This document shows positions 1 to 64,000 of a DNA stretch of 64,000 nt, piece by piece; within the stretch, counting starts at the first letter, position 1; the number at the start of each line of letters is the position of its first letter. The stretch spans positions 186,001-250,000 of the IMG/VR virus record IMGVR_UViG_3300044680_000280. One strand, given 5' to 3'. A model generated the notes under the pieces. That model was not told the DNA's origin, ran no database searches, and saw only the letters and a list, made by a program, of their open reading frames with translations. Position numbers and translations under genes: made by a program.

Positions 1-228
1 TGCCCAAAGCATTTTGGCCATGGGTTTCAAGGACTTGGGATCAAACTTATGATCCTTAGGAATCTGTCGATTTGCGGGCCCGTTGGGACCCTCTGGCAAC
101 TGACCCGCGGACCCCGGCACGGAACCAGGAACTGGCATTTCCTGGTCGTTACCCTTGGCGACACGGATGTTCTCCGCTCGTCTCAGGGCTTCTTTGACTT
201 GAGCTCGGTAGTCCACAATGCCTCCCAT
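1..228 (-). CDS. hypothetical protein, N-terminal part (runs off window edge)
   Basis: ATG at 228 overlaps the stop of 228..497; frame MGGIVDYRAQVKEALRRAENIRVAK... stays open to base 1. Confidence 0.6.
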   Translation of the reverse strand, partial: MGGIVDYRAQVKEALRRAENIRVAKGNDQEMPVPGSVPGSAGQLPEGPNGPANRQIPKDHKFDPKSLKPMAKMLWA

Positions 229-497
229 TAGCCCTTGAGGGGCTCCCCATTGTCGTCGAAGAGTCTCTCGATGAAGAAGTTCCCGCCTTCCTTCTTCAAC
301 GCCCAGAGGTCTCGCTCGCTGCGATGAACGAGGGTCTCGGCGGACACTCGGACGAATTCCGAGATGTCCCCAAGCGAAGCAACTCGACGGCGACCCGTCT
401 TGTGCGGAGAAACGATTTGCGGTTCCCGGGACAATAGAGCATCCATACCAGGAGAACCGGACATCTCGAAATCGCTGAAATCAAACGGCTTAGACAT
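228..497 (-). CDS. hypothetical protein
   Basis: 89 aa ORF with GAGG RBS, tightly packed in operon. Confidence 0.7.
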   Translation of the reverse strand: MSKPFDFSDFEMSGSPGMDALLSREPQIVSPHKTGRRRVASLGDISEFVRVSAETLVHRSERDLWALKKEGGNFFIERLFDDNGEPLKG

Positions 498-503
498 GGT
501 TCC

Positions 504-1406
504 TCACGATACGACGAAGTTGACGCAGAGATCTTGGTGGAAATTAGAGGAGTACCCGCTGACACGAAGGGTCTCCGTGTATGTGCCACATTGCATGTTC
601 AACGTCGGCTGAACAATAACCGTCGTGGTCTGAGCAGCGCCGCCCGAAAGGGTTCCAGTAGGCGGACCGAATCCTACCAGCCACGGGGAGTTACCGATGA
701 GCTTTTGGATTTGGTAACTCAACGAGGAACCAGATAGCCCAGTGTTCTGAACTTGGAAGGTTTGGGCGGGCACGGGCGGGAACGTACCATCACCATTCGC
801 CGTAACATAGAAGGTCAGCGTCGTGGGGGTGAGGGCAATCGTCGCTACAGGCTGAACGATAATCGTGACAGGTATGACCTGAGGACTGTTCGGGGCATAC
901 GAGTCTTGAATCGTAATGTTTGCCGAATAGGGGGAATTTGCCGCCAGAAGGGATGTTGAGTCTACGGCAACGGAAAACACACCTGATCCGTTGAAAGCCA
1001 AGCCCGTAACATTGGCAGGATTGACAGTCACGAATCCAGAGTCCGACGTGATGCTTACGGACAAAAGAGAGCCGTACACACCACCATTCGATACGGTAAC
1101 GTTCTGCGGAATTCCGAACCCCAGTCCCTCGGTCTGAGTGAAGGTCAAAGACGTCGGGCTCAGGATGATCGACGGAGCAAACGCATTTTGTAGGGCGGTG
1201 ATACTATCCGCCATCGCATTGACGACCGGTCCAGGAATGGGGATGGTGTCGCGGAGCAACCCGAACGGAGTAATGACGTCCCTGATCGAGAAAAAAGGAG
1301 ACGCCTTCGACACATCCACGCGAGTCGTCCACCGCCAAACCCCTTGCGGTAATTGGACCTGGTATTGGTAGTCTTGAAACTGGATAGTGCTCGCGAAGGT
1401 CGACAA
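504..1406 (-). CDS. Ig-like/BACON-repeat beta-rich protein, probably virion structural
   Basis: Two repeats LSPTSLTF / LTPTTLTF followed by beta-strand S/T-rich segments. Confidence 0.6.
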   Translation of the reverse strand: MSTFASTIQFQDYQYQVQLPQGVWRWTTRVDVSKASPFFSIRDVITPFGLLRDTIPIPGPVVNAMADSITALQNAFAPSIILSPTSLTFTQTEGLGFGIPQNVTVSNGGVYGSLLSVSITSDSGFVTVNPANVTGLAFNGSGVFSVAVDSTSLLAANSPYSANITIQDSYAPNSPQVIPVTIIVQPVATIALTPTTLTFYVTANGDGTFPPVPAQTFQVQNTGLSGSSLSYQIQKLIGNSPWLVGFGPPTGTLSGGAAQTTTVIVQPTLNMQCGTYTETLRVSGYSSNFHQDLCVNFVVS

Positions 1407-1453
1407 GGTCGCGCTCCTATAGACAAAGGAACGCCCGCATAAAAGGAAACCGC

Positions 1454-1726
1454 TTAGTTAGCCTTGGGTTTCACTGGCACGGAGTCGTCTCCCTGGGCCG
1501 CCCGCTCGAGAAGAACGGCGTATCCCGCCATTCGTCGGAGGAAGTCGATGCTCTTGAGGGTCCGCTGCTTGATCCTCACGGCGGTCATTCCCAAGGCCTT
1601 TGCCACCTCATCCGTTGGGTTAGGGCAGTGCTTAGCCTTGTACAGTTGAATCAGAATCTCCACGTCCTCTTTCGAAAAAACAGCTTTGAGGTCTTCGCGA
1701 AATTGGTCTTTGTCGAGGAACTTCAT
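1454..1726 (-). CDS. small sigma region-4-like HTH protein
   Basis: TDEVAKALGMTAVRIKQR HTH; N-terminus resembles the internal segment of 1892..2530. Confidence 0.55.
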   Translation of the reverse strand: MKFLDKDQFREDLKAVFSKEDVEILIQLYKAKHCPNPTDEVAKALGMTAVRIKQRTLKSIDFLRRMAGYAVLLERAAQGDDSVPVKPKAN

Positions 1727-1750
1727 GTCTCTCCGTGTGGTGTGTGATAA

Positions 1751-1882
1751 CTAACAGTTAAACCTACCCCAAACGAACGGGCGCAACTGGCCAAAGGACG
1801 AACACAACGTGAGGTTGCTGAGGAATTCGGCGTGTTCCCATCATTGGTTGGCAAAATAGGAAGGAGAGAAGTTTGGAAGTAG
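1751..1882 (+). pseudogene. start-less HTH remnant, like the C-terminal HTH of HNH homing endonucleases
   Basis: Frame reads LTVKPTPNERAQLAKGRTQREVAEEFGVFPSLVGKIGRREVWK*, preceded by TAA, no start codon. Confidence 0.45.
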
Positions 1883-1891
1883 GTACTTCTC

Positions 1892-2530
1892 TCAAAAAAC
1901 TTCATCTCCACCCCTGTCCGCCCACTGCGGCAACTTGACTTCTCTTAGTATGTTGAACCCTTTTGATGAAATAGCACTGAATATCTTCGCGTAATCATTG
2001 AACTTTTCGTCCTTCTTCGACATCTCCTCTAGGGTCTTGACTGCCTTGAAGAACCGATGTCGCACTCGACCCTGTGTGAGACCGAGATTCTCGGCGACCT
2101 GACTCTGACAGGTTGTCTGCCACATCCCAATCAGGATATCGACGTCAATGGGCTTGAAGATCTCGGGAAGGTCACGTCGGAGGTCCTCTTCGGTTACCGA
2201 CGGAATGCGAAGGAGGAACTTGATACGCTTGAGCCCACGGTCCAACCGATAGCTGATAGCGGCCTGGGTGACGCCAAAGATCTCGGCAATGTCGGCCTGA
2301 CGCTTCTTTTGGATGTAGTAGAGGTAAATGAGGTCGGCTTCCCGCTCTGGGATTCGATCGAGAAGGGGTCCGATACGTTCCTCGTAGTTTCCCTGGGCGA
2401 TGATCGCCTCAACCGTGCCCTCTTCAGGCTCCTCATCCGGCTCCTCAACCTCCCCAAATGGGTCGTCGCTAATTGCGAATCGATTGGCTAGTTCGGACGG
2501 ATCGACTGGGATGACATAACCGATTGACAT
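1892..2530 (-). CDS. sigma-70 region-4-like transcription factor with two HTHs
   Basis: IPEREADLIYLYY..KRQADIAEIFGVTQAAISYRL and QSQVAENLGLTQGRVRHRF. Confidence 0.75.
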   Translation of the reverse strand: MSIGYVIPVDPSELANRFAISDDPFGEVEEPDEEPEEGTVEAIIAQGNYEERIGPLLDRIPEREADLIYLYYIQKKRQADIAEIFGVTQAAISYRLDRGLKRIKFLLRIPSVTEEDLRRDLPEIFKPIDVDILIGMWQTTCQSQVAENLGLTQGRVRHRFFKAVKTLEEMSKKDEKFNDYAKIFSAISSKGFNILREVKLPQWADRGGDEVF

Positions 2531-2541
2531 GCGGAACCCCT

Positions 2542-3471
2542 TTACACGTCGGACCAGGCCTGGTCAGACTCCTCTGTGATAAGCTCATCTACTATAGCCT
2601 GCACCCCGAGTAGAGAGGCAAGTACAGGCTCGAACTGAACGTCTACATCTTCAAGCCGCTCGGTGGCGGCATCTGCATCGGGCGCTGAGGGGATGTCCGT
2701 AAGGGTTACGTCCCTAAGGGTCATTAGTTCCAGGTTAAGACGAACCTGCTTCTCCGATTCAAGTAGAAGACGGTATCTGAGTTTGGTCAGACCAGCCATA
2801 TTCGAATTGTAGATACCGTCGATTGACCCATGACGAACGAGTAGGCTAGTCAAAACCTTCTCGGGCACAGTGGGAACTCCCGGAATGTTGTCTGAGGTAT
2901 CCCCTAAGAGCGCTCTCAAGGAGACGATGAGTTCGGGTCCCACGCCCCATTCTTCCTTCAACTTCTCAAGGTCGTAAATGGCTTCACGACGTTTGCCTTG
3001 TGTCGGCACAAGCAAGCGATCAGTATCCGTGATTAATTGTAGCAGATCCTGATCCGTTGACAAAATGATGTTCTGTTGTCCCTTATGGCGACCCCGCACA
3101 AGGGTCGCTAGGACATCATCTGCTTCCTCAAATGGGTTGTACACCTGCGAAACTCCGAGCAGGGGCAGGGTCTCACGAAGCCATTTGATCTGATCCCAAG
3201 GTTGACCGTCCTCAGTCACACCGGCTATGCTGGTATTTGTCCTGTTGGCCTTGTAATCCGCAAACCTATCCTTTCGGGTACGGGACGAACCATCCCAAAC
3301 CACATGAAGCTTGGCTCCTGGGAACTTCTTGAGCATGGACATGAGCACTCGGAGAGTGCCGAACAACACGCCGGTCGGGCGTCGTTTGCTATCCTGCATG
3401 TCTGACATCCCGGGGGCATACAAACATCGATAGGCAAGATTGAACCCATCCACGAAAACGTTGTCGATCAT
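2542..3471 (-). CDS. 5'-3' exonuclease/flap endonuclease (Pol I N-terminal domain family)
   Basis: VDGFNLAYR, YKANR, EADDV, STDQDLLQL, GDTSDNIPGV motifs. Confidence 0.92.
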   Translation of the reverse strand: MIDNVFVDGFNLAYRCLYAPGMSDMQDSKRRPTGVLFGTLRVLMSMLKKFPGAKLHVVWDGSSRTRKDRFADYKANRTNTSIAGVTEDGQPWDQIKWLRETLPLLGVSQVYNPFEEADDVLATLVRGRHKGQQNIILSTDQDLLQLITDTDRLLVPTQGKRREAIYDLEKLKEEWGVGPELIVSLRALLGDTSDNIPGVPTVPEKVLTSLLVRHGSIDGIYNSNMAGLTKLRYRLLLESEKQVRLNLELMTLRDVTLTDIPSAPDADAATERLEDVDVQFEPVLASLLGVQAIVDELITEESDQAWSDV

Positions 3472-4430
3472 GATGGCACTCCCATCTCATCTTCGATGCT
3501 CTGAATGTCATCGACCAGCTCATCCAATTGTTCGAGAAAGCTGAACACGGTCATCAGCCGCATGTACCCAAGTTCAATTGGCTCTATGTCAGGAATCGCC
3601 GACCCGAGGACGAGCGGCACAAGCCCGTCCCAACGGTGACCGAATTCGAGGATCGGACGTACCTTGCCCGCAAACTTCACTAAGGGTCCAACGTCCAAGG
3701 ACACAGTCAGCGCCTGAACCGCGTGTTGAGCGACTTCAAGACGATCGGCAAATTCCCGTGACAAGCAGTACTTAGAGAAAAGGCCTAATAGGACGTTCGG
3801 AGACGGGCTGGCCTCAAACTCAAGTAGCATTTCGTGGGAGTCGTTGAACCAGTCCTTGAGTAAGGCAAAACGATCCGACATGGGCGCCCGGGGCGCCTTT
3901 TGAACCAAACGTAGAAACGACCTGGGGAGCCCTACGATGGAATCCTTTGACCGTAGTCGAACATGCACCTGAACTTGGTCACTCTCAGGGAGGTCCTCGA
4001 TGACGATGGCCTGAATCTGTTTGTAGGCTCCAGACGTGATGAGGACTGTGTCTCCGACCCCGATGCCCTGGTCAGTTTCCGAGCGAATCTGATTGCGCAT
4101 TCTATCGACTTCTTTGGTCGATATACATGCAAGCTCCCGTACAGGTCGTCCGTTGGCATTACGGGCAATCTTGGTTACAACGGACTGCACATACTTCGAA
4201 TTTTCAAGACGGTTGTAGAGGTTGTCGGCATGAACGTGCCGAATGAAGGCGTACCCCTCAATCAAGTAGTGAACAACGCGGTCTTCCCCCTGTTGAGTCA
4301 CGGCGGCGGGAATGAAAACCTCAGCACCTTTAATAGCGTACGTAATAGACCGCCGAATAAGGTCGGGGTCTTCACCGTCGGCCTTTTGATTCAACTCAAG
4401 GATTACCCACTGGTCCATCATCTCTTCCAT
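3468..4430 (-). CDS. NusG-family transcription factor (NGN + KOW) with C-terminal extension
   Basis: EVFIPA...LIEGYAFI NGN motif; GVGDTVLITSGAY KOW motif. Confidence 0.75.
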   Translation of the reverse strand: MEEMMDQWVILELNQKADGEDPDLIRRSITYAIKGAEVFIPAAVTQQGEDRVVHYLIEGYAFIRHVHADNLYNRLENSKYVQSVVTKIARNANGRPVRELACISTKEVDRMRNQIRSETDQGIGVGDTVLITSGAYKQIQAIVIEDLPESDQVQVHVRLRSKDSIVGLPRSFLRLVQKAPRAPMSDRFALLKDWFNDSHEMLLEFEASPSPNVLLGLFSKYCLSREFADRLEVAQHAVQALTVSLDVGPLVKFAGKVRPILEFGHRWDGLVPLVLGSAIPDIEPIELGYMRLMTVFSFLEQLDELVDDIQSIEDEMGVPS

Positions 4431-5857
4431 CGCCTCTCGAACTGCAAGCGCCAGTCAGTAGGAGGGAGGATACCGTTCTCACTCGACTGAGTCGTACGAT
4501 TAAAAACAAGAGTTGGGGGCGGGGCGCCCGTCATTCTCGGATGGGATCCCGGCACGTGGTCCACGGACGTAAGAGCAAGGGGATCCCGTGCGCCGTTAGT
4601 CACAGGAGAAATAGTACCATTTGTGTGAGGAGTGTGCTTACCGTTCAAGGTAGGAGGCGCTGGCGGCGTGGTCGGGGGTTGAACAACAGGCCCATGCAGC
4701 ACCGCGGTACCCGGGGTAACCCCATTCGTGTGTTGGGGTTCCGAAGGAACCGCCTGCACCACCGCCTGAACTGGGGGTGCGACCGTCAAAACCACGGACT
4801 GGGCCGTAGCCAGGTTTGATACAACCCCATTCTGAACCAATGTCAAAAGATCGCACGTGAGGCTGACTTTGGTCACATTCCTGGACCTTAGGAGCCTCTC
4901 CGAAATCATGAGGAGAGAGTTACCAAACCTCTCGTAGGTCTTTTGCGCAAGAGCCTTATCAGTCAGTGTGAAGTCGGCGTGCATCCCGTTGGCAACCCGA
5001 AATGCGTTCATTGCGGCTTCCGCCAGGCCCACGGAAATGTCCTCGGGGCTCATGAACTCGCACATATCCTCGAGAAGGTGTACCACTCTGGCATCATCAC
5101 CGAGGCTCAACAAGGTATCGTAAAACGAGGTGACGAACCCCAGATTCAGGTTTTCCCGCACTGCCTCTATCGTGATATCGCCGGTCTGGGAGATGGTCTC
5201 AAGACGATTGATAACGTCCCGTACGTGACCCCCCGCATGATCGATAACCGTAAGCAGGGCCTCCTCTTGGTAGGAGACCTTTTCACAGTCAAGAACGTAT
5301 TTCACACGCCCAAGAATGTTTTCCCTAGAAACTCTGCGTATTCCGTACTCCTCACAACGACGGTAGATAGGTCCGACAATCTTTCGGGCCTCCGTCGTAC
5401 AGAAGATGGCGACAATTTTCTTGTCCTCTATGGGCTTGAGCAGAGCGTCTTGAGACTCATTGCTCAATCGATGGGCTTCGTCGAACAACCATACCCGAAG
5501 GGGTGCCCCGTAAGGAGGTGCGTATGGAAGTGTGTCGAGCATGGATCGAACAACGGAAATAACGCCCCCGTTGGCAGCGTCTTTCTCTTGAAAGGCACTA
5601 TCGTTACCATCCAGGATGGCTTGACACTGCTCACATGCATTGCACGGCTCCGAAGTCTCCTTGTTCACGTTTGGACAAAGAGCGGCCCTCGCCAGGATGC
5701 GGGCAAGGGTGGTTTTACCTTGCCCGGCACCCCCAGCAAAAATGTATGACGTATTGAGAATGGTTCCGTTTTTGATCCTAGCCTTGAGGACCTGAACGAC
5801 CCCCTCTTGACCAATGACGTCAGAGAACAGGGTTGGGCGATATCGGATATCCCACAC
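4418..5857 (-). CDS. dnaX: DNA polymerase III clamp loader gamma/tau subunit
   Basis: RYRP..FSDVIGQE, Walker A GQGKTT, EPCNACEQC zinc motif, DEAH. Confidence 0.9.
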   Translation of the reverse strand: MWDIRYRPTLFSDVIGQEGVVQVLKARIKNGTILNTSYIFAGGAGQGKTTLARILARAALCPNVNKETSEPCNACEQCQAILDGNDSAFQEKDAANGGVISVVRSMLDTLPYAPPYGAPLRVWLFDEAHRLSNESQDALLKPIEDKKIVAIFCTTEARKIVGPIYRRCEEYGIRRVSRENILGRVKYVLDCEKVSYQEEALLTVIDHAGGHVRDVINRLETISQTGDITIEAVRENLNLGFVTSFYDTLLSLGDDARVVHLLEDMCEFMSPEDISVGLAEAAMNAFRVANGMHADFTLTDKALAQKTYERFGNSLLMISERLLRSRNVTKVSLTCDLLTLVQNGVVSNLATAQSVVLTVAPPVQAVVQAVPSEPQHTNGVTPGTAVLHGPVVQPPTTPPAPPTLNGKHTPHTNGTISPVTNGARDPLALTSVDHVPGSHPRMTGAPPPTLVFNRTTQSSENGILPPTDWRLQFERRWKR

Positions 5858-5878
5858 TTTTTCGCCCTACACCAATTT

Positions 5879-6364
5879 TCAGTTGTGAGTGATGGTTTCT
5901 TCGGCGGCCGCCACCACGTCGTCAATGAGATCGTCGACCTTGACGTGCTGAGCGATCGAAACGAAGCCATTCAGAGCCTCATTCCAGGCTCCGTGCCGCT
6001 GAAGAATTGACGAGAACTCTTGAACGTCGGGCTCCCGCACACGCCAGCTCATCTCACCGGTGTCCTCGTCCTCTTCGCCGTAGCAGCGCTCGAGAAGGTG
6101 ATCGACGAGGGCCGTACGAGCATTGGGATCGAGCTCGTTCCACGTATCCAAGGCAACCTCGAAGAGGAACTCGATATCGAGAAGGAACTGAAGTGCCCCA
6201 GAGACTTTCCGAACCTTGCCGAGAACCGGTCGGCCGCCCTTTTGCGAAGCCTTGTCGACGTAGATGTACTTCATGCGAGCAGTTGCGAGCTCGGGGTGGT
6301 AGGAGGGAATCAGTTTGACAGCGATATCCTCGACTGCCTCAGCCATACCGTATTCTTTTGCCAT
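5879..6364 (-). CDS. putative phage metallopeptidase-like protein
   Basis: ALVDHLLERC...REPDVQEFSSILQRHG resembles the phage metallopeptidase family; metal ligands degenerate. Confidence 0.6.
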   Translation of the reverse strand: MAKEYGMAEAVEDIAVKLIPSYHPELATARMKYIYVDKASQKGGRPVLGKVRKVSGALQFLLDIEFLFEVALDTWNELDPNARTALVDHLLERCYGEEDEDTGEMSWRVREPDVQEFSSILQRHGAWNEALNGFVSIAQHVKVDDLIDDVVAAAEETITHN

Positions 6365-6388
6365 TTTACGTGCACTCCTTCGAAATCC

Positions 6389-7093
6389 CTACTTACAACA
6401 TCGGGTGAGGAACTCACCCAACTTTTTGTCCCCCCACAACTCCCAAAGATCCCCATAGTCCTTAACGGGCTTCCCACTTGGCATGGTGTCTTTGGGATAC
6501 TTACTGCCGAGGTCGGTCACTTTGAACTCAGCGCCGTGTTTACGAAGAAACTCCCCGGTTGCCCGCCGACCGGTTGCGTCATTGTCAAGACCCATCAACA
6601 CGGTATGACACAGTCGCCTCATATTTCGCAACATGGAATCAGTGATATGGGTGGACATGAGGGCGACAGTAGACGAGTAGAATCGCTGCACGGGGCACAA
6701 ATCAAAGACACCCTCCACAAGGAACACTGCTCCGGTTGACCAGATATGAGGCGCGGCGGGCCCCAATCCAAAAAGGGCGGCTTCTCCAGTTTGGGCGATG
6801 TAGTCGAGGTACCCTCGCTTTTCCCTACAGACGGGGCGAAATTGAAAACCACGAACCTCGTTTAGGATGTTCGTCAGAGGAAAGCAATAGCTGTCCTCAA
6901 GCTTACCCCCATGGTGGCACCATTTCAAAAAATCGGGTGGGCATTCAACGGGGGGTAGTTTCTTATCGACATAGCCTACACTGAAGAGTTCTATCTGCTC
7001 GTCTGACATACCCCTGGCGTTCAGAGACTCGACAACTTCGTCAGGGATCTCTCGATGAGCATGCTTGACGAAATCGTCAAACCACGCCATCAC
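6389..7093 (-). CDS. DnaG-like primase catalytic core (TOPRIM), no Zn-binding domain
   Basis: FLVEGVFD, GLDNDATGRRA, KDYGD motifs. Confidence 0.85.
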   Translation of the reverse strand: MMAWFDDFVKHAHREIPDEVVESLNARGMSDEQIELFSVGYVDKKLPPVECPPDFLKWCHHGGKLEDSYCFPLTNILNEVRGFQFRPVCREKRGYLDYIAQTGEAALFGLGPAAPHIWSTGAVFLVEGVFDLCPVQRFYSSTVALMSTHITDSMLRNMRRLCHTVLMGLDNDATGRRATGEFLRKHGAEFKVTDLGSKYPKDTMPSGKPVKDYGDLWELWGDKKLGEFLTRCCK

Positions 7094-7715
7094 CGACCAC
7101 CATAATCGAGCGATTCACCCGTTGGAGCATGATTCCCAAGAAGTCTCCGACTCTCGTATAAAGGCCCAGCATTTCTGGGGAGGCCGTGACGACGGCAGCG
7201 TCGGGCGACAGCTCGGCCGGGAGCACCTTGATACCATTTACGACAGTTACGTAACCCTGGGTCATCATGAGCTGCTCCACCACGGCAGAGTCGTAGTCCG
7301 GCCCACAGATGTCGGGAATCTTCTCCGCCGACACCATAAGGAAGCCGGGTTCAAAGTCATCCGCTGCCAGTCGGTCGACCGCCTCTACCACACTACTACA
7401 CCGATTCTTCCACCCATTGACCAAAGACGCCTCTAGTAGACTCATGTACAGTTCGGCGAAAAGGGCGGGTTCGTCCTCTAGCGGAACGTCCGAAAAGGCG
7501 TATCTAGCAATGCCCCTTGTTTTGCTTCGGATGGTCGGCACGAACCGCCGAGCCGCGTTGGTCACCAATAATGGTTCGACGTCCTCCTCGACTGGAATCT
7601 CGTTCATGAGCGGTCTAGAGCTGACGCCAGAACGTATCGAGGCCTCTAGTTTCTCAGGCATACGCATATTGCGTCGCTCCGAAACTAAGAACTGCCCAAA
7701 AACGGAGACTGGCAT
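7077..7715 (-). CDS. hypothetical protein
   Basis: 212 aa, overlapping junctions with neighbours. Confidence 0.65.
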   Translation of the reverse strand: MPVSVFGQFLVSERRNMRMPEKLEASIRSGVSSRPLMNEIPVEEDVEPLLVTNAARRFVPTIRSKTRGIARYAFSDVPLEDEPALFAELYMSLLEASLVNGWKNRCSSVVEAVDRLAADDFEPGFLMVSAEKIPDICGPDYDSAVVEQLMMTQGYVTVVNGIKVLPAELSPDAAVVTASPEMLGLYTRVGDFLGIMLQRVNRSIMVVGDGVV

Positions 7716-8269
7716 TACATCTCCAAGAGCTTGCCCGGATCCTCCACGGGCGTTAGGGGCTCGACATTAATTCGAAGGAAGAGGTAAAGCACCTTCTTCC
7801 AGAAAGGTAGTTTAGGAACGTGCCTGGATCCCATAGCCCAGAGGAGTCCGTACACCTCTGGCATATTGGTCTTCAACCACTCTGGATCCTTGAGCTGGCT
7901 TGAGAACTCCACCAAAAGTGTCTCCTTGGTGGAGACTGGCGTGAAGTACGGACATCGCTTGGCGTCTACCGGATCCTCACAGATTGTTCCGCCCCACTCA
8001 TCGGGGCTCGGAGAACTGACTGGCTTGCCGTCCTGACCGAGGAGCATACAAAGACCGATTGTCTGAACCACGGGAAGTCCGGCGCTTTTTGTGATTCGGT
8101 TGTACCCCTCGTTTGGCTGACCACCGACAGTCTTGCGAACATCGAGCGGATGTAGATAGTTGTGAACACAGGACCGCGGCAACCGTGTGGAAGCTAACTG
8201 AACCCTAGCGTCAAGTTCCTGGACAAGCAGGAATCGAATGCGATCATGAATGTCCTTTTCGGTTCGCAT
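7715..8269 (-). CDS. hypothetical Cys-containing protein
   Basis: 184 aa, four spaced Cys, translationally coupled. Confidence 0.65.
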   Translation of the reverse strand: MRTEKDIHDRIRFLLVQELDARVQLASTRLPRSCVHNYLHPLDVRKTVGGQPNEGYNRITKSAGLPVVQTIGLCMLLGQDGKPVSSPSPDEWGGTICEDPVDAKRCPYFTPVSTKETLLVEFSSQLKDPEWLKTNMPEVYGLLWAMGSRHVPKLPFWKKVLYLFLRINVEPLTPVEDPGKLLEM

Positions 8270-8920
8270 TTAGCCCCTCAGTTTCCGAAGCCCAAGCGTC
8301 AGGTAAGCAGTGGCCGGATCCTCGTACGCCTGATAGGCCGTTTTTGCATGGTCGAGAAACGTCTGGTTGTGGGTGACGAGCAGAATTGGAATCCCTGTCG
8401 TCTCAGATAGTTTGCCGAGGAATTGTCCCGCCTGGTCAACGTACTCGGCACTGACCGCCGCGAGGGTCTCGTCGAGAATGAGCAAAGGGAACTTCTTGAG
8501 TCTCATGAGGGCCAGAAGGCGGAGCGTCAAGGACGCCATGCTGGAGATGCCACCACCGAAGGTGTCGAGCGGGGCGCCCTTGATTTCGATTCCCCCCTGG
8601 TCCCGACGAATCATAAGGTCAATGGAGACCTTTCCTCTCGACTGACCGACTTCAGCCTCAAAGGCCAGGTCCTGATCGAAGAAGATAGACTTGAGCCCTT
8701 CGGTAACTACGGATTCGATTGCGTGTACCTGATCGAGAACCAGCTTATCGAGCAGAGCTCGAAGCAGTTCCCCGGTCATAGTCAATTTCTCGACTGTAAC
8801 GGTCAATTGTGCCACCTCACTCGTAGCTTTATTCAGGCTACGAGTGAGAGCATCACGTTCGGTCTGCAATCGAATAGCGGAAGAGCGGAGAGCTCGGGTC
8901 CTCTCCTGCCAGTCGCTCAT
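8270..8920 (-). CDS. SbcC/Rad50 ATPase, C-terminal half
   Basis: Coiled coil, then signature-like FGGG, Walker B LILDE, H-loop LLVTHN; ATG 8920 overlaps the upstream stop. Confidence 0.85.
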   Translation of the reverse strand: MSDWQERTRALRSSAIRLQTERDALTRSLNKATSEVAQLTVTVEKLTMTGELLRALLDKLVLDQVHAIESVVTEGLKSIFFDQDLAFEAEVGQSRGKVSIDLMIRRDQGGIEIKGAPLDTFGGGISSMASLTLRLLALMRLKKFPLLILDETLAAVSAEYVDQAGQFLGKLSETTGIPILLVTHNQTFLDHAKTAYQAYEDPATAYLTLGLRKLRG

Positions 8921-10209
8921 CCGAACTGCGGGGCGTAGCGAAGCACTCCCGAGTTCCATGCCTTGTCACCTTCCGTGTGTTGCACGCCGTCATCATACGT
9001 ACGGAATGATCCAACGTTTCGACGACTACTGTTCATGTAATTCTCGAGGGTCAGGGAGATCTGATTGCTCGTGCTGGACTCGACTTTCGAAAAGAGGGGG
9101 ACGAGGCTTTGAATGTCGATGTACATATCGAGAGACGTGACCTCTTGGGCCGTCGTTTTATCGGCATCTCGACGAACATCGATCTCCCAACTCTTGATAC
9201 CGTTACCAGGGCTACCGTCCTCAGCAATCTCGAACTGGATGGTTCCGGTCGTCGAAAGGTCCGGATGGCGATAGATCGTTCGGACTCGACGATCGTTGCT
9301 CCCCATTTGGGACTGAATATAGGCGATGGCTTCATTGACGTTCGCCTGATCCACGTGCAGGACGACGGCATTCTTCGAACCCGGGAAGATGAACTGCGTA
9401 TGCTGTTTACCAACCTGGGTCCAACCGAGGACCTGACCGTCGGAGTTCTCGGCAAAATTACTTCCCTTGCCCCCCTTGCCCTCGTACACACGAACGGTTC
9501 CTCGGGATTGGCCGAGAAACTTGAGAAGAGCGTCGATATTCGACGCATGAATCGCCAAAGATTTGCCCTTGAAGGCATCGCTACGGTAGTAGAAGGTTTG
9601 AGAGTCGGTTCTGGCAAACATGTAGCCATCACCGTTGGGGAACTTCGTACCGTCGAAGATCTGAGCCGTGAACTTGACGTCGTCGCTGACTCCATTCTTG
9701 TCGACAGGAGGCAAAAAGGACTTTGCCATCGTCAGTGCCGACTTCAAAACGTTGACCGGAAATACGTGACCGTCCGAAGCTTGTCGAACGCTATCGTACT
9801 CGGCGTCACACGGACGCGTCTGACGGGGATCCACGGTGATGCGAGTGGCCTCCGTGCCCTTGCGGTCGCCGACCGCGCTGACCTTGAACGTTGCTCCGTC
9901 CTTGGACGCATCGAAGGTGACGTACCCTTCCTTGAAGAAACCGAAGCCCCCAGTGTGCTCCTTTGGGTAGGTGAAGGTAACGTCCGGTCCGTCGATGACC
10001 ACGTCATCGACGGACATCTTAACGCGAGCCACGTGCCCCACCTTGTCGCGCGAGTAGATGTAGGCCTGATTCTTGTCCCCCAGAACTTTGAAAAGGTAGG
10101 CCGAGGTCGTGGTATCACCATTACCGACCGCCATGGGTGTGACGGTGCTCACGACCGCCAGTGCTTCCTTGAGGTCCTCTGCTTTAACTCTGAAGTGGAT
10201 GCTGCTCAT
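8917..10209 (-). CDS. divergent DNA polymerase III beta sliding clamp-like protein
   Basis: N-terminal FRVKAEDLKEALAVVS pattern, repeated domain starts, size, clamp-loader context. Confidence 0.55.
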   Translation of the reverse strand: MSSIHFRVKAEDLKEALAVVSTVTPMAVGNGDTTTSAYLFKVLGDKNQAYIYSRDKVGHVARVKMSVDDVVIDGPDVTFTYPKEHTGGFGFFKEGYVTFDASKDGATFKVSAVGDRKGTEATRITVDPRQTRPCDAEYDSVRQASDGHVFPVNVLKSALTMAKSFLPPVDKNGVSDDVKFTAQIFDGTKFPNGDGYMFARTDSQTFYYRSDAFKGKSLAIHASNIDALLKFLGQSRGTVRVYEGKGGKGSNFAENSDGQVLGWTQVGKQHTQFIFPGSKNAVVLHVDQANVNEAIAYIQSQMGSNDRRVRTIYRHPDLSTTGTIQFEIAEDGSPGNGIKSWEIDVRRDADKTTAQEVTSLDMYIDIQSLVPLFSKVESSTSNQISLTLENYMNSSRRNVGSFRTYDDGVQHTEGDKAWNSGVLRYAPQFG

Positions 10210-10221
10210 TTGATCTCTCCT

Positions 10222-10497
10222 TTACTTCTTGTTGTCGTACGCGGACAGGGCGACCTCGGACTTCGAGAGTTCCGCCTCGTAGGAGGCGATCATAGTCTCC
10301 AGTTCAGCCTTGGCCTTGTCCCTCTCAGAGATGAGGCTCTTAGGGTCCAGGCCCGCGGCTTTGATCTCGACGATGAGGGCTGCCAGCTCATCCTTCTTTG
10401 CTTTGAGTTGGCCCCCGAAGGCGGCTTTCTTATTCGAGACGACGTCCGTCCTTTTCTGAAGCTCCTCAATCTTTCGTTTGATCTCATCCGGCGTCAT
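10222..10497 (-). CDS. small coiled-coil protein
   Basis: Heptad-rich 91 aa, RBS-flanked. Confidence 0.7.
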   Translation of the reverse strand: MTPDEIKRKIEELQKRTDVVSNKKAAFGGQLKAKKDELAALIVEIKAAGLDPKSLISERDKAKAELETMIASYEAELSKSEVALSAYDNKK

Positions 10498-10504
10498 GGA
10501 ACCC

Positions 10505-11389
10505 TCATTCGTCTAAGGTGTTGTCCTCGGTATCTACACCTGTTATCGAGGATGTTGGAGGTTTTTCGAACACCATAGACTGCCCCTCAGGGCAGACAGA
10601 GACATATGGGCAAAACTTGCAGTTGAACGATTTAGCCCTGGCCAGAAAGACCTTCTCTCCTTGAGGGGTCAACTTTTCGATGTTTGCTATGGTACGAAGG
10701 ACTCGACCCTCTAGCTCACCCACTACGGTTTTCGTGGGGGTTGTCCAATCCATCGCCTGTCCTGGCTCCGATCTCCAAAACAGGAAGCCCACCCGATCTG
10801 GCAAGAACCCAAACTTTCGACGATGGAGCATCGCGTACCAGATGAGCTGGCGCTCATCCGCATACTTCTCACGGTGAGACGACCCCTTCCCGTCCACAAT
10901 AATTGTGTCCCCCAGAGGTTGGATACGTCGCATCAGAAAGTCGGCTCGTCCGCCCAAACGGTGTCCTTTTATGTCCGAGTCAAGTTTGACTTCAGCTTGA
11001 GCATTGGAACCCAACAGGCGATGCTGACGTATGATGGCGAGTCCATTGGGAATGGAGTCCCGAACGCTCTCAAGTACCTCCTGCATCGAACGAGGGCCTT
11101 TGCGAAGTTTGGGATCCTTCCAATCAAGCACACCCATCCCATCCTTCGTTTCTCGTTCGATCACCTTTTCAGACACCGGGCCGACTAGATGCAGTAGGGC
11201 AGCTTTGGGGTCTGAGGAACGCCAAAGCCTCTTTGTGTAAAAAAGCTCGAACACTTCCCCGAGAATCGACCCGTAGAGCATGCCGACTCGGTTATCCGGA
11301 ACCTGTACCTTCGTCTTGTTGATGTAACGGTGCCAGTATGCTCGAGGGCAGTCACTGAACCTCTTAAACCCCGAGTAGGAAAGGTACAT
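10505..11389 (-). CDS. PD-(D/E)xK nuclease, RecB/Cas4-like
   Basis: SYS..CPR, GRADF..IVDGK, QLIWY, C-terminal CKFCPYVSVC cluster. Confidence 0.85.
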   Translation of the reverse strand: MYLSYSGFKRFSDCPRAYWHRYINKTKVQVPDNRVGMLYGSILGEVFELFYTKRLWRSSDPKAALLHLVGPVSEKVIERETKDGMGVLDWKDPKLRKGPRSMQEVLESVRDSIPNGLAIIRQHRLLGSNAQAEVKLDSDIKGHRLGGRADFLMRRIQPLGDTIIVDGKGSSHREKYADERQLIWYAMLHRRKFGFLPDRVGFLFWRSEPGQAMDWTTPTKTVVGELEGRVLRTIANIEKLTPQGEKVFLARAKSFNCKFCPYVSVCPEGQSMVFEKPPTSSITGVDTEDNTLDE

Positions 11390-11390
11390 T

Positions 11391-12365
11391 TCAACCCACT
11401 TCTGCCCGTGCTCGTTCCAGATAGTCCAAAGCGCTCTGCTTCACGCTATCGGCAAAGTTCAACCCCTGAATGTTTTCCTCAATACTCACGGACGGGTCAA
11501 AGGAGGCGTCGTTCTGAAGTTTGGCAATGAACTGGTCAATATCGTGGTTCTCCTTTTCCTGGCGTTCCTTCCGCTCCATATCGAACACATCCTCAGCGGG
11601 AGCGACGTTCATTGGAACCGAGATGACCTCAAACTTATCTTTGCTGAAGCACAATACGGACGCCTTAGGAGTTCGTAGAATGTTCTCGTTGATTAGGGCT
11701 CCCCGACTGAGAGCCCCCTGATTGATGAACGTTTTGTGGCCCAGTTCAACAATACCCTGATCCTTATGCCAGTGACCGAAACACCAGGCATCGGGACCGT
11801 CTCTCGTGATCAGTTGGTCGTAACGGAAAACGGGTTCATTGAAAAAGTCCTTGACCGAATCGGGAGGGTCCTTACCAGCAAGATTGTGGACGACGGCAAC
11901 GAGAAAGTCATCCCCCGGTTGCTTCTGAATACTTCTCAACTCGTCCGCTGTACGAAGAGACGAGTACGGAACGCCGACTACACGGACTCGAAGGCCACCA
12001 TCGTCGAATACCTCATCTCGCAGCCTACCGAACACCCTGGACTCGTAAAGGACTCCGAGAGGTTGGCGACCGATCGACTCAAGCTGGTTGTAGACCATGT
12101 CGTGGTTGCCCTCGACGCTAAACGTCGGGCACGGGTATGACGCATGGATCCGTGCGGTCTCCGCCACAATGGCGTGAGGGTTCTTACTGGCCGCTTTGAC
12201 GTGGAAGTAGTCCCCACCGTCAATAACCGCTCGAGCCCCGTATTCTCGGGCTATACGGCCCACGTGAGCGATGTTCGACCAAATCTCAGAGGGATAGTCC
12301 GCCTTCCACGAGACAGGGCTCCGATCTGTCAAGTGTGTGTCCGTGCGAAAGACGAAGTTGATCAA
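11391..12365 (-). CDS. SbcD/Mre11-like metallophosphoesterase nuclease
   Basis: TDTH, GGDYFH, GNHD, GHWH motifs; adjacent to Rad50-like gene. Confidence 0.88.
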   Translation of the reverse strand: MINFVFRTDTHLTDRSPVSWKADYPSEIWSNIAHVGRIAREYGARAVIDGGDYFHVKAASKNPHAIVAETARIHASYPCPTFSVEGNHDMVYNQLESIGRQPLGVLYESRVFGRLRDEVFDDGGLRVRVVGVPYSSLRTADELRSIQKQPGDDFLVAVVHNLAGKDPPDSVKDFFNEPVFRYDQLITRDGPDAWCFGHWHKDQGIVELGHKTFINQGALSRGALINENILRTPKASVLCFSKDKFEVISVPMNVAPAEDVFDMERKERQEKENHDIDQFIAKLQNDASFDPSVSIEENIQGLNFADSVKQSALDYLERARAEVG

Positions 12366-13606
12366 GCGACCCTCTTCTCATGCTTGTGTTCGGCAACGAT
12401 GGGCTGAGCACACGCTGGGCAATAGCCCGCAAAGGACTCTCTCTCCTTCAGGAGAACCGCTTCCTCAGCAGTCACATCCGAAAGGTCCTTCTCGAGCTTG
12501 GCTATCGATCGGCTCAAAACTTCGAACTTGTTCGAGAGAACATTCAACTGACCGTTTTTCACACCAACCTCACGAAGCGGGGCCACATCAGGAACGACCA
12601 CGTCCGTGAGTCCCTTATACCTATGGAATACCTCCTGAAAGGCCGTCAATCGAGAAGACCAGACAGCTAGCTGAAAGTAGCGTCTGGACGCCTCGACGGT
12701 GGGGCCTACCGAAGGCTCTGGAACTGCGTCAATTCCGGATAGGGATCTCACAGAAGCTGCTCGATCACTCAGAAAGGTGGCGAACCGACTGACGGTTTCG
12801 TACTGACTGTGCTTGTCGGAGACCGTCGTAATAACCGGAACGGGTTGCTGTACGGCCGCTTCCAGGAGGTCGACCCGATAACCGATGGCCCGAAGCTCTT
12901 CGATGTAATTCGTAACAAGGTTGAGCCTGTCATTCGAGGAGGAGACACCCTCCAACTGCTTTTCGATTTGAGCAACTCGATAAATCTCTCCATCGAGTCC
13001 GTCGTAATCGGTAAGGCGCCTCTTCAACTCCGCGCAGTCGGCTTCCCGAACCTTTCGGGTCGAAACCGCTTCCTTTCGATCTTTCTCGACGAAACGGATT
13101 GCCACGTTGACCCGGTCAAGACGAGCAACATCCGAAAAAACGTCGGCGACGGCGCCGCCTGTCTGATCGAGAAGAAAGATGTTTTCGAACTGGTCCGAAA
13201 CCTGTAGGATCTTCCAATTGTCTCCGACCTTGACCATTCCAAAGTCTTGAGCCATCAAGGGTCGCTCTAGGAAGTCTGGGGTCCCTCGATTGGGAACCCC
13301 GAACTCCTTACCGTTAAAAACGTAACGGTTGCGCTTGTCTCCTTTCTCCCAGAGTAAATCGAACCCCTCGGTGCTAATGTGAACCGAACAGTAGCACTCG
13401 CAAGTCTTGACCTTCTTTAGTCGACGGGCGCACGAGTCCGTGTGTCGAACAAACGAGGTGCCTACAGAACCGGTCAGAGCCGACTTGACGGCTCTGACCA
13501 AGGCACTCTTACCGATGTTGGACTTCCCAACGAGAGCCGTGAATCCGTTGATCTGGAGTTTCGCGTGCTCAACCGATTGGAAGTTTCTGACTTCCAAATC
13601 AATCAC
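12362..13606 (-). CDS. SbcC/Rad50 ATPase, N-terminal half ending at the zinc hook
   Basis: NFQS, Walker A GKSNIGKS, coiled coil, terminal CPAC. Confidence 0.85.
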   Translation of the reverse strand: MIDLEVRNFQSVEHAKLQINGFTALVGKSNIGKSALVRAVKSALTGSVGTSFVRHTDSCARRLKKVKTCECYCSVHISTEGFDLLWEKGDKRNRYVFNGKEFGVPNRGTPDFLERPLMAQDFGMVKVGDNWKILQVSDQFENIFLLDQTGGAVADVFSDVARLDRVNVAIRFVEKDRKEAVSTRKVREADCAELKRRLTDYDGLDGEIYRVAQIEKQLEGVSSSNDRLNLVTNYIEELRAIGYRVDLLEAAVQQPVPVITTVSDKHSQYETVSRFATFLSDRAASVRSLSGIDAVPEPSVGPTVEASRRYFQLAVWSSRLTAFQEVFHRYKGLTDVVVPDVAPLREVGVKNGQLNVLSNKFEVLSRSIAKLEKDLSDVTAEEAVLLKERESFAGYCPACAQPIVAEHKHEKRVA

Positions 13607-13608
13607 GG

Positions 13609-14976
13609 CTAGCCCGCCACTTCCTCTTCTTCGTGGATGTTCCCGTCGTTATCCGACGAAACATCCATCTCTTCCAGCGGATTCGAATCGCCCTCAGTAA
13701 GGGTTGCGTCGTCACCCATCTCGCCCGCGAGAGACTCGATGAACTGGTCGTCTTGTGTCTTCTCTTCCACAACCGCCGTCGAGCTCTCATACATGGCCTC
13801 AACGAGCTTTGTTTGAATCAAAGCGGACTCCTTCGGGTTATCCAGAAGGAACTTTCGTATGGCCTCACGACCTTGGAACTGCTGACCATTGTATACGTAG
13901 AAAGCGCCCTTACGGTTGAGCACTCCGAAATTGACGCCGTTCTCGATCACCGAATACTCGTTATCGAGCCCGTACCCGTACCGAATGAAGACGAGCCCCT
14001 CCTGACCCATCTTGTTGTCGATCTTGGTCTTGACGACCTTGACCGCTGTGACGTTACCGTACGGAATGCTTTTCTCTTTGCCGTCCCGGCCCTTCTTTTT
14101 GACGACTTCGCTCTTGATGCGGGTCATCTTCAGGCGCATCGAAGCGTAGAACTTGAGGGCCTTTCCACCCGGTGTCTGATCCTCGTCCCCCCCGCCGCCG
14201 TACCCGCCCGTACTAATTTTCGCTCGGGTCTGATTGATGAAGATGATCGCTGTACCGTTGGGGTTGCGCGCCTTCCCCTCGGGCTGAATGGCACCCTTGC
14301 TGAGCCACATAGCGGCCTTCTTCAAAAAACGGGTCAGAGGGGCCGCCAAAGCTCCGATGCGCTCAGCATCGGAGGCGTCCTTCTCGAACTCAGCTTCGGG
14401 CATCATGCTCGCCACGGAGTCGACAACAATGAGGTCGACTCCGATTTTGATGAGATGCTCGATGGCGTTAGTCCCCTGTTCGAATGTCTCGGGCCGTACC
14501 AAGAGGAACTTGTCCGAACTGTAGTCGACACCAACCTTTTTGGCGTACGAGTCCATGATCGAGTGCTCGTAGTCCATATAAACCACGAAGCCACCCGCAC
14601 GTTGGCACTGGACGACCGCGGAGAGGGCGAGGGTCGTTTTGCCGCAACCCTCCGAACCATAGAGTTCCGTAATGCGTTTGCGTGGAAAGCCGGGGCACAC
14701 GGAACCCTTACCGTCACCCGCTTTTGACCCGCCGATGAGATTGTTGACAACGATCGATCCGGTCGGCACGTGTGGCAACTGGCTGTAACTGGGCTTGACC
14801 GGTTCCAAGTTTTGCTTCTTGAGAATGAACTGAGCCATCGCGGAGATGCTCTTGTTTGTCGCCTTCTTGGAAGAGCTCCCGTTCCCGCCACTTGCCGCGC
14901 CACCCCCATCCTTGGGGCTACTTTTTGCGTCGTCCTTGGGACTGCTCTTCGATGCTGTTTCGACTTGCTGGATCAT
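13609..14976 (-). CDS. recA: RecA recombinase with low-complexity N-terminus and acidic C-tail
   Basis: GSEGCGKTT, VVDSVA, IFINQTR, GGKALKFYAS; ATG 14976 has a GGAG RBS. Confidence 0.93.
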   Translation of the reverse strand: MIQQVETASKSSPKDDAKSSPKDGGGAASGGNGSSSKKATNKSISAMAQFILKKQNLEPVKPSYSQLPHVPTGSIVVNNLIGGSKAGDGKGSVCPGFPRKRITELYGSEGCGKTTLALSAVVQCQRAGGFVVYMDYEHSIMDSYAKKVGVDYSSDKFLLVRPETFEQGTNAIEHLIKIGVDLIVVDSVASMMPEAEFEKDASDAERIGALAAPLTRFLKKAAMWLSKGAIQPEGKARNPNGTAIIFINQTRAKISTGGYGGGGDEDQTPGGKALKFYASMRLKMTRIKSEVVKKKGRDGKEKSIPYGNVTAVKVVKTKIDNKMGQEGLVFIRYGYGLDNEYSVIENGVNFGVLNRKGAFYVYNGQQFQGREAIRKFLLDNPKESALIQTKLVEAMYESSTAVVEEKTQDDQFIESLAGEMGDDATLTEGDSNPLEEMDVSSDNDGNIHEEEEVAG

Positions 14977-15625
14977 AACTCTTCTCCACTTGCGAAAATC
15001 TGAAAAATCGATCGTTCTCTTTGAATAGGGTTCCGCATTTAACGGTCTCCCCGGCTCGGTCACCCTTTTTGTAAGTGTGCGTACGAAGGAATGTGTGTAG
15101 CTCCGAGGGCATTAGGTCGGACTCCTTCAGAAGCCCGCGGTCTAGCTCCCAGAAGCGGGCAGCAAACCTGGCAACGTGATATGCGTCGGCCTCATCATGA
15201 TTGAATCGCCCCCTAAAGGAGGAGTCGACTCTGGCGGCTTGAACCATATCCCCTTTACCCATCTTCCCCTTGCGGATACTCCCATCCATTTTGGCAAGGG
15301 ATTTCAGGGTCGACGGGTCGAAATAAACAACATCCTTTCTGTGCTTGTACACGGTCTCGTTGACCATTACAAAGAGCCCAAAAGCGCCTGGAGAGAAGGA
15401 CTCTCCAAAGATCGGAGACTCCATGCCGACTGCCTCAATCTCGGGTCGCTCGTCCAGTACTTGGCCAACGAAGTCGCGGAGTCTCATGTAGCGTTCGACA
15501 AAGATCTCCCGCGGACTCGTCGATTGCCGACCCTTAAGAACGATTCTCCCAGGGCCAGCAACCGACGAATTGTGGATGCACCAGCCGAAGCCGGTCAAAG
15601 AGGGGTCGAGTCCAAGTGTGATCAT
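14918..15625 (-). CDS. ruvC: RuvC-like Holliday junction resolvase
   Basis: LGLDPSLTGFG, GMESP, HDEADA. Confidence 0.8.
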   Translation of the reverse strand: MITLGLDPSLTGFGWCIHNSSVAGPGRIVLKGRQSTSPREIFVERYMRLRDFVGQVLDERPEIEAVGMESPIFGESFSPGAFGLFVMVNETVYKHRKDVVYFDPSTLKSLAKMDGSIRKGKMGKGDMVQAARVDSSFRGRFNHDEADAYHVARFAARFWELDRGLLKESDLMPSELHTFLRTHTYKKGDRAGETVKCGTLFKENDRFFRFSQVEKSYDPASRNSIEEQSQGRRKK

Positions 15626-15650
15626 GGAGACTTTCGCCCCCACTACACCG

Positions 15651-16553
15651 TCAGACAGTGTCGATGAACTCTTTGAATTCTTCCGTATCGACCGTATCCG
15701 ATGAATCGGTCGAAACACCGTCACTGCCATCTTCGAGGCCTAGCTTCTCTCGAAGCTGAGCGGTCGTGATGACCCGGTACGGGTTGATCTTCTTGTAGAA
15801 CTTGATGGCTCTCTCGAGGATCTGCTTCTTGAGGTTTTCGCTCTGAAGCCACACGGCCTTGCCGTCTGCCGACGGTTCGATTTGCTGGTACTGGTCGTCC
15901 TTGCACTCGAGGAGTAGATCCTGATTCGCAATGGACAACCCGTTCTTGCGCAGACCCGAATTGACCTTCCAAATCAAGTCGTATCTCTTCTGAGAGAAGC
16001 GCCACGGCTTGATGATCGGGTCTTTGATCCAGGACGACTTGAAGACATCCTTGTCGAGCTCCCCCTCCTTGTTGGAGGGGTAAATGAGAAGGAGAGTCAC
16101 GAAGTGCGTCTTCGCTTCCTCGATTTTGCTCCAAAGCTTGTCAGCCTCGGGCCCGTCTTTGCCCATACGGGAGATGATGTCACCGACACCCTTGCCCACA
16201 AAGTGGTGGGTGAACTTCTTGAAGTTGGGCGCATTGAGGTCGAGCTTGTCGACCTCCGTGAGCTGGTCGACGCTCTTGTTCAAGGCCGCTGCCCGGTCGG
16301 ACAGAGCCTTCTTGGCAATGGCGATCTGCTCTTCCCGTGTAGGCTGGGCCGTCTTGGCTTTCGAAGCTCGATTGCGAGCCTTGAGGATGGCAGCCTCATC
16401 CACACTCTGAAACAGGAGGATGGCTACGCGGTCCGTCCTGTTTTTGGTTCCCTTGTACCAGTCGACGTCGTTGTCTGACTTTGCGGCTTTTCGATCTTCG
16501 TCGTCGAGCCCAAGACTGGAGTCCAAGTCATCATACTCGTATTCGTCACTCAT
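15651..16553 (-). CDS. putative single-stranded DNA-binding protein (gp32-like)
   Basis: Acidic termini, size and position in the recombination cluster. Confidence 0.55.
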   Translation of the reverse strand: MSDEYEYDDLDSSLGLDDEDRKAAKSDNDVDWYKGTKNRTDRVAILLFQSVDEAAILKARNRASKAKTAQPTREEQIAIAKKALSDRAAALNKSVDQLTEVDKLDLNAPNFKKFTHHFVGKGVGDIISRMGKDGPEADKLWSKIEEAKTHFVTLLLIYPSNKEGELDKDVFKSSWIKDPIIKPWRFSQKRYDLIWKVNSGLRKNGLSIANQDLLLECKDDQYQQIEPSADGKAVWLQSENLKKQILERAIKFYKKINPYRVITTAQLREKLGLEDGSDGVSTDSSDTVDTEEFKEFIDTV

Positions 16554-16672
16554 AACTGCTCTCCTTAGTTTCTCCGATTCCGACAGGTAGTGTCCAATTC
16601 AGGACTGGGTCGGTTCAGAGGTTTTTGTTTTGAGAATGTCGGTGCTATACACCGACGCCTTTAACTGTCTAC

Positions 16673-17560
16673 TCAAAGAGTATTGAGAAAATCTGCGAGC
16701 TCGTCGTCCTCGTTGGGGGTGCCTTCCTCGGTTTTAGGTTCAGAGTCAGATTGGGCAAGAAATGCGCTAAATTCGTCGTCCTCAGAAAGCTTCTCGACCT
16801 CAGCGGGAACCTCCACAATGGGGGTCGCGTCCTGGGGGCGCCACCCATTCCGCTTGGGCATCGATACCCCGTGGGTCTCTGATCTTTTCCGCCAATTGTC
16901 GGTAACAATCTCCGCCACAATCACGTCCGCTTCTTGGGGTTCGGAGGACACCGTTAACTGCTTAGGCTCCGGTTCTACCTCTTCTGGAAGGCCTTCGACC
17001 ATCAACTGGGCGATGTCGTCATCACTCAACTGCTGCCGTGGTCGACGCCCCTCTTTGACCTCACCCAAGCTCGGACGCTCATCCCCGTACATGGCTCCGG
17101 TCTCGTACTCATCCCGAATCAAACCCCGCTGGGTCTGAATCTCTCGCATCGTGTCCTTGAGCTCACGGTGACGTAGTTTCACCATGTCCTCAACGTGCTC
17201 AAGATCGAGCTTGTCATTCTCAAGGGTGACGATCTCCCGATGCTCATCCTTGAGCATCAAGTTGACTTGAGCCTCCCTATCCTTGATGTTTGGAAGATTG
17301 CGAACCGCAAGGTTCTTTGCCAAGTACTCATCAGCGACGACCTTGAATAAGGCCTGTTTGCGCCGCAGCTCCACGTCAATCACCATCTTGGCACGGCGAA
17401 CCTCATTCAGGAGATTGACCACATTGTTCGTGTAATTTCGACACGTGGCAATCATGTTCTGAAGATATGTCGGACCGAGTACCACGGGGTCGCTGGCGAG
17501 TTCGATTTCAAGCTTATCGCAGGCATCCAGGATCGCCTTCATCCTGTCTTGGGTCATCAT
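16673..17560 (-). CDS. coiled-coil protein with acidic tail, possible recombination mediator
   Basis: Long helical N-half, acidic C-terminus, next to SSB. Confidence 0.45.
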   Translation of the reverse strand: MMTQDRMKAILDACDKLEIELASDPVVLGPTYLQNMIATCRNYTNNVVNLLNEVRRAKMVIDVELRRKQALFKVVADEYLAKNLAVRNLPNIKDREAQVNLMLKDEHREIVTLENDKLDLEHVEDMVKLRHRELKDTMREIQTQRGLIRDEYETGAMYGDERPSLGEVKEGRRPRQQLSDDDIAQLMVEGLPEEVEPEPKQLTVSSEPQEADVIVAEIVTDNWRKRSETHGVSMPKRNGWRPQDATPIVEVPAEVEKLSEDDEFSAFLAQSDSEPKTEEGTPNEDDELADFLNTL

Positions 17561-19782
17561 AGCGCCCTCACTACACCGGCTATGACATCCTCTACGGCCT
17601 CATTGATGGACGGTGCGAAAAAGGTGTTTCTTTGGACAACCTTGTCATTCGCAATGGCACGTAAAATGGCCGTGCTCTCCCCGAGTAGCCAGACCTTTTT
17701 CTTAGCCCGTGTGATCGCCGTGTAGAAGAGATTCCGCTGGAGCATTCTACCCTGTCCTCGAACGACGGGCATGATGATGGTATCAAACTCAGATCCCTGA
17801 GACTTGTGAACTGTAATGACGTAGGCGAGCCGCAACATTGTTGCCGCCCGCTCCTTCGGAATGTTCACGTAAGTGTCCACGGATCCAGGACCGACCCCAT
17901 GGATCTGAACGCAGAGGTGGTCTCGCTCAATGTTTCGAAGCTTACCCATGTCCCCGTTTGAAACGTTCAGCGAGTAGTCATTCTTGACTACCATAACACG
18001 ATCGCCCGTCCGAAACGTGGTCTTTCCGGCCTTGTACTCTCGGCTGAGTTCCGTCAAGGGATTCAACTTCTCCCTTAATGCTTGATTCAAGTTGTGAACC
18101 CCAACGGTCCCATCATACTTAGGAGAAAGTACCTGAAAGTTCGCGTCCCGACTCTTGAGCTTCACCGCCATCGCAACGACTAGGCCAACGATCTTATCCT
18201 CGTCTCCAACCTTCACGAACTGGAATTCCTCCTCGGGCTTACGATTGTCCAACTGGGGAGACTCCCCCTTGTACACACGGTGAGCGGCGAGAACAATAGC
18301 GCTTTGCTCGGACTGTCGAAAGACCTGGGTTAAACGAACGTGAGGAATGGCAGAGGACGAAAGAAGCTCGCGAAGAACGTTTCCCGGTCCGACGGATGGC
18401 AACTGGGCGTCGTCCCCAACAAGGATTAGTAAGGTAGATGGGTGTAGGGCATCGAGTATGCGATAAAAGAGCTCCTGGTCCACCATGGACATTTCGTCAA
18501 CAATGACCGCACCCACCGAGTACTTGTTTCGGGCGCTGAACTCCCAGGACTTGCCTGTCCACCCGAACGCACGGTGAATGGTCGATGCTGGCTCCCCGGT
18601 GACCGCTGAAAGCCTTTTGGCGGCAATGCCAGTAGGAGCCATAAGTAGGAAGCTGATGCCCGTCTGCTTGAATAGGCGAACCGCCGCACGAATGAGTGTG
18701 GTCTTCCCCGTACCCGGCAAACCCGTGACGGCCACGACATGGTTGTCTATCAACTTTGTGATGGCATATCTCTGGGCGTCCGAGAATTGAATATGGTTAC
18801 CCCTCTCGTACTGCTCGATAAACCCGTGAATATCGATCTCAATCTTCGAGGGGGTCATAAACGAAGCCAACTTGCGAGCCCCGTCACGTTCATAGAGGTA
18901 CATCTCTGGCAGGTACACTCCAACGTTAGGGTCCACTCGCACGGAATGAGTCTCCTCGAGTCGGAGAATGGCTGAGGCAAGGTTCTCTTGAAGATTCTTG
19001 GACTCAAAGCCCGTAGTATCGGACATCAGAATGTCTCTCAGACGCTCCGCAAAGTCAGCCCTACGAACAAAGAGATGTCCTTGTTGAGCTTCGGTCTTGA
19101 GGACCCAGAAAACAGCCCCATCATACCGACGGGGGTCTGTCATGGGGATACCGATCCGAGAGGCGAGCCGATCCGCCTTGGAGAAGTCGAACCCATCGAC
19201 CGCCACCAATCGATAGGGGTTATCAGCGATGAGCGTAATGGCTTCCATTCCAAATCGAGCAAAGATGTTCCGTATAACCTCCTCGGAGAGTTCGTAGTCC
19301 TTCAAGAAGATGGACAGGTTGTTCAGAGAGCAGGCTTCGGTCCACGAGAACAAGGCATTCTGCGCCACGACGTTCTTCAAGTCATTGTCCGGAAAAAGGG
19401 CCATCACCTCCCCGTGGGCGGACGTAAGCATTTCATACGTCTCGGTACCGAACGTATTGACGATCTTCTCGACGACCTGAATGTCCTCGAATCCGTGAAT
19501 GCACTCCGATAGGAATCTCTGCACCCCGTAATCGTGCGTTACGTACGGAAACCAACCGTACATACGAAACTGACGACCGTACTTAGGGTGGGTCACCCAG
19601 TCACCTACGAATTGAATCGTGATGCCAGTGGACACCTCCCGAAGACCGTACAAACTGCCTGTTACGGTAACGTTCCTACCCTTACTCGTGGCTGGCTCGG
19701 AATGATCAACTTCAAACGAGAGAACAAAGAAGTTGTCTCCCTTGTGAATGATACGACCGACGGTTCCGTAAATGCTCGGCAT
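17557..19782 (-). CDS. recD2: RecD2-like SF1 helicase
   Basis: HPKYGRQF, NPYRL, GLPGTGKT, DEMSM, GDDAQLPSVGPG, TVHKSQGSEF, YTAITRA. Confidence 0.93.
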   Translation of the reverse strand: MPSIYGTVGRIIHKGDNFFVLSFEVDHSEPATSKGRNVTVTGSLYGLREVSTGITIQFVGDWVTHPKYGRQFRMYGWFPYVTHDYGVQRFLSECIHGFEDIQVVEKIVNTFGTETYEMLTSAHGEVMALFPDNDLKNVVAQNALFSWTEACSLNNLSIFLKDYELSEEVIRNIFARFGMEAITLIADNPYRLVAVDGFDFSKADRLASRIGIPMTDPRRYDGAVFWVLKTEAQQGHLFVRRADFAERLRDILMSDTTGFESKNLQENLASAILRLEETHSVRVDPNVGVYLPEMYLYERDGARKLASFMTPSKIEIDIHGFIEQYERGNHIQFSDAQRYAITKLIDNHVVAVTGLPGTGKTTLIRAAVRLFKQTGISFLLMAPTGIAAKRLSAVTGEPASTIHRAFGWTGKSWEFSARNKYSVGAVIVDEMSMVDQELFYRILDALHPSTLLILVGDDAQLPSVGPGNVLRELLSSSAIPHVRLTQVFRQSEQSAIVLAAHRVYKGESPQLDNRKPEEEFQFVKVGDEDKIVGLVVAMAVKLKSRDANFQVLSPKYDGTVGVHNLNQALREKLNPLTELSREYKAGKTTFRTGDRVMVVKNDYSLNVSNGDMGKLRNIERDHLCVQIHGVGPGSVDTYVNIPKERAATMLRLAYVITVHKSQGSEFDTIIMPVVRGQGRMLQRNLFYTAITRAKKKVWLLGESTAILRAIANDKVVQRNTFFAPSINEAVEDVIAGVVRAL

Positions 19783-19795
19783 GCCGAGCAAGCCT

Positions 19796-21697
19796 CTACA
19801 CCATATTCAGAAAGGCCTCTTCGGAAATTGTCTCCGTGCCGTGCTTCTTTGCCGCCTGAGCCTTTAGGGAGGCGGAGCTCGGATCCGCCAGGACGAGGTA
19901 CGTGAGACCCTTACCGACTCGGTCTTTGACAGTCCCGCCAGCCGCCGTAACCTTCCCCTCCAACACGGCGCGCTTGTTCTTCGTTTTACCGGTGAAGCAG
20001 AAACTCTTCCCGGTCAAGTTCCCAATGATTCTGTCCTTCACGGGGATGCCGCATGTATCCACCCAGGCCGCATACTTAGCAAACCAGTTCACTAAGGTGC
20101 GGGCTCGAACAGGTCCAATCCCCTTGATCGCCAGAAGCTGGTCGTACGTGACCTCTTTCAGCTTGCTGTAGGTGTCGAACCCCGCATCGACAACCAGGGT
20201 CAGGACCGACTTCCCGCACCCTGGAATGGCGAGGGATCCGAAAAACAGGTCAATAGGGACGGGCGACTTTGAATGGAGGTTGTCCAGGAGTTTCTTGGCG
20301 GACTTGTTCCCCATTCGATCGATTTCGGAGAGTTTCGCCTGGTCGAGCTTGTAGAGGTCGGCGACGGTCGACACCAACCCCGACTCAAGCAGACGGGCCA
20401 GGACCGCCTCACCCCACTCCAGAATGTTGAGCGAGCTAACGTACCGAACGAGCCTTCCAAGGGCCTGCGCAGGGCACTCAAACGTGTTGGGACACACGAC
20501 GAAGGGGCCATCCCACTCCGTCGTCGCACCGCACGAAGGGCACACGGACGGGGGTTCGGCAACGCTACCTCGTACCGTGAGGTTTTCGACCACACGAGGA
20601 ATCACGTCATTCGCCCGAGCCACGAGGATCTTACACCCAACGTCCAGTTTCAGGTCCTGAACGTACTTCCAGTTGTACAGGCTTGCACGACTGACCTTGG
20701 TGCCGAGCAGGTTCACCTCGTCGAAAATGACAACGGGGGTAATTTGGCCCGTCACCCCTGTCGCGCTTTCGATCGTGCGAACGACGCTCTGACGCGTAAT
20801 CGGAGCAAATTTGAAAGCTCGGGCACCTTTGGGGCGTCCGTTGGTGTCCCCCAAGGAGAGTTGGTGCGGAATACTGTTCAGCTCAACAACGAGTCCGTCG
20901 ATGGCGTAATCGAGGGACATACGTTTCCCCTGCTGGTATTCGAGCCACAGGTCATGGGGGGTCTTGATTCCAGGGGCCATCGCCGTGACGTACCAACCAG
21001 GAACGTTGAATCCCATTTCTTCAAGGAATTCGATGTGCTCACTTCTCTTCTCCGCCTCTAAGCCATCCACTTGATAGGCCAGGACTGTCAAGTGCTCACA
21101 GCCCTGACCATCGAGCCGACTGGAAACACCCCCCGCGGTGTTCCTGGGGTTCGAGTAAGTCGAAAAGTGCGCTTTCATGTCGCTCAAAAGGACGATGATC
21201 TCACCCCTGATCTCGCCTGTGAATTTCTTCGAAAGGCGACCTGGAACGCCCTTCATTTTACACACATTGACGGATATGTCATCCCCCTCGATGCCGTCTC
21301 CCCGCGTAACCCCCCGAACGAATGCACCGCTGTCGTATTGGATGGCGACCGAGATCCCATCCAGCTTCTCTGTAACGAGGAGCTCCTCGAAGGGCTGATT
21401 GCCGGTCGAAAGACCGTGCACCCAAGAGGTCAGCTCCGACGGAGTTTTCACCTTATCGAGAGACCCCATGGGAATTTCGTGGCGAACCTTGCTCCAACCG
21501 GAAGGGGCGTGATCTCCAATCACCGCCAAATCGGGGTTGTCCGCCTCAAGCTCCCGCAACTCGTCCTCCCACCCGTCGTACACCTCATCCGAAACGATGG
21601 GGTTATGATCGACGTAGTACGCACGACGAGCTTCCTTACGCTTAGCGACGAGCTCTTCAATACGCTGCGCCTTGGACTCCGGGGTAAGACTTTCCAT
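19796..21697 (-). CDS. ligA: NAD-dependent DNA ligase
   Basis: EKLDG, TRGDG, RGE, zinc finger, HhH, BRCT; ATG 21697 follows a GGTGTA motif. Confidence 0.95.
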   Translation of the reverse strand: MESLTPESKAQRIEELVAKRKEARRAYYVDHNPIVSDEVYDGWEDELRELEADNPDLAVIGDHAPSGWSKVRHEIPMGSLDKVKTPSELTSWVHGLSTGNQPFEELLVTEKLDGISVAIQYDSGAFVRGVTRGDGIEGDDISVNVCKMKGVPGRLSKKFTGEIRGEIIVLLSDMKAHFSTYSNPRNTAGGVSSRLDGQGCEHLTVLAYQVDGLEAEKRSEHIEFLEEMGFNVPGWYVTAMAPGIKTPHDLWLEYQQGKRMSLDYAIDGLVVELNSIPHQLSLGDTNGRPKGARAFKFAPITRQSVVRTIESATGVTGQITPVVIFDEVNLLGTKVSRASLYNWKYVQDLKLDVGCKILVARANDVIPRVVENLTVRGSVAEPPSVCPSCGATTEWDGPFVVCPNTFECPAQALGRLVRYVSSLNILEWGEAVLARLLESGLVSTVADLYKLDQAKLSEIDRMGNKSAKKLLDNLHSKSPVPIDLFFGSLAIPGCGKSVLTLVVDAGFDTYSKLKEVTYDQLLAIKGIGPVRARTLVNWFAKYAAWVDTCGIPVKDRIIGNLTGKSFCFTGKTKNKRAVLEGKVTAAGGTVKDRVGKGLTYLVLADPSSASLKAQAAKKHGTETISEEAFLNMV

Positions 21698-21851
21698 TCC
21701 TTGACTTATACACCAACCGCGTGCTAAAGTCACGGTAATCCGTTCTCGGCTCACGATCCAATGGCCGCACGGGGTTGTCTAGAGTTCCGGATCGGGTCAT
21801 AGACGGCGGGGGCTACGCCAAGACTTTTGGGTAGTCCCCCGTATCTTTGGT

Positions 21852-23795
21852 TCACCTGATAGGACAGGCCCCTGTCGCACAGGCATCGTCCACGGCCATC
21901 TCACCACCGAGGACTAGGGGATGTTCGTTATTGATGGCAACGGCCATTCTGTTGTACGTCAACTCGTCTATGACCTCGTAAGGCGCCTGTGGATATCCGT
22001 GAGACTTTGACAACACCGTCGTGCACTTGAGTTGGGGAACGTACTCCTTCAAGCACGCGGCGAGCTCTTCTCGCTCAGTTTCCGGATCAAACGAGAGTGT
22101 CGCGCTGACGGAGTTATCCGCCCAGTACTGTTGAACAAGACGCTGACGCTCAAATTGGTCACGAATGGTCTCTGTCTGTACCGTAATGCGAGTATGTTTC
22201 GCCTTAGTTGGGAAAGAGAATACCAAGGTGTTACCAGTGTTGTCGTAACAATCGAGTTCACTCGGGACTCCGGCCTCCATGAGAGCGGGTACCATCGGAT
22301 CATTTTTGGCCAAACGGGCGCGACGGATGTAATACTCCGCAAAGGGGGCATGGATACCGGGGGAACTCCCATTGAGGAGGCTAATTGTACCGCTCGGCTT
22401 AGTTGTTGTAACTGCAATGGGACGGGGCACTCCAAGTTCCACTGCATAACTGTCAGCCTCAGAACGGCAATATTTATACCAAGTGGTCAAATCATTGGGA
22501 CTCCAATCGAAGTCGCACACACCTCCGAGACCGACACCTAGTCGCATATTCTGTCGGTTAACGGCATCACTCTTGGCATCCGTCAGGGGTGTGAGCTTCT
22601 GACGAAGCGTGTAACGTGTTACCAAACGAAAAATTGTCTCCGCACTGGCACTCGAAAACTTTGCTGGAAAGGCTTCAGCAAGATTGCACGCTTCCCGGTC
22701 ATAAAGGGGAATTTCGCCACAGGGATTAACGCCTTTAGCTCCGGGGTCGGTCTTTTGAACGAGTGGTAGATTGAAAACTCCGGGCTCACCGAAGTTGATA
22801 TTGTCGTCGATAAGTCGATGCCAGTCGAACCTCTCAATTTGTTTCCATGTGCGAAACACTATGCTGTTGTTACTGGTATGGCGATGACTGAGAACCTTAT
22901 CAAGGTCTTTCTTAGCATCACGAAATGGCTGATCCTCGGCGTCGCCGAGGACGATGAGAGCGGAGCGGCGAACATTACCACTCTTAACGCAAAAGCCAAT
23001 CATGTTCGTAACGTCTAAGCATTCGACACTGGATAGACGACGTCCTCGAGCGGCACGGACAATACCCCAAGACGAGCGAAGCAGGTGGCTCAAAGGACCA
23101 GGACCGCAAGCAATCCCACCAAATGTCTTGATGGGTAAACCACGTCGACGAACGTTCGAAACGTCCACGATGAGATCTTTCCCCTCAAAAGCGGCTGTGA
23201 GTACACGACGCTCGGCCTCAACCCAACCTTCGCGAGAATCAGGCACAACGTATACAGGGGTCGAACCATTCAGAAAGCTCTTGTCGTTGGGTTTGACCTC
23301 GTTCAGATCCGCATGATCACTACCACACCAAATGGCAAAACGAGCGTTGTTGTCAACGACAACTGGAAGCGTGTGAATGTCGCTAAGACCTATGCCAACA
23401 CCCCCACCTAGCATGAGCTGATTCATCATCCAACACCATTCGTCTACGCCGTACAGTGTAGAAAACCAGCAATTATACCTAGCGTCCGCGGGAATCCCCT
23501 CAACACCGCCGACCCAAAGGCCGCGACCAGGCGGAAGCGCCTGACCCGTCCAGAATAAGTGAAAGAGGAGCTGCATTTCCTGCTCGCTCACAGGAACATG
23601 AGAGAGGCTGCAATTGCCCTCTACGACACGGCGGATCGTGTCGGTCCAAGATTCGTTACCACGGCAGTACTTCGTGTTGTACGTGGAGCGGGCAAGAAGA
23701 GACGTGAACGGATCCCCTTGCTTTCGATATTGAGCAAGAAACGACTCGCGAAGTCGAAAGCTATTACGTGCCTGAGCAATTTCAACGATCTCCAT
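21852..23795 (-). CDS. nrdJ: class II (B12-dependent) ribonucleoside-triphosphate reductase
   Basis: PPGRGLW, YNC, NPCGEI, ACNL, KPSGTIS, C-terminal CATGACPIR. Confidence 0.9.
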   Translation of the reverse strand: MEIVEIAQARNSFRLRESFLAQYRKQGDPFTSLLARSTYNTKYCRGNESWTDTIRRVVEGNCSLSHVPVSEQEMQLLFHLFWTGQALPPGRGLWVGGVEGIPADARYNCWFSTLYGVDEWCWMMNQLMLGGGVGIGLSDIHTLPVVVDNNARFAIWCGSDHADLNEVKPNDKSFLNGSTPVYVVPDSREGWVEAERRVLTAAFEGKDLIVDVSNVRRRGLPIKTFGGIACGPGPLSHLLRSSWGIVRAARGRRLSSVECLDVTNMIGFCVKSGNVRRSALIVLGDAEDQPFRDAKKDLDKVLSHRHTSNNSIVFRTWKQIERFDWHRLIDDNINFGEPGVFNLPLVQKTDPGAKGVNPCGEIPLYDREACNLAEAFPAKFSSASAETIFRLVTRYTLRQKLTPLTDAKSDAVNRQNMRLGVGLGGVCDFDWSPNDLTTWYKYCRSEADSYAVELGVPRPIAVTTTKPSGTISLLNGSSPGIHAPFAEYYIRRARLAKNDPMVPALMEAGVPSELDCYDNTGNTLVFSFPTKAKHTRITVQTETIRDQFERQRLVQQYWADNSVSATLSFDPETEREELAACLKEYVPQLKCTTVLSKSHGYPQAPYEVIDELTYNRMAVAINNEHPLVLGGEMAVDDACATGACPIR

Positions 23796-23811
23796 GTTCC
23801 CGCACTCCTCG

Positions 23812-24801
23812 TCACGCAGTTATTGAAAGTACGGCCAACTCGACAAGTGTCCGCTTGGAGCGAGCCGCGCTCTTCACATCAGAATCCAATTTACATAGAC
23901 GGGACATAACGCCTGTCAAAGACTTCACACTGTGCTTCTCGACCCTAGGAAGGAAAATCTCTTTACACTTCCAAGGGTGCATTTCGAGGAGAGAAGAGAT
24001 GTCGTCGGGCGATACGCCATCATCAAGTAGACCCCTCGCGACGATCACGCTTTGGAGCTCTTTAATGAGGGCGGCACAGATCCGTACGGACGCGCTCTCC
24101 GGTTCACTCTCGTAGAGATGAGAAAGGAGGCGCATTGCCTCCTTTTTGTTCTTCGAGAATGCCGCCTCTGCAACCGACCACGGATCGGCGACCGTATTGA
24201 GAGCGACCACTTTCCCAATGAGCTGCTTCGTGATCTTCTGACTCTTCGTAACCGTTGAGAGCACAGCAAGTTTTCGGAACTCGTTGTTGATGTTGTAAAG
24301 GTCCCCGCCCGTCGCCCTATAAAAGGCAATGTCTGCATCCGCATCGAAACTGAGGCCAAACTTGATAGCCCTCTCACGAATGTACTTCAAAACCTCATTG
24401 CTCTTACCCTCTCCAAAGTTCTTGAGCTTAGGGTAGTGCAGGGGCTTGGACTTCCTTGATATGAAGTCCCACAACTCATCGAGCTTCGAGGAACGAACCA
24501 CGGCAACGAGAACAGCGGATGTATCAGTAGCGGAGCGACCTTCAATGAAAGTTCGTAAAGCCTTGCCTTTTGACTCCTTAACGTCCTGGGCATTGTCCAC
24601 AATGACCGTAACGGGAAGGTCGTCGCAGTTCGGGCCACGCAAAAGATGGAGTACGTCCGAGTCAGACTTTCCCTCGCCGTTGAGGTAGCGAGTGTCCCGG
24701 TTCCTCCACGACTGAGCCATCTGTATGACGGAATCGAGCTGGTAGTCCTCCAGACCGTAAGCAACACACACAGAAGTCTTGGGAGCGGACGCCTTATCCA
24801 T
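23812..24801 (-). CDS. holA: DNA polymerase III delta subunit
   Basis: AYGLEDY, GGDLYNINNEFRKL, C-terminal LCKLDSDVK pattern. Confidence 0.75.
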   Translation of the reverse strand: MDKASAPKTSVCVAYGLEDYQLDSVIQMAQSWRNRDTRYLNGEGKSDSDVLHLLRGPNCDDLPVTVIVDNAQDVKESKGKALRTFIEGRSATDTSAVLVAVVRSSKLDELWDFISRKSKPLHYPKLKNFGEGKSNEVLKYIRERAIKFGLSFDADADIAFYRATGGDLYNINNEFRKLAVLSTVTKSQKITKQLIGKVVALNTVADPWSVAEAAFSKNKKEAMRLLSHLYESEPESASVRICAALIKELQSVIVARGLLDDGVSPDDISSLLEMHPWKCKEIFLPRVEKHSVKSLTGVMSRLCKLDSDVKSAARSKRTLVELAVLSITA

Positions 24802-24804
24802 AGG

Positions 24805-25770
24805 TCAAACCCAAAAAGTTTCGACAAACAAGGTCTGAACGTGGAATTGAACGTTGATGCTAGTCGACAGACGGGACCTCAAGGAGTGCGTACCCTGTGC
24901 GAGTTTTTGCCAAGTACTCTTACCTGCTTTTCCCGCAATCTTCTTGAGCCCCTCTGTAAGGTCACAATGAATCAGTCGGTCAGGTACTTGATTAGCCATG
25001 AGTATATCGTGGGTGAGTTGCTCGAGTATTCGTAAGACGAGGGGCAGGTCTGCTTTGACGGTTTCGAGAATGGAAAAAATGGACGGCAAATCCTTGCGAA
25101 GTCCGGACTCGATCATCGAGTACACCTTATCGCGGTGGGAGAGCTTTCCCCCAATCGCGTAGGCCAGGGATCGACCTACCGAACCTTCTCCCATGCGTGT
25201 GTAGACAAGTGCTTTAGTCGGGTCTGATTGTTCTCTTGAAACCCTTGTAAGAACGAAGCTCTCAGGAAGCGGCCGGAAGTGCACGATACCGCATCGGGAC
25301 TGTATTGTCGGAAGAACTGACGCCAAATGCTCAGCGAGCAAAATGAACCTCACATGCGAGGGGGGCTCCTCTAGGGTTTTTAGAATCGCGTTCGCCGCCG
25401 TCGCATTCATCCGATCTGCCCCGTCCACAAGTAGTAGACGGAAGGGGGCGATAGATGGAAATGTCGGGCTCTGTTGAAGAATGGACCGTATGGGCTCAAC
25501 CCTAATTTCGGAACCCTCTTTTTTGTCGTGAAAATCCGGCACAGTAGAAACATCAGGGTGGTTCCACTGGTCGATCTGGTCGCAGTCGTAGCAGGTACAA
25601 CCGTCCGCCCGTGTCTCGGTGCAAAATGATTCTTTGAGGAACTGGCGAACGGCAAACTTGCGACCAACACCCTCATCCCCAACGATCAAAATGGGAGAGG
25701 TATACTTTCCTTCCACCACTCGACGCAGGATTCTTACCCCCTCAGGTTGTCCCACAACGTCCGACAGCAC
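24805..25770 (-). CDS. holB: DNA polymerase III delta-prime subunit
   Basis: GDEGVGR, CTCYDC, HPD, ANAILKTLEEPP, LPTIQSRC. Confidence 0.88.
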   Translation of the reverse strand: MLSDVVGQPEGVRILRRVVEGKYTSPILIVGDEGVGRKFAVRQFLKESFCTETRADGCTCYDCDQIDQWNHPDVSTVPDFHDKKEGSEIRVEPIRSILQQSPTFPSIAPFRLLLVDGADRMNATAANAILKTLEEPPSHVRFILLAEHLASVLPTIQSRCGIVHFRPLPESFVLTRVSREQSDPTKALVYTRMGEGSVGRSLAYAIGGKLSHRDKVYSMIESGLRKDLPSIFSILETVKADLPLVLRILEQLTHDILMANQVPDRLIHCDLTEGLKKIAGKAGKSTWQKLAQGTHSLRSRLSTSINVQFHVQTLFVETFWV

Positions 25771-25981
25771 TGGCTTCTCCCTCAGCCAAAAGGTGCGGTC
25801 TCAGAGGGGGCACTTCGACGAGCTGCATTACGAGCAAGTAATTCGTATTGCATCGCTCACAAATATGCCGGTGGGGCTCTGTACCACTTGGCTGAAGGCG
25901 TCCTCTACACCGAGAACAGGCCATCAAACTTGTCGGGTTATCGTCAAGCACCGGTGGGTCAGATATCAATGTGTCCGCCAA
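25742..25981 (-). CDS. small zinc-ribbon protein
   Basis: CSRC...CERC. Confidence 0.6.
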   Translation of the reverse strand: MADTLISDPPVLDDNPTSLMACSRCRGRLQPSGTEPHRHICERCNTNYLLVMQLVEVPPLRPHLLAEGEASAVGRCGTT

Positions 25982-26171
25982 CGTTTATACCCCACGTATG
26001 CTTGCACTTGGTACAGCGGTAAAGTCTCTGACTGCCACTCCCAATGACTTGAGGATTTGCGGTGATAGAGTCGCATCCTTGTCGATGGCACTTTATGTCC
26101 ACAACCTCTTCGGGGGGTCTGGTGGGCACGGGCTGGGGGCTTGTTCCGGTCGGGTCTGTAGGCATGTTCAT
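25959..26171 (-). CDS. small zinc-ribbon protein
   Basis: CHRQGC...CTKC; strong RBS. Confidence 0.65.
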   Translation of the reverse strand: MNMPTDPTGTSPQPVPTRPPEEVVDIKCHRQGCDSITANPQVIGSGSQRLYRCTKCKHTWGINVGGHIDI

Positions 26172-26174
26172 CTC

Positions 26175-26555
26175 CTAATAGCTGTATCTGGGGAATTTCG
26201 TAGGAAACAGGTTGAGCAGAAGCCCCAAAATCCTATTGTAGAGATCGGGGTCTTGAAGATCAATGGTAGACACGTCTAGGGGAGGATCTCCATTGGGTAC
26301 TGCAAAAGCAACGGTCAGTGGATTGAGGGTTCCGTCCACAAAGTAGGGGGCAAGCTTGAGCCAGTCCTCCCCACGAATGTGAACCTGAATCCCTACCCCA
26401 TAAAGGCGGACCATGGGGATGTTGTTCACCTCAACCGTACTGGCAATAGCCTTACCACGGAGAACGGCTGTCAGAGCCTTTGCAACGTAAGGGGCATCGT
26501 CGGCGGTCAGATTCGCCACCTGTTGTCCATTGAGCAAGTCGAGTCTCTGATCCAC
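26175..26555 (-). CDS. hypothetical protein
   Basis: 126 aa ORF. Confidence 0.6.
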   Translation of the reverse strand: MDQRLDLLNGQQVANLTADDAPYVAKALTAVLRGKAIASTVEVNNIPMVRLYGVGIQVHIRGEDWLKLAPYFVDGTLNPLTVAFAVPNGDPPLDVSTIDLQDPDLYNRILGLLLNLFPTKFPRYSY

Positions 26556-26578
26556 GTCAAAGAAAACTCACAAAAGGA

Positions 26579-26609
26579 AAGGGGCGTCACCCATTGGTGG
26601 CGCCCCTTT
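26579..26609 (-). terminator. intrinsic terminator after groEL
   Basis: AAAGGGGCGCCACC/GGTGACGCCCCTTT hairpin followed by T-run. Confidence 0.7.
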
Positions 26610-26629
26610 GATTGACGCGAGTGCAGACC

Positions 26630-28595
<1,966 letters not shown>

Positions 28596-28599
<4 letters not shown>

Positions 28600-28961
28600 C
28601 GAAGCTTGTGAAAAGCAGCAATTGCCTTGGGATCCAAATCTTCAGGGTCGGGGGCCGAAGGGCCTGTATCCCATTCCTGAGCGGACGCCATGGGAAATGG
28701 ATCCTCTCGACGGATCCAAACTGGATTCGAGACCTTCGCGTCCCTCACCAAAAGCCAGCCGTAAAGATCCAAGAGGAGTAACCTCACGTCCGAGTGCTCT
28801 TCCGACCACCTGACCCCGGACTCATCCATAACCTGGCAAAAAAGGGCTTTGGTCTCATCCGAACGCGAGTATGTCAACTGCCACCCCTTGGGAAGAGCAG
28901 CCAGAATTTGCTGGTGAACCTCCTCCGCACTCCAAAGGGACATTTCTTCAAATGTCGGCAT
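28596..28961 (-). CDS. hypothetical protein
   Basis: 121 aa, GGTGTA 10 nt upstream of ATG. Confidence 0.7.
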
Positions 28962-28970
28962 GAGCTACTT

Positions 28971-29801
28971 CTACACCACTTCGATGTGTTTGACCTTTAC
29001 GTCCGAGGGCTTGAACACGGCAACTTCCGGAACCCCATCAACCAAATCCGAACCATAATACACGACGCAGTCGTACCCCTTGGAACGGGCTCCCTTCGCC
29101 TGGGCCTTGCTGGACGTGACCAAAGTGTTGTGGACCAACACGGAAACGGTATAGACCTTCGGACGATAGGACTTTGAGTCCAATCCAACCTCATCCAGAT
29201 AGTTGTACAAGTAGTCGGGAGCCCCCGTGCTCGTACTAAACAAAGAGAGGCTGGCATCGTCCATACCCAGAGGGGTTATTTTGCTCCCTATGATGTAGCC
29301 AGCAATGTCGTTCAAGGTGTTCGGGTCGACCTTGAGCCAATTCTGGAATCCAACAGAGTCAAATGTACCCTGACCGGGAGGAGGATTGTCGTTGATGAAT
29401 CCAACCTCTTTGGGATAGTTGTTCCAAGCGTCTGTCCCCTCATCGACTAAACGCTGTAAGAACTCGCCGGCACGTGGATTCTTTTTCTTCATATCGGCAA
29501 GGATCATCTCCTTCTCAAAGCCGATGTTACGATTGGCCTCAGCATACTTCACCGCCACACGCTTCGACGGAGTCAGGAAGATACCGTCCCCGTAAAAACG
29601 GTCGACGAGCTCCTTCCGTGACTTGTCAATTTTGAATGTGTGGAAAAGGCGGGTGGTTCCGTGATACAGCGTGACGGAACGATGCTCGAGCAACCCCTGG
29701 AGATTGTACTCCGCCAGGTTGAGCGTTTTCCTCGCAAAACGATAGGCGATCCGCTCTTGAGCGGCGTACCGATGAGCTACTCGCTGGGCGATGGTCGTCA
29801 C
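28971..29801 (-). CDS. ADP-ribosyltransferase-fold protein
   Basis: LYHGT, GDGIFLT..KYA, GYDCV..EVAVF pattern of phage ART-like domains; probable GTG start. Confidence 0.6.
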   Translation of the reverse strand: MTTIAQRVAHRYAAQERIAYRFARKTLNLAEYNLQGLLEHRSVTLYHGTTRLFHTFKIDKSRKELVDRFYGDGIFLTPSKRVAVKYAEANRNIGFEKEMILADMKKKNPRAGEFLQRLVDEGTDAWNNYPKEVGFINDNPPPGQGTFDSVGFQNWLKVDPNTLNDIAGYIIGSKITPLGMDDASLSLFSTSTGAPDYLYNYLDEVGLDSKSYRPKVYTVSVLVHNTLVTSSKAQAKGARSKGYDCVVYYGSDLVDGVPEVAVFKPSDVKVKHIEVV

Positions 29802-29824
29802 CCCCAAGCAGGTTGAAAAGACCT

Positions 29825-30379
29825 TTAGCCGAGACGTGAGCCGTCTGGAACCCCTGGGCACGAAGCGAGGATGACTCGACCGTCCTCCGACTGGGCCGCG
29901 ACAAGCATCCCGTGGGATACTTGACCCATCATCTTACGAGGCGGTAGATTACAAACGGCGATGACCGACATGCCGACAATGTTTTCGACCGTGTAACTCT
30001 TGGCAATACCAGCCAAGATGGTGCGCGACCCCTCCGAGCCGAACGAAACCATGAGCTTTAGGAGCTTGTCACTCTTAGGTAACTCATACGCGCCCGTAAC
30101 CGTCCCCGTACGAAGCTCGACCCGCTGAAAAGTAGCAAAGTCGACGAACCCGTCTTTTAGGTCGGGCTGCTCGTTTTCTTCTTCCTTGTTCTCGTGCACT
30201 GCCCGAAGTCCGCCCGCGAAGCCGTTCACCTGGTCGCAGAACTCCTGTTTTTGCTCCGGAGTTGCACTTGCGAGGAACGCTCGAAAAGCGTCCGCAACGG
30301 GCGTCTTACTGCAAGTGGGAGCCTCCTCGGTGGAAGGAACGGCGCCTGCATTTTGATTGGTTGTGGAGCCCATGTTCAC
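29825..30379 (-). CDS. Trbp111/CsaA/MetRS-C-like tRNA-binding OB-fold protein
   Basis: FQRVELRTG, SDKLLKL, RTILAGI, NLPPRKMMGQVSHGM. Confidence 0.88.
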   Translation of the reverse strand: MNMGSTTNQNAGAVPSTEEAPTCSKTPVADAFRAFLASATPEQKQEFCDQVNGFAGGLRAVHENKEEENEQPDLKDGFVDFATFQRVELRTGTVTGAYELPKSDKLLKLMVSFGSEGSRTILAGIAKSYTVENIVGMSVIAVCNLPPRKMMGQVSHGMLVAAQSEDGRVILASCPGVPDGSRLG

Positions 30380-30990
30380 ACCTCTACGTTTTGAGTGAGC
30401 ATGTTCATGAACATGCGTCCTTGGATGATGGCGTCTTCAACAGCAACGTGGGTCAAATTGGTGCCGATGTCCTTGAGCCATACGGCCGGATACTTTTTTC
30501 GAGCGGCTCCCATGTAAGTCGTTCGAAGCTTGCCCATCCCATACGAGCGAATATCGATTCCGCCTCCGTATCCAAATGGGTCCTCTCCGAGGAGGGTCAT
30601 AAAGTAGTAGTGAGTAAATGCAAAATCGAATGCCACGGGGTACCCAACGAAAATCGGCTCAGTGTCCTCCCCTGGCAACATGTAGTCCACACCCACGTTC
30701 TCGACCCAGTTCCCAAAATCCCGCATGACCCTAAGAGGATCTTCCGGGTTCGTACGGGCTGCCGACCAAGCTTCAGGATTCCTGTCCCAAAAATCGAGCT
30801 TAGTCGCGGGGTCCATCGATGCCCCAGGAAGCTCGCAGAGATTTCTCGAGAATGTGTCGATCATGTTTCCGTTGCCGACACCATCGAGGAGAAAGGCGGC
30901 CGCCCCGAGACTGAGCATCGAGTTCCGACCAGGCAGGGGGCCATCGGTCTCCAAATCTACACTTACGTACACCTCTCGAATCCGGTTCAT
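30376..30990 (-). CDS. DEDDh 3'-5' exonuclease
   Basis: SVDLETDG, AFDF, THVAVEDA. Confidence 0.85.
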   Translation of the reverse strand: MNRIREVYVSVDLETDGPLPGRNSMLSLGAAAFLLDGVGNGNMIDTFSRNLCELPGASMDPATKLDFWDRNPEAWSAARTNPEDPLRVMRDFGNWVENVGVDYMLPGEDTEPIFVGYPVAFDFAFTHYYFMTLLGEDPFGYGGGIDIRSYGMGKLRTTYMGAARKKYPAVWLKDIGTNLTHVAVEDAIIQGRMFMNMLTQNVEV

Positions 30991-31340
30991 TGGGCCACGA
31001 AGGTACAGAAATTGGTGACAATGTTGCAAGTCGCCCCCTCGGCGTGGCACTTGCACGTCAAGTTCGCAGCCGCTTGATCGAGGTTTGGATCCCCGCACCA
31101 CCCGGGATTCGATGTCGCTGGCACGCAAAGATGCAGGTCGGGGTTCGCCCAACTGCAAACGTACGTCCCACAGGCGGTGCCGTTGTTCGCGCAGTCAACG
31201 TCGTTCGTGCACCCGAAGTAGTTGTGGTCAAAAAAGGAGGCGTCCGTCGGCCCGCCGGCATCGGGGAGCTCGGGAACGGAGCCAGCACATCCCACCAGAA
31301 GGGCACCGAACAAGGCGCAGAAGAGGGTCGTTACTTTCAT
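30987..31340 (-). CDS. Cys-rich lipoprotein
   Basis: Lipobox LVGC, many Cys. Confidence 0.7.
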   Translation of the reverse strand: MKVTTLFCALFGALLVGCAGSVPELPDAGGPTDASFFDHNYFGCTNDVDCANNGTACGTYVCSWANPDLHLCVPATSNPGWCGDPNLDQAAANLTCKCHAEGATCNIVTNFCTFVAQ

Positions 31341-31474
31341 GCCCTAGCACTACACCACCTAAAAGCGCGACAACCCGTGAAAAAATGCTTTTTTCACAAG
31401 CTGTGGAAAACGTTGGGAGAAAATGGCTCTTGACGAAAACCCCCATCTAGGAAAGAGTCGGACAAGGAGGTGTT

Positions 31475-31738
31475 ATGGCAACAAAGACCCGATACAGACT
31501 CATTCCACAGCGGAGCCGCCCTGGGCCCCTGACGGGGAAGGACATAGCGGCTCTTAGCAGAACAACGGACTACCTGGTCGTCGCGTTGACTTTGGCCAAA
31601 CAAGCAGCCGAGTTGATTCGGTGGGATGTACTCGTCCATGACCGAAACCTGAACATGACAACCCACATCGTGAACCCGCAGGGAAACGTTGAAACCCTTC
31701 ACACTGGCACGATTTACACGACCGCCTTAGCGAAGTAG
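31475..31738 (+). CDS. hypothetical protein
   Basis: AAGGAGG RBS; downstream hairpin 31743-31774. Confidence 0.7.
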   Translation: MATKTRYRLIPQRSRPGPLTGKDIAALSRTTDYLVVALTLAKQAAELIRWDVLVHDRNLNMTTHIVNPQGNVETLHTGTIYTTALAK

Positions 31739-31780
31739 TAAGGACGGGGACCCTGGTTGGGCAGGGTCCCCGTCGTCACG

Positions 31781-31869
31781 TAGAGGAAGCAGGTGTACTC
31801 GAAACACAGCGCCTTGCGGCGCCGCACTCCTTAGCAGGGAGGCCCGCAACCCTGTGCGGTTCTACTTCC
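31781..31869 (-). tRNA. tRNA-Ser(GCT), 8/4 fold
   Basis: 8-bp acceptor GGAAGTAG/CTGCTTCC, 4-bp T stem, long V arm. Confidence 0.85.
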
Positions 31870-31871
31870 AT

Positions 31872-32072
31872 TTATTTATCATACGTCGAGATGGTGCCGT
31901 CAGGGAGCACGTCCACCAGGAGGATCTTGCGAGCGCTAGAGTCGTGGTCAATTCCTCGACGAATGGGTGGAGCGCGGGTCCGCCCGGCTTCGATCTCGTC
32001 CTTGTGGAACTGACAGACGCAGTACCCCTCTAGCTTTTCGTTGTCACAGAATAATTTTTGACATTTCATCAT
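31872..32072 (-). CDS. small Cys/His zinc-binding protein
   Basis: CQKLFC...CQFH; AGAAGGA RBS. Confidence 0.55.
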   Translation of the reverse strand: MMKCQKLFCDNEKLEGYCVCQFHKDEIEAGRTRAPPIRRGIDHDSSARKILLVDVLPDGTISTYDK

Positions 32073-32090
32073 GAAATCCTTCTGTAAGTG

Positions 32091-32177
32091 TAGCGGAAGA
32101 TAGAGTACTCGAAACTCAGACCCTGGGGTCCCATCCGCTTTCGAAACGGCGCTCATTCCCTGATGAGTTTATCTTCC
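32091..32177 (-). tRNA. tRNA-Ser(CGA), 8/4 fold
   Basis: GGAAGATA/TATCTTCC acceptor, GAGT/ACTC T stem. Confidence 0.85.
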
Positions 32178-32268
<91 letters not shown>

Positions 32269-32294
32269 AAGGACGGGTCGCCCCGTCCGTCCAA

Positions 32295-33932
32295 TCACCA
32301 GCTCTTGCGAGACTGCTTCTTGGACTTTTCTTTTTTACAGACGTGTTTCGCTTCGTGTGTTGGGGACGGGTCAGGTTCAGAGTGGGCCGATGGGTCTACA
32401 CCGAAGAAATCGAACGAACTAACCGGGGTAAGCGGAGGCATCCCGATGGTCAAAGTTCCGACACCGGGATCGGGTATGAATGATTGCACCATATGCAGCG
32501 GAGGAGACGGGTGCACCATCATTTCCACGAATGTTTCTTGAATGGCTGGTTGAACGATCGCTGGTTGAACAGTAACTCCAGCGAACGCGTTGGACGTGTT
32601 CGTCGTGGTCGTTGTGTTCATTTGGACCCCGAGGTTCGCGAGGTCGCTATCCGCACCGCCCGCGTAGCAGGAAACCCCAAGACCGCGCGAAGCCCCGTTC
32701 TGGAAGCTCCGTAGGTAACTGGCGTTCTGAACGTACTTGTCCGCACTGTCGACGCTAGAACCGAGCTTCCTGGAGACCGCCGCAAGGCTCAGAAGACCCC
32801 GCGAGCCGAAATCAGCGGCTTTGGCCGCCATGATGTCAGCGGCCGCCTGATAGGAGCCCTTCTTGGCGGCTTCCTCAGCTTCAATTTGAGCTCGAACAAG
32901 TTGAGCCAATCCAACGATGGCGTCGAGACTGGGATCCGGTTTCGACTCGAGGTCCTCCTTGCGAACGAACTGAGCCTTAACCTTGGTCTCTTCCGTGTGA
33001 TCGTGCTTCTTACCTTGAGCGTCGAATGTTTGGTACGTTGCATGCAAGTCGAAGACATTCACGGCACGAGGACCGTGGGTCTTCTGCTTGGCGAGTCGAA
33101 CCGCAACGACAATGTGACGAGCCTCCTCAGCAAGAAGGTCAGGGATCTGGATGTGAACCTCCCCCGTGCTGTCGTTGTCGTCCACGTCAACGTCAGAAAC
33201 GACCGAATTAATGACGTGTCCGCTTGTGGGCTTCAAGTAGAGGTCAATGTTTGTCGCGTAGGTCGAGATGAGTCCGCCGAGTTCCGTACCGAACGCCTTG
33301 AGAGCTTTGTCCGGGTTTTCGACATGGGCGTAATTACCCTTCCCCTCCCGAGCAAACTCCGTAAGAAGATTAGAGTCGAATTCCCCCTGTGTGTTGGAGC
33401 CATACCCGAAGGCACTGCACGTGACGTGCTCACGGTTCGACGTGAGTAGATTAATGATGTCCTTACTGGTCTTCGCGGGACCGACGTTGGCCGCGCCGTC
33501 CGTCAACATGATGACACGGTGAATGTAGTCTCCGCCGATATCGAGCGCCTTGAGTAGCTCGAGACTCATGAGTAGGCCGCCCGAAAAATTCGTCATGCCG
33601 TCCGCCTTGAGTCCGGCAACAACCTTTCTGAGGGCATCCTTGTCTCTGACCCGAGCGGGGGCGAACGCCGTGCTCGCCTTGGAACCAAAAGTCACGATTC
33701 CAAGAATGTCGTCGTGCTTCAGATGCTCGATGATCTTGAGGGCACTCTGCTTGACGTACTCGAGTTTCTCACCCGCCATAGAGCTACTGACGTCAACACA
33801 AAGAACCATCGCCAGCTTTGGGCGAGTCTGTTCAACGTCAACCGGGGGAGCCGTCAGACTGACGACAAGGTGGGTTGTGTTTTCATCATCGAAATGGAAT
33901 TTGTTGGTGACAAGACGTGCTTCGAGTTTCAT
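32295..33932 (-). CDS. vWA domain protein
   Basis: MIDAS DVSSSM, TNF, MLTDG. Confidence 0.85.
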   Translation of the reverse strand: MKLEARLVTNKFHFDDENTTHLVVSLTAPPVDVEQTRPKLAMVLCVDVSSSMAGEKLEYVKQSALKIIEHLKHDDILGIVTFGSKASTAFAPARVRDKDALRKVVAGLKADGMTNFSGGLLMSLELLKALDIGGDYIHRVIMLTDGAANVGPAKTSKDIINLLTSNREHVTCSAFGYGSNTQGEFDSNLLTEFAREGKGNYAHVENPDKALKAFGTELGGLISTYATNIDLYLKPTSGHVINSVVSDVDVDDNDSTGEVHIQIPDLLAEEARHIVVAVRLAKQKTHGPRAVNVFDLHATYQTFDAQGKKHDHTEETKVKAQFVRKEDLESKPDPSLDAIVGLAQLVRAQIEAEEAAKKGSYQAAADIMAAKAADFGSRGLLSLAAVSRKLGSSVDSADKYVQNASYLRSFQNGASRGLGVSCYAGGADSDLANLGVQMNTTTTTNTSNAFAGVTVQPAIVQPAIQETFVEMMVHPSPPLHMVQSFIPDPGVGTLTIGMPPLTPVSSFDFFGVDPSAHSEPDPSPTHEAKHVCKKEKSKKQSRKSW

Positions 33933-34143
33933 GGGTTCTTCTCCGTAAACGTTGCGGTCGGTCTTGACGGGACGCGGAGCTGGACAGTGCTCCCAAATCT
34001 CGACAGGTTCCTAACAGTCGTCCTCGGCTTTCCCAAACCCCAAAGGGGCGCGGTCCACCGTACGGAAACCCAAACCAGCGAAGGCGCGGTCTCCAGTGCC
34101 ACTATGTATACACCGGAACACCAATCGGTGCAAAAAGATTTTG

Positions 34144-34226
34144 CGGAAGGCAGAATACTCGAAATTCAGTCCGTAAGGACCGCATCCGCTTCCAACGGAG
34201 CCCGCGCCCTACGCGGTTTACCTTCC
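34144..34226 (-). tRNA. tRNA-Ser(GGA), 8/4 fold
   Basis: GGAAGGTA/TGCCTTCC acceptor, GAAT/ATTC T stem. Confidence 0.83.
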
Positions 34227-34233
34227 AGAATCA

Positions 34234-34791
34234 CTAAGCAGGCAATCGAAGCAGGATTTCCTGAAGCATCGACATGATCGCGGGCACTTTGGACACGTGT
34301 TCCTTGAGCTCGCGAACGTCGTCACGTAAGAATTGGACGTCCTTACGCATGAGGTTCACGGTGACGGAAACCTTAGCGAGGTCTTCGTCAACTTCGTCGA
34401 CCTGACGGGAAGTTGCCTCAACCTTGGCAGCAACCGACTGAACCTGGTCATCGATACGATTGATGACCGGGTACAAGTGGTCATCCATGTTTCGACGCAT
34501 CTTGATGCCACCCTCAATCGCCGCCTCGGCGATCTTCGAGACAGCGGTCAGCCCGTCATGGATGAGGTCAAGCGTAACGGTGTCACGGGAGTAACCCTTC
34601 CAGGCTTGAAGTGGATCCTCTGCCAGCGGCGGGGTTGATTCCATCTCAAACCCCAAGGCCGCTTCCTCCGCCTCTTGGGCGTCGATACGAGCAGAGACCT
34701 CTTCGAGAGCCGTACGCTCCTCTGTAGGAGGTGCGATACGATGATGCCCACTGCCATTCGTACCGTTCTTCTTTGACACCATAAGCACCAT
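34234..34791 (-). CDS. coiled-coil hypothetical protein
   Basis: Heptad C-terminal half. Confidence 0.65.
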   Translation of the reverse strand: MVLMVSKKNGTNGSGHHRIAPPTEERTALEEVSARIDAQEAEEAALGFEMESTPPLAEDPLQAWKGYSRDTVTLDLIHDGLTAVSKIAEAAIEGGIKMRRNMDDHLYPVINRIDDQVQSVAAKVEATSRQVDEVDEDLAKVSVTVNLMRKDVQFLRDDVRELKEHVSKVPAIMSMLQEILLRLPA

Positions 34792-34814
34792 ATCTCACAT
34801 AAGGAGTATTGGTA

Positions 34815-34892
34815 TGGTCAGAGTGGCGGGATTCGAACCCACGACCTCGACGTCCCCAACGTCGCGCTCTAACCAGGCTGAGCTACACCCTG
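34815..34892 (-). tRNA. tRNA-Pro(GGG)
   Basis: Canonical cloverleaf with CCA. Confidence 0.92.
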
Positions 34893-34960
34893 ATAACGTT
34901 TCACCTGCCTAAAATGGGCTACCTGACCGCAAAATCAAGTAGCCCATTTTAGTGAGGTTT

Positions 34961-35509
34961 TCAGCCCGTTCCCGCGACATATCCCGCCGCCTCAAGGTAC
35001 GGAAGCATCCGGGGATGCGGATTCCGCAGATTGAAAATAGGGGACGTCATCGGCAACGTCTTCGGCTTGTACGGCTTCCTCAGAAGTTTCATTCCCGCCT
35101 GCTCGGGCGTTCGACGATCCTTCTTGGTATTGCACCTGTAGCAACTCGCAACAATATTTTCCCAGGTCGTTTGACCGCCCTGGTGCCTAGGCCGAACGTG
35201 ATCGTAGTTCAGTTGCCCCATCTCGAATTGCTTTCCGCAGTACTGACAACGAAATGCGTCTCGAGTGAAGACGTTGACTCGGCTGAACTTGATGCCCTTC
35301 TTGAAACCGTCGACATTTCGAATCAACCGAACAACCATGGGCATCCCGAAAGAAACACGCGGATTCGTCTCGGACCCCGCCGATGAGATGACCTCATCGT
35401 AAGTCTCGAGAAGATCGCACTTGCCCTGAACGTAGTCGAGAGCTGCTTCTTGCCAAGGGATTAGCCTATGTGGGCTCATCCATGGGGTTAAAATTAACGT
35501 ATGGTTCAT
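34961..35509 (-). CDS. HNH endonuclease (McrA-like)
   Basis: RDAFRCQYCG, DHV.P...GG.TTWEN..SCYRCN. Confidence 0.9.
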   Translation of the reverse strand: MNHTLILTPWMSPHRLIPWQEAALDYVQGKCDLLETYDEVISSAGSETNPRVSFGMPMVVRLIRNVDGFKKGIKFSRVNVFTRDAFRCQYCGKQFEMGQLNYDHVRPRHQGGQTTWENIVASCYRCNTKKDRRTPEQAGMKLLRKPYKPKTLPMTSPIFNLRNPHPRMLPYLEAAGYVAGTG

Positions 35510-35608
35510 TTTTGAGCCTCCTTTCATGGGCTTAGCGTTTAGTATTCACTACGTGGATGGGTGATTCAATCCGTAATCGCACAACGGCACGATGCCATAA
35601 CGAGAACA

Positions 35609-35686
35609 TAGTGCTCGAGGAGGGATTCGAACCCTCACTGTACCGGCTTTAAGGCGGCCGCCTCCTGCCAATTGGGCTACACGAGC
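35609..35686 (-). tRNA. tRNA-Leu(TAA), short variable loop
   Basis: Cloverleaf, no V arm. Confidence 0.8.
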
Positions 35687-35687
35687 A

Positions 35688-35764
35688 TAGTGCTCACGGC
35701 GAGATTCGAACTCGCACTGAACGCTTTTTGAGGGCGTCGACTCCTGCCGTTGGTCTACGTGAGC
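35688..35764 (-). tRNA. tRNA-Leu(CAA), short variable loop
   Basis: Cloverleaf, no V arm. Confidence 0.82.
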
Positions 35765-35769
35765 GTTGT

Positions 35770-35979
35770 TCAAGAGTGATGATGCACGAAGCGGTGTCTT
35801 CGCATCAGGGCGACCCGTACTGCCGCCGCAGGGGAGAAGAACTTCCTCTTCTGCCACTTGGGTTCTGAAAACAGAGCCAAAGCAGCCGTGGCGACCGTGT
35901 TCTTCTGAGCGGTCGTCAAAGTCGGAGCTCTTTGATCGACAATGACCAAGAGTTCGGAGAGAGTCGGAGTGGTCATCAA
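35770..35979 (-). CDS. hypothetical protein
   Basis: GAGGAG RBS, coupled to upstream gene. Confidence 0.6.
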   Translation of the reverse strand: MMTTPTLSELLVIVDQRAPTLTTAQKNTVATAALALFSEPKWQKRKFFSPAAAVRVALMRRHRFVHHHS

Positions 35980-38597
35980 GCAATCTCCTCAATGCTAAAC
36001 CAGGGGTACATCGGAGCGGCGGCCATCTCACCCAAGGCTGTAAAACCACCGTTGTAAGTGATCACCACCTCAACGAGTCCAGGAGACCCACTGGTTTGAT
36101 AGTACCCAACGCACGGAGCCCCCGTGGCATGATCCCCAGCGGTCGGAGGAGACCCTTGCTGCCCATCGTCCAATCTTGTACCAACACCGATCGAACTGCC
36201 ATTATTAGCATCACGCCACTCGAAATAGATGGCGCCCTGTCCAACACCTTCGTTCGGAGAAAACGTCAACTTGTATGTATGATTCGCAGCGAGCGTGATT
36301 CGTCCGATACTCGGAGCACCCAGAGTCGTTGTGTACGATGAACTCGAGTCCAGGGCGATGTCTGAACCGACGGAGAAATACGACGAATTGAACTTGACGT
36401 GATCCCCGGCACTCAAATTGGTTGACTGAGTCGAACTTACGTAGCCATGAACGACATTCAGGATTGGGTTCTGCCACGAAGCCGTGCCCTCCCCAGTTGC
36501 CACAAGCGTCTGCCCAACCGCGGTCGGACCCGAACCCTGAACAACCGCTAACGTCGCGGGCACCCAAGCACTACCATTCCACCAATAGGGCTGTGTAGAG
36601 CTCTCGTCGTAATACATCATTCCTTCTTGAACGTTGCCGGGGTAGAACCCGCTCTCGTACAGGGCGGTCGTAATCACGTTGAGTCCGGCCATCGTGGCGC
36701 CCGTGGACGATGGGCCCGTAAAGGTCGCAGTCAGTATAAGGTGTGTTCCGTCTACCAGAGACGAGATCGTGTAGTTTCCCGAAACCGTCGGGGAACCGCC
36801 ACTAAAGGTGACCTGCTGCCCGACGGTAAACTCAGACGTCGAACCGCTGGTCAAAGTGACCTCAGCGTTTCCGGTCGTCACATCGACGGTAACCGACGGG
36901 GGTACGCCAGTGTAATTCTCATTCAAGTAGACCGTGTTACCACCAACCTCTGAAACTTTATACACAACACCGGGTTGAGAGGCAAAGATCAGATTGACGT
37001 TGTTTCCGCTCCAACTCGTTTGGGCGACCGACGCAGTAACTATGTTGGAGTTGTACTGAACGGTAAAGGTGCCGCTGGCGGTACCAGCATTAGACGGCTG
37101 AGGAAAAGATCCGGAGCCAGAAAATGGTGTCAATGCCGAGGCCGAGGAACCCTGCCAATACACATTAATCCCTCCCGAATAATACGGAAGGAAAGGAAAC
37201 GGATTCGAAAGGTCCCCGTAGTAGGGCCCCTGCATGTAAAACTGGAATGAAGTACCGAACGACGATGGGGTACCGGCGACAAAACTGTCATCGAAGAAGT
37301 TGTACTGTGTTGTCAGGATGTAGATATCCCCTCCCGTGCCAGCATTGGATCCGCAGTTGATAAACGCGGTGGTGGCCGAACTGTCCGATCCTGCGTAGCC
37401 GCCAGATCCTATCGTAAGGTACACAAATGGCGCGTACAAACTGACGTCGAAAATACCGCCATTGTAGTCCACCGCCATAACCGAATTTTCGTCTATGGTC
37501 ATCATAGGCGGTAGCTGAGACGGTGTTCCAAGAAAGAGTTGATTGCTGAACTCCGTAAGAGCAACAAGGCCGCCAGTGATATGAAGGAAACCCTCATTCC
37601 AGGTGTTGCCGTCGTAAATACCGATGTAAGTGGAGAACTCTTCCGTTGGGGTACTTCCGGTGAGAGTAATCTGAGAGAGGTTGTAGTCGAACCCGAGAGT
37701 CCAACAGATGGTCCCGTTGGCCTCGTCGGGCGTCACGGCGTTAACGTTCGTAACCTGGACCGAAGTGGCAGAAATGTAATTGGTGATTACGAACGTACCG
37801 TTGTTGCCACCGTTCGAGACATTCGTGAACGTAATGACTTTACCAACGTCACCTGAAACTATCCCACTCAGCCCCGTAATCGTAGCAAGGGTGCCATCGA
37901 AAGCGGTGACGGAGGCGGACGCGACTCCCTGAGTGTACCAACCGATTTCCCCATTATTGGCATCGTCGGCGACCGCAGATGCATTCGCAACGATTACCGA
38001 AGACGGAGAGAGTACCTCAACTATGGGGAATGTCCCGTTGTTGCCAGAACTCGCCGCCGCATAGACCACAAGAGTCTGTCCCACCAAGGGGGCGATCATA
38101 CTGGACATGCCCGTGATGGTCATGTTTCCGCCAGAAACGGTTGTGATCGAAGCAGTGCCACCCTCCCCGCTCGTGGGAAGGAGCTGGATCATACAATCGT
38201 CGATCGAATCATCGATGACGATTGTCGACGGAATTCCCGTCTCCGTGATCGAAGACTGCGCCGCTGTGTAAGCGTCATAGAAGGTGGCGAACACGTTTCC
38301 ACTGGGTGTCGCCCCCTGACGGTAAACGAAGGTGTTACTGCTACTACTGCCAGAAGGGCCCTCGGGTCCTTCTGGTCCAGTTGCACCAGTTGCCCCCGTT
38401 GCACCCGGGGAACCGGGCGGTCCCTGTTGTCCAGTTGCACCTTGTGGCCCCTGCGGGCCTGGGGGACCAGGAGGACCAGCTACTCCCGGGGGACCTCTGA
38501 AATTGGCATCATTCACACTGTACCCGCGGAATGAATTGTTTAAAGACGAGGTCGTAAAATTCGTACCCGGCGTCTTAGGTCCGTAAGCGTTCCCCAT
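35976..38597 (-). CDS. collagen-repeat fibre/appendage protein
   Basis: Gly-X-Y run near N-terminus; repeated beta modules (GNNGTF.I). Confidence 0.75.
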   Translation of the reverse strand: MGNAYGPKTPGTNFTTSSLNNSFRGYSVNDANFRGPPGVAGPPGPPGPQGPQGATGQQGPPGSPGATGATGATGPEGPEGPSGSSSSNTFVYRQGATPSGNVFATFYDAYTAAQSSITETGIPSTIVIDDSIDDCMIQLLPTSGEGGTASITTVSGGNMTITGMSSMIAPLVGQTLVVYAAASSGNNGTFPIVEVLSPSSVIVANASAVADDANNGEIGWYTQGVASASVTAFDGTLATITGLSGIVSGDVGKVITFTNVSNGGNNGTFVITNYISATSVQVTNVNAVTPDEANGTICWTLGFDYNLSQITLTGSTPTEEFSTYIGIYDGNTWNEGFLHITGGLVALTEFSNQLFLGTPSQLPPMMTIDENSVMAVDYNGGIFDVSLYAPFVYLTIGSGGYAGSDSSATTAFINCGSNAGTGGDIYILTTQYNFFDDSFVAGTPSSFGTSFQFYMQGPYYGDLSNPFPFLPYYSGGINVYWQGSSASALTPFSGSGSFPQPSNAGTASGTFTVQYNSNIVTASVAQTSWSGNNVNLIFASQPGVVYKVSEVGGNTVYLNENYTGVPPSVTVDVTTGNAEVTLTSGSTSEFTVGQQVTFSGGSPTVSGNYTISSLVDGTHLILTATFTGPSSTGATMAGLNVITTALYESGFYPGNVQEGMMYYDESSTQPYWWNGSAWVPATLAVVQGSGPTAVGQTLVATGEGTASWQNPILNVVHGYVSSTQSTNLSAGDHVKFNSSYFSVGSDIALDSSSSYTTTLGAPSIGRITLAANHTYKLTFSPNEGVGQGAIYFEWRDANNGSSIGVGTRLDDGQQGSPPTAGDHATGAPCVGYYQTSGSPGLVEVVITYNGGFTALGEMAAAPMYPWFSIEEIA

Positions 38598-38629
38598 GTG
38601 GGTGTGGGACGATGAATCCTTTAAAGACG

Positions 38630-38661
38630 AAGGGGTCAGAGGATTTTACCTCCGACCCCTT
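38630..38661 (-). terminator. hairpin terminator downstream of tmRNA
   Basis: AAGGGGTCGGAGG/CCTCTGACCCCTT. Confidence 0.6.
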
Positions 38662-38738
38662 AACCTAGGGCTAATACGGTTTCCCGTCGTCGCCTCCACC
38701 ACTCCACGAACCCGCGCTGGATTCGAGAAGACTTACTG

Positions 38739-39104
38739 TAGTGGACCCGCCGAGAATTGAACTCGGGTCCGAAAGATCGTCCTGATCACCCTCGTTACGT
38801 GCGTAGTCGGCTTGAGGCAACCGACGGCCTTGCGGGAAATGGGTGAGTTGACCCGCGTCTCAGCAACCTAATGTGTCCCCAGCTCACCGATTGCGAGGTG
38901 GCTGTATGCCTCGTGTGGGTTGACGACCCGTTGTCCGATACTCGAAGTCCTCTCGGACGGGTCGCCGATCAGGCCGCGATGGCGAGATCGGGGATGCCGT
39001 TGTCGTTGGCTGGTGTTTTCGCCTCGATTTGATTAAGCCGGGTCGAAGGAGCCCGCCTACACGCAGATGGTCGTTCTGTTCCTCCGTCGAAACCTGTCAG
39101 GCCC
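38739..39104 (-). ncRNA. ssrA: tmRNA, tag (A)ANDNGIPDLAIAA
   Basis: 5' GGGCCTGACAGGTTTCGAC; tag ORF ANDN...LAIAA*; 3' T arm and G3:U70 Ala acceptor. Confidence 0.93.
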
Positions 39105-39170
39105 GTACTGGTCAGATGAAAGATGATGCCGTGTCTTGAGATCCTATAGTACACCGGACGGAGGTGAAAG

Positions 39171-39623
39171 TCACTTACCCTTCACCTTTTTGGTGTGGAG
39201 GGGTGTGAAAGGTGAGTCTACGTCACAGCAGTAACCCGACGGACAATCGCCCCCGCAAACCTCCCCGGATGAACAGCACGAAACGAGATCGGGGCACAAA
39301 AGCCCGTCTCCGCACGCTACGGCTCGGAGTCGAACGGTCGCTGGCTTCACCTCAGAACGTTGAGCCTTTCGGGCGCCAAAAGTGTCGGAAGGACCTGTAA
39401 AGCAACAGGAATCCGCCGGACAGCCAGAGAAAGCCGTTCCACCACAAACCTCGTTCTCGCCGCAGCATTTGTGGTTGGGGTTGCCGTTCACATCAAGACA
39501 GACCACCCCGTCGATACCACAGGGGTACTCTGTCCCGGGCCCCGTGGGGACCTGGAGGAGCGGAATTGAGACGCACGAGACGGCGATGAGGGAGACAAGT
39601 GTTGCTGCAAATAGGTGTTTCAT
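39171..39623 (-). CDS. Cys-rich lipoprotein with two CC-repeat modules
   Basis: Signal/lipobox IAVSC; repeats CC..GEVCGG.CP..CC. Confidence 0.7.
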   Translation of the reverse strand: MKHLFAATLVSLIAVSCVSIPLLQVPTGPGTEYPCGIDGVVCLDVNGNPNHKCCGENEVCGGTAFSGCPADSCCFTGPSDTFGARKAQRSEVKPATVRLRAVACGDGLLCPDLVSCCSSGEVCGGDCPSGYCCDVDSPFTPLHTKKVKGK

Positions 39624-39671
39624 GGGTGCCCCTACTCCTACACCGTGTGAGAGGAGGGCCTCACCAAAAAG

Positions 39672-39756
39672 TGCTCAGAAAGGGATTCGAACCCTCACGC
39701 CCCGTAAGGGCACTAGCTTCTGAAACTAGGGTGTCTACCGATTCCACCACCTGAGC
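39672..39756 (-). tRNA. tRNA-Leu(CAG)
   Basis: Class II cloverleaf. Confidence 0.9.
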
Positions 39757-39796
39757 CTTAAAGCCGAAGGGGCTCCGAAGAGCCCCTTCCTTTTGA

Positions 39797-40132
39797 TTAC
39801 GAAGCCTTGTCGTAGTCCTCGTACTCTTCGTATTTGTTGTCGTCGTCCTCCGTCGCCTGGGACACAACGACCGTCGCTCTCTTTGTCACGGACTCCCCTG
39901 GGTACCTCGTCCGCCACATGGGGCCGTAACACATCTCCATCACCTCATCCTCTTGTTTCTTGAACTTTGACCGCTTCTCCGTTTGGACCCTTTCGGCTCG
40001 GACTTCGTGTTCTTGTTTGATGCGATCTGCCATCGCTTCGCTCAGGCTTTGCTTCGGTTTTGCAGGTTTCATGGTCTCACGGTCCTGGTGACGTTGTTGC
40101 TTCTTGGGGGGCGACCAATTACGGGACATCAA
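39797..40132 (-). CDS. hypothetical charged protein
   Basis: GGAGG RBS; downstream hairpin 39766-39789. Confidence 0.6.
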   Translation of the reverse strand: MMSRNWSPPKKQQRHQDRETMKPAKPKQSLSEAMADRIKQEHEVRAERVQTEKRSKFKKQEDEVMEMCYGPMWRTRYPGESVTKRATVVVSQATEDDDNKYEEYEDYDKAS

Positions 40133-40182
40133 ACCTCCTAGAGGGGGAAAGAGACACGTCTAAGGAATTCGATAGAAAGGAG

Positions 40183-40257
40183 TGGTTGGCGCGTCCAGAG
40201 TTGAACTGGGGTCGGATCTTTATAAGGGTTCCTGCCTCTACCGGAAGCCACGCGCCC
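40183..40257 (-). tRNA. tRNA-Ile(TAT), atypical
   Basis: Loop CTTATAA, T arm, CCA; imperfect anticodon stem. Confidence 0.65.
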
Positions 40258-40283
40258 GAAACTTTTTGTGCCTTTTCTCCTAT

Positions 40284-40529
40284 ATGTCCTATTCGTATGA
40301 CAGACGCTCAGAACGCCCCGTACAGGCCCTGTGGGGCGGCAGAGATTACGACAAGCTCTTAGACGCCATCCTGGACGGTCTACAGGGTACGGACAGGGTC
40401 ATTGAAAAAGCACACGAAACGGCTCCTTCGGGCGCACCGAAAGCCATTCTGACCGGTCTGCACCAAGACCTCTTCCAGACGATCAGCGAATTCCGAGGAT
40501 ACATCAAACAGTTGAAATCGATGAAGTAG
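40284..40529 (+). CDS. hypothetical protein (YxYDRR N-terminus)
   Basis: In-frame ATG 40284 gives MSYSYDRR. Confidence 0.65.
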   Translation: MSYSYDRRSERPVQALWGGRDYDKLLDAILDGLQGTDRVIEKAHETAPSGAPKAILTGLHQDLFQTISEFRGYIKQLKSMK

Positions 40530-40532
40530 CAG

Positions 40533-40616
40533 TGCTCACGGAGGGATTCGAACCCACACGTCCTTTCGAACGACGGAACCTAAATCCGTTGCGGCTACCA
40601 ATTACGCCACGTGAGC
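40533..40616 (-). tRNA. tRNA-Leu(TAG)
   Basis: Class II cloverleaf. Confidence 0.9.
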
Positions 40617-40617
40617 A

Positions 40618-40693
40618 TAGTACGCAGCGTCGGAATCGAACCGACCAGCTTCGGTTTGTAGGACCGAGGGGTTCACCAGCCTCCCCGCTGCGT
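40618..40693 (-). tRNA. tRNA-Val(TAC), atypical (C33)
   Basis: Loop CCTACAA, intact acceptor and T arm. Confidence 0.72.
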
Positions 40694-40716
40694 GTGTGTC
40701 GTGTTAGGATACGAAA

Positions 40717-41715
40717 GTGAACGATCCTCTCGTAAGAAAGAAGTTGGCCCCCGGTTGGATCGACCTAGCCGTGGGGGAAGCTCATTTGGTACGGCGTGCC
40801 CTTGGAGAGCTTTACACCCCAGAGCTTCTCGACGCCTCAACTCAATGCGATTATCAGCCGCCCGACGGATACCCTCCGCTCGTCACCCTCCTCGAAAAGA
40901 GACATCCAGGAACCTCCGTGATCATCACCTCGGGCGCCAAACAAGGGCTCTCTGCCGTCTTTTACGCAATGAAAGAGATGGGTTTTGTGGGTGTCGCCAT
41001 GCGGGCCCCCTACTGGTCCCAAATGCCGGAAGCCATTCGAATCGCAGGTCTCCGATTCATCCTCAATGACGACCCCGTAGGAGGTTACGCGTACCTCATG
41101 GTCTCGCCGAATAATCCCGACGGCTACATCGTTCCGACCATCGAAGCGCTCGAAAAGTACAAGCGATGCAAGAAACTCAGTGTCCCCCTCATCCATGACG
41201 CGGTCTATTACAACCCAATCTTCGTCCCAGGAGATCTTCAGGAGCTCGCTGACATCAGCATCTTCAGCGCATCCAAAACATACGGCCTCAGCGGACTCCG
41301 CGTCGGCTACATCACGACCGCCCACCCCGAAGTCAAACGACTGGTCTGCGAATACATCGAGGCAACAACCGTCGGCGTGTCCGTCCTCTCCCAGCGCGTC
41401 CTGCATGACATCCTAGAGCAAGAGAACAAGTGCCCCGCCATCCGTGAGCTCTTCATTCAAAGAGCTCAAGATGCCCTGAAAGAAGCGAAGAAAACGGTCG
41501 CCGGTCTGAGCCCGAAGGTGCTCGAGACCGAGGGCGTCGAGCAATCGACCGGCATGTTCGGATGGTTCAAGAAAGGCCCCCGGTTCAACGCCGACAAGGC
41601 TAGGGTCGCCGTCGCCCCCGGAGCCGCGTTCGGAGACGAAAGCCGAATCCGTATCAACCTCGCGGTTGAACCGAGGCTCCTACGCGAAGCGGTACGCCGC
41701 CTGAACTCTATCTAA
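40717..41715 (+). CDS. PLP-dependent aminotransferase class I/II
   Basis: SPNNPDG, HDAVY, SASKTYGLSGLRVGY. Confidence 0.92.
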   Translation: MNDPLVRKKLAPGWIDLAVGEAHLVRRALGELYTPELLDASTQCDYQPPDGYPPLVTLLEKRHPGTSVIITSGAKQGLSAVFYAMKEMGFVGVAMRAPYWSQMPEAIRIAGLRFILNDDPVGGYAYLMVSPNNPDGYIVPTIEALEKYKRCKKLSVPLIHDAVYYNPIFVPGDLQELADISIFSASKTYGLSGLRVGYITTAHPEVKRLVCEYIEATTVGVSVLSQRVLHDILEQENKCPAIRELFIQRAQDALKEAKKTVAGLSPKVLETEGVEQSTGMFGWFKKGPRFNADKARVAVAPGAAFGDESRIRINLAVEPRLLREAVRRLNSI

Positions 41716-41721
41716 AGATTT

Positions 41722-41792
41722 GTCCCGACAAGAGGAATCGAACCTCAACCGAAGTCCGTATGAAAGACTCGTCCTGCCTCAGGTTGCCGGGA
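41722..41792 (-). tRNA. tRNA(CAT) Met/Ile2-like, minimal D arm
   Basis: AGTCT-TTCATAC-GGACT anticodon arm, T loop, paired acceptor. Confidence 0.6.
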
Positions 41793-41799
41793 TGGGAAG

Positions 41800-41835
41800 T
41801 ATCGAGCTTTCGATATTCGTATCGAAAGCTCGATA
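41800..41835. repeat. perfect 16-bp inverted repeat
   Basis: TATCGAGCTTTCGATA-TTCG-TATCGAAAGCTCGATA. Confidence 0.9.
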
Positions 41836-41838
41836 AAC

Positions 41839-41913
41839 TGGCACCCCCGCCGTGAGTTGAACACGGAACGCCGGTTTCGAAGACCAGAACCTGGAAGCCG
41901 CCAGGACGGGGGT
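41839..41913 (-). tRNA. tRNA-Arg(TCG)
   Basis: Cloverleaf with CCA, atypical D arm. Confidence 0.8.
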
Positions 41914-41915
41914 AT

Positions 41916-42191
41916 TTATTTTTTCAACGAATCTACGAGTTTTTCGATTTCCTCGGAGCTCGCCTTTGACACGGAAACCATGACGATTCGCGGCTCAGAG
42001 AGTTCGTGAAGCATCCTAAGAATAACCGAGGGTGATTCTAGGGGAGCTCCTGCATCGGGTCTGGTGGCGCCCATAAAAACCAGGTCCTCAACTATCTCCC
42101 CACCATTCGCTATAGTGATCGAACTGTTAAGATGTTGGAAACAGCGTTTCCTCAATTCTGCAATCTCTACCGCTGACAGACATCTAGACAT
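41916..42191 (-). CDS. hypothetical protein
   Basis: ATG 42191 with GAGG RBS, lies between tRNAs. Confidence 0.55.
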   Translation of the reverse strand: MSRCLSAVEIAELRKRCFQHLNSSITIANGGEIVEDLVFMGATRPDAGAPLESPSVILRMLHELSEPRIVMVSVSKASSEEIEKLVDSLKK

Positions 42192-42212
42192 GAGATTTCC
42201 CTCACAAAAGAG

Positions 42213-42288
42213 TAGCCTCCACGCCGTGAGTCGAACACGGTGCAGCATCCTTCGCACGGATGAGCCAGGAATCCGCCTGGACGTGGAG
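42213..42288 (-). tRNA. tRNA-Arg(GCG)
   Basis: CATCC-GTGCGAA-GGATG anticodon arm. Confidence 0.75.
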
Positions 42289-42365
42289 AGTTGTGCCCCC
42301 GATTGCCGGTCGGATGGGAGCGGGTACTTTCGTCCCCCGAGGGGACCCGGTAGGTTATGAACCCC

Positions 42366-42551
42366 TCAACAGGCGTCCCAAAGGACGGTGCCGGGGTGGC
42401 GATTTTGAAGTTCGTCGTAGCGTTCGTGACTCATGAGATGACGCTCTAAAGCCCTCGCGCTACGCCAGTAGGCTTGCTTATAGGAGACAAGACGTCCCCA
42501 CCAACGACCGTGACACTTCTGCTTGTTCTTTCGACGATGATTCGTGTGCAT
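42366..42551 (-). CDS. small basic protein
   Basis: GGAGG RBS; MHTNHRRKNKQK..., R/K/H/W-rich. Confidence 0.6.
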   Translation of the reverse strand: MHTNHRRKNKQKCHGRWWGRLVSYKQAYWRSARALERHLMSHERYDELQNRHPGTVLWDAC

Positions 42552-42606
42552 GAGTCCCTCCAAATTTAGAGGGGGACTCCTTTTTGCTGCTGCATTTCGA
42601 ACTCCT

Positions 42607-42960
42607 TCAGACTGAAAATGAGCCGCCGCAGTTACAACTGGACGCCTCATTCGGGTTGATGAACTTGAAGCCTTGGCGCATGAGAGTCTGTTCCCATTCG
42701 AGTGTCATCCCGTTCAAATAGAGCAGGCTCTTCGGATCAACAACGATCCGAACAGGGGAGCCGTCCGATGACGTGTAGTCGAAGACCATGTCACGGGACC
42801 CAGGCTCCCCATCGTGAAACTGTATGACGTACGAGAATCCAGAACACCCCCCGCCTTTGACACCGAGCCGTAGACTCGTGTTTGGAATGTCCCTCTTTTT
42901 GATCTGACGAGCCACCGCATCAATTGCGGAGGGCGTCAAAGTGATCTGAGAATCAGGCAT
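42607..42960 (-). CDS. iscA: A-type Fe-S cluster carrier (IscA/HesB)
   Basis: RLGVKGGGCSGFSY, FINPN..SCNCGGSF. Confidence 0.92.
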   Translation of the reverse strand: MPDSQITLTPSAIDAVARQIKKRDIPNTSLRLGVKGGGCSGFSYVIQFHDGEPGSRDMVFDYTSSDGSPVRIVVDPKSLLYLNGMTLEWEQTLMRQGFKFINPNEASSCNCGGSFSV

Positions 42961-42978
42961 AATCCTTAGTTTAGCATT

Positions 42979-43050
42979 TGGTGTCTCTGCCCGAAGTCGA
43001 ATCGGGTAGCCAACCTTCGGAGAGTCGGCGCGGGATCCGCCCGCAGAGAC
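42979..43050 (-). tRNA. tRNA-Arg(CCG), reduced D arm
   Basis: Loop CTCCGAA, CCA. Confidence 0.72.
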
Positions 43051-43053
43051 GTT

Positions 43054-43130
43054 TGGTACCCTCGGAAGGATTCGAACCTTCAACCTTTCCGATAGAAGCG
43101 GACAGCTCTAATCCGTTGAGCTACGAGGGT
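43054..43130 (-). tRNA. tRNA-Arg(TCT)
   Basis: Canonical cloverleaf with CCA. Confidence 0.88.
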
Positions 43131-43131
43131 G

Positions 43132-43206
43132 TGGAGAGCCCGTTCGGAGTTGAACCGAACAATAACGGGTTTGCAATCCGTCCCCGCCACCGGGCGAATC
43201 GGGCTC
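43132..43206 (-). tRNA. tRNA-Cys(GCA)
   Basis: GCA loop, U73, CCA. Confidence 0.85.
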
Positions 43207-43256
43207 ATAAATGGTATGGTGTTTGTTATCTACCCTTATGGTGTAGATAACAAACC

Positions 43257-43640
43257 ATGGAAGTTCAACGCACGGAAAAAGGTCGAGGCATCTTCGCCAC
43301 GAAAGACTACAGAAAAGGCGAGGTCGTAGAACAGGCGGAGGTCATCATCTTCCCCAAAAAGGAACTTCCTAACGACAACGTCCTGGCCTTCTACGTGTTT
43401 GAGTGGCCCGGTCCGTACTACGCCCTGGCGCTCGGGAACGGCTCGCTATTCAATCACTCGTACGAACCGAACATGATCTACCTCGCCTACCCGAAGCGAG
43501 CCCAGATGTGGTTCCAAGCACTCCGCCGTATCAAAGAAGGTGAGGAGCTCACGATCAATTACAACGGAGATCCAAAGAACAACGAGATCATCGAATTCCT
43601 GGACCCAAAACGGGCGAAAAGGGCTCGAGGTGGTGTCTAG
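43257..43640 (+). CDS. SET-domain lysine methyltransferase
   Basis: KGRGIFA, FNHSYEPN, GEELTINY. Confidence 0.92.
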   Translation: MEVQRTEKGRGIFATKDYRKGEVVEQAEVIIFPKKELPNDNVLAFYVFEWPGPYYALALGNGSLFNHSYEPNMIYLAYPKRAQMWFQALRRIKEGEELTINYNGDPKNNEIIEFLDPKRAKRARGGV

Positions 43641-43759
43641 TGGAGAATGCGACGTCCAGTGTCGACGAATAGCTCGAGAGCGCCGTAGGCCACGAGCAGT
43701 GTCACCGCAAGAGTGACCGCACTTGCACCGATAACCGTTACCCAGTCCTTGAGTTTCAT
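43637..43759 (-). CDS. small membrane protein
   Basis: MKLKDWVTVIG..., one TM segment; GGAG RBS. Confidence 0.5.
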   Translation of the reverse strand: MKLKDWVTVIGASAVTLAVTLLVAYGALELFVDTGRRILH

Positions 43760-43770
43760 GAGGAGCTCCG

Positions 43771-44037
43771 TTAGTTGAGAGAGGGATCCTGCCACTTGCT
43801 CTTGCGATACTCCCGGAGGCGGACCATTTCCTTCTGGTACTCTTCCTCGGCGAAAGGCACGCACGTCGTCATCTCGAGTCTCCGGGAGGTCGGCATCTCT
43901 TCTCGTAGCTTGTGACGGGCGGCGACCTCGGCTCCCTCCGTGGAATCCGCGTCGACCCAGGTCGACGGCGAGACTGTCTCATTGACAACCCCGGCTCTAC
44001 GCTCGAAGTGCTCGAAGGAAACCCAATAGTGTCCCAT
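43771..44037 (-). CDS. hypothetical protein
   Basis: 88 aa, divergent from 44054 across a palindromic spacer. Confidence 0.7.
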   Translation of the reverse strand: MGHYWVSFEHFERRAGVVNETVSPSTWVDADSTEGAEVAARHKLREEMPTSRRLEMTTCVPFAEEEYQKEMVRLREYRKSKWQDPSLN

Positions 44038-44056
44038 GGTGTATCCTTACACCATG
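44035..44056. promoter_or_regulatory. palindromic back-to-back GGTGTA promoter pair
   Basis: CATGGTGTA-TCCT-TACACCATG between two divergent ATGs. Confidence 0.7.
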
Positions 44057-44380
44057 AGCAATGCAAAACGCCCGGAAACTGGCGCAATGAAGTTTGGCGA
44101 CGATTGGACTGGCACATTCCTACGCGGGGACGACGCCATTCCGTATGCGATGAGCCTCGACCAAGTTCTTGACTTCATTGAGAAAGATGCCGCGCCGGAG
44201 GTTCAGATCCAAGTCACGGTCCTCCGAGGACTCGCGGACACCTTGCGGTCATCGAACGAGATCATCAGCCCGAAGGGGCAAATTATGCGCCCGTTCGAGG
44301 ATTGTCTCCCGAAAAAGGAGGCGGCGTGTCCGGTATGCAAACATCCGTGGTTTCACTACACGTACTGCGCGAACCGCTAG
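44054..44380 (+). CDS. hypothetical protein
   Basis: ATG 10 nt after GGTGTA; C-terminal CPVC. Confidence 0.7.
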   Translation: MSNAKRPETGAMKFGDDWTGTFLRGDDAIPYAMSLDQVLDFIEKDAAPEVQIQVTVLRGLADTLRSSNEIISPKGQIMRPFEDCLPKKEAACPVCKHPWFHYTYCANR

Positions 44381-44625
44381 TCCTCGTCGGACTCATCAAT
44401 GCCGAGCTCCCTGAGGAGTTCTTTCATGGCCAACGCATGAGCCGCGCGCGTCATCACATCGGGGCAGACGTGCCCCGGATAAAGCTGGTAATTACACTCT
44501 GGACACCACGACTTGTCCCAACACGGCTTGCACGAGAATCGCCCGTGTCCAAGATGGACCGACGGTTTCACATCACAGGATTCGCACGGTTCATTCTCGT
44601 ACGACTCCGGGGAGAACATTTTCAT
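44377..44625 (-). CDS. small zinc-finger protein
   Basis: Three CxxC. Confidence 0.6.
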   Translation of the reverse strand: MKMFSPESYENEPCESCDVKPSVHLGHGRFSCKPCWDKSWCPECNYQLYPGHVCPDVMTRAAHALAMKELLRELGIDESDED

Positions 44626-44948
44626 CCGAGCTTAAGCCTGTCCAGGCCCCGCGGGTTGATTAGTCCCACGCTAACCCACGCATGGCGATCGTCCTTATTG
44701 AACTCGAGCGGGGAAATCCACCGACCGTTCGGATCTTCCCCGTAGAGGGACCCGTCCTCGCTCCGATGAACAACCATCCGCATGTAACCGTGGTAGGTTG
44801 GAGAAAGAATCTCGTCCCCCTCTTTGATGTCGTCCTCCTTGAGCAGCGCTTCCTCGACCCCCTCCTTACGGATCTCGCACCCGAGGTATTCGTAGCACTT
44901 GAAACCGATCTTTACGGGATTCGGCTCACTTCCATTCTCTTGTGACAT
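44622..44948 (-). CDS. hypothetical protein
   Basis: GGTGTA 11 nt upstream. Confidence 0.7.
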   Translation of the reverse strand: MSQENGSEPNPVKIGFKCYEYLGCEIRKEGVEEALLKEDDIKEGDEILSPTYHGYMRMVVHRSEDGSLYGEDPNGRWISPLEFNKDDRHAWVSVGLINPRGLDRLKLG

Positions 44949-45090
44949 GAAAGTCCACTTACACCGATACCGTGTACACGTACACGGAAAAAGAGGTCAG
45001 GGCCGAAGGATGCGACATGGGGCAACCGTCTCGTACCGGTTCCACGTAAATCAGCCTCCACGGGCACCGAGAAACCATGCCACTGACCAG

Positions 45091-45162
45091 AGCGGAAGAA
45101 GGGATTCGAACCCTCGACGTTTTGCTTGGCAAGCAAATACTCTACCACTGAGTTACTCCCGC
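45091..45162 (-). tRNA. tRNA-Gly(GCC)
   Basis: Canonical cloverleaf. Confidence 0.92.
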
Positions 45163-45204
45163 ACTCCTACGCTATTCCCATGGAAAGAAGCAGCGCAAGA
45201 TTTG

Positions 45205-45276
45205 AGCAGATGGGGGGACTCGAACCCCCGACGTACAGCTTGGAAGGCTGACACTCTACCACTGAGTTACACCTGC
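45205..45276 (-). tRNA. tRNA-Gly(TCC)
   Basis: Canonical cloverleaf. Confidence 0.92.
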
Positions 45277-45304
45277 GAAATTATTGATACGTTACGTCAA
45301 GATC

Positions 45305-45811
45305 ATGGCGGACACACTGGGCGATAGACTCAAAGGTTGGGCGGATAAACTCAAAGGTTGGGCGGCGATCATCACCGCCGTCGGAGCGCTCGTCGTCTCC
45401 GTAGAAAAAGCTGTCCAAAAGCCCGAAGAACCAGCCGCAAAAGTCAGCTACTCGGAGCTCTCGAAAGCCGTCGAGCAAACATCAAAAGCGACCGTCCAAA
45501 ATCACGATGACCTCGTCGCCCTCCGCGCCTATCTGAAGGGTAAGCTCGAAGATCTTCGAGACCGCGACGGAGATGGCATTAGGGACGAGCTCGAAGAGGG
45601 CGAGGAACTCCAAAGGGAGGGTCCGAAGGCACCCCTTAAGAAACCCTCCAAACCCCAAACCGTCGGAGGCGGACTGCATTTGGTCGACGCGGGGGCCCCG
45701 TGGGCGCCCCCTACCCCGGCCCCCGCTCCCGCCATGGCGGAACCCCTCCCGCCGATCGGAAATCGGCCAGTTCCCTACAACGCACCACCGGCAGACGCGG
45801 TTTTCAAGTAA
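45305..45811 (+). CDS. membrane-anchored Pro-rich hypothetical protein
   Basis: N-terminal TM, coiled coil, Pro-rich tail. Confidence 0.6.
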   Translation: MADTLGDRLKGWADKLKGWAAIITAVGALVVSVEKAVQKPEEPAAKVSYSELSKAVEQTSKATVQNHDDLVALRAYLKGKLEDLRDRDGDGIRDELEEGEELQREGPKAPLKKPSKPQTVGGGLHLVDAGAPWAPPTPAPAPAMAEPLPPIGNRPVPYNAPPADAVFK

Positions 45812-45813
45812 AC

Positions 45814-45888
45814 TGGAGCCGCCCGCGGGAATCGAACCCGCCTAGACCCGTTTACAAAACGGGGGCATCGCCTTGATGCTAGGACGGC
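45814..45888 (-). tRNA. tRNA-Thr(TGT)
   Basis: Cloverleaf with CCA. Confidence 0.88.
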
Positions 45889-45889
45889 G

Positions 45890-45964
<75 letters not shown>

Positions 45965-46206
45965 GTTCGTAACGTTACTGTTTGTGTAGCTCCCGGATTG
46001 GTATGAGCTACAATAAAAGTGTCGAGAAGGCGATGTTTGGCATCGTGCTCTGTATCGTGCTGCTCGCTAGGTACCTACTCACAATGTGAGGGGTCGATGG
46101 ACGATCGGGTTCACTGGGTGCTACGCGGAACTTCGTTCCTGGTCCTTTTACTGCTCTCGGTCATACATCGGTGCTGAAGACATTCTATTTATGACTCTAT
46201 GGTAAC

Positions 46207-46545
46207 ATGTACTTCTACGACAGGCGAGCCAACACAACCGTTACCTACATGAAGCTCAGGTCGGGGGATTGGGGCCTACGAGGGTACAACTTAAAAGAGC
46301 ACTCGACAGTCCAAGTCAAGAAGAAGGACGGGACCTCAAAAACAGAGACGGTTGGAAAGGTCGTCTGGCGAGGTGATGACGGACTGACCTTTGCCGCCAT
46401 CGGTAAGGGTCACAGCCCCAACGAAAGTGGTGGAGGGGGTCACTCTTATGATCGACGTGCTCCGCGCGGAAAGTATGAGTGCGAGGAGTGCGGAGAATAC
46501 GTCACCCCAGGCACACGGTGCTGGGAAACAGGAATGATGCACTGA
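46207..46545 (+). CDS. hypothetical protein (YxYDRR N-terminus, C-terminal Cys cluster)
   Basis: MYFYDRR...; ECEECGE...CWETG. Confidence 0.7.
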   Translation: MYFYDRRANTTVTYMKLRSGDWGLRGYNLKEHSTVQVKKKDGTSKTETVGKVVWRGDDGLTFAAIGKGHSPNESGGGGHSYDRRAPRGKYECEECGEYVTPGTRCWETGMMH

Positions 46546-46546
46546 G

Positions 46547-46617
46547 TGGACCGCCGGAGAGTCGAACTCCGATTTCTTCCTTGCGGAGGAAGCACACGCC
46601 CGTTGTGTTAGCAGCCC
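46547..46617 (-). tRNA. tRNA-Ala(CGC), atypical (C33)
   Basis: G3:U70; loop TCCGCAA. Confidence 0.78.
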
Positions 46618-46705
46618 ATTTGTCAGGGTGAGGCGTGAGCCCCTTTTGCTGTATTCCACGGCCCCAGTGAGAAGCCCAGCAAGGTCCGACCTGACTTACC
46701 CGCAG

Positions 46706-46778
46706 TTGGCACGAGAGGACTCGAACCTCCGACCCCTACCGTGTCAAGGTAGTGCTCTAACCACTGAGCTACGCGCCA
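46706..46778 (-). tRNA. tRNA-Val(GAC)
   Basis: Canonical cloverleaf. Confidence 0.92.
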
Positions 46779-46788
46779 GTTTTACTAC

Positions 46789-46862
46789 TAGTGGACGAGT
46801 AGGGAGTCGAACCCTATTGCGACTGCTTGCAAGGCAGTGCCCCGTACCCCACGGTCAAGCCC
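46789..46862 (-). tRNA. tRNA-Ala(TGC), atypical
   Basis: TGC loop, G3:U70, imperfect acceptor. Confidence 0.72.
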
Positions 46863-46877
46863 ATTGTTTCTACTTCG

Positions 46878-46950
46878 TGGAGCTGGAGGGGATCGAACCC
46901 TCTACCTCGACCATGCCATGGTCGCGCTCTCCCAGGTGAGCTACAGCCCC
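46878..46950 (-). tRNA. tRNA-Ala(GGC)
   Basis: Canonical cloverleaf. Confidence 0.92.
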
Positions 46951-47358
46951 ATTCACTACGATTCAAGTCAAGATGAAAAACTCGGGGTACTCCCCTATGC
47001 CCCCGAGTCTAGTCCTACCGCCTTTTATTCCTGTACGCGCGTCTCCAGCACGGACGACAAGAGTACACGCGACCCAAAATCTGTTGGGCAATTCGGCACC
47101 ATTGACACATTGGCAGTCACCTCCTTTCGATAGGGAGGCGCTGCTACGGCGGGACGGTGGTCCCTTCAGTGGTGACGAAGAGGTTCATGGTTGATCACCT
47201 TCATCCAAGATACGCGAACTAAAAGAGCTCACCAGAGCACCCAATTCCGGGTGATTTTCTGGTTCACGGCACCATTTGCTGTACTCCTCAAAACATACAG
47301 GGGACAGAAACCAAGGCCCCCAGCCCAAACGAAACCAAACAACGCGTTTCATAGGGCG

Positions 47359-47679
47359 TCAGAAGTCAGAAGCTTTTTCAGCGGCGAGCTTGGCTTCGAG
47401 GAGCTTTCGTCCGGCTGCCTGAGCGGGAGTCTCCGCCGAGGCGATGCCCGGAACGAGCAGGGCGATAGCCGTGATGGTCACGTTCACGAGATCCGTCGTG
47501 GTAACGACACCACCGAGCTGACCCGCGATCTGCGGAACGACCGCAACGATCACGGGAAGAGCCACCGCGAGCCACTTGGGGAGCTTCGCCCAAATGGGCT
47601 GAAGCGCCGTCAGAGTCTTCGAAGAGGCGAGGAGAATGGCGGATGCGTCCGCCGCAATCACAACAGGATTCAAGTCCAT
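47359..47679 (-). CDS. small multi-TM membrane protein, holin-like
   Basis: 2-3 hydrophobic segments, charged C-terminus. Confidence 0.55.
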   Translation of the reverse strand: MDLNPVVIAADASAILLASSKTLTALQPIWAKLPKWLAVALPVIVAVVPQIAGQLGGVVTTTDLVNVTITAIALLVPGIASAETPAQAAGRKLLEAKLAAEKASDF

Positions 47680-47689
47680 GCCAATAAAT

Positions 47690-48337
47690 CTACGACATGG
47701 TATCTATTCGTGCAAGCTCGGTCGTGAGTATCTGATGTAAGGATTTGGCCCTCTCCTTCCAGTAGGCGTGGAATGTATCGTCCACCGGTTGTGCAATACC
47801 GGCAGGTACAGACTGACGATAGGGACTTCCATTTCTATCATCTGTAACCCACTTCCATATATGGCGAGTGTCTCGCTCCACAAAAGGGACTCCAGAGATG
47901 GCGGATATTAGAGGGTGCACATCCGTACCAGTCATAGACGGTGTCTTAGCAAGCTGCGAGGCTACCGCCCTGATCGACAGCTCGAAATCGAGCACAAGGC
48001 TACTAGTCCTTAAAACCAAATCAGAAAAACGCTTCAATGGATCTATGCCGTGTGTGTGGAGGCACATACCATAATGGAATAGATCGTCCGTGTTCCCGAC
48101 GCCGCCATCCTCGCCCAAAATTATTTTCGTGGCGATGGGTCCAGCGAGACACACTATAGCCTCCTGCACCACAGTCTCGACGTCCTCCAAATGCAGGTAC
48201 TCCGGGAGAATAGGGAGGAGTGGTACGGTCCTGGGAGGCGAAAGGGCAACGAATACGCCCTCTAAGAGTGCCCCGTAAGCGTGATACGCAACCGCGTGCC
48301 CCGCCTCATGCACACAAATGGCCTCTAGTGAAATCAC
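47690..48337 (-). CDS. M41-like HEXXH metallopeptidase domain protein
   Basis: HEAGHAV, LAGPIA, GNTDD. Confidence 0.7.
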   Translation of the reverse strand: MISLEAICVHEAGHAVAYHAYGALLEGVFVALSPPRTVPLLPILPEYLHLEDVETVVQEAIVCLAGPIATKIILGEDGGVGNTDDLFHYGMCLHTHGIDPLKRFSDLVLRTSSLVLDFELSIRAVASQLAKTPSMTGTDVHPLISAISGVPFVERDTRHIWKWVTDDRNGSPYRQSVPAGIAQPVDDTFHAYWKERAKSLHQILTTELARIDTMS

Positions 48338-48351
48338 GGTAACCTCCTAAA

Positions 48352-48431
48352 TGGTGGACGAGTCGAGATTCGAACTCGACAGCGGAATAGAGTGAGCACT
48401 CCAGAGCCACCCCACTGCCCCATGGCCGCCC
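48352..48431 (-). tRNA. atypical tRNA with CAC anticodon and Ala-like acceptor
   Basis: GGGCGG/TCGTCC-A-CCA, 6-bp T stem, loop CTCACTC. Confidence 0.55.
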
Positions 48432-48442
48432 ATACTTTATTG

Positions 48443-48516
48443 TAGCGGGCTGTGAGGGAATCGAACCCTCTCGCTAGAGTTTTGGAGGCTCTGCCGTCAC
48501 CATGACTGTACAACCC
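48443..48516 (-). tRNA. tRNA-Trp(CCA)
   Basis: Loop CTCCAAA. Confidence 0.82.
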
Positions 48517-48539
48517 AATTTGGGAACCTAAGTTCCCAG

Positions 48540-48616
48540 CGGGGCTAGCGGGATTTGAACCCTGCGATCTCCACATTGACAGTGTGGCGGGGACGGCCGA
48601 ACTCCCCTATAGCCCC
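48540..48616 (-). tRNA. tRNA-Asp(GTC)
   Basis: GTC loop, G73, bulged T stem. Confidence 0.85.
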
Positions 48617-48795
48617 AAGTTTTTCGTTTTACATTCACACGGTGCATTCGGGTGTCCACTCATCGGGCACTCAGCATCATGTTGCTTCATCATCGCTAAG
48701 TACAAGCATTCGTCAGAACAGAACTGACCGCCCTCCCCGCACGCGATAAACGTATCGGGAATAACCCCAAAACACTTAGGATTCTTTTCTTCCAT
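48607..48795 (-). CDS. small Cys-rich protein
   Basis: MEEKNPKCFG...FCSDEC. Confidence 0.5.
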   Translation of the reverse strand: MEEKNPKCFGVIPDTFIACGEGGQFCSDECLYLAMMKQHDAECPMSGHPNAPCECKTKNLGL

Positions 48796-48797
48796 GT

Positions 48798-48873
48798 TGG
48801 TGCCCCCGACAGGATTCGAACCTGCGACCTTCGGTTTAGGAAACCGCCGCTCTGTCCGTTGAGCTACGAGGGC
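48798..48873 (-). tRNA. tRNA-Arg(CCT)
   Basis: Canonical cloverleaf with CCA. Confidence 0.93.
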
Positions 48874-49190
48874 GTAAATGTCGCGTGGACGCTCGGAACT
48901 TGACCGGCGTTCCACAAATCGGCAAGGGCGGTGCGACCCGCACTCGAGGAAAAGAATGACAGGTACACGGTCTTCAGAGAAGACTCATCCAAGGAACGCT
49001 TCAAATCAGAAAGGCCTATACACCATTGAATGCGATGGCCATCCTTGTCGTCAAGAGCGGACCCGTAACCGATCAGCCGACGAAACGGGCTATCAAGGGG
49101 AACTACAGTCAGCCCAGTTCGCTTGACGTACTTGAGAACGCAGTCTTCCAACTGGAAGATATTGGTGCAAATGACTTCTTCGGTGTCCAT
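48864..49190 (-). CDS. hypothetical protein
   Basis: 108 aa; GGTGTA upstream. Confidence 0.6.
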   Translation of the reverse strand: MDTEEVICTNIFQLEDCVLKYVKRTGLTVVPLDSPFRRLIGYGSALDDKDGHRIQWCIGLSDLKRSLDESSLKTVYLSFFSSSAGRTALADLWNAGQVPSVHATFTPS

Positions 49191-49395
49191 CTGAGTGTGA
49201 TTCCTTCTACACCAGACGTTCCGATAGAAAGAAAATTGTGGGCTGGAAAGGTTGGCCTAACCCTCCTTACGGCTCGGCGATCTACCGAGAGCCCTTCGTG
49301 TTCACCCTCACCAGTCGGTCAAGTACCAGTGAGTTTGCGATTCCTCTCATCTCTCCAATGGTCCACCGAAGCGAAAGCTTGAAGTGAGAGGACGG

Positions 49396-49521
49396 CGCCC
49401 GGTTTCCGATTCGAACGGAAAGCTTGTGCGGACTGTCGAAGAGCCCCTTTTTATGGGGGCGAGGAACAGACCTGGGTATCTCTAAACCAAAGAGGTGGGG
49501 AACCATTCCCCTATACCGGGC
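49396..49521 (-). ncRNA. tRNA-mimic RNA 1 with large variable-arm module
   Basis: GCCCGGT/ACCGGGC acceptor, D hairpin, TTCCG-TTCGAAT-CGGAA T arm, conserved insert. Confidence 0.7.
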
Positions 49522-49572
49522 ATAATTACTGCATCGTGACATCTCTGGGGTACGTGCACTATATCATGAAGG

Positions 49573-49989
49573 TTACATCCTAACCTTTCGTGTCTTCATG
49601 GCATGACAAAGTACACAAAGCAACTGTAAGTTGGTCATCGAGTTATTAGTCCGATCTCCGTCTATGTGATCAGCATCTAGTAGTGCCACAGGTACAAGGA
49701 TCCCTGCGATTCGCAGTTTGCACTGTGGACTTGCACACTCATTGGGCAAGTTCTGTAGCGCGAGCCTTCGGTACCCAATCGAGTTTCCATGTACAAAACG
49801 ACCGTGCTCTGGACCTGAGTGATAGACCTTATAGTTAAGATTATTGTATGTGTTCCGGCACGTTGTGTCGCAAAACACGTTTTGCGTTTTGCGTTTCTTT
49901 CTGCGCAACTGTGACACTAACGTACGGACCGGCTTACCGCACTGAGCGCATGGCAACACTATCGGAGGTAGTCTTTTACGTACTGACAC
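49573..49989 (-). CDS. HNH endonuclease with N-terminal zinc finger
   Basis: CAQCGK..FCDTTC; DHIDGDRTNN..NLQLLC..CH. Confidence 0.88.
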   Translation of the reverse strand: MSVRKRLPPIVLPCAQCGKPVRTLVSQLRRKKRKTQNVFCDTTCRNTYNNLNYKVYHSGPEHGRFVHGNSIGYRRLALQNLPNECASPQCKLRIAGILVPVALLDADHIDGDRTNNSMTNLQLLCVLCHAMKTRKVRM

Positions 49990-50030
49990 AGGGAAAGTAA
50001 GGGAATACGTTCGAGGTGTAGGGCGGAGTT

Positions 50031-50107
50031 TGGTTGCAATGGCGGGATTTGAACCCGCTACTTCCGGCTTCCAAGGCTGGCGCTCTATCCTGATGAGCTA
50101 CGTTGCG
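50031..50107 (-). tRNA. tRNA-Pro(TGG)-like with C1:A72 mismatch
   Basis: Loop CTTGGAA, T arm, CCA. Confidence 0.7.
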
Positions 50108-50138
50108 TGTGCGACCTACGAATTGAACGTTTTCCCAG

Positions 50139-50267
50139 GGCCGGGTGATGGATTCGAACCATCCGAGCGTGTGGACACCCATGGTGACTCCCGTCTGAGG
50201 GGAGCGAGGTTGGAAGTCGGTTATGATTCCCTATTGAGAGGAAGCGGGACCCAAGTCCCTACCCGGC
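50139..50267 (-). ncRNA. tRNA-mimic RNA 2 with large variable-arm module
   Basis: GCCGGGT/ACCCGGC acceptor, GGGAC/GTCCC D arm, GATGG-TTCGAAT-CCATC T arm. Confidence 0.7.
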
Positions 50268-50323
50268 ATACGATGACGAACTTCAAGGCGTCGTACTGTG
50301 CCTTCCCCTGATGGGGAAAATTT

Positions 50324-50470
50324 CCCTTCCGCGTTCGAGTAGCTATGGCTGAAATTGCTTTGTTCGTTTTGCAGACGAATGCCTTACCACTTGGCGACAA
50401 TCCCCAATGGGGATCGATGGGATTCGAACCCACGAATGCTTGTGAGCCACAACAGAGAAACGCGAGAAGG
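50324..50470 (-). ncRNA. circularly permuted tRNA mimic (YrlA/Y-RNA-like)
   Basis: Order T arm, closed acceptor CGATCCCC-ATT-GGGGATTG, D arm, GCA anticodon arm; enclosed by long terminal stems. Confidence 0.75.
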
Positions 50471-50473
50471 TAG

Positions 50474-50613
50474 AGGGGAGTCCTGGATTCGAACCAGGTG
50501 AGCTTGTAGGAGCTACGAGGGTCCCTTTCTAGGGGGACGAGGTGCAGCGCCGGAATTTTGCCGAAGAAGGCATCTGATTTTTGGTCAGACTGGGACCCAG
50601 TCCCAAACTCCCC
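50474..50613 (-). ncRNA. tRNA-mimic RNA 3 with large variable-arm module
   Basis: GGGGAGT/ACTCCCC acceptor, GGGAC/GTCCC D arm, CCTGG-TTCGAAT-CCAGG T arm. Confidence 0.7.
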
Positions 50614-50670
50614 ATATGTGCTGTAAGGGATCCAGTATTCTTCCTGGTATATCTCCCCTAAGCCCGAGTC

Positions 50671-50699
50671 AATCTACATTGCTTCCCCCGAATCGTCAA
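50671..50699 (-). promoter_or_regulatory. sigma70-type promoter for the tRNA-mimic cluster
   Basis: TTGACG-N17-TAGATT. Confidence 0.6.
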
Positions 50700-50717
50700 G
50701 CCGAAAAGTGAACTTTT

Positions 50718-51293
50718 TCAAATGACGAGAAGGCTCGAGGGACTGATGCTGTACCCGACCTTCTTGCCCTTGGTCAAAAACACCTTGGCCGCGTGGGCGA
50801 GATAGGACGAAACGATGGAGATGAACGGAAGGTGCTCCCCGTCCTCGCAGGTTGCCCCGCCGACAGAGCCCTCATCGTCGATGACGAATGACTCGTCCCA
50901 GACGACCCGGCCGAACTCACCGTTAGCGGAAAGAGCTCCGTGCAAGCACGGGATGCCCTGCTTGCGAACGTAGCCCTGAATGATCCGGCGACCTTCCCCG
51001 TTGTCGAGGCAATCGACAACAAGACTCGAACCCCCGAGGAGCGCATGAACGTTGTCGGCGATGAGCTTATTTGGGTTTTGCTCGATCTTGCGAGCGAAGA
51101 GAAAATGCATCGTCTGCGCGAGAGACTGAACCTTCAGCTTGCCGACGCTCGACTTGCCGTGGAACTGGCTCTGCGTGTTCTTCTGCTCCACGCGATCCAT
51201 GTCGATGACGAGAAGAGTCGCGTCCACGTTTCGAAGAAGCTGGACGGCGTGGGACCCGAGAGCCCCAACGCCGACGATGGTGACGCGCCCCAT
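50718..51293 (-). CDS. ThiF/E1-like adenylating enzyme
   Basis: IVGVGALGS, DMDRVEQKN..SQ, VVDCLDN, candidate catalytic ATCE. Confidence 0.88.
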   Translation of the reverse strand: MGRVTIVGVGALGSHAVQLLRNVDATLLVIDMDRVEQKNTQSQFHGKSSVGKLKVQSLAQTMHFLFARKIEQNPNKLIADNVHALLGGSSLVVDCLDNGEGRRIIQGYVRKQGIPCLHGALSANGEFGRVVWDESFVIDDEGSVGGATCEDGEHLPFISIVSSYLAHAAKVFLTKGKKVGYSISPSSLLVI

Positions 51294-51294
51294 C

Positions 51295-51582
51295 TCAGAC
51301 GGAGCCGAAGGGGGTTTTCGGTCGGAGATGGATGAGCTGAAAGGGCCGAACGTCGTTCGGAGCGAAACGGTCAACGACGTAGTCGGTGAAGTTTGCGTTC
51401 GCGTCGGCATTGATCCCCGGGACGGTGCCCGTGCGGACCGCTTCCGAGACGAGCCGCCTGACTTCCGTGTCCGACGAATCGAACGGAATCGGAGATACGA
51501 GGTCTCCCGTCTGACCTGCCCACGTCACGTTGACGCGCGCCTCGTGTGCGAGCACTTCCTGGTAAACTTGAACTTGGTCCAT
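51295..51582 (-). CDS. ubiquitin-like (beta-grasp) protein
   Basis: 95 aa between JAB and E1; C-terminus LRPKTPFG-SV. Confidence 0.65.
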   Translation of the reverse strand: MDQVQVYQEVLAHEARVNVTWAGQTGDLVSPIPFDSSDTEVRRLVSEAVRTGTVPGINADANANFTDYVVDRFAPNDVRPFQLIHLRPKTPFGSV

Positions 51583-51600
51583 GGTCTTTCTCCTCTCATC

Positions 51601-51990
51601 TCATTGCCCGCGTTGCTGCGAGCGAAGTCGTAGTTCGTCGATCCACGTGTACCGTAGAGATTCACGCGGAGAGAATATCGTGTAGTCGTAAGGTCCGGGA
51701 CCTTCCCACCGTGCGAGTATGTACCGATCCGCACTGGTAATCCACCAAAAAAGGCGGATGCCGAGACCGAGTTCCACGGCCGAAAAAGTTGTGAGGTCCG
51801 TCCCCGACGGTTCGGGGATCCCGCTGCCAGGATGACTGTGCGCGAAACCCGAAAGGTTGTGCCGGTTTTCCCAGAGCACATCCCAAAGGTCGCGGCTGTC
51901 GGCAAGATGAGTCGGTCCTCGGTCTAAAGGCTCGTGCCAATAGATCGGTTTCCTATCGAGATCGACAACAACGCCCGCTTCAATAGACAT
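51601..51990 (-). CDS. JAB/JAMM metallo-isopeptidase
   Basis: N-terminal Glu (IEAG) and HSHP...PSGTD. Confidence 0.85.
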   Translation of the reverse strand: MSIEAGVVVDLDRKPIYWHEPLDRGPTHLADSRDLWDVLWENRHNLSGFAHSHPGSGIPEPSGTDLTTFSAVELGLGIRLFWWITSADRYILARWEGPGPYDYTIFSPRESLRYTWIDELRLRSQQRGQ

Positions 51991-52032
51991 GGCACGCTTC
52001 TTTCATTCGTCGTCAAGTCATCTCACTCCCCG

Positions 52033-52950
52033 TCAACGAAAGACGACGAGAACTCCCAGAGCTTGAGCCTCCAAGATTACACCGGGAAGTGATTCGAGCG
52101 TAAAGAGGCGGTCGTTCTCTCGCCCAGCGAGGCAGACGCCCGCGTCAACGATCCGTAGGTTCATGTCGCAGACACACTCGAATCGTCGGGCGGAAAGACG
52201 AAATGTAACGATCATCTCCCCACGGTTCGTGCTGTTGTGATGGTCCAGGTATTCAGCTCCCCCGACGGCAAGAGCGGAACGAGCTGCCTCCCCGAAGTCG
52301 AGCCGTGCCGCCTCGCGGCGACCGACCGAGCTTCCGAGCTGGCCAAAAATCCTCTGACGTTCTTCCTCACGTACTCGACGCTCTTCTTCCTCTCGAGCGA
52401 TACGAGCAAGTTCTTCGCGGCGCCTCTGGGCTTCGAGCCGCTGGTAGACCGCCATGCGAAAGGAGGCATCCAACGCAGGTGGAACCCCACGAATGTTGTC
52501 CACAGACGTGATCCCGTCCTGAAAAGCGCGGTTGACGTCATCCTCGAGACCAAGGGGCATCTCCTGGTTGGCGTAAATGAGTGATCCGTCCTCGTACATA
52601 CGACCCACTCGAACACGAGCAAAACGATCGAGCCCGAGTTCGATCAGATGAACCTGCTCTGACTGACGGGCAATGTCCTCGGGAGATGGGTTGCACGGAG
52701 CATCGTCTACCACGAAGCGATCTCCAACAAGGTATCCCGTGTAGGTCTTACCGAGTACCTCGGGAGATGGATCGCACGGACCATCGATCCGGGCCTCTCG
52801 GTTCTTCAACCGAAAACGAAACCACCCAAACTCCCGAGGCAGTCGACCCTGAATGTTCCACGTACGAGCGTTGAGGCGGAGGACCCGTCCACCGACCCAA
52901 GGCGAGACGAGAGTCTCATCCTCAGTTTGCAGTAGGTCTTTCCACCCCAT
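52033..52950 (-). CDS. putative E2-like protein with coiled-coil linker
   Basis: C-terminal IVDAGVCL resembles the E2 G-x-V/I-C-L active site; operon context. Confidence 0.5.
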   Translation of the reverse strand: MGWKDLLQTEDETLVSPWVGGRVLRLNARTWNIQGRLPREFGWFRFRLKNREARIDGPCDPSPEVLGKTYTGYLVGDRFVVDDAPCNPSPEDIARQSEQVHLIELGLDRFARVRVGRMYEDGSLIYANQEMPLGLEDDVNRAFQDGITSVDNIRGVPPALDASFRMAVYQRLEAQRRREELARIAREEEERRVREEERQRIFGQLGSSVGRREAARLDFGEAARSALAVGGAEYLDHHNSTNRGEMIVTFRLSARRFECVCDMNLRIVDAGVCLAGRENDRLFTLESLPGVILEAQALGVLVVFR

Positions 52951-52968
52951 TTTCGCACCCCTGTCGAC

Positions 52969-54834
52969 TCAGGAAGCCCAAACGGGCTTCTCGAGTAGTT
53001 TTGTACGCAAAATTTCGTCAATCAGTGTCACACGAACGACAGGGGTCGACCGTGTTGTTTGTCCGACCGGCGTCGAGCTGACGAGAGCTCGAATCGTACG
53101 AGGAATCGCGTACGGATCCGCAAAGATCCGTTCGTCGATCATGAGACACGGAATTCCGAGAGCCGCGGCCGCACTCGTAATGGCCCCGTAGTTCTCTCCC
53201 GGCACTTCCAGCCACCCGAAGGCGACAGGATTGATGCCCGTGGTTCGAACGGCCGAAACGAACTTCGTCACGTCGCGCTCCCCACCGTCGCCGACGAAAA
53301 GGAAAATGGCATCCTCGTCAGCCCCGGGCTTCAGGTCGTTGAGCACTCGAACGCCCTCCGAGTGCAAGGTGCCGCCGTTTGCCCTGATGTTGAGGAAGGC
53401 GTTCTCGACGCCCGCCGTCGACGGATGACGAATGGTTACGATTCGTCCGACCGTGTTGAAGACCACGACGTGCAGTTTTTCGAGGGGAAACCCCTGAAGA
53501 AACCGACTGATGTAGGTCTTCGCGACCTGGATCGAAGTGTGCATCGATCCAGAGATGTCGACAATGACGTAGATGACGAGGCCCTTGACCGCCGCTGCGA
53601 CTTCACGTTGAAGCGCCTGGTCGGACGCCTCGACGAGCTTCTCAGCAACCTCTCTCGACTTGACGCGGAGGGCAATGTTCGCCGCCCTCATGTCCGTCGC
53701 CGTCTTCATCGCCTGCTCCCAACGAGCCTTGACCGTGGAGTCCTCGAGCAGTCCGAGCTCCTCGATCGTCGGAGTCAAGATACGAATGTCCTTGTCGGAC
53801 AAAGATCCGGCCTCGATGGAAGCCGCCATGATGGCGCGCGTGATGCCCATCTTCGGGGGAACGAGACCGCAGATGCGCTTGTAGTCGGGTCGATCCTTGA
53901 GGATGCGTTGGCAAATCTCGACTTCCGTCAGACCCTCCCACGATTCAGCGGGAGCAACATCCTGCCCGATGCGCATGACGCGGCGACCGTCCTTCGCCTG
54001 AGCCTGCTTCCAGCGAAGGATCTCGAAGAACGATGGCTTGGCGGGACGGTACCCGACGCGCCGAGCGAGCTCCATGACCGTTCGACGGTAGCCCTTTTTG
54101 ACGAGGCCCTGAAGGAGCTTCGGGTTTTCCTCGCGATAGAGCAGCCACTTGGTGACCGCCTTCTCCCAACGACCGAGGAAGGGAGTCCGCGCCGACTTGC
54201 CGAACCCAAGCTCACGGTTAATCGCCGCGACCTGGGGAAGCGTGAGGATCTCGTAGATGCGAACGAGGTCCTTGGCTCGGAGCGCGTGCTCGTCCTTGCT
54301 CGAGTACGTCAGAAGCATCGCCTCACCGACGTCCCGGAAATCTTCGTCGTGGAAGAGAACCTTCCCACCGTCGACGATCGGGTCACCCTTACGGTTTTGG
54401 ACGAGCATGAACGCCGCGAGGATGTCCTTGAGGTCGCGGTGCTCCTTGGTGAACTGGTAGCTCGCCCAACGTGCGGCGAACTCACTGTCCAGCTTCCAGA
54501 CCTCGGCGACCTGGCCATACATCCACGCAACGACCTCGGGAAAGAGCCCCGCCGGACGGTAGTGACTGACGACCTGACCGCGTTCGTTCCTGATCTCGCC
54601 GTTCTCGGCAAGGATACCGACACGAACTTTGACCGTCTTTTTGCCAGCCTTGTCGAGGCGATAAACGACCTTTTGCCCGTCTTCGACCTTGTGCGTCACG
54701 GGCTCCCAACGAACGCCGACGTTGAAGCGCGCGTCCGGAACGATTTGGCCCGGTCTGTTGTGCACCGCGTGGTCTTGGTACGTCAAAAGGGCTTGGATGA
54801 TTCGATCCGCTGCTCCCAGGTTTTCGTTGTTCAT
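52969..54834 (-). CDS. TROVE/Ro60-like helical domain plus C-terminal vWA
   Basis: vWA MIDAS DISGSM, GGT, VGDG; helical N-region with MELARRVGYRP and SWE recalling TROVE motifs. Confidence 0.6.
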   Translation of the reverse strand: MNNENLGAADRIIQALLTYQDHAVHNRPGQIVPDARFNVGVRWEPVTHKVEDGQKVVYRLDKAGKKTVKVRVGILAENGEIRNERGQVVSHYRPAGLFPEVVAWMYGQVAEVWKLDSEFAARWASYQFTKEHRDLKDILAAFMLVQNRKGDPIVDGGKVLFHDEDFRDVGEAMLLTYSSKDEHALRAKDLVRIYEILTLPQVAAINRELGFGKSARTPFLGRWEKAVTKWLLYREENPKLLQGLVKKGYRRTVMELARRVGYRPAKPSFFEILRWKQAQAKDGRRVMRIGQDVAPAESWEGLTEVEICQRILKDRPDYKRICGLVPPKMGITRAIMAASIEAGSLSDKDIRILTPTIEELGLLEDSTVKARWEQAMKTATDMRAANIALRVKSREVAEKLVEASDQALQREVAAAVKGLVIYVIVDISGSMHTSIQVAKTYISRFLQGFPLEKLHVVVFNTVGRIVTIRHPSTAGVENAFLNIRANGGTLHSEGVRVLNDLKPGADEDAIFLFVGDGGERDVTKFVSAVRTTGINPVAFGWLEVPGENYGAITSAAAALGIPCLMIDERIFADPYAIPRTIRALVSSTPVGQTTRSTPVVRVTLIDEILRTKLLEKPVWAS

Positions 54835-54939
54835 GGTTCTGATCCGATCTTCGGCGCTAGGCCGTCCTCATGGTTACACCGACCCGGTGAATGTCCAGAA
54901 GAATTTCGGGACCGAGTTGTGTCGGCGTTTACTGCAAGT

Positions 54940-55015
54940 TGGGGTGGGCGAGGAGGATCGAACTCCCGCTAACTGGGTCACATCCAGCCGTGCAGACCAC
55001 TACACTACGCTCACC
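54940..55015 (-). tRNA. tRNA-His(GTG)
   Basis: G-1, C73, CCA. Confidence 0.88.
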
Positions 55016-55046
55016 ATATCTTCTTCGAGCCTAGTATCCTCGACAA

Positions 55047-55124
55047 TGGTCAGGACGGCGGGACTCGAACCCGCGAAAAAACCTGCTCCCAAAGCAGGCG
55101 CACTAGCCGCTATGCGACGTCCTG
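55047..55124 (-). tRNA. tRNA-Pro(TGG)
   Basis: Cloverleaf with CCA. Confidence 0.88.
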
Positions 55125-55125
55125 G

Positions 55126-55201
55126 TGGTTCCGGGTGGAGGAATTGAACCCACCATAGGCGGAGTCAAAGGCCGCCGTCCTAGCCATTGGACGAACCCGG
55201 A
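55126..55201 (-). tRNA. tRNA-Gln(TTG)
   Basis: Cloverleaf with CCA. Confidence 0.88.
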
Positions 55202-55202
55202 G

Positions 55203-55279
55203 TGGTGGGGCACAAGAGACTCGAACTCGTTCGCAGAAACTTTATCAGAGTTTCCAGGGCAACCCGCCCGTCGTACCCC
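55203..55279 (-). tRNA. tRNA-Ile(GAT), atypical D arm
   Basis: Loop CTGATAA, CCA. Confidence 0.78.
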
Positions 55280-55302
55280 ATTGATCTATCTACATTATTC
55301 AG

Positions 55303-55387
55303 TGCTCAAGAAGGGACTCGAACCCTTACGTCCTTTCGAACACAGCGACCTCAACGCTGCGTGTCTACCAAATTCCACCACCTGAGC
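55303..55387 (-). tRNA. tRNA-Leu(GAG)
   Basis: Class II cloverleaf. Confidence 0.92.
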
Positions 55388-55432
55388 ATTCGTGTAAGTG
55401 ATAAAAGGTAAGTATTCGTGTACAGTATAAGA

Positions 55433-55615
55433 ATGTGGTCTTACGTCCGCAAAGGAATTGCCCTCGTCTTACGAATCGTCGGACTCGCAAACCTGGTTAC
55501 GGGAGTGGCAACGCTGGCCCTTGCGTTCGTAGTGGATCCCCTGACATCAAGTCCTGATCCTTGGCGCAGCAATCAAAAAGCCCCTCCCGAGGGGGAGCCC
55601 TCGAAGTCGGAGTGA
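55433..55615 (+). CDS. small membrane protein
   Basis: One TM segment; CGTGTA-N10-ATG. Confidence 0.55.
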   Translation: MWSYVRKGIALVLRIVGLANLVTGVATLALAFVVDPLTSSPDPWRSNQKAPPEGEPSKSE

Positions 55616-55875
55616 CCTCGAATCACGGCCCTAAGCCTCTTTGCCTCCACGAGGAGCTCCGCGTGCGTCAGCTTGTCGAGATCGTCGTCGGGTCCCGGCG
55701 GCGGGACATTGACACGGCACTTCTCTTGCCAGTCCGTGTAACCCTCGCACGTAACCCACGTGCTGACGTACCGACCAGTGTTCCTTTCCCGAAGGGTTTG
55801 GCACCCGCAGTACTGGCATTTCACCCGAAGAATGTCCTGACTGATCCATTCGTCCTCGAGCCAAATGTGGAGCAT
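55573..55875 (-). CDS. small zinc-ribbon protein
   Basis: CQYCG...TCEGY...C; GGTGTA-N10-ATG. Confidence 0.65.
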   Translation of the reverse strand: MLHIWLEDEWISQDILRVKCQYCGCQTLRERNTGRYVSTWVTCEGYTDWQEKCRVNVPPPGPDDDLDKLTHAELLVEAKRLRAVIRGHSDFEGSPSGGAF

Positions 55876-55942
55876 GGACGATGATTACACCGAACGCTCT
55901 ATTTCGCCTGCGTTTCCGACTACCCCGGTGTAGTGTGTAATT

Positions 55943-56464
55943 ATGTTCGCGTTGTTTGCTGCGATAGGCACATTTCTGTACGGAACGCTCGCAGGGTGGG
56001 GAATTCACAAAGCAATACACCAGCGATGGGCGGGTCGATTCTACCGAGCCCATATGACACACCACGTCAAACTTTATCCTCCGCTCGACCTCGTGTCAGA
56101 AAAATACCGCAGCGCGGGCAAGGACAATTCGAACCTGGTTTTCATCCCCGCGATTACCGTCGCGTTCGCGGCACTCGAGTTCCTCATGTGGAAGATCGGC
56201 GCCTCAGTCGGCACTCTCGTCATGTTGGTGATCGAGGGCATCATCATAGGAGCACTGCACGACCTCATGCATACGTGGTTTCACTTGAGCGGAACTCGAC
56301 TGCTCAAATACGAGTGGTTCCAGAGGTTGAAGCGTTATCACTTCTACCATCATCATCACATGCAGCAAAACTTCGGAATCATCTGGTTCGGTTGGGACCG
56401 CGTATTCGGAACCTTTCGGAACCGAGGGCGGTTGGTGGGACAGACGGGAGTCGAACCCGCTTAG
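55943..56464 (+). CDS. fatty-acid hydroxylase/sterol desaturase-family membrane protein
   Basis: His boxes HKAIH, HMTHH, HDLMHTWFH, HFYHH; NFG...WDRVFGT. Confidence 0.85.
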   Translation: MFALFAAIGTFLYGTLAGWGIHKAIHQRWAGRFYRAHMTHHVKLYPPLDLVSEKYRSAGKDNSNLVFIPAITVAFAALEFLMWKIGASVGTLVMLVIEGIIIGALHDLMHTWFHLSGTRLLKYEWFQRLKRYHFYHHHHMQQNFGIIWFGWDRVFGTFRNRGRLVGQTGVEPA

Positions 56465-56702
56465 GACACGCAAAGGTTTCAATTAGGTAAACGCGCTTCC
56501 TTCCCTTGGCAGTTTGCGGCCAGGCCCTCGAGAGTTACCCCGCGAGGCAAGAGTCAGTGCATCCGCAACCTCGAGACCAATTCACGGCGGTAGAGGTCAA
56601 CCCGAGACTCGCCCTGTTGACATGTGCCACCGCTACTCCGCGTCCCCCGCAAAGGGGTACCGTGCCGTTTTTACGATCGCCTTTCCGTCAGGCTCCTGTC
56701 CC
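56433..56702 (-). ncRNA. 270-nt RNA with tRNA termini and structured insert of about 200 nt
   Basis: GGGACAG/CTGTCCC-A-CCA acceptor, GCCT/AGGC D arm, GCGGG-TTCGACT-CCCGT T arm. Confidence 0.7.
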
Positions 56703-56711
56703 AAATCTTCG

Positions 56712-56786
56712 TCCGTGTGAGAGGATTCGAACCTCTGACCCCTTGCTCCCGAAGCAAGTGCGCTAACCAGACTGCGCTACACACGG
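56712..56786 (-). tRNA. tRNA-Pro(CGG)
   Basis: Canonical cloverleaf. Confidence 0.92.
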
Positions 56787-56812
56787 GTGATACTTTACGC
56801 CGACTGAAAAAA

Positions 56813-56889
56813 TGGGAGCGGGATCTGTGTTGCACCAGAATCGCTCGGCTTATGAGACCGAACCGAGAACTATGTCTACTCTTCCCGCG
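56813..56889 (-). tRNA. tRNA-Met(CAT), initiator-like but degenerate
   Basis: CGCGGGA 5' end with 1:72 mismatch, CTCATAA loop, variant T loop TGCAACA. Confidence 0.6.
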
Positions 56890-56890
56890 G

Positions 56891-56963
56891 TGACCAGTAG
56901 AGGAATCGAACCTCTGACGCGGAGTGCTTCAAACTCCCGCTCTACCATCTGAGCTAACTGGCC
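56891..56963 (-). tRNA. tRNA-Phe(GAA)
   Basis: Canonical cloverleaf. Confidence 0.9.
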
Positions 56964-57015
56964 GTGTGTAACTTTGGTGACACCTCGGGCTCTCCCCGCG
57001 GTGTAAGAATCGTAC

Positions 57016-57639
57016 ATGAGGCTAAGAAATTGGTGGCGGCTGGTCCGCACCGTAGTGGCATTGAACGTGCTTGCGTGCCGTCCAGCTCAAGCTCCGGACT
57101 ACAATCATCAGTTCAGAAGGTTCGTCATCTACGTCGACAACGCCCTCCCCCTCAAGTGGATCAAGAAGGGTGCCGACGATTGGACAAGGGTCACGGGAGA
57201 CGTCTTCACGCTCGTTCCAACCGAGCACGAAAAGGCGATGGTGCTCTCCCTCTCAACGTGGTCCAGCGACATTCTGGTCATGGTCGACGCCAGCGAACTA
57301 GATGGTGCAATCTGCGAACCGTCGAACCTCGCGTGCTTCACGAGAAGTACGGTTTACATGTTCCCGGACAGGATCATGAAAGATCATCCGTCGCACCCGT
57401 ACTTAGGCTCCCGTTACTACGGCGCCGGCGCGAACAACGGAACATGGTCTCAGGTTCCGGCACACGAAATCGGCCACTTCCTCGGACTGGACCACATCGA
57501 AACCCGACCATCGGTCATGGGCCCCAACACGGGCGTCTCAACCGAAGCCCCAACCGAAGAAGACGGGGCACTTGTCATACAAAAGAGGTTGCATCCTCCG
57601 AAAGTGGCTCAACGCGTCATCGTAGTAAGCCAACCGTAG
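57016..57639 (+). CDS. matrixin-like (metzincin) metallopeptidase lipoprotein
   Basis: Lipobox VLAC; HEIGHFLGLDH plus Met-turn SVM. Confidence 0.85.
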   Translation: MRLRNWWRLVRTVVALNVLACRPAQAPDYNHQFRRFVIYVDNALPLKWIKKGADDWTRVTGDVFTLVPTEHEKAMVLSLSTWSSDILVMVDASELDGAICEPSNLACFTRSTVYMFPDRIMKDHPSHPYLGSRYYGAGANNGTWSQVPAHEIGHFLGLDHIETRPSVMGPNTGVSTEAPTEEDGALVIQKRLHPPKVAQRVIVVSQP

Positions 57640-57711
57640 TGACCCCAGCCGGATTCGAACCGAGCGTGCGCCCCTTGAAAGGGGGCTATCCTGCCTCTAG
57701 ATGATGGGGCC
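57637..57711 (-). tRNA. tRNA-Glu(TTC)
   Basis: Cloverleaf, bulged T stem. Confidence 0.85.
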
Positions 57712-57718
57712 AAATTAC

Positions 57719-57793
57719 TAGTGACCCCACGGGGAGTTGAACCCGCGATTGTCCGGTTGAGAACCGAGTGTCCTACCGTTAGACGATGGGGCC
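57719..57793 (-). tRNA. tRNA-Glu(CTC)
   Basis: Cloverleaf. Confidence 0.88.
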
Positions 57794-57812
57794 GTGGTGT
57801 ATCTATAAGCGT

Positions 57813-58511
57813 ATGAAAAAAGTCTACCTGGCGGGACCGGACGTTTTTTGGCCGGAACCCGAAAAGCTTGCTGGAGAAATGAAACGAATATGCCTCGATG
57901 CAGGATTCGAGGCTGTGTTCCCGCTCGACGCCACCATCACCTTTGAGAAGGATGAGTTGGGCCCGAGCAAAGCGAGAAAAATCTTCGAGGCGAACACGGC
58001 GCTCATCCGTTCTTGCCAGGGGGTCCTCGCCAACATCCAACCGTTCCGAGGTCCGTCCCTCGACGTAGGAACCGCCTGGGAAATGGGTTACGCACACGCA
58101 CTGGGAAAGCCCGTCGTTGCCTACTGGTGCGGAGAGTACGATTACAAGGACAAGGCCCTAGAATACCTTGACCTGGAAGAGAAGGACCTGAAGGACGGAA
58201 GAGACTGGGATGGGGTCCTCATCGAAGACTTTGGGCTGTCGGATAATCTCATGCCCATCTGTGGATCGTTCAAAGTGTTCGACAAACGGAGCACCGCCGT
58301 CGAGCAGATGGCCGACCTTCTGAAAAAAGAAGCTCCGTACCGATCGGCCGAAAGGGACGCGAAAGTGGCGGGTCCGAACGACCAATGCTGGATCGACCGC
58401 TACGAGATGGGAGAACCGCCGTGGTACGGACCGCCTAAGGAGCCGGATCGCATATGTGAACTCGGCACACGTGGGTGCATCATCGGTCACACGATGAAGA
58501 CGGCTACCTGA
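57813..58511 (+). CDS. nucleoside 2-deoxyribosyltransferase family protein
   Basis: VYLAGPDVF, DVGTAWEMGYAHALGKPV, NLM. Confidence 0.9.
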   Translation: MKKVYLAGPDVFWPEPEKLAGEMKRICLDAGFEAVFPLDATITFEKDELGPSKARKIFEANTALIRSCQGVLANIQPFRGPSLDVGTAWEMGYAHALGKPVVAYWCGEYDYKDKALEYLDLEEKDLKDGRDWDGVLIEDFGLSDNLMPICGSFKVFDKRSTAVEQMADLLKKEAPYRSAERDAKVAGPNDQCWIDRYEMGEPPWYGPPKEPDRICELGTRGCIIGHTMKTAT

Positions 58512-58702
58512 AAGGTTAGTGCGGTTTTGTGTCCTCCACGCTGACGACTTCGGTTCGGCAAGGACAGTCTTGAGTGGAGACCGCAAACTCGACTCATAAC
58601 CGGCTCTTGCTATCCGACGCCCGCTGCAAACGCTCCTAGACACTCGAGCAGAGAACATCAGCTCTCGAGCACGTTTCCATCGCCGTCTCTCAAACGACGA
58701 CT

Positions 58703-58776
58703 TAGAGCCCCAACTCGGAATTGAACCGAGACCGGCCGATTACGAAACGGCTGCACAACCTTTGTGCTATTGGGGC
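58703..58776 (-). tRNA. tRNA-Thr(CGT)
   Basis: Cloverleaf. Confidence 0.86.
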
Positions 58777-58783
58777 AAAAGTA

Positions 58784-58870
58784 TAGCTCCGAGAGAGGGA
58801 CTCGAACCCCCAGCGTCCTTTCGGACCTCCGGTTAACAGCCGGGCGCCTTACCGTTCAGCACATCTCGGA
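58784..58870 (-). tRNA. tRNA-Asn(GTT) with long variable arm
   Basis: CCGG-CTGTTAA-CCGG; V arm GTCC-GAAA-GGAC. Confidence 0.82.
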
Positions 58871-59200
58871 AAATAGGAAGGGTGTGTCTCCGCCCCCTTC
58901 GGGGCTTCAACACACCCGTCCCCAACGAACCCCGCCTTTACGGAGGAGCCCGTTTCACGAAACGAAACCAGGAGGGATGTCTTCCAATTCGTGATGCGGA
59001 TTGGTGGTCCGCACTTTTGAGCGCCCCGTTTGTCCCACCTGTCTTGTCGGTGGCTGGATACTATGGGCGCACGTTTTTCCTCCGACCAGAAGCATCGGAG
59101 GTATGGATGACGTTCGATTACCGTTTTCGCCGGGTCGAACTTCATCGGGTCCTGTCTAAATTTTCAAAGATCAGGAGAGCCCGAAGGCGCTCCCAATCAG

Positions 59201-59272
59201 TTCCGGGTGGAGGATTCGAACCTCTCGTAGGCGGCTTCAGAGACCGCTGTCCTACCATTGAACGAACCCGGA
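59201..59272 (-). tRNA. tRNA-Gln(CTG)
   Basis: Cloverleaf. Confidence 0.9.
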
Positions 59273-59314
59273 ATGCGTTACACGAAACTAAAATCCTATT
59301 TTACATTTGTGCAG

Positions 59315-59387
59315 TGGATCCGGAGGGAGTCGAACCCTCGACACATCGGGTAAGAGCCGAGTACTCTGGCCACTGAGTTACGGATCC
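59315..59387 (-). tRNA. tRNA-Lys(CTT)
   Basis: Cloverleaf. Confidence 0.9.
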
Positions 59388-59410
59388 ATGATTCGGTCTC
59401 ATCGACCGAG

Positions 59411-59483
59411 TGGACCCCGTGGGCATCGAACCCACAACCCTCCGGGTAAAAGCCGGCAGCTCTGCCAATTGAGCTAGGAGTCC
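59411..59483 (-). tRNA. tRNA-Lys(TTT)
   Basis: Cloverleaf. Confidence 0.9.
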
Positions 59484-59947
59484 TCTCTTTCTTTCGGCGC
59501 CGGTGTCACCGGCGCGGGCTTTTTGAGTTTCATGGGCAGTGGGTTTCCTTGAAAATGCGTGACTTTGAATTCCGTGTACTTGGAGCCGAGGCTGATTGTG
59601 GCTTGTCCTTGGACAGACACTGACGGTATTAGGTAGAGGGTACGGTCACCGGTTATGATGAACAACAGGTCGATTTGGGTGGGGTCGAAAACCTTCGTCT
59701 TACCCGTTCCGCTTTTGTTGCCACCCTTTACCCTCAGATCGGAAACCCATCCACCATAACGGTAACGGGTCGCCGTCTTTACCTGCACCTTTTGAAGCCT
59801 TCCCTGAATGTCTATGACGAGGTCGTAGTCCTGACTGTCCGTGAGGGGTATACAAACTGTGTACCCCTGCTCTGTAAACCAGCCAATGGCAATACCTAAC
59901 CCAGCATCTCCTTGCTTTTTCGAGTTCTTGTGATCTGTCAGTTTCAT
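59474..59947 (-). CDS. PD-(D/E)xK homing-type endonuclease (I-Ssp6803I-like family)
   Basis: QGDAG...GYTVCIPLTDSQDYDLVID...KVQVKT. Confidence 0.85.
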   Translation of the reverse strand: MKLTDHKNSKKQGDAGLGIAIGWFTEQGYTVCIPLTDSQDYDLVIDIQGRLQKVQVKTATRYRYGGWVSDLRVKGGNKSGTGKTKVFDPTQIDLLFIITGDRTLYLIPSVSVQGQATISLGSKYTEFKVTHFQGNPLPMKLKKPAPVTPAPKEREDS

Positions 59948-59954
59948 GTCTTCG

Positions 59955-60036
59955 TGGGGAATGGTGGAGTCGAACCACTTGCACTAGGCCACGGTGTTAC
60001 AGACCGCTAGGACTTCCACTGTCCCGAACACTCCCC
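59955..60036 (-). tRNA. tRNA-Tyr(GTA), possible 8/4 fold
   Basis: GGGGAGTG/CATTCCCC acceptor, GTGG/CCAC T stem, loop CTGTAAC. Confidence 0.8.
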
Positions 60037-60055
60037 GTGTTTTGATCCCTGAAAT

Positions 60056-60091
60056 GCGAAAGAGCCGCCGAGGTTTCCCAGGGCGGCTCTT
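60056..60091 (-). terminator. intrinsic terminator just upstream of the first tRNA (attenuator)
   Basis: AAGAGCCGCC-N12-GGCGGCTCTT-TTCG. Confidence 0.75.
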
Positions 60092-60126
60092 CAACGAGTC
60101 AAAGACTCAGTTTGCGATGCCGCCCC

Positions 60127-60294
60127 TTATTGTCCCACCTCCGGTTGGGCTAGTAAGGAGGTGGGATACATATTCGTAGGCTGGATCTTCGAAAAGTGAC
60201 GGAGGCTACCCTTCGTATCGACGACACAAGTCCCTGCCTTCGCTGATTTCAGCGATGCGCAGTTTCTTGTTTCGAGCGACCAAAGTATTGACAC
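60127..60294 (-). CDS. putative attenuator leader peptide (55 aa, all 20 amino acids)
   Basis: GGAG-N6-GTG start; stop immediately followed by GGGGCGGC, complementary to the terminator 5' arm. Confidence 0.55.
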   Translation of the reverse strand: MSILWSLETRNCASLKSAKAGTCVVDTKGSLRHFSKIQPTNMYPTSLLAQPEVGQ

Positions 60295-60380
60295 GTTGTT
60301 CTCCAAATGACCGCGAGTAGCGGGTGAAGTATGTTTATACAGCACGTGCACCGGTTGCGCAAGTGCTTTTCAGAAAAAAG

Positions 60381-61043
60381 TTAAGAGCCGATGTTCGAAA
60401 CCTGCACTTTGTTCATTCGACCCACGAACGGATTCAGTGAATCGAAGGTGATGGCCTGAGAACCGTACACCACCGCGACGGGCACGAAGGGGGTCCAAGA
60501 GCCGCCGCTGTAGGTGACCGTTTGAGCGACTCCGTTCACGTAAAACTCGAACGTTCCCGTTCCAGAGTTCCAGAACAGTTGGAGTTGGAGAGTCGCGCCC
60601 GTCGCGTAGGTTCCCGACGACTCCGAGTAGAGGACGTTCCCGTTGACGTCCGTTGCGACGAAGCCCGGACCGTTGGTACCCGAGAGGAAGATTCCGATGT
60701 ACTCCGTGGTGGGTTGAACGTTGCCAACGATAAACGCCAGACCCTGGGTGGCACTGGGAGCAATCCCCGCCGCGCAATCGACCTGAATCGACCCCTGCTT
60801 ACCGCTGAGCTGTCCAGTGAGCTCGAACTGACCGCCCGGTCCGTTTAGCTGAACGATACCCCCGGGGAGGAGCTGGGTGACGATCCACGGTCCAGGTGTG
60901 GGACTGATCGTAAAATTGGGGGACTGACCCGTCGCGATGTTGGGTACGAGGCCCGCGCTAGCTCTTCCAGCCAAGGGGAGCCCGTTGAAGCTGGTGTCAA
61001 CAATGAAACCAGCGGGTGAAATCATGAAGGGTGCGTCAGACAT
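60381..61043 (-). CDS. concanavalin/LamG-like beta-sandwich protein, probably structural
   Basis: Beta-rich; FWNSGTGTFEFYVNG pattern. Confidence 0.55.
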   Translation of the reverse strand: MSDAPFMISPAGFIVDTSFNGLPLAGRASAGLVPNIATGQSPNFTISPTPGPWIVTQLLPGGIVQLNGPGGQFELTGQLSGKQGSIQVDCAAGIAPSATQGLAFIVGNVQPTTEYIGIFLSGTNGPGFVATDVNGNVLYSESSGTYATGATLQLQLFWNSGTGTFEFYVNGVAQTVTYSGGSWTPFVPVAVVYGSQAITFDSLNPFVGRMNKVQVSNIGS

Positions 61044-61097
61044 GGGCGTTGTACCTCACCCATAGAAGTCATAAAAGTCTTTTGGCGATTCTAGGGT

Positions 61098-61748
61098 GTG
61101 AATCCTTACGATGCCGTACCCACCAAGGTAACGAAGGAGGCGTTCGAGTATCTCGAGAGTATTTCTCGAATCCCGACGACTCGTATCGCCGCCGAAGTCC
61201 CCAAATTCACGTGCAAGATCTTCAATTCCCCTTGGGATCAATTCGTTGAGTTATGGGCTCCCCGTATTTACAACTTTGTCGGAAACGCTCTAGGTCCGTA
61301 CGGAACGACCCCGAAACCCAACATCGAGCGTCTAACCGACGCCGAGCACATGGCGGGCGCCACGGCAAGTTTTGAACCCATTTCGGGTCAGGTTCGTCTC
61401 TCGACCTCGGTCGAGGGTAAAGAAGGGCAGACGCTCGAGAAGCTCACCCATGAGTTCATACACGGGTCATTGTCCCAATTCCCTGAGGGAGATCCATTTT
61501 ACGAGGAGGGGTTTGTTGATTACGCCGTGTGGGTTTTGGCACACGCGCCGTACTGGGATCCGTACCGACACTCTATAATCGATGCGGCAGCGTTCAACAT
61601 CAAAATGCGTCGAGACCGTGCCATGATGGACATGTCCGATTGGGATCGAAAGCGCTGGGCTGGCGGACTTTACGCATCGCTATCTAGAGGCCCGCTCATC
61701 GTTGCGTCACTACGTCATAAGAAGATGGAAAACAACTTCACGTGGTGA
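61098..61748 (+). CDS. gluzincin-type metallopeptidase
   Basis: THEFIHG...FYEEGFVDY. Confidence 0.7.
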   Translation: MNPYDAVPTKVTKEAFEYLESISRIPTTRIAAEVPKFTCKIFNSPWDQFVELWAPRIYNFVGNALGPYGTTPKPNIERLTDAEHMAGATASFEPISGQVRLSTSVEGKEGQTLEKLTHEFIHGSLSQFPEGDPFYEEGFVDYAVWVLAHAPYWDPYRHSIIDAAAFNIKMRRDRAMMDMSDWDRKRWAGGLYASLSRGPLIVASLRHKKMENNFTW

Positions 61749-62031
61749 CTTTGGGAATACGGACCTCCTCGATGACAAGATCCTCCCGAACAGAAAATGT
61801 GAAACCGTGAGGGTCGTGCCAGCGACCATACTTTTGACGAGCCCACTCGACCGCCTCGTCACGATAGGAGAACGCGGCAACAGGTTCGTTTGGATGCAAA
61901 CAAGCATTGAGCTTGATGAGTTGAATCGTGCCATTGTAAGCCCACGGGATACATGACTTGTAGAGGTCACGTTCCGCTGTAACCCGCTTTAGCTGGTCCC
62001 GTAGGTCAGCAATTTCCTGACTTGAATCCAT
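61738..62031 (-). CDS. hypothetical protein
   Basis: ATG 62031, 11 nt after GGTGTA. Confidence 0.65.
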   Translation of the reverse strand: MDSSQEIADLRDQLKRVTAERDLYKSCIPWAYNGTIQLIKLNACLHPNEPVAAFSYRDEAVEWARQKYGRWHDPHGFTFSVREDLVIEEVRIPKVTT

Positions 62032-62089
62032 GAGTTTAGGAATACACCGATCGACCTCCCGGTGTATGACAAACAAGAGGAGTACAATC

Positions 62090-62467
62090 ATGGAAGAAGA
62101 GCAGACGAAGACAGAGGAAACGCCGAAACCCCCGAGCTTTTACCGCAAGCACACGTTCTCGGTAAAGGGTCCGGGACGCAAGGAAACGAGCGCCTATCTT
62201 ATGTCAAGGCAAATTCTCCTACCTCATCCCGTGGGAAGGCAACCGCTGACGAAGGCGCAGATCGACAAGTACTTCACGGAAACTAGAAACCGCCGATTCC
62301 CAGAGCAGCGCGTGGCCAACCTCGAGTTGGTGCAACGTCAGCTCGACAAGGACACACGACGTCGTGCCCGCCTGAAGTTGGAGGGTAATGTCGTTGGAAC
62401 AGTATCCGCGACGAACCTAGACGAGAAGGTCTCGGGGGAAATTCAGACGATCGCGCAAGAGTCGTGA
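62090..62467 (+). CDS. hypothetical protein
   Basis: GAGGAG RBS, GGTGTA upstream. Confidence 0.65.
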   Translation: MEEEQTKTEETPKPPSFYRKHTFSVKGPGRKETSAYLMSRQILLPHPVGRQPLTKAQIDKYFTETRNRRFPEQRVANLELVQRQLDKDTRRRARLKLEGNVVGTVSATNLDEKVSGEIQTIAQES

Positions 62468-62751
62468 TTTCCGAACGCCCGTTACCTGAACCTTGGTGGG
62501 TCTACATTATCCAGGGGTCAGGTAACGGGCGTCTCTATACCGGCATCGCGAAGAACGTTGACAAACGACTGAAAGCCCACAACACGGGACGTGGGGCTAA
62601 GTTCACTCGAATCGGCGGCCCGTGGTTCTGTATCTACAGAAAGGAGTATCCCTCACACGGGGACGCCATCCGAGAAGAGATACGAATTAAAAAGCTGACC
62701 CGGGCGCAGAAGTTTCAACTGGCTCAAAGACCTCAAAGTCCTCTTCGATAG
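62464..62751 (+). CDS. GIY-YIG nuclease (UPF0213-like)
   Basis: WVYII...LYTG..RLKAHN.GRGAKFTR..EIRIKKL. Confidence 0.88.
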   Translation: MISERPLPEPWWVYIIQGSGNGRLYTGIAKNVDKRLKAHNTGRGAKFTRIGGPWFCIYRKEYPSHGDAIREEIRIKKLTRAQKFQLAQRPQSPLR

Positions 62752-64000
62752 TCATTGCCATGTTGCGTTTGATCTCCGCAATCTTGTGTTTGGCAAAAAC
62801 TCTCTTCGTTGCCAACTTGTGAAATTTGGGGTCTCGCTCGATTCCGATGAACTGACGGTTCTCTTCTGTAGCCGCCAGGCACGTCGTACCCGACCCGCAG
62901 TAAGGATCGAGAACGACTCCTCCGACCGGCGTGACCAACTTGACGAGGTATTTCATCAGAGAAATAGGTTTTACGGTTGGGTGAAAGTTGGCTTCCTTAG
63001 GCACGTAATCGAGGTGCTCCAAGTACTTCTCTGGGATGTACTGAACGACCCACTCTTCGACCGCGCGCCCTGACTCCAAGGAGAAAGACGTGTCGAGACT
63101 GTCGTCACCCGGATTGAGGGCCAACATATTTCCTAGGGTCGCCTCCTCGATCTCAAAAAGGAGCTCTTCCGAGACGTCTTCTTTGACAATGTGCTCCTTG
63201 AGCTTGCTCTTCGGGAGACCCTCATTGCGTTCCTCCCTTGACGCTTTCGCCGCATAGAAGAACGGGGCCGCCGGCATAAACTGAACGAAGAAGCGAGCCA
63301 TACCGCCCGCATCTTTCGCAGAAGCACTTTGGGCATTCATTGTGGCGACCGGGCAACCCTCGACACATGCATAAAGGGCGACTTCTTCCTTGCCCTCGGC
63401 ATCGCCTGTCTTCATGCTCGTGTACGCATGACCCGCCCCGTGACCGAAGGGCTTCATGCCGTCATCGAATCGATTGATGATCGGGGCATCCACCTTCGCC
63501 GTCCCCGTCTGAGTGCATCCCTCCGCATGGGTGAGAACCGCGTTTGCTGGCCAACGGCCGCCCTCCTTGACGTCGTTGGCGCCCGAAAGATCGCTACTGT
63601 TCTTCCAGGAGTTGCCGAGAGACCCACCCTTTGCCTTGAGGGCGGAGACCATAGCCCTGTGCTGCTCGAGGTCTTTGGCGTTCGCGTGCTTCACCCGCGT
63701 CCCGTCGATGTTGATTCCACCCGTTCCCGTCTGGACAATCTGATCAGCAAGGGTGCCGCTGAACGGCTTCCGCATGCAAAGGATGGGCTCCCAAGCCGGT
63801 TTCAGCGCCGTACCGTACCCCTCAAACTGGTCCGCCCTGGCGAGCAGTTTGGCCTTCAGCTCCGGGTCTTCCGCAACCGCGGCCCGCTTGCGTAACTCCT
63901 TGGAAATGTTCATGGACTTGGGAAAGCCTTGCGCTTGAATCCATTGTAGGCAAGGGGATCCAAAGTACGACGAAATGGTGTCTCGGTTGTCGAACCCTGC
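62687..64000 (-). CDS. N4/N6 DNA methyltransferase (5' part outside window)
   Basis: GFPKS, TALKPAWEPI, GRWPAN, HPTVKP, VLDPYCGSGTT; frame open to 64000. Confidence 0.9.
   Translation of the reverse strand, partial: AGFDNRDTISSYFGSPCLQWIQAQGFPKSMNISKELRKRAAVAEDPELKAKLLARADQFEGYGTALKPAWEPILCMRKPFSGTLADQIVQTGTGGINIDGTRVKHANAKDLEQHRAMVSALKAKGGSLGNSWKNSSDLSGANDVKEGGRWPANAVLTHAEGCTQTGTAKVDAPIINRFDDGMKPFGHGAGHAYTSMKTGDAEGKEEVALYACVEGCPVATMNAQSASAKDAGGMARFFVQFMPAAPFFYAAKASREERNEGLPKSKLKEHIVKEDVSEELLFEIEEATLGNMLALNPGDDSLDTSFSLESGRAVEEWVVQYIPEKYLEHLDYVPKEANFHPTVKPISLMKYLVKLVTPVGGVVLDPYCGSGTTCLAATEENRQFIGIERDPKFHKLATKRVFAKHKIAEIKRNMAMTIEEDFEVFEPVETSAPGSAF

What the first reader, a model, noticed from the sequence alone, without database searches (positions are those of the whole stretch)
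50324..50470. Circularly permuted (YrlA-like) member of the same RNA family
Seen: the order is T arm, acceptor stem closed by an ATT loop, D arm (GCC-AAGTGGTAA-GGC), then an intact GCA anticodon arm. The ends pair as GTTGTGGCT/AGCCATAGC and CCTTC.CGCGTT/AACGCG.GAAGG. It keeps the CACAAGC motif before the T arm and the CTCG internal loop of its three neighbours, so it is the same molecule opened at the tip of the extra arm instead of the acceptor. Known: bacterial YrlA Y RNAs are permuted tRNA mimics with a closed acceptor stem. Inference: both topologies side by side may record how Y RNAs arose from tRNAs, and they mark the extra arm as the likely protein-binding site.
Basis: partly seen in the sequence, partly recalled or inferred. 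Interest (0 to 1): 0.85.

Follow-up and report, generated by a model that had tools for sequence, protein, structure and literature searches.

The report
Circularly permuted tRNA-like RNA, huge phage
A huge bacteriophage encodes a conserved small RNA that has every part of a tRNA in rotated order (T arm, capped acceptor stem, D arm, anticodon arm, ends in a long extra arm); it belongs to an undescribed RNA family that resembles bacterial Y RNAs but is not one.

Summary
It is not an oddity of this genome. A covariance model finds 36-37 full-length homologs in about 27 related huge-phage contigs. In that alignment 94% of cells pair (63% when shuffled) and 40 of 42 pairs show compensatory changes.

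It shares a YACAMGC junction motif and a CUCG internal loop with a larger standard-order family of long-extra-arm tRNA-like RNAs (54 hits, also covarying). Three of those flank it in the window. In 16 of 36 cases a standard-order member ends 10 nt or less before the permuted one begins.

It is not a tRNA-Cys. The anticodon loop is unconserved among homologs, the discriminator is not U73, and it is unrelated to the phage's own tRNA-Cys.

It is not a YrlA member. It scores 19.8 bits against a threshold of 69, it is opened in the extra arm rather than the anticodon arm, and it lacks the Ro-binding motif. The upstream 621-aa protein resembles Ro60 in architecture only; TROVE homology was not shown.

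Of 31 homologs, 11 carry N73-CCA plus a spacer in the acceptor loop, while others (this one included) are capped by tight loops.

Best reading: a non-decoding, permuted tRNA mimic. It is a new variant of a known kind.

The parts
50324..50470 (-). Whole permuted tRNA-like RNA (147 nt as modelled)
   Evidence: MFE fold z = -4.2. R1 scores 189.5 bits and R3 131.7 bits; it is the only strong hit in the window.
50458..50470 (-). 5' strand of the terminal helices (CCUUC.CGCGUUU). It corresponds to the distal part of the extra arm.
   Evidence: Pairs with 50325-50336. Helices 1 and 2 are 84% and 97.5% paired across homologs, and all 12 pairs show compensatory changes.
50454..50457 (-). 5' side of the conserved internal loop (CUCU here; family consensus AYCA)
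   Evidence: Alignment A3 and per-sequence listing.
50445..50453 (-). Stem A, 5' strand in gene order (GUUGUGGCU)
   Evidence: Pairs with 50342-50350. All 9 of 9 pairs covary; the closing pairs C:G and U:A are nearly invariant.
50434..50444 (-). Single-stranded junction CACAAGCAUUC, holding the family signature YACAMGC(A)
   Evidence: Conserved in all 32 permuted homologs and in the standard-order family.
50417..50433 (-). T arm GUGGG-UUCGAAU-CCCAU
   Evidence: 100% paired and 4 of 5 pairs covary. Also matched by the Rfam YrlA and tRNA models.
50398..50416 (-). Closed acceptor hairpin: 66-72 CGAUCCC, C73, AUU, G-1, 1-7 GGGAUUG
   Evidence: 93.9% paired and 8 of 8 pairs covary. Loop types across homologs are listed.
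50381..50397 (-). U8-C9 and a canonical D arm GCC-AAGUGGUAA-GGC (A14, G18, G19, A21)
   Evidence: 100% paired. U8 and the GG are conserved across homologs.
50363..50379 (-). Anticodon-like arm UUCGU-CUGCAAA-ACGAA (GCA at 50370-50372)
   Evidence: The stem is 98.7% paired and 5 of 5 pairs covary. The loop sequence and length (6-9 nt; U33 often absent) are not conserved.
50351..50362 (-). Linker CAAAGCAAUUUC between the anticodon arm and stem A
   Evidence: Variable in sequence and length in A3.
50342..50350 (-). Stem A, 3' strand in gene order (AGCCAUAGC)
50337..50341 (-). 3' side of the internal loop, UACUC (with the next G this is the ACUCG motif)
   Evidence: (N)ACUC is conserved in nearly all homologs. 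CUCG is shared with the standard-order family.
50325..50336 (-). 3' strand of the terminal helices (GAACGCG.GAAGG)
50475..50613 (-). N1: a standard-order long-extra-arm tRNA-like RNA that ends 4 nt before the permuted RNA begins
   Evidence: R2 46.2 bits; fold z = -3.8. The same adjacency (10 nt or less) occurs in 16 of 36 homolog cases.
50140..50267 (-). N2: a standard-order family member 56 nt downstream
   Evidence: R2 41.1 bits. Weak Rfam tRNA-Sec match, 17.9 bits.
49397..49521 (-). N3: a standard-order family member, used as the seed of model R2
   Evidence: Fold z = -3.1. R2 family: 54 hits, 93.5% paired, 33 of 34 pairs covary.
52969..54834 (-). 621-aa protein: N-terminal beta domain, alpha-helical repeat, C-terminal vWA. 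It is a candidate partner only, with no evidence of binding.

Best explanation
The element is a gene for a non-decoding, circularly permuted tRNA mimic.

Shown:
- It contains a complete tRNA body: T arm, 7-bp acceptor, U8, a canonical D arm with G18G19, and a 5-bp anticodon-type stem.
- That body is mounted on a covarying terminal stem of about 21 bp, which is the opened extra arm.
- The acceptor end is capped by a 3-nt loop.
- The fold and two single-stranded motifs (YACAMGCA at the junction; AYCA/ACUCG in the internal loop) are conserved in about 27 related huge phages.
- The anticodon loop is free to vary.

Inferred:
- It is transcribed with the minus-strand tRNA array.
- It is released by 'tRNA punctuation'. 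3'-end processing of the standard-order tRNA-like RNA that ends 4 nt upstream would make its 5' end. Where a further tRNA-like gene follows within 2-5 nt, as in several relatives, RNase P would make its 3' end.
- The mature RNA would present a tRNA-shaped elbow and acceptor to tRNA-recognising proteins. The conserved internal loop and junction of the terminal stem would be bound by a dedicated protein.
- It would thus act as a scaffold or decoy in the manner of a Y RNA.
- The upstream alpha-repeat + vWA protein is the only named candidate partner. I put that at about 0.3.
For: - Structure: (z = -4.2). Independent MFE folds of four homologs give the same architecture.
- Conservation and covariation: (94.4% paired against 63% shuffled; 40 of 42 pairs compensatory; 37 strong hits at 66-132 bits, clearly separated from noise).
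- Non-decoding: anticodon loops differ in nearly every homolog, including the near-identical pair L007/L053. They are 6-9 nt long, often lack U33, and the arm is absent in L008:16373.
- Not tRNA-Cys: it is no closer to the phage's own tRNA-Cys than to other tRNAs, and that tRNA has U73-CCA.
- Capped acceptor: the window has C(AUU)G. Relatives have UUCG, GCAA, GUAA and UCCG loops.
- Punctuation: 16 of 36 have a standard-order member 10 nt or less upstream, and 5 have one 10 nt or less downstream.
- Shared motifs with the neighbours.
- Precedent for tRNA-mimic Y RNAs, including in phages: PMC4201824, PMC12135203, PMC7824862.
- Candidate protein: the only full-length Foldseek matches are Ro60/TROVE structures. 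About 69 of the 100 nearest ESM-Atlas clusters carry TROVE. The gene lies inside the tRNA array in all relatives.
Against: - There are no expression or end-mapping data.
- TROVE homology of the candidate protein is not demonstrated. The helical domain alone gives no Ro60 fold match and no profile similarity (P = 0.69). Pfam TROVE is absent from it and from its distant relatives. It sits in a cluster with JAB, a possible ubiquitin-like ORF and ThiF, which could be its real context.
- The bacterial Ro-binding motif GNCGAAN0-1G is absent.
- 11 of 31 homologs carry N73-CCA plus a spacer in the acceptor loop (P = 9e-13). At least some family members therefore expose a CCA end, which a pure 'capped scaffold' model does not explain.
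- Synteny within one phage clade is weak evidence of a functional link.
Confidence: 0.6

Rival explanations
1. It is a permuted gene for a two-piece (split) tRNA-like RNA. RNase P cuts 5' of G1 inside the acceptor hairpin. The short 3' tail is trimmed and CCA is added or retained. The two pieces stay joined through the roughly 21-bp extra-arm helix. The result is a CCA-ended, possibly aminoacylatable, non-decoding molecule, made in the same way as two-piece tmRNA.
For: - 11 of 31 homologs have the discriminator followed by exactly CCA and a 4-25 nt spacer before G1 (binomial P = 9e-13).
- Close relatives differ only in this respect: L003 has no CCA and L010 has ACCA.
- The acceptor is 7 bp, with a G1:C72-type end and a canonical elbow.
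- M. smegmatis YrlA, which has a 7-bp closed acceptor, is cleaved by RNase P and receives CCA in vivo (PMC4201824).
- Many standard-order relatives also encode N73-CCA.
Against: - The window copy has only a 3-nt loop closed by a C:G pair, and no CCA.
- Eight or more of its closest relatives cap the stem with hyper-stable UUCG or GNRA tetraloops, which implies selection for a closed hairpin.
- No CCA-adding enzyme or RNA ligase was found in the window.
Confidence: 0.22
2. It is a decoy for host tRNA-targeting defences (anticodon nucleases or acceptor-end-modifying toxins). The tRNA body soaks up the effector, and the fast-changing anticodon loop reflects an arms race.
For: - The anticodon loop diverges much faster than the rest of the molecule; L007 and L053 are otherwise almost identical.
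- The phage carries a very large tRNA set and a tmRNA, the usual sign of pressure on the host tRNA pool.
- Jumbo phages carry RNA-repair and ROT/TROVE systems interpreted in this way (PMC7824862).
Against: - A decoy for an anticodon nuclease should conserve the targeted loop, but here it is unconstrained and can be lost altogether.
- This model does not explain the conserved extra-arm motifs.
- No defence or counter-defence gene is linked.
Confidence: 0.1
3. It is a functional permuted tRNA-Cys gene. The ends are ligated (circular intermediate) and the acceptor is opened, as in Cyanidioschyzon merolae, giving a decoding tRNA.
For: The anticodon loop CUGCAAA is canonical (U33, GCA, A37), and all tRNA core elements are present.
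Against: - The anticodon is not conserved in any homolog.
- The discriminator is C (or A), not the U73 of the phage's own tRNA-Cys. That tRNA exists at 43132-43206 and is unrelated in sequence.
- The termini form a symmetric internal loop, not a bulge-helix-bulge.
- No splicing endonuclease or RtcB was seen in the window.
- A 60-nt extra arm would remain in the product.
Confidence: 0.04
4. It is an artefact: a junction of two decayed tandem tRNA genes, or chance complementarity.
For: Tandem tRNAs give partial hits to the permuted models (model positions 37-105 only). At least one alignment row (L039:4556-4728) is such a junction.
Against: - The two acceptor strands pair with each other and covary (8 of 8 pairs).
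- The terminal helices also covary (21 of 21 pairs).
- The T-arm-proximal strand has no upstream partner.
- Score separation is clear: 66-132 bits against 53 bits or less.
Confidence: 0.02

Closest known systems
YrlA-type bacterial and phage Y RNAs (Rfam RF02553; Chen et al. 2014, PMC4201824)
   Same: - Gene order T arm, closed acceptor hairpin, D arm.
- The tRNA-like module is carried on a helix formed by the 5' and 3' ends.
- That helix has a conserved internal loop.
- It occurs in tRNA-rich phages.
- The Rfam model aligns to T arm, acceptor and D arm (19.8 bits). The genuine Bxz1 YrlA itself scores only 32.5 bits.
   Different: - It is opened in a long extra arm, not at the anticodon loop, so a complete anticodon-type arm is kept (five helices at the junction rather than four).
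- There is no GNCGAAN0-1G motif; the conserved motif ACUCGR lies on the 3' strand.
- No demonstrable TROVE protein is adjacent.
- The family model R3 does not detect the Bxz1 YrlA.
Circularly permuted tRNA genes of Cyanidioschyzon merolae and some archaea
   Same: The 3' half precedes the 5' half. The acceptor strands are joined by a short intervening sequence, which in 11 of 31 homologs begins with discriminator-CCA. The transcript termini pair with each other.
   Different: The host is bacterial (a tmRNA is present). There is no bulge-helix-bulge at the termini. The break lies in an extra arm of about 60 nt. The anticodon is not conserved, so a decoding product is unlikely.
Two-piece tmRNA from permuted ssrA genes (alpha-proteobacteria, cyanobacteria)
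   Same: It is a bacterial-type precedent for a permuted tRNA-like gene: ...T arm, acceptor 3' strand, CCA, spacer, acceptor 5' strand... The two mature pieces are held together by base pairing.
   Different: There is no tag reading frame or pseudoknots, and ARAGORN does not call it. The phage has an ordinary one-piece tmRNA at 38741-39104. A canonical D arm is present.
tRNA-Sec and allo-tRNAs (long variable arm, long D stem; PMC5389517). These are relevant to the neighbours.
   Same: The standard-order neighbours have a 5-6 bp D stem with a 3-5 nt loop and a long extra arm. N2 gets a weak tRNA-Sec hit (17.9 bits).
   Different: The acceptor/T geometry is 7/5. The extra arm is about 60 nt, with an internal loop and conserved motifs. 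Anticodon loops are often non-canonical.

Membership tests
YrlA / bacterial Y RNA | Reaches the Rfam RF02553 gathering score | tested here: not met
   19.8 bits against 69, covering model positions 29-81 only. Caveat: the genuine Bxz1 YrlA scores only 32.5 bits, so this test is insensitive for phage members.
YrlA / bacterial Y RNA | tRNA-like module in the order T arm, closed acceptor, D arm | tested here: met
YrlA / bacterial Y RNA | The terminal 5'/3' stem takes the place of the anticodon stem (no anticodon arm) | tested here: not met
   An intact, covarying anticodon-type arm is present, and the termini lie in the extra arm. One relative, L008:16373-16497, does lack the arm.
YrlA / bacterial Y RNA | Ro-binding motif GNCGAAN0-1G on the 5' strand of the terminal stem | tested here: not met
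   The family consensus is ACUCGR, on the 3' strand. The window reads CUCGAAC, which contains CGAA but not the GN prefix (motif definition from PMC4201824).
YrlA / bacterial Y RNA | Encoded next to a Ro60 (TROVE + vWA) gene | tested here: inconclusive
   A 621-aa alpha-repeat + vWA protein lies 2.5 kb upstream. Foldseek's only full-length hits are Ro60/TROVE (E = 3e-7 to 1e-5, TM 0.24-0.31), and ESM-Atlas neighbours are mostly TROVE. Against this: no Pfam TROVE; the helical domain alone gives no Ro60 fold hit; hhalign gives P = 0.69 for the helical parts and 2.4e-6 for the vWA.
YrlA / bacterial Y RNA | Binds Ro60 in vivo or in vitro | not testable with these tools
   Needs EMSA or co-immunoprecipitation.
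Permuted tRNA gene (C. merolae / archaeal type) | 3' half upstream of 5' half, with the acceptor strands joined by an intervening sequence | tested here: met
Permuted tRNA gene (C. merolae / archaeal type) | Bulge-helix-bulge motif at the paired termini, for the splicing endonuclease | tested here: not met
   The terminal stem carries a roughly symmetric 4 x 5 nt internal loop between two helices, not 3-nt bulges offset by 4 bp.
Permuted tRNA gene (C. merolae / archaeal type) | Yields a decoding tRNA: conserved 7-nt anticodon loop with U33, and an identity that matches the anticodon | tested here: not met
   Loop sequence and length are unconserved and U33 is often absent. The window copy lacks U73 and is unrelated to the phage tRNA-Cys.
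Two-piece tmRNA | Tag-peptide reading frame and tmRNA pseudoknots; detectable by ARAGORN or Rfam tmRNA | tested here: not met
   Only the one-piece tmRNA at 38741-39104 is called.
Canonical tRNA | Contiguous cloverleaf recognised by ARAGORN or Rfam RF00005 over its full length | tested here: not met
   ARAGORN gives no call. RF00005 aligns only to the 5' half, with the T arm deleted (35.2 bits).
New family: permuted long-extra-arm tRNA-like RNA of huge phages (models R1 and R3) | Full-length match with covarying terminal helices, stem A, T arm, capped acceptor, D arm and anticodon stem, plus the YACAMGCA and ACUCG motifs | tested here: met
   131.7 bits with R3. There are 36-37 members in about 27 contigs.

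The most novel reading that the evidence does not exclude
Huge phages carry a whole repertoire of long-extra-arm tRNA-like genes in both standard and circularly permuted order. The permuted ones would be matured by RNase P and CCA processing into two-piece, CCA-ended molecules. In some lineages, including this one, they would instead have been capped into closed Y-RNA-like scaffolds. That would make the family a living series of intermediates from tRNA to Y RNA, and the first permuted or split tRNA-type genes in a bacterial virus.
Probability: 0.25. Interest if true: 0.9.

Novelty: new variant of a known kind. Interest (0 to 1): 0.72.

Why it matters
Permuted tRNA mimics are known in bacteria only as YrlA Y RNAs. 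Permuted tRNA genes are known only in a red alga and a few archaea.

Here a well-supported family (strong covariation, about 90 members across the two topologies) places both gene orders side by side in one phage clade. It includes variants with and without an encoded CCA, and with and without the anticodon arm. That makes two questions directly testable: how tRNA genes become permuted, and how a tRNA turns into a protein-binding scaffold.

It also flags four unannotated structured RNA genes in this window, and one in the GenBank record KX853510. Standard tRNA finders miss all of them.

Tried and rejected
- tRNA-Cys reading: rejected.
- Tandem-tRNA junction artefact: rejected by covariation. 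One alignment row, L039:4556-4728, was recognised as such a junction and discounted.
- Ro60 identity of the 621-aa protein. The PDB sequence search found nothing, or vWA only. Pfam, NCBIfam and PHROGs gave vWA only. The full-length fold search favoured Ro60, but the helical domain alone did not. hhalign against a Ro60 profile gave P = 1.9e-4 over 305 columns, which proved to be driven by the vWA. A profile search of 1.8 billion proteins found 520-570 aa relatives, none with Pfam TROVE. Left as inconclusive.
- 305-aa neighbouring protein: no family and no Atlas lead.
- Close relatives in GenBank phages by DNA: none. By protein, only Virus Rctr197k.
- IMG/VR scan with the junction motif ACAAGCA...GGTTCGANTCC: too unspecific. 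Strong permuted hits fell only in contigs of the same phage clade.
- Search of the window for an RNA ligase or CCA-adding enzyme: none found. The genes are for replication and recombination, GroEL, ribonucleotide reductase and DNA ligase.
- Literature searches for permuted tRNAs or long-arm tRNA-like RNAs in phages: nothing relevant.

Full report
CONTEXT. The window comes from a huge phage (IMG/VR contig IMGVR_UViG_3300044680_000280, 406 kb; a 463-kb record also exists). Its minus strand carries 37 tRNA genes and a one-piece tmRNA. The finding lies in that array, just downstream of a five-ORF block. The block is a 621-aa vWA protein, a 305-aa protein of unknown function, a JAB/JAMM protein, a 95-aa ORF and a ThiF-type E1-like protein.

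THE OBSERVATION. Read on the minus strand, 50470 to 50324 gives, in order:
- CCUUC.CGCGUUU (terminal helices, 5' strand)
- CUCU (internal loop)
- GUUGUGGCU (stem A)
- CACAAGCAUUC (junction)
- T arm GUGGG-UUCGAAU-CCCAU
- acceptor hairpin
- U8-C9
- D arm GCC-AAGUGGUAA-GGC
- A26
- anticodon-type arm UUCGU-CUGCAAA-ACGAA
- a 12-nt linker
- AGCCAUAGC (stem A)
- UACUC (internal loop)
- GAACGCG.GAAGG (terminal helices, 3' strand)

RNAfold returns exactly this architecture (-54.3 kcal/mol; shuffles -38.3 +/- 3.8; z = -4.2). In the canonical tRNA register the T stem runs straight into CGAUCCC (positions 66-72). The 5' acceptor strand is GGGAUUG followed by U8. A C73:G-1 pair closes an AUU triloop. Rfam aligns its tRNA model to the 5' half only (35.2 bits). 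It aligns its YrlA model to T arm, acceptor and D arm only (19.8 bits against a gathering score of 69). ARAGORN calls nothing here.

IS IT MORE THAN CHANCE? I used the conserved 621-aa protein as a handle (more than 1,400 clusters at 60% identity or above, on contigs up to 570 kb). With it I fetched 60 related huge-phage loci plus the only GenBank relative, Virus Rctr197k.

A covariance model built from the window sequence alone (R1) found full-length matches in about half of them. Almost all lie 3-8 kb downstream of the vWA gene on the same strand. On the 32-sequence alignment:
- 94.4% of cells form standard pairs, against 63.0 +/- 0.9% after shuffling and 34-45% when partners are slid by 1-3 columns.
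- 40 of 42 pairs show changes on both sides.
- The covariation score is 0.777, against 0.08-0.13 for the slid controls.
- Every helix covaries, including both terminal helices and the acceptor hairpin.

A second-generation model (R3) gives a bimodal result. There are 37 hits at 66-132 bits in about 27 contigs. Tandem-tRNA junction noise scores 53 bits or less. The window holds exactly one true member. Independent MFE folds of four homologs reproduce the architecture. The feature is real and under selection.

WHAT IS CONSERVED AND WHAT IS NOT.

Conserved:
- U8.
- The D arm with GG, and the UUCGA T loop. Together these make a tRNA elbow.
- The closing C:G and U:A pairs of stem A.
- The single-stranded junction YACAMGCA.
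- The internal loop, roughly AYCA on the 5' side and (N)ACUC followed by G on the 3' side.

Not conserved:
- The anticodon loop. The triplet differs in almost every homolog (GCA, GAA, UGU, CGU, UUG, ACG, AGA, GAU, UAG, CAU and others).
- U33 is often A or C.
- Loop length ranges from 6 to 9 nt.
- The near-identical pair L007/L053 differs mainly in this loop.
- One member (L008:16373-16497) has no anticodon arm at all, yet folds well (z = -5.3).

The window copy is no closer to the phage's own tRNA-Cys than to any other tRNA. That tRNA (43132-43206) has U73-CCA, whereas this element has C73 and no CCA. The 'intact GCA anticodon' is therefore incidental. A decoding role is very unlikely.

THE ACCEPTOR CAP. 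Two states occur among 31 true homologs.
- Fifteen or so, including the window copy and its best-scoring relatives, have tight caps: AUU, CUC, UUCG (several), GCAA, GUAA or UCCG.
- Eleven have the 7-nt 3' acceptor strand followed by a discriminator, then exactly CCA, then a 4-25 nt spacer before G1. The probability under chance is 9e-13. Further members have near-misses (CCU, CCC, CCG).

Close relatives can differ in state: L003 lacks CCA while L010 has ACCA. The CCA-spacer form is the layout of permuted tmRNA genes. It invites RNase P and 3'-end processing. [quoted passage not shown] The hyper-stable tetraloops argue that the other form is kept closed. The window copy belongs to the closed class.

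RELATION TO THE NEIGHBOURS. A motif scan (YACANGC followed by a T arm) and a second model (R2, seeded on N3) define a standard-order family of 124-150 nt. Its parts are:
- a 7-bp acceptor with near-invariant G1:C72
- a D-like arm with a 5-6 bp stem and a 3-5 nt GG-containing loop
- an anticodon-type arm
- sometimes a small extra hairpin
- an extra arm made of stem A, an internal loop with CUCG, and a capped distal hairpin
- the YACAMGC junction
- a T arm

There are 54 hits with E < 1e-4, 93.5% paired against 61% shuffled, and 33 of 34 pairs compensatory. N1, N2 and N3 of the window are members (46, 41 and 163 bits). The permuted RNA therefore shares the extra-arm design and both motifs with them.

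It is a distinct sub-family, however. Its D arm is canonical, and the 3' side of its internal loop differs. Some standard-order orthologous groups keep recognisable loops (CUCAUAA, CGGUAAA, CUUCCAC, CUGUUAA), while others do not.

GENE ARRANGEMENT AND LIKELY MATURATION. In 16 of 36 cases a standard-order member ends 10 nt or less before the permuted RNA starts (4 nt in the window). In 5 cases another one starts 2-5 nt after it ends. Examples are L027 14478-14604 / 14607-14750 / 14756-14879, and similar trios in L054, L028, L010 and L002.

The permuted RNA's own ends are not tRNA ends. The simplest inference is that they are produced by tRNA-type processing of the flanking genes: 3' maturation upstream and RNase P downstream. 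In the window the downstream gap is 56 nt and contains a UUCCCC-AUCA-GGGGAA hairpin without a U tract. A sigma-70-like site lies about 58 nt upstream of N1 (weak evidence).

THE CANDIDATE PROTEIN. The AlphaFold model of the 621-aa protein (pLDDT 77, pTM 0.44) has three parts: a small N-terminal beta domain, an alpha-helical region (99-416) and a vWA domain (419-586).

For a Ro60 relationship:
- Against the PDB, the only matches covering the whole length (520-568 columns) are TROVE/Ro60 structures, including Ro60 of Thermus phage phiLo (E = 3e-7 to 1e-5). TM-scores are only 0.24-0.31.
- The ESM Atlas places TROVE/vWA_Ro60 families in about 69 of the 100 nearest clusters.

Against it:
- Pfam, NCBIfam and PDB profile searches see only the vWA.
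- Distant 520-570 aa relatives found in 1.8 billion proteins carry no TROVE.
- The helical domain modelled alone matches only generic HEAT/ARM repeats (E > 0.5).
- A profile-profile comparison with a Ro60 alignment built around Bxz1 gp220 gives P = 1.9e-4 overall. Split by domain, it gives P = 0.69 for the helical parts and 2.4e-6 for the vWA.

I therefore treat 'Ro60-like' as a resemblance in architecture, not an established homology. The protein's place in a JAB / possible Ubl / ThiF cluster offers an alternative context. Its position inside the tRNA array is conserved across the clade. That is ordinary phage synteny and proves little.

COMPARISON WITH KNOWN SYSTEMS. YrlA is the closest functional analogue: a tRNA-like module in the order T arm, capped acceptor, D arm, carried on a terminal stem that a protein binds, and known in tRNA-rich phages (PMC4201824, PMC12135203, PMC7824862). 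Membership fails on four counts.
- Score: 19.8 bits against 69. The real Bxz1 YrlA reaches only 32.5 bits.
- The break point.
- The presence of an anticodon arm.
- The absence of the GNCGAAN0-1G motif.

R3 does not detect the Bxz1 YrlA. Algal and archaeal permuted tRNA genes share the gene order but need a bulge-helix-bulge and yield decoding tRNAs; neither holds here. Two-piece tmRNA shares the CCA-spacer layout seen in a third of the homologs but nothing else. No Rfam family matches, and literature searches found no description.

VERDICT. It is not a YrlA, not a tRNA-Cys, and its protein partner is unproven. I classify it as a new variant of a known kind (a permuted tRNA mimic) belonging to an undescribed RNA family specific to one clade of huge phages.

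Noticed in passing
window 50475-50613, 50140-50267, 49397-49521 (minus strand): Three standard-order tRNA-like genes of 125-139 nt that ARAGORN misses. Each has an extra arm of about 60 nt and a Sec-like D arm (5-6 bp stem, 3-5 nt loop). They belong to a covarying family of at least 54 members in related phages. Many relatives encode N73-CCA.
   Followed up: yes
window, whole tRNA array; N2 at 50140-50267: None of the 37 called tRNAs has a CAU anticodon, so no Met, fMet or Ile2 tRNA is called. Orthologs of N2 in other phages carry a canonical CUCAUAA/CUCAUAC loop (L027:14756, L012:16180, L010:16274). N2 itself reads CUCAAUA. A possible link between the long-arm family and the missing tRNA-Met was not resolved.
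   Followed up: partly
L008:16373-16497: A permuted family member that lacks the anticodon arm altogether and has U-CCA in the acceptor loop. This is exactly the four-helix YrlA-type layout (fold z = -5.3).
   Followed up: partly
window 50718-54834 (minus strand): A gene block: vWA protein (621 aa), a 305-aa protein of unknown function, a JAB/JAMM protein (HSHPGSG...SGTD), a 95-aa ORF ending ...RPKTPFGSV (possibly ubiquitin-like) and a ThiF-type E1-like protein. It looks like a ubiquitin-like conjugation or sulfur-carrier cassette embedded in the tRNA array. An IscA-like Fe-S protein lies at 42607-43083.
   Followed up: partly
L062 (GenBank KX853510.1, Virus Rctr197k), about 20502-20683 in locus coordinates: A permuted family member (R3 67.6 bits) lies unannotated between CDS Rctr197k_219 and a tRNA-Met in the public record. 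In that record the vWA gene is annotated only as a misc_feature.
   Followed up: partly
window 49573-49989 and 34961-35527 (minus strand): HNH endonuclease ORFs are interspersed in the tRNA array. One lies between tRNA-Pro(UGG) and N3. They are probably homing endonucleases.
   Followed up: no
window 50300-50323 (minus strand): A hairpin UUCCCC-AUCA-GGGGAA lies directly after the 3' end of the permuted RNA, with no U tract on the transcribed strand. It may be a processing or stability element. In relatives this position is often occupied by the next tRNA-like gene instead.
   Followed up: no
window 32295-33932 (minus strand): A second, unrelated vWA protein (545 aa, N-terminal vWA) lies next to tRNA-Ser. 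A collagen-repeat protein of 873 aa is at 35976-38597.
   Followed up: no
L063:29979-30055 (Mycobacterium phage Bxz1): The accepted YrlA next to the Bxz1 Ro gene reaches only 32.5 bits with Rfam RF02553 (gathering score 69). The curated threshold therefore misses known phage Y RNAs.
   Followed up: no

Follow-up and report, generated by a model that had tools for sequence, protein, structure and literature searches.

In the 64,000-nucleotide stretch of DNA analyzed here (the window), a block of phage tRNA genes is preceded by an element that we interpret as a ribosome-mediated (leader-peptide) transcription attenuator. We regard this reading as the better bet, with a probability of roughly 0.6; translation of the leader, termination, the coupling of the two, and the number of tRNA genes controlled are all inferred. 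What the analysis does show is the anatomy of the element, its conservation, the covariation of two RNA strands, i.e., a segment directly past the stop codon of the leader (segment A) and the 5' arm of a terminator-like hairpin (T5), the position of the stop codon beside segment A, and selection on the leader peptide for coverage of all 20 amino acids.

Layout of the leader and of the first tRNA block

The source contig, IMGVR_UViG_3300044680_000280, is a phage sequence of 406,734 bp, which the window matches at 100% identity, and a second contig of 463 kb from another sample is near-identical to it. When the leader region was used as the query in a blastn search (distant mode) of the GenBank phage collection, no similar record was found. 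According to ARAGORN, the window holds an array of 37 tRNA genes and a tmRNA gene, all on the minus strand between approximately 32 and 60 kb, which is broken up by protein genes and by further promoter-like and terminator-like sites. The elements of the leader described below likewise lie on the minus strand.

The leader open reading frame (ORF; 60294 to 60127) comprises 55 sense codons followed by a TAA stop codon (60129-60127) and contains all 20 amino acids. Its GTG start codon (60294-60292) is preceded at a distance of 6 bases by a Shine-Dalgarno-like GGAG (60301 to 60304) and is located approximately 35 bases past the -10 region of a promoter-like element, CTTGCGC-N15-TGTATAAA (60334 to 60363), which can equally be written as TTGCGC (60362-60357)-N17-TATAAA (60339-60334). 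An earlier note, made from the sequence alone, had proposed the promoter TTGCGC-N17-TATAAA, the arrangement GGAG-N6-GTG, the 55-codon ORF, a 10-bp hairpin at its end, and pairing of the bases past the stop codon with the downstream hairpin; all of these held and were found at their places. Its description of the promoter as sigma70-like held only in part. The motif is present, but it is a poor match to sigma-70, with three of six positions matching in the -35 region and a -10 region without the final T, and a simple sigma-70 scan did not flag it.

The promoter-like element is conserved in the form CTTGCRY-N15-TGTA, a pattern that occurs once in the 64-kb window versus 0.03 times expected. Specifically, the relatives described below share, upstream of their ORFs, an A-tract, ACTTTTCCCC, CTTGCAC, 15 bases, and TGTA. 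The element also resembles a motif, CGGTGTAR, that is overrepresented on the gene strand just ahead of start codons (12 occurrences versus 2.7 expected), and genes with a sigma-70 region-4 domain occur in the arrays of relatives. We infer that the element is likely to be read by a phage factor; the polymerase that reads it and the host are undetermined.

The earlier note had stressed that the ORF uses 44 distinct codons, including ATA, AGA, TTA, and CTA, where about 36 would be expected for uniform draws. This statement held: 55 uniform codon draws yield 36.4 ± 2.4 distinct codons, with P(≥44) = 0.0013. Among the 34,898 stop-free 55-codon segments in the six frames of the 64 kb (mean, 33.0 ± 3.0 distinct codons), only four reached 44, all of them overlapping the leader ORF, which is hence the most codon-diverse such stretch of the window. 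The runners-up comprised one other locus at 43 and approximately ten at 42; taken alone, the codon count represents the top of a tail and not a clear outlier. Given the leader peptide and the codon usage of the phage, 37.2 ± 2.2 distinct codons would be expected versus the 44 observed (P = 0.003). An enrichment for codons matching the tRNA repertoire of the phage was not found, as 39 of the 44 codons are readable by tRNAs of the window compared to 53 of all 61 sense codons. The ORF matched no family in Pfam or PHROG, and a search of 5.8 billion proteins with the 55-residue ORF alone gave no candidate.

The first gene past the putative attenuator is tRNA-Tyr (GTA; 59954 to 60034, minus strand; ARAGORN), which is separated from the terminator-like hairpin (-24.8 kcal/mol) by 21 bases and which follows the leader in almost all relatives as well. 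The remainder of the conserved first block is formed by tRNA-Lys(TTT), tRNA-Lys(CTT), and tRNA-Gln(CTG) (59200 to 59483, minus strand). The order Tyr-Lys-Lys-Gln is kept among the relatives, and in this phage the block additionally holds an inserted PD-(D/E)XK gene. After tRNA-Gln, another terminator-like hairpin (59194-59175) with a tail of the same kind as that of the leader hairpin is found, followed by a conserved, TTGACA-led, promoter-like element of undetermined nature. The proposal of the earlier note that the attenuator controls the tRNA array therefore held only in part: the Tyr-Lys-Lys-Gln block, here together with the PD-(D/E)XK gene, is all that clearly lies downstream of the attenuator and ahead of another terminator-like site and is inferred to be the controlled unit, whereas evidence that the attenuator governs the entire array is lacking. 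A search with the attenuator hidden Markov model (HMM) revealed no second copies inside the array; each locus, the window included, yielded a single copy.

Conservation of the leader frame and of its amino-acid set

Homologous leaders were located via synteny of the upstream 220-residue gene first, then with a peptide profile, and then with a DNA pattern scan. The 220-residue gene shows a weak concanavalin-like match and has 16 homologues, several of them on contigs of 88 to 530 kb. The shared gene order consists of a DNA methylase, small genes, the 220-residue gene, a spacer of 350 to 640 bases, and tRNA-Tyr, Lys, Lys, Gln, Asn, Thr, Glu, and others. In each syntenic spacer examined, an ORF of 52 to 64 codons was present on the tRNA strand, with a C terminus reading P-E-V/A-G-T directly before the stop codon. 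A paralogue of the upstream gene with 29% identity (L018) was accompanied by neither tRNA genes nor a leader.

When 1.84 billion representatives were searched exhaustively with the profile, only 11 small proteins were returned, which were the leaders themselves; the leader family is therefore tiny. Wherever the DNA context was obtained, its members adjoin tRNA-Tyr. This includes the three most distant members with contigs examined, which again lie just upstream of tRNA-Tyr; in L024, which is one of the three, the gene preceding the leader is a different one. The DNA pattern scan, filtered with the attenuator HMM, contributed three more IMG/VR contigs of 94 to 372 kb. In a further genome contig set the scan gave 44 matches, a number compatible with chance for 16 specified bases, and the attenuator HMM confirmed none of them.

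Overall, a homologous leader ORF with a length of 51 to 64 codons was present in every related array found. The resulting set contains 23 distinct peptides, which fall into 11 clusters below 60% identity, and for 17 of them the DNA was available. A further peptide without His (P0027) represents a truncated gene call and was excluded from this count. The leader peptide of the window is only 19 to 29% identical to the other members. Recognizable peptide motifs are M-T/N-L-R, ASWC, Y-L-x-D, and N-P-E-V/A-G-T. AlphaFold, run on the family alignment, predicted neither a fold nor secondary structure (pLDDT, 52; pTM, 0.13), the alignment being shallow. Several family members have been annotated as hypothetical proteins by gene callers.

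All 20 amino acids are present in each of the 23 distinct leader peptides. For random draws of 52 to 64 residues, the chance of such completeness is 1.7 to 6.0% with the composition of the family and 2.3 to 6.8% with that of the window proteome, and among the real long ORFs and proteins of the window, 1.5 to 2.6% hold all 20 amino acids. The contribution of shared descent was simulated on a maximum-likelihood tree with per-site rates, the composition of the family, and the gap patterns of the tips, each run being seeded with a complete peptide actually observed at one tip. Four rootings were used, and in none of the 1500 runs per rooting did the other 19 tips all turn out complete; on average 0.6 to 3.6 of the 19 were complete, and 14 at most. 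When the 14 most conserved columns were frozen (W, C, Y, D, and I included) and the copy of the window was omitted, full completeness was obtained in 1, 0, and 0 of 3000 runs. Shuffling of residues within alignment columns left on average 7 of 20 peptides complete (maximum, 13). With one representative per 60% cluster, 20,000 column shuffles left 2.2 of 11 peptides complete on average and never more than 7, compared to 11 of 11 observed. These simulations and shuffles show that completeness is explained by neither chance nor shared descent and that coverage of all 20 amino acids is under selection.

Simulations and shuffles fall short of the observed completeness because rare residues change their position in the alignment and nevertheless persist. 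Specifically, H, D, C, I, F, N, W, and Y switch alignment columns among lineages, and loss was never seen. His occupies at least four different columns and differs in position even within the close pair L008 and P0028. Relocation was also found for Asp in L022, for Cys in P0028, for Ile in L024, L025, and P0026, for Phe and Asn in several lineages, and for nearly all rare residues in the copy of the window. Each peptide contains five to eight amino acids that occur a single time; Trp and Tyr occur once each in all 20 peptides tabulated, usually joined by His, Asp, Ile, Cys, Phe, or Asn. Two members, L020 and P0020, are without an internal Met, and elongator tRNA-Met would therefore not be sensed there.

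With regard to codons, 13 of 14 copies exceeded the diversity expected from peptide and local codon usage, mostly by less than 2 standard deviations, while L025 remained well below expectation (31 versus 36.2). As codon diversity is marked only in the copy of the window and is weak or absent in the relatives, the trait of the family is amino-acid coverage rather than codon coverage. Of the pan-codon sensing claimed in the earlier note, only this part can be retained: a high codon diversity in the window's copy, with weak support elsewhere, and amino-acid coverage as the property that the family conserves. The comparison of related arrays for which that note had called thus confirmed the conservation of ORF length, frame, and position as well as of the anti-terminator pairing, but not that of codon diversity.

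Translation of the leader ORF is inferred, and direct evidence for it is lacking. In its support, the frame and the position of the stop codon are maintained across the relatives despite many insertions and deletions, at lengths of 51 to 64 codons. In the main clade, the variation at codon positions 1 to 3 amounts to 0.21, 0.17, and 0.34, respectively, and is thus highest at the third position. The conserved C-terminal P-E-V/A-G-T codons vary synonymously (GTC/GTA/GTG, GCC/GCA, and ACC/ACG/ACT), and the copy of the window possesses the GGAG motif mentioned above. The ORFs of the relatives have a conserved ATG context at the start and mostly no Shine-Dalgarno motif before the ATG, which is likewise the case for approximately half of the genes of the phage.

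RNA structures within and after the reading frame

The layout downstream of the ORF is common to all sequences and consists of the stop codon, segment A, a small hairpin, the 5' arm (T5), the loop, and the 3' arm (T3) of the terminator-like hairpin, and a tail reading nnCGTTTC. In the window, segment A (GGGGCGGC; 60119 to 60126, minus strand) represents the 5' strand of the predicted anti-terminator; its first base lies directly past the stop codon, and it pairs with GCCGCCCT (60087-60080) inside T5. The anti-terminator encloses the small hairpin GAGTC TTT GACTC (60096 to 60108, minus strand), which is variable in sequence and present at the same place in every relative. The terminator-like hairpin (60056 to 60095, minus strand; -24.8 kcal/mol) is composed of T5 (60095-60078), a loop (60077-60074), and T3 (60073-60056), followed by ATTTC.

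In all 17 sequences with DNA, segment A has a length of 7 to 9 bases and either starts 0 to 1 base past the stop codon or overlaps the last G of the latter. When folding was restricted to the RNA spanning the stop codon through T5, corresponding to a transcript in which T3 is not yet made, A was predicted to pair with T5 in 17 of 17 cases, with energies of -15 to -30 kcal/mol. The T5:T3 hairpin of the same 17 sequences reaches -21 to -30 kcal/mol. In folds in which the bases that a ribosome would cover at the stop codon were kept unpaired, the terminator was obtained in 14 of 14.

The two anti-terminator strands covary. Pairing of A with its own T5 was more stable than pairing with swapped partners (-15.5 versus -12.7 kcal/mol; permutation P = 5e-5 for 11 distinct combinations). 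For example, GGGGCGGC pairs with GCCGCCCY in the window, L013, and L023; GGAGGCGG with CCGCCTCC in L004; GGAAGCGG with CCGCTTCC in the L014 group, L022, and L024; and GAGGCGG with CCGCCTC in L008 and L026. L021 displays one A-C mismatch. In L029, A and T5 have changed jointly to an A-U pair, whereas T3 keeps a G-U wobble, indicating that A is not a mere copy of T3. The RNAalifold consensus recovered the terminator with compensatory pairs. The comparison therefore supports the proposal that a ribosome at the stop codon masks the anti-terminator; the mechanism as such is inferred, without any experiment.

Past the hairpin, only a short, broken T-tract follows (TTTCGCATTTC in the window, nnCGTTTC among relatives), and a simple terminator scan did not flag the site. 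Action of the hairpin as a terminator is inferred, and its efficiency is undetermined in view of the weak T-tract. Furthermore, when the full leader is folded as it would be without translation, the minimum-energy structure of approximately half of the sequences has A paired into the ORF rather than with T5, so that the terminator forms; the on/off default in the absence of ribosomes is therefore uncertain.

A further hairpin, H1 (60133 to 60166, minus strand), is located inside the 3' end of the ORF and comprises 10 bp formed by TCCCACCTCC (60166-60157) and GGAGGTGGGA (60142-60133); the predicted fold of the last 66 nucleotides of the window's ORF has an energy of -21.4 kcal/mol. An equivalent hairpin, CCTCCG...CGGAGG, is predicted in relatives and is conserved according to RNAalifold. 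Since several peptide motifs coincide with predicted RNA hairpins in the ORF, part of the peptide conservation may reside at the RNA level. Searches of Rfam, including the T-box family RF00230, with the leaders of the window and of L014 gave no match at E ≤ 10.

Proposed mechanism, rival explanations, and known systems

In the proposed mechanism, the conserved promoter-like element would start a transcript whose first feature is the ORF of 51 to 64 codons. This ORF would be translated, its sole consistently selected property being the presence of all 20 amino acids, with a single occurrence for most rare residues, and segment A and T5 would form an anti-terminator. A ribosome that finishes the ORF and rests at its stop codon would cover A, with the consequence that the T5:T3 terminator forms and transcription stops before tRNA-Tyr. 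A ribosome stalled earlier, when any charged tRNA is missing, would allow A to pair with T5, so that no terminator forms and the polymerase continues into the tRNA genes. With every amino acid represented in the leader, a shortage of any charged tRNA would result in read-through. As stalling would switch the genes on and free translation would switch them off, phage tRNAs would be produced on demand and their production would shut itself off. The response should presumably need severe depletion, because most rare amino acids are represented by single codons, and such a requirement, as we infer, fits loss of tRNAs better than mild starvation. H1 may serve as a pause site, or it may keep a C-rich strand from pairing with A.

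A bolder reading, for which we see the odds as evenly balanced, is that giant soil phages use a "test peptide" that samples all charged tRNAs through at least one codon per amino acid and that, via classical attenuation, switches on the phage's own tRNA genes when any species runs out. Cleavage of tRNAs by host defense nucleases or host shut-off could possibly act as the triggers, a speculation for which there are no supporting data. The suggestion of the earlier note that the leader senses depletion by host anticodon nucleases is likewise speculation, and nothing in the analysis bears on it.

The regulation of large phage tRNA sets is essentially unknown, and the reason for the near-complete tRNA sets of giant phages is debated, with codon usage, host shut-off, and escape from anticodon nucleases under discussion. 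If the attenuator reading is correct, it would provide the first regulatory logic tied to phage tRNA arrays and would favor the view that the tRNAs are made in response to a failure of translation. It would also mean that leader-peptide attenuation, a textbook mechanism known for single or few amino acids, can be used to sense decoding capacity as a whole. In the bolder reading, the element would be part of a self-limiting circuit of tRNA supply, with a type of sensor undescribed for any cell or virus. It could also be a compact reporter of tRNA depletion.

Four rival explanations were considered. The one that survives best, although we consider it unlikely, is an attenuator that reports general translation activity, i.e., ribosome supply, initiation, or shut-off by defense or antibiotics, with the codon content being secondary. 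Its anatomy would be identical, and single codons per amino acid would imply a low sensitivity to mild starvation. In its favor it can also be argued that leaders known to sense antibiotics react to stalling whatever its cause. However, this rival does not account for the retention of all 20 amino acids, at shifting positions, in 23 of 23 peptides.

According to a second rival, the element is simply a gene for a small protein, followed by the terminator of that gene; the 55-residue product would serve an independent function, and the full set of amino acids and the pairing past the stop codon would be side effects. The conservation of the ORF, the recognizable peptide motifs, the highest variability at third codon positions, and the annotations as hypothetical proteins speak for this view. 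Several observations make it very improbable, however. The completeness of 23 of 23 peptides goes beyond what descent yields, with the conserved columns frozen or not, and rare residues relocate instead of holding functional sites. Even the copy of the window, at 19 to 29% identity, is still complete. There is no signal from Pfam, PHROG, or structure prediction, and the family is tiny and lies beside tRNA-Tyr where the context was obtained. Finally, in each of the 17 sequences with DNA, the stop codon adjoins an anti-terminator strand that covaries with its partner.

A third rival, to which we assign a similarly small likelihood, is a structured non-coding leader that acts independently of translation, either as an element for processing or stabilizing the tRNA precursor or as a T-box-like switch binding a protein or a tRNA, with the ORF being present by chance. 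It is favored by the coincidence of hairpins with peptide motifs, e.g., CAGGCnAAAAGCCTG (corresponding to Q-A-K-S-L) and CCTCCG...CGGAGG, by the relatives without a Shine-Dalgarno motif, and by L008, which keeps GGAGG while the peptide changes from PEVG to PAEG. On the other hand, a frame of 51 to 64 codons with the same end relative to A is found in 11 clusters despite insertions and deletions, synonymous variation is seen, the full amino-acid coverage has no rationale at the RNA level, and neither a T-box nor any other Rfam match was obtained at E ≤ 10. The last rival, a chance ORF in an intergenic spacer before an ordinary terminator, could have drawn on a codon count that, prior to the comparison, lay in the tail of the distribution (43 at one locus and 42 at approximately ten) and on the lack of a hit in the search of 5.8 billion proteins, but it is contradicted by the comparative data, with ORF, stop position, and composition conserved in all related arrays, and can be practically dismissed.

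For the preferred reading, a leader-peptide attenuator with all 20 amino acids, no precedent was found in the literature: full-text searches revealed neither such a leader before tRNA genes nor a description of an all-amino-acid leader. T-box riboswitches resemble the proposed system in that they sense tRNA charging and, ahead of genes for translation components, choose between anti-terminator and terminator. However, they bind one uncharged tRNA directly, have no ORF, and carry a conserved T-box sequence, whereas the phage leader has a conserved ORF and no T-box match. In the antibiotic-responsive leaders of Bacillus subtilis (bmrB-bmrCD, vmlR, and tlrB/yxjB) and Listeria (lmo0919), stalling in an ORF disables a terminator as proposed here, and the signal is general trouble in translation. 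Unlike the phage leader, they respond to drug-stalled ribosomes, often involve nascent-peptide motifs, and control resistance genes. To our knowledge, no antibiotic-responsive leader needs full amino-acid coverage or controls tRNA genes.

The pheST attenuator with its pheM leader is likewise a leader-peptide attenuator placed over a component of the translation machinery; unlike the phage leader, it senses Phe only, controls a synthetase, and is bacterial. Multivalent attenuators, namely that of thr (Thr and Ile) and those of ilvGMEDA and ilvBN (Ile, Leu, and Val), share with the phage leader the sensing of several amino acids by mixed codons of one leader, but they respond to only two or three amino acids of a related kind, each represented by many codons, whereas the phage leader contains all 20, mostly as single codons.

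The closest parallel in structure is offered by the trp, his, leu, thr, ilv, and pheA attenuators of enterobacteria, which also possess a short promoter-proximal ORF with the stop codon beside the anti-terminator strand. As predicted for the phage leader, their terminator and anti-terminator share a strand and are mutually exclusive, and a stall in the ORF leads to read-through. The phage leader differs from them in having no run of regulatory codons, as every amino acid is present and the rare ones occur once, and in its length of 51 to 64 codons versus approximately 14 to 32. It is, moreover, encoded by a phage, precedes tRNA genes instead of genes for biosynthetic enzymes, and has a weak T-tract and an uncertain state without translation. 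Judging from its sequence, we infer that the element works like the amino-acid-operon attenuators, whose structural criteria it meets with regard to the ORF, the stop position, and the predicted exclusive hairpins, if less clearly for the U-tract, and that its all-20 leader, its tRNA targets, and its location on a phage set it apart from them. Within this comparison, H1 could match the pause or "1:2" element of the amino-acid-operon attenuators.

The interval between the leader and the first tRNA genes

In relatives of the window phage, a second small open reading frame (ORF) is located between tRNA-Tyr and the terminator-like hairpin that follows the leader ORF. Specifically, it occupies positions 6277-6369 in L004, 6192-6284 in L013, and 6262-6351 in L014, and it was also found in L016, L019, L020, and L022-L026, all of them related phage loci carrying a homologous leader and tRNA array; in the window, this interval does not contain it. 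The ORF has AGGAGA followed, after 8-10 bases, by ATG, encodes a peptide resembling M..P.TQRESYR.S..PY, and runs into tRNA-Tyr at its 5' end.

In two further related loci, L008 and L027, ARAGORN did not find a tRNA-Tyr 3' of the leader. At the corresponding sites, which lie at about 6290-6362 in L008 and between the terminator and tRNA-Lys on the reverse strand of L027, a T-arm and an acceptor-like 3' end are still present (GGTTCGATTCC...), and a divergent or interrupted tRNA-Tyr is conceivable.

Between tRNA-Tyr and tRNA-Lys of the window, a gene for a PD-(D/E)XK endonuclease of 157 residues is inserted (59474-59947, minus strand; PF11645, E = 5e-18). The insertion occurs only in the window phage and in its near-identical twin from another sample, L003, and the gene appears to represent a mobile, homing-type nuclease within the tRNA block.

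Further elements of the array

A conserved element of 220-440 bases separates tRNA-Gln from tRNA-Asn (window 58871-59199, minus strand) and occupies the same place in L004, L008, L013, L014, L016, L019, and L024. It starts with a hairpin and a T-rich tail directly 3' of tRNA-Gln, followed by TTGACAATTTAGCAGGAC (TTGAAAATTTAGACAGGAC in the window), continues with a structured middle part featuring GGAAAACGCGCGC and CTCCTGTTCGTTCGTGGAAGGGGCG, and ends with a strong hairpin with a T-run immediately 5' of tRNA-Asn. The element has no conserved ORF and matches no Rfam family; it might be a small RNA of unknown kind that is transcribed from a promoter of its own.

The tRNA array of the window also includes a phage-encoded tmRNA (38739-39104, minus strand; Rfam, 96.7 bits) with the tag ANDNGIPDLAIAA. 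At 50350-50404 (minus strand), Rfam reports a short tRNA match of 55 bases (35 bits), whereas ARAGORN lists no tRNA there; the match may reflect either a fragment of a tRNA or a tRNA of unusual type.

A codon-diverse stretch and a recurrent motif

The stop-free stretch ranking second in codon diversity, with 43 distinct codons in 55, is located at window 42106-42276 on the plus strand, opposite to the genes, and its diversity was treated as due to chance.

The motif CGGTGTAR occurs at 12 sites in the window versus 2.7 expected, e.g., at 7396, 15643, 17571, 25905, 32396, and 39638 on the minus strand. The gene strand carries ten of the 12 sites, and several of these ten precede start codons by 6-15 bases; placement is the same in relatives. 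CGGTGTAR probably represents a phage-specific promoter element, yielding 5' leaders that are very short or absent.
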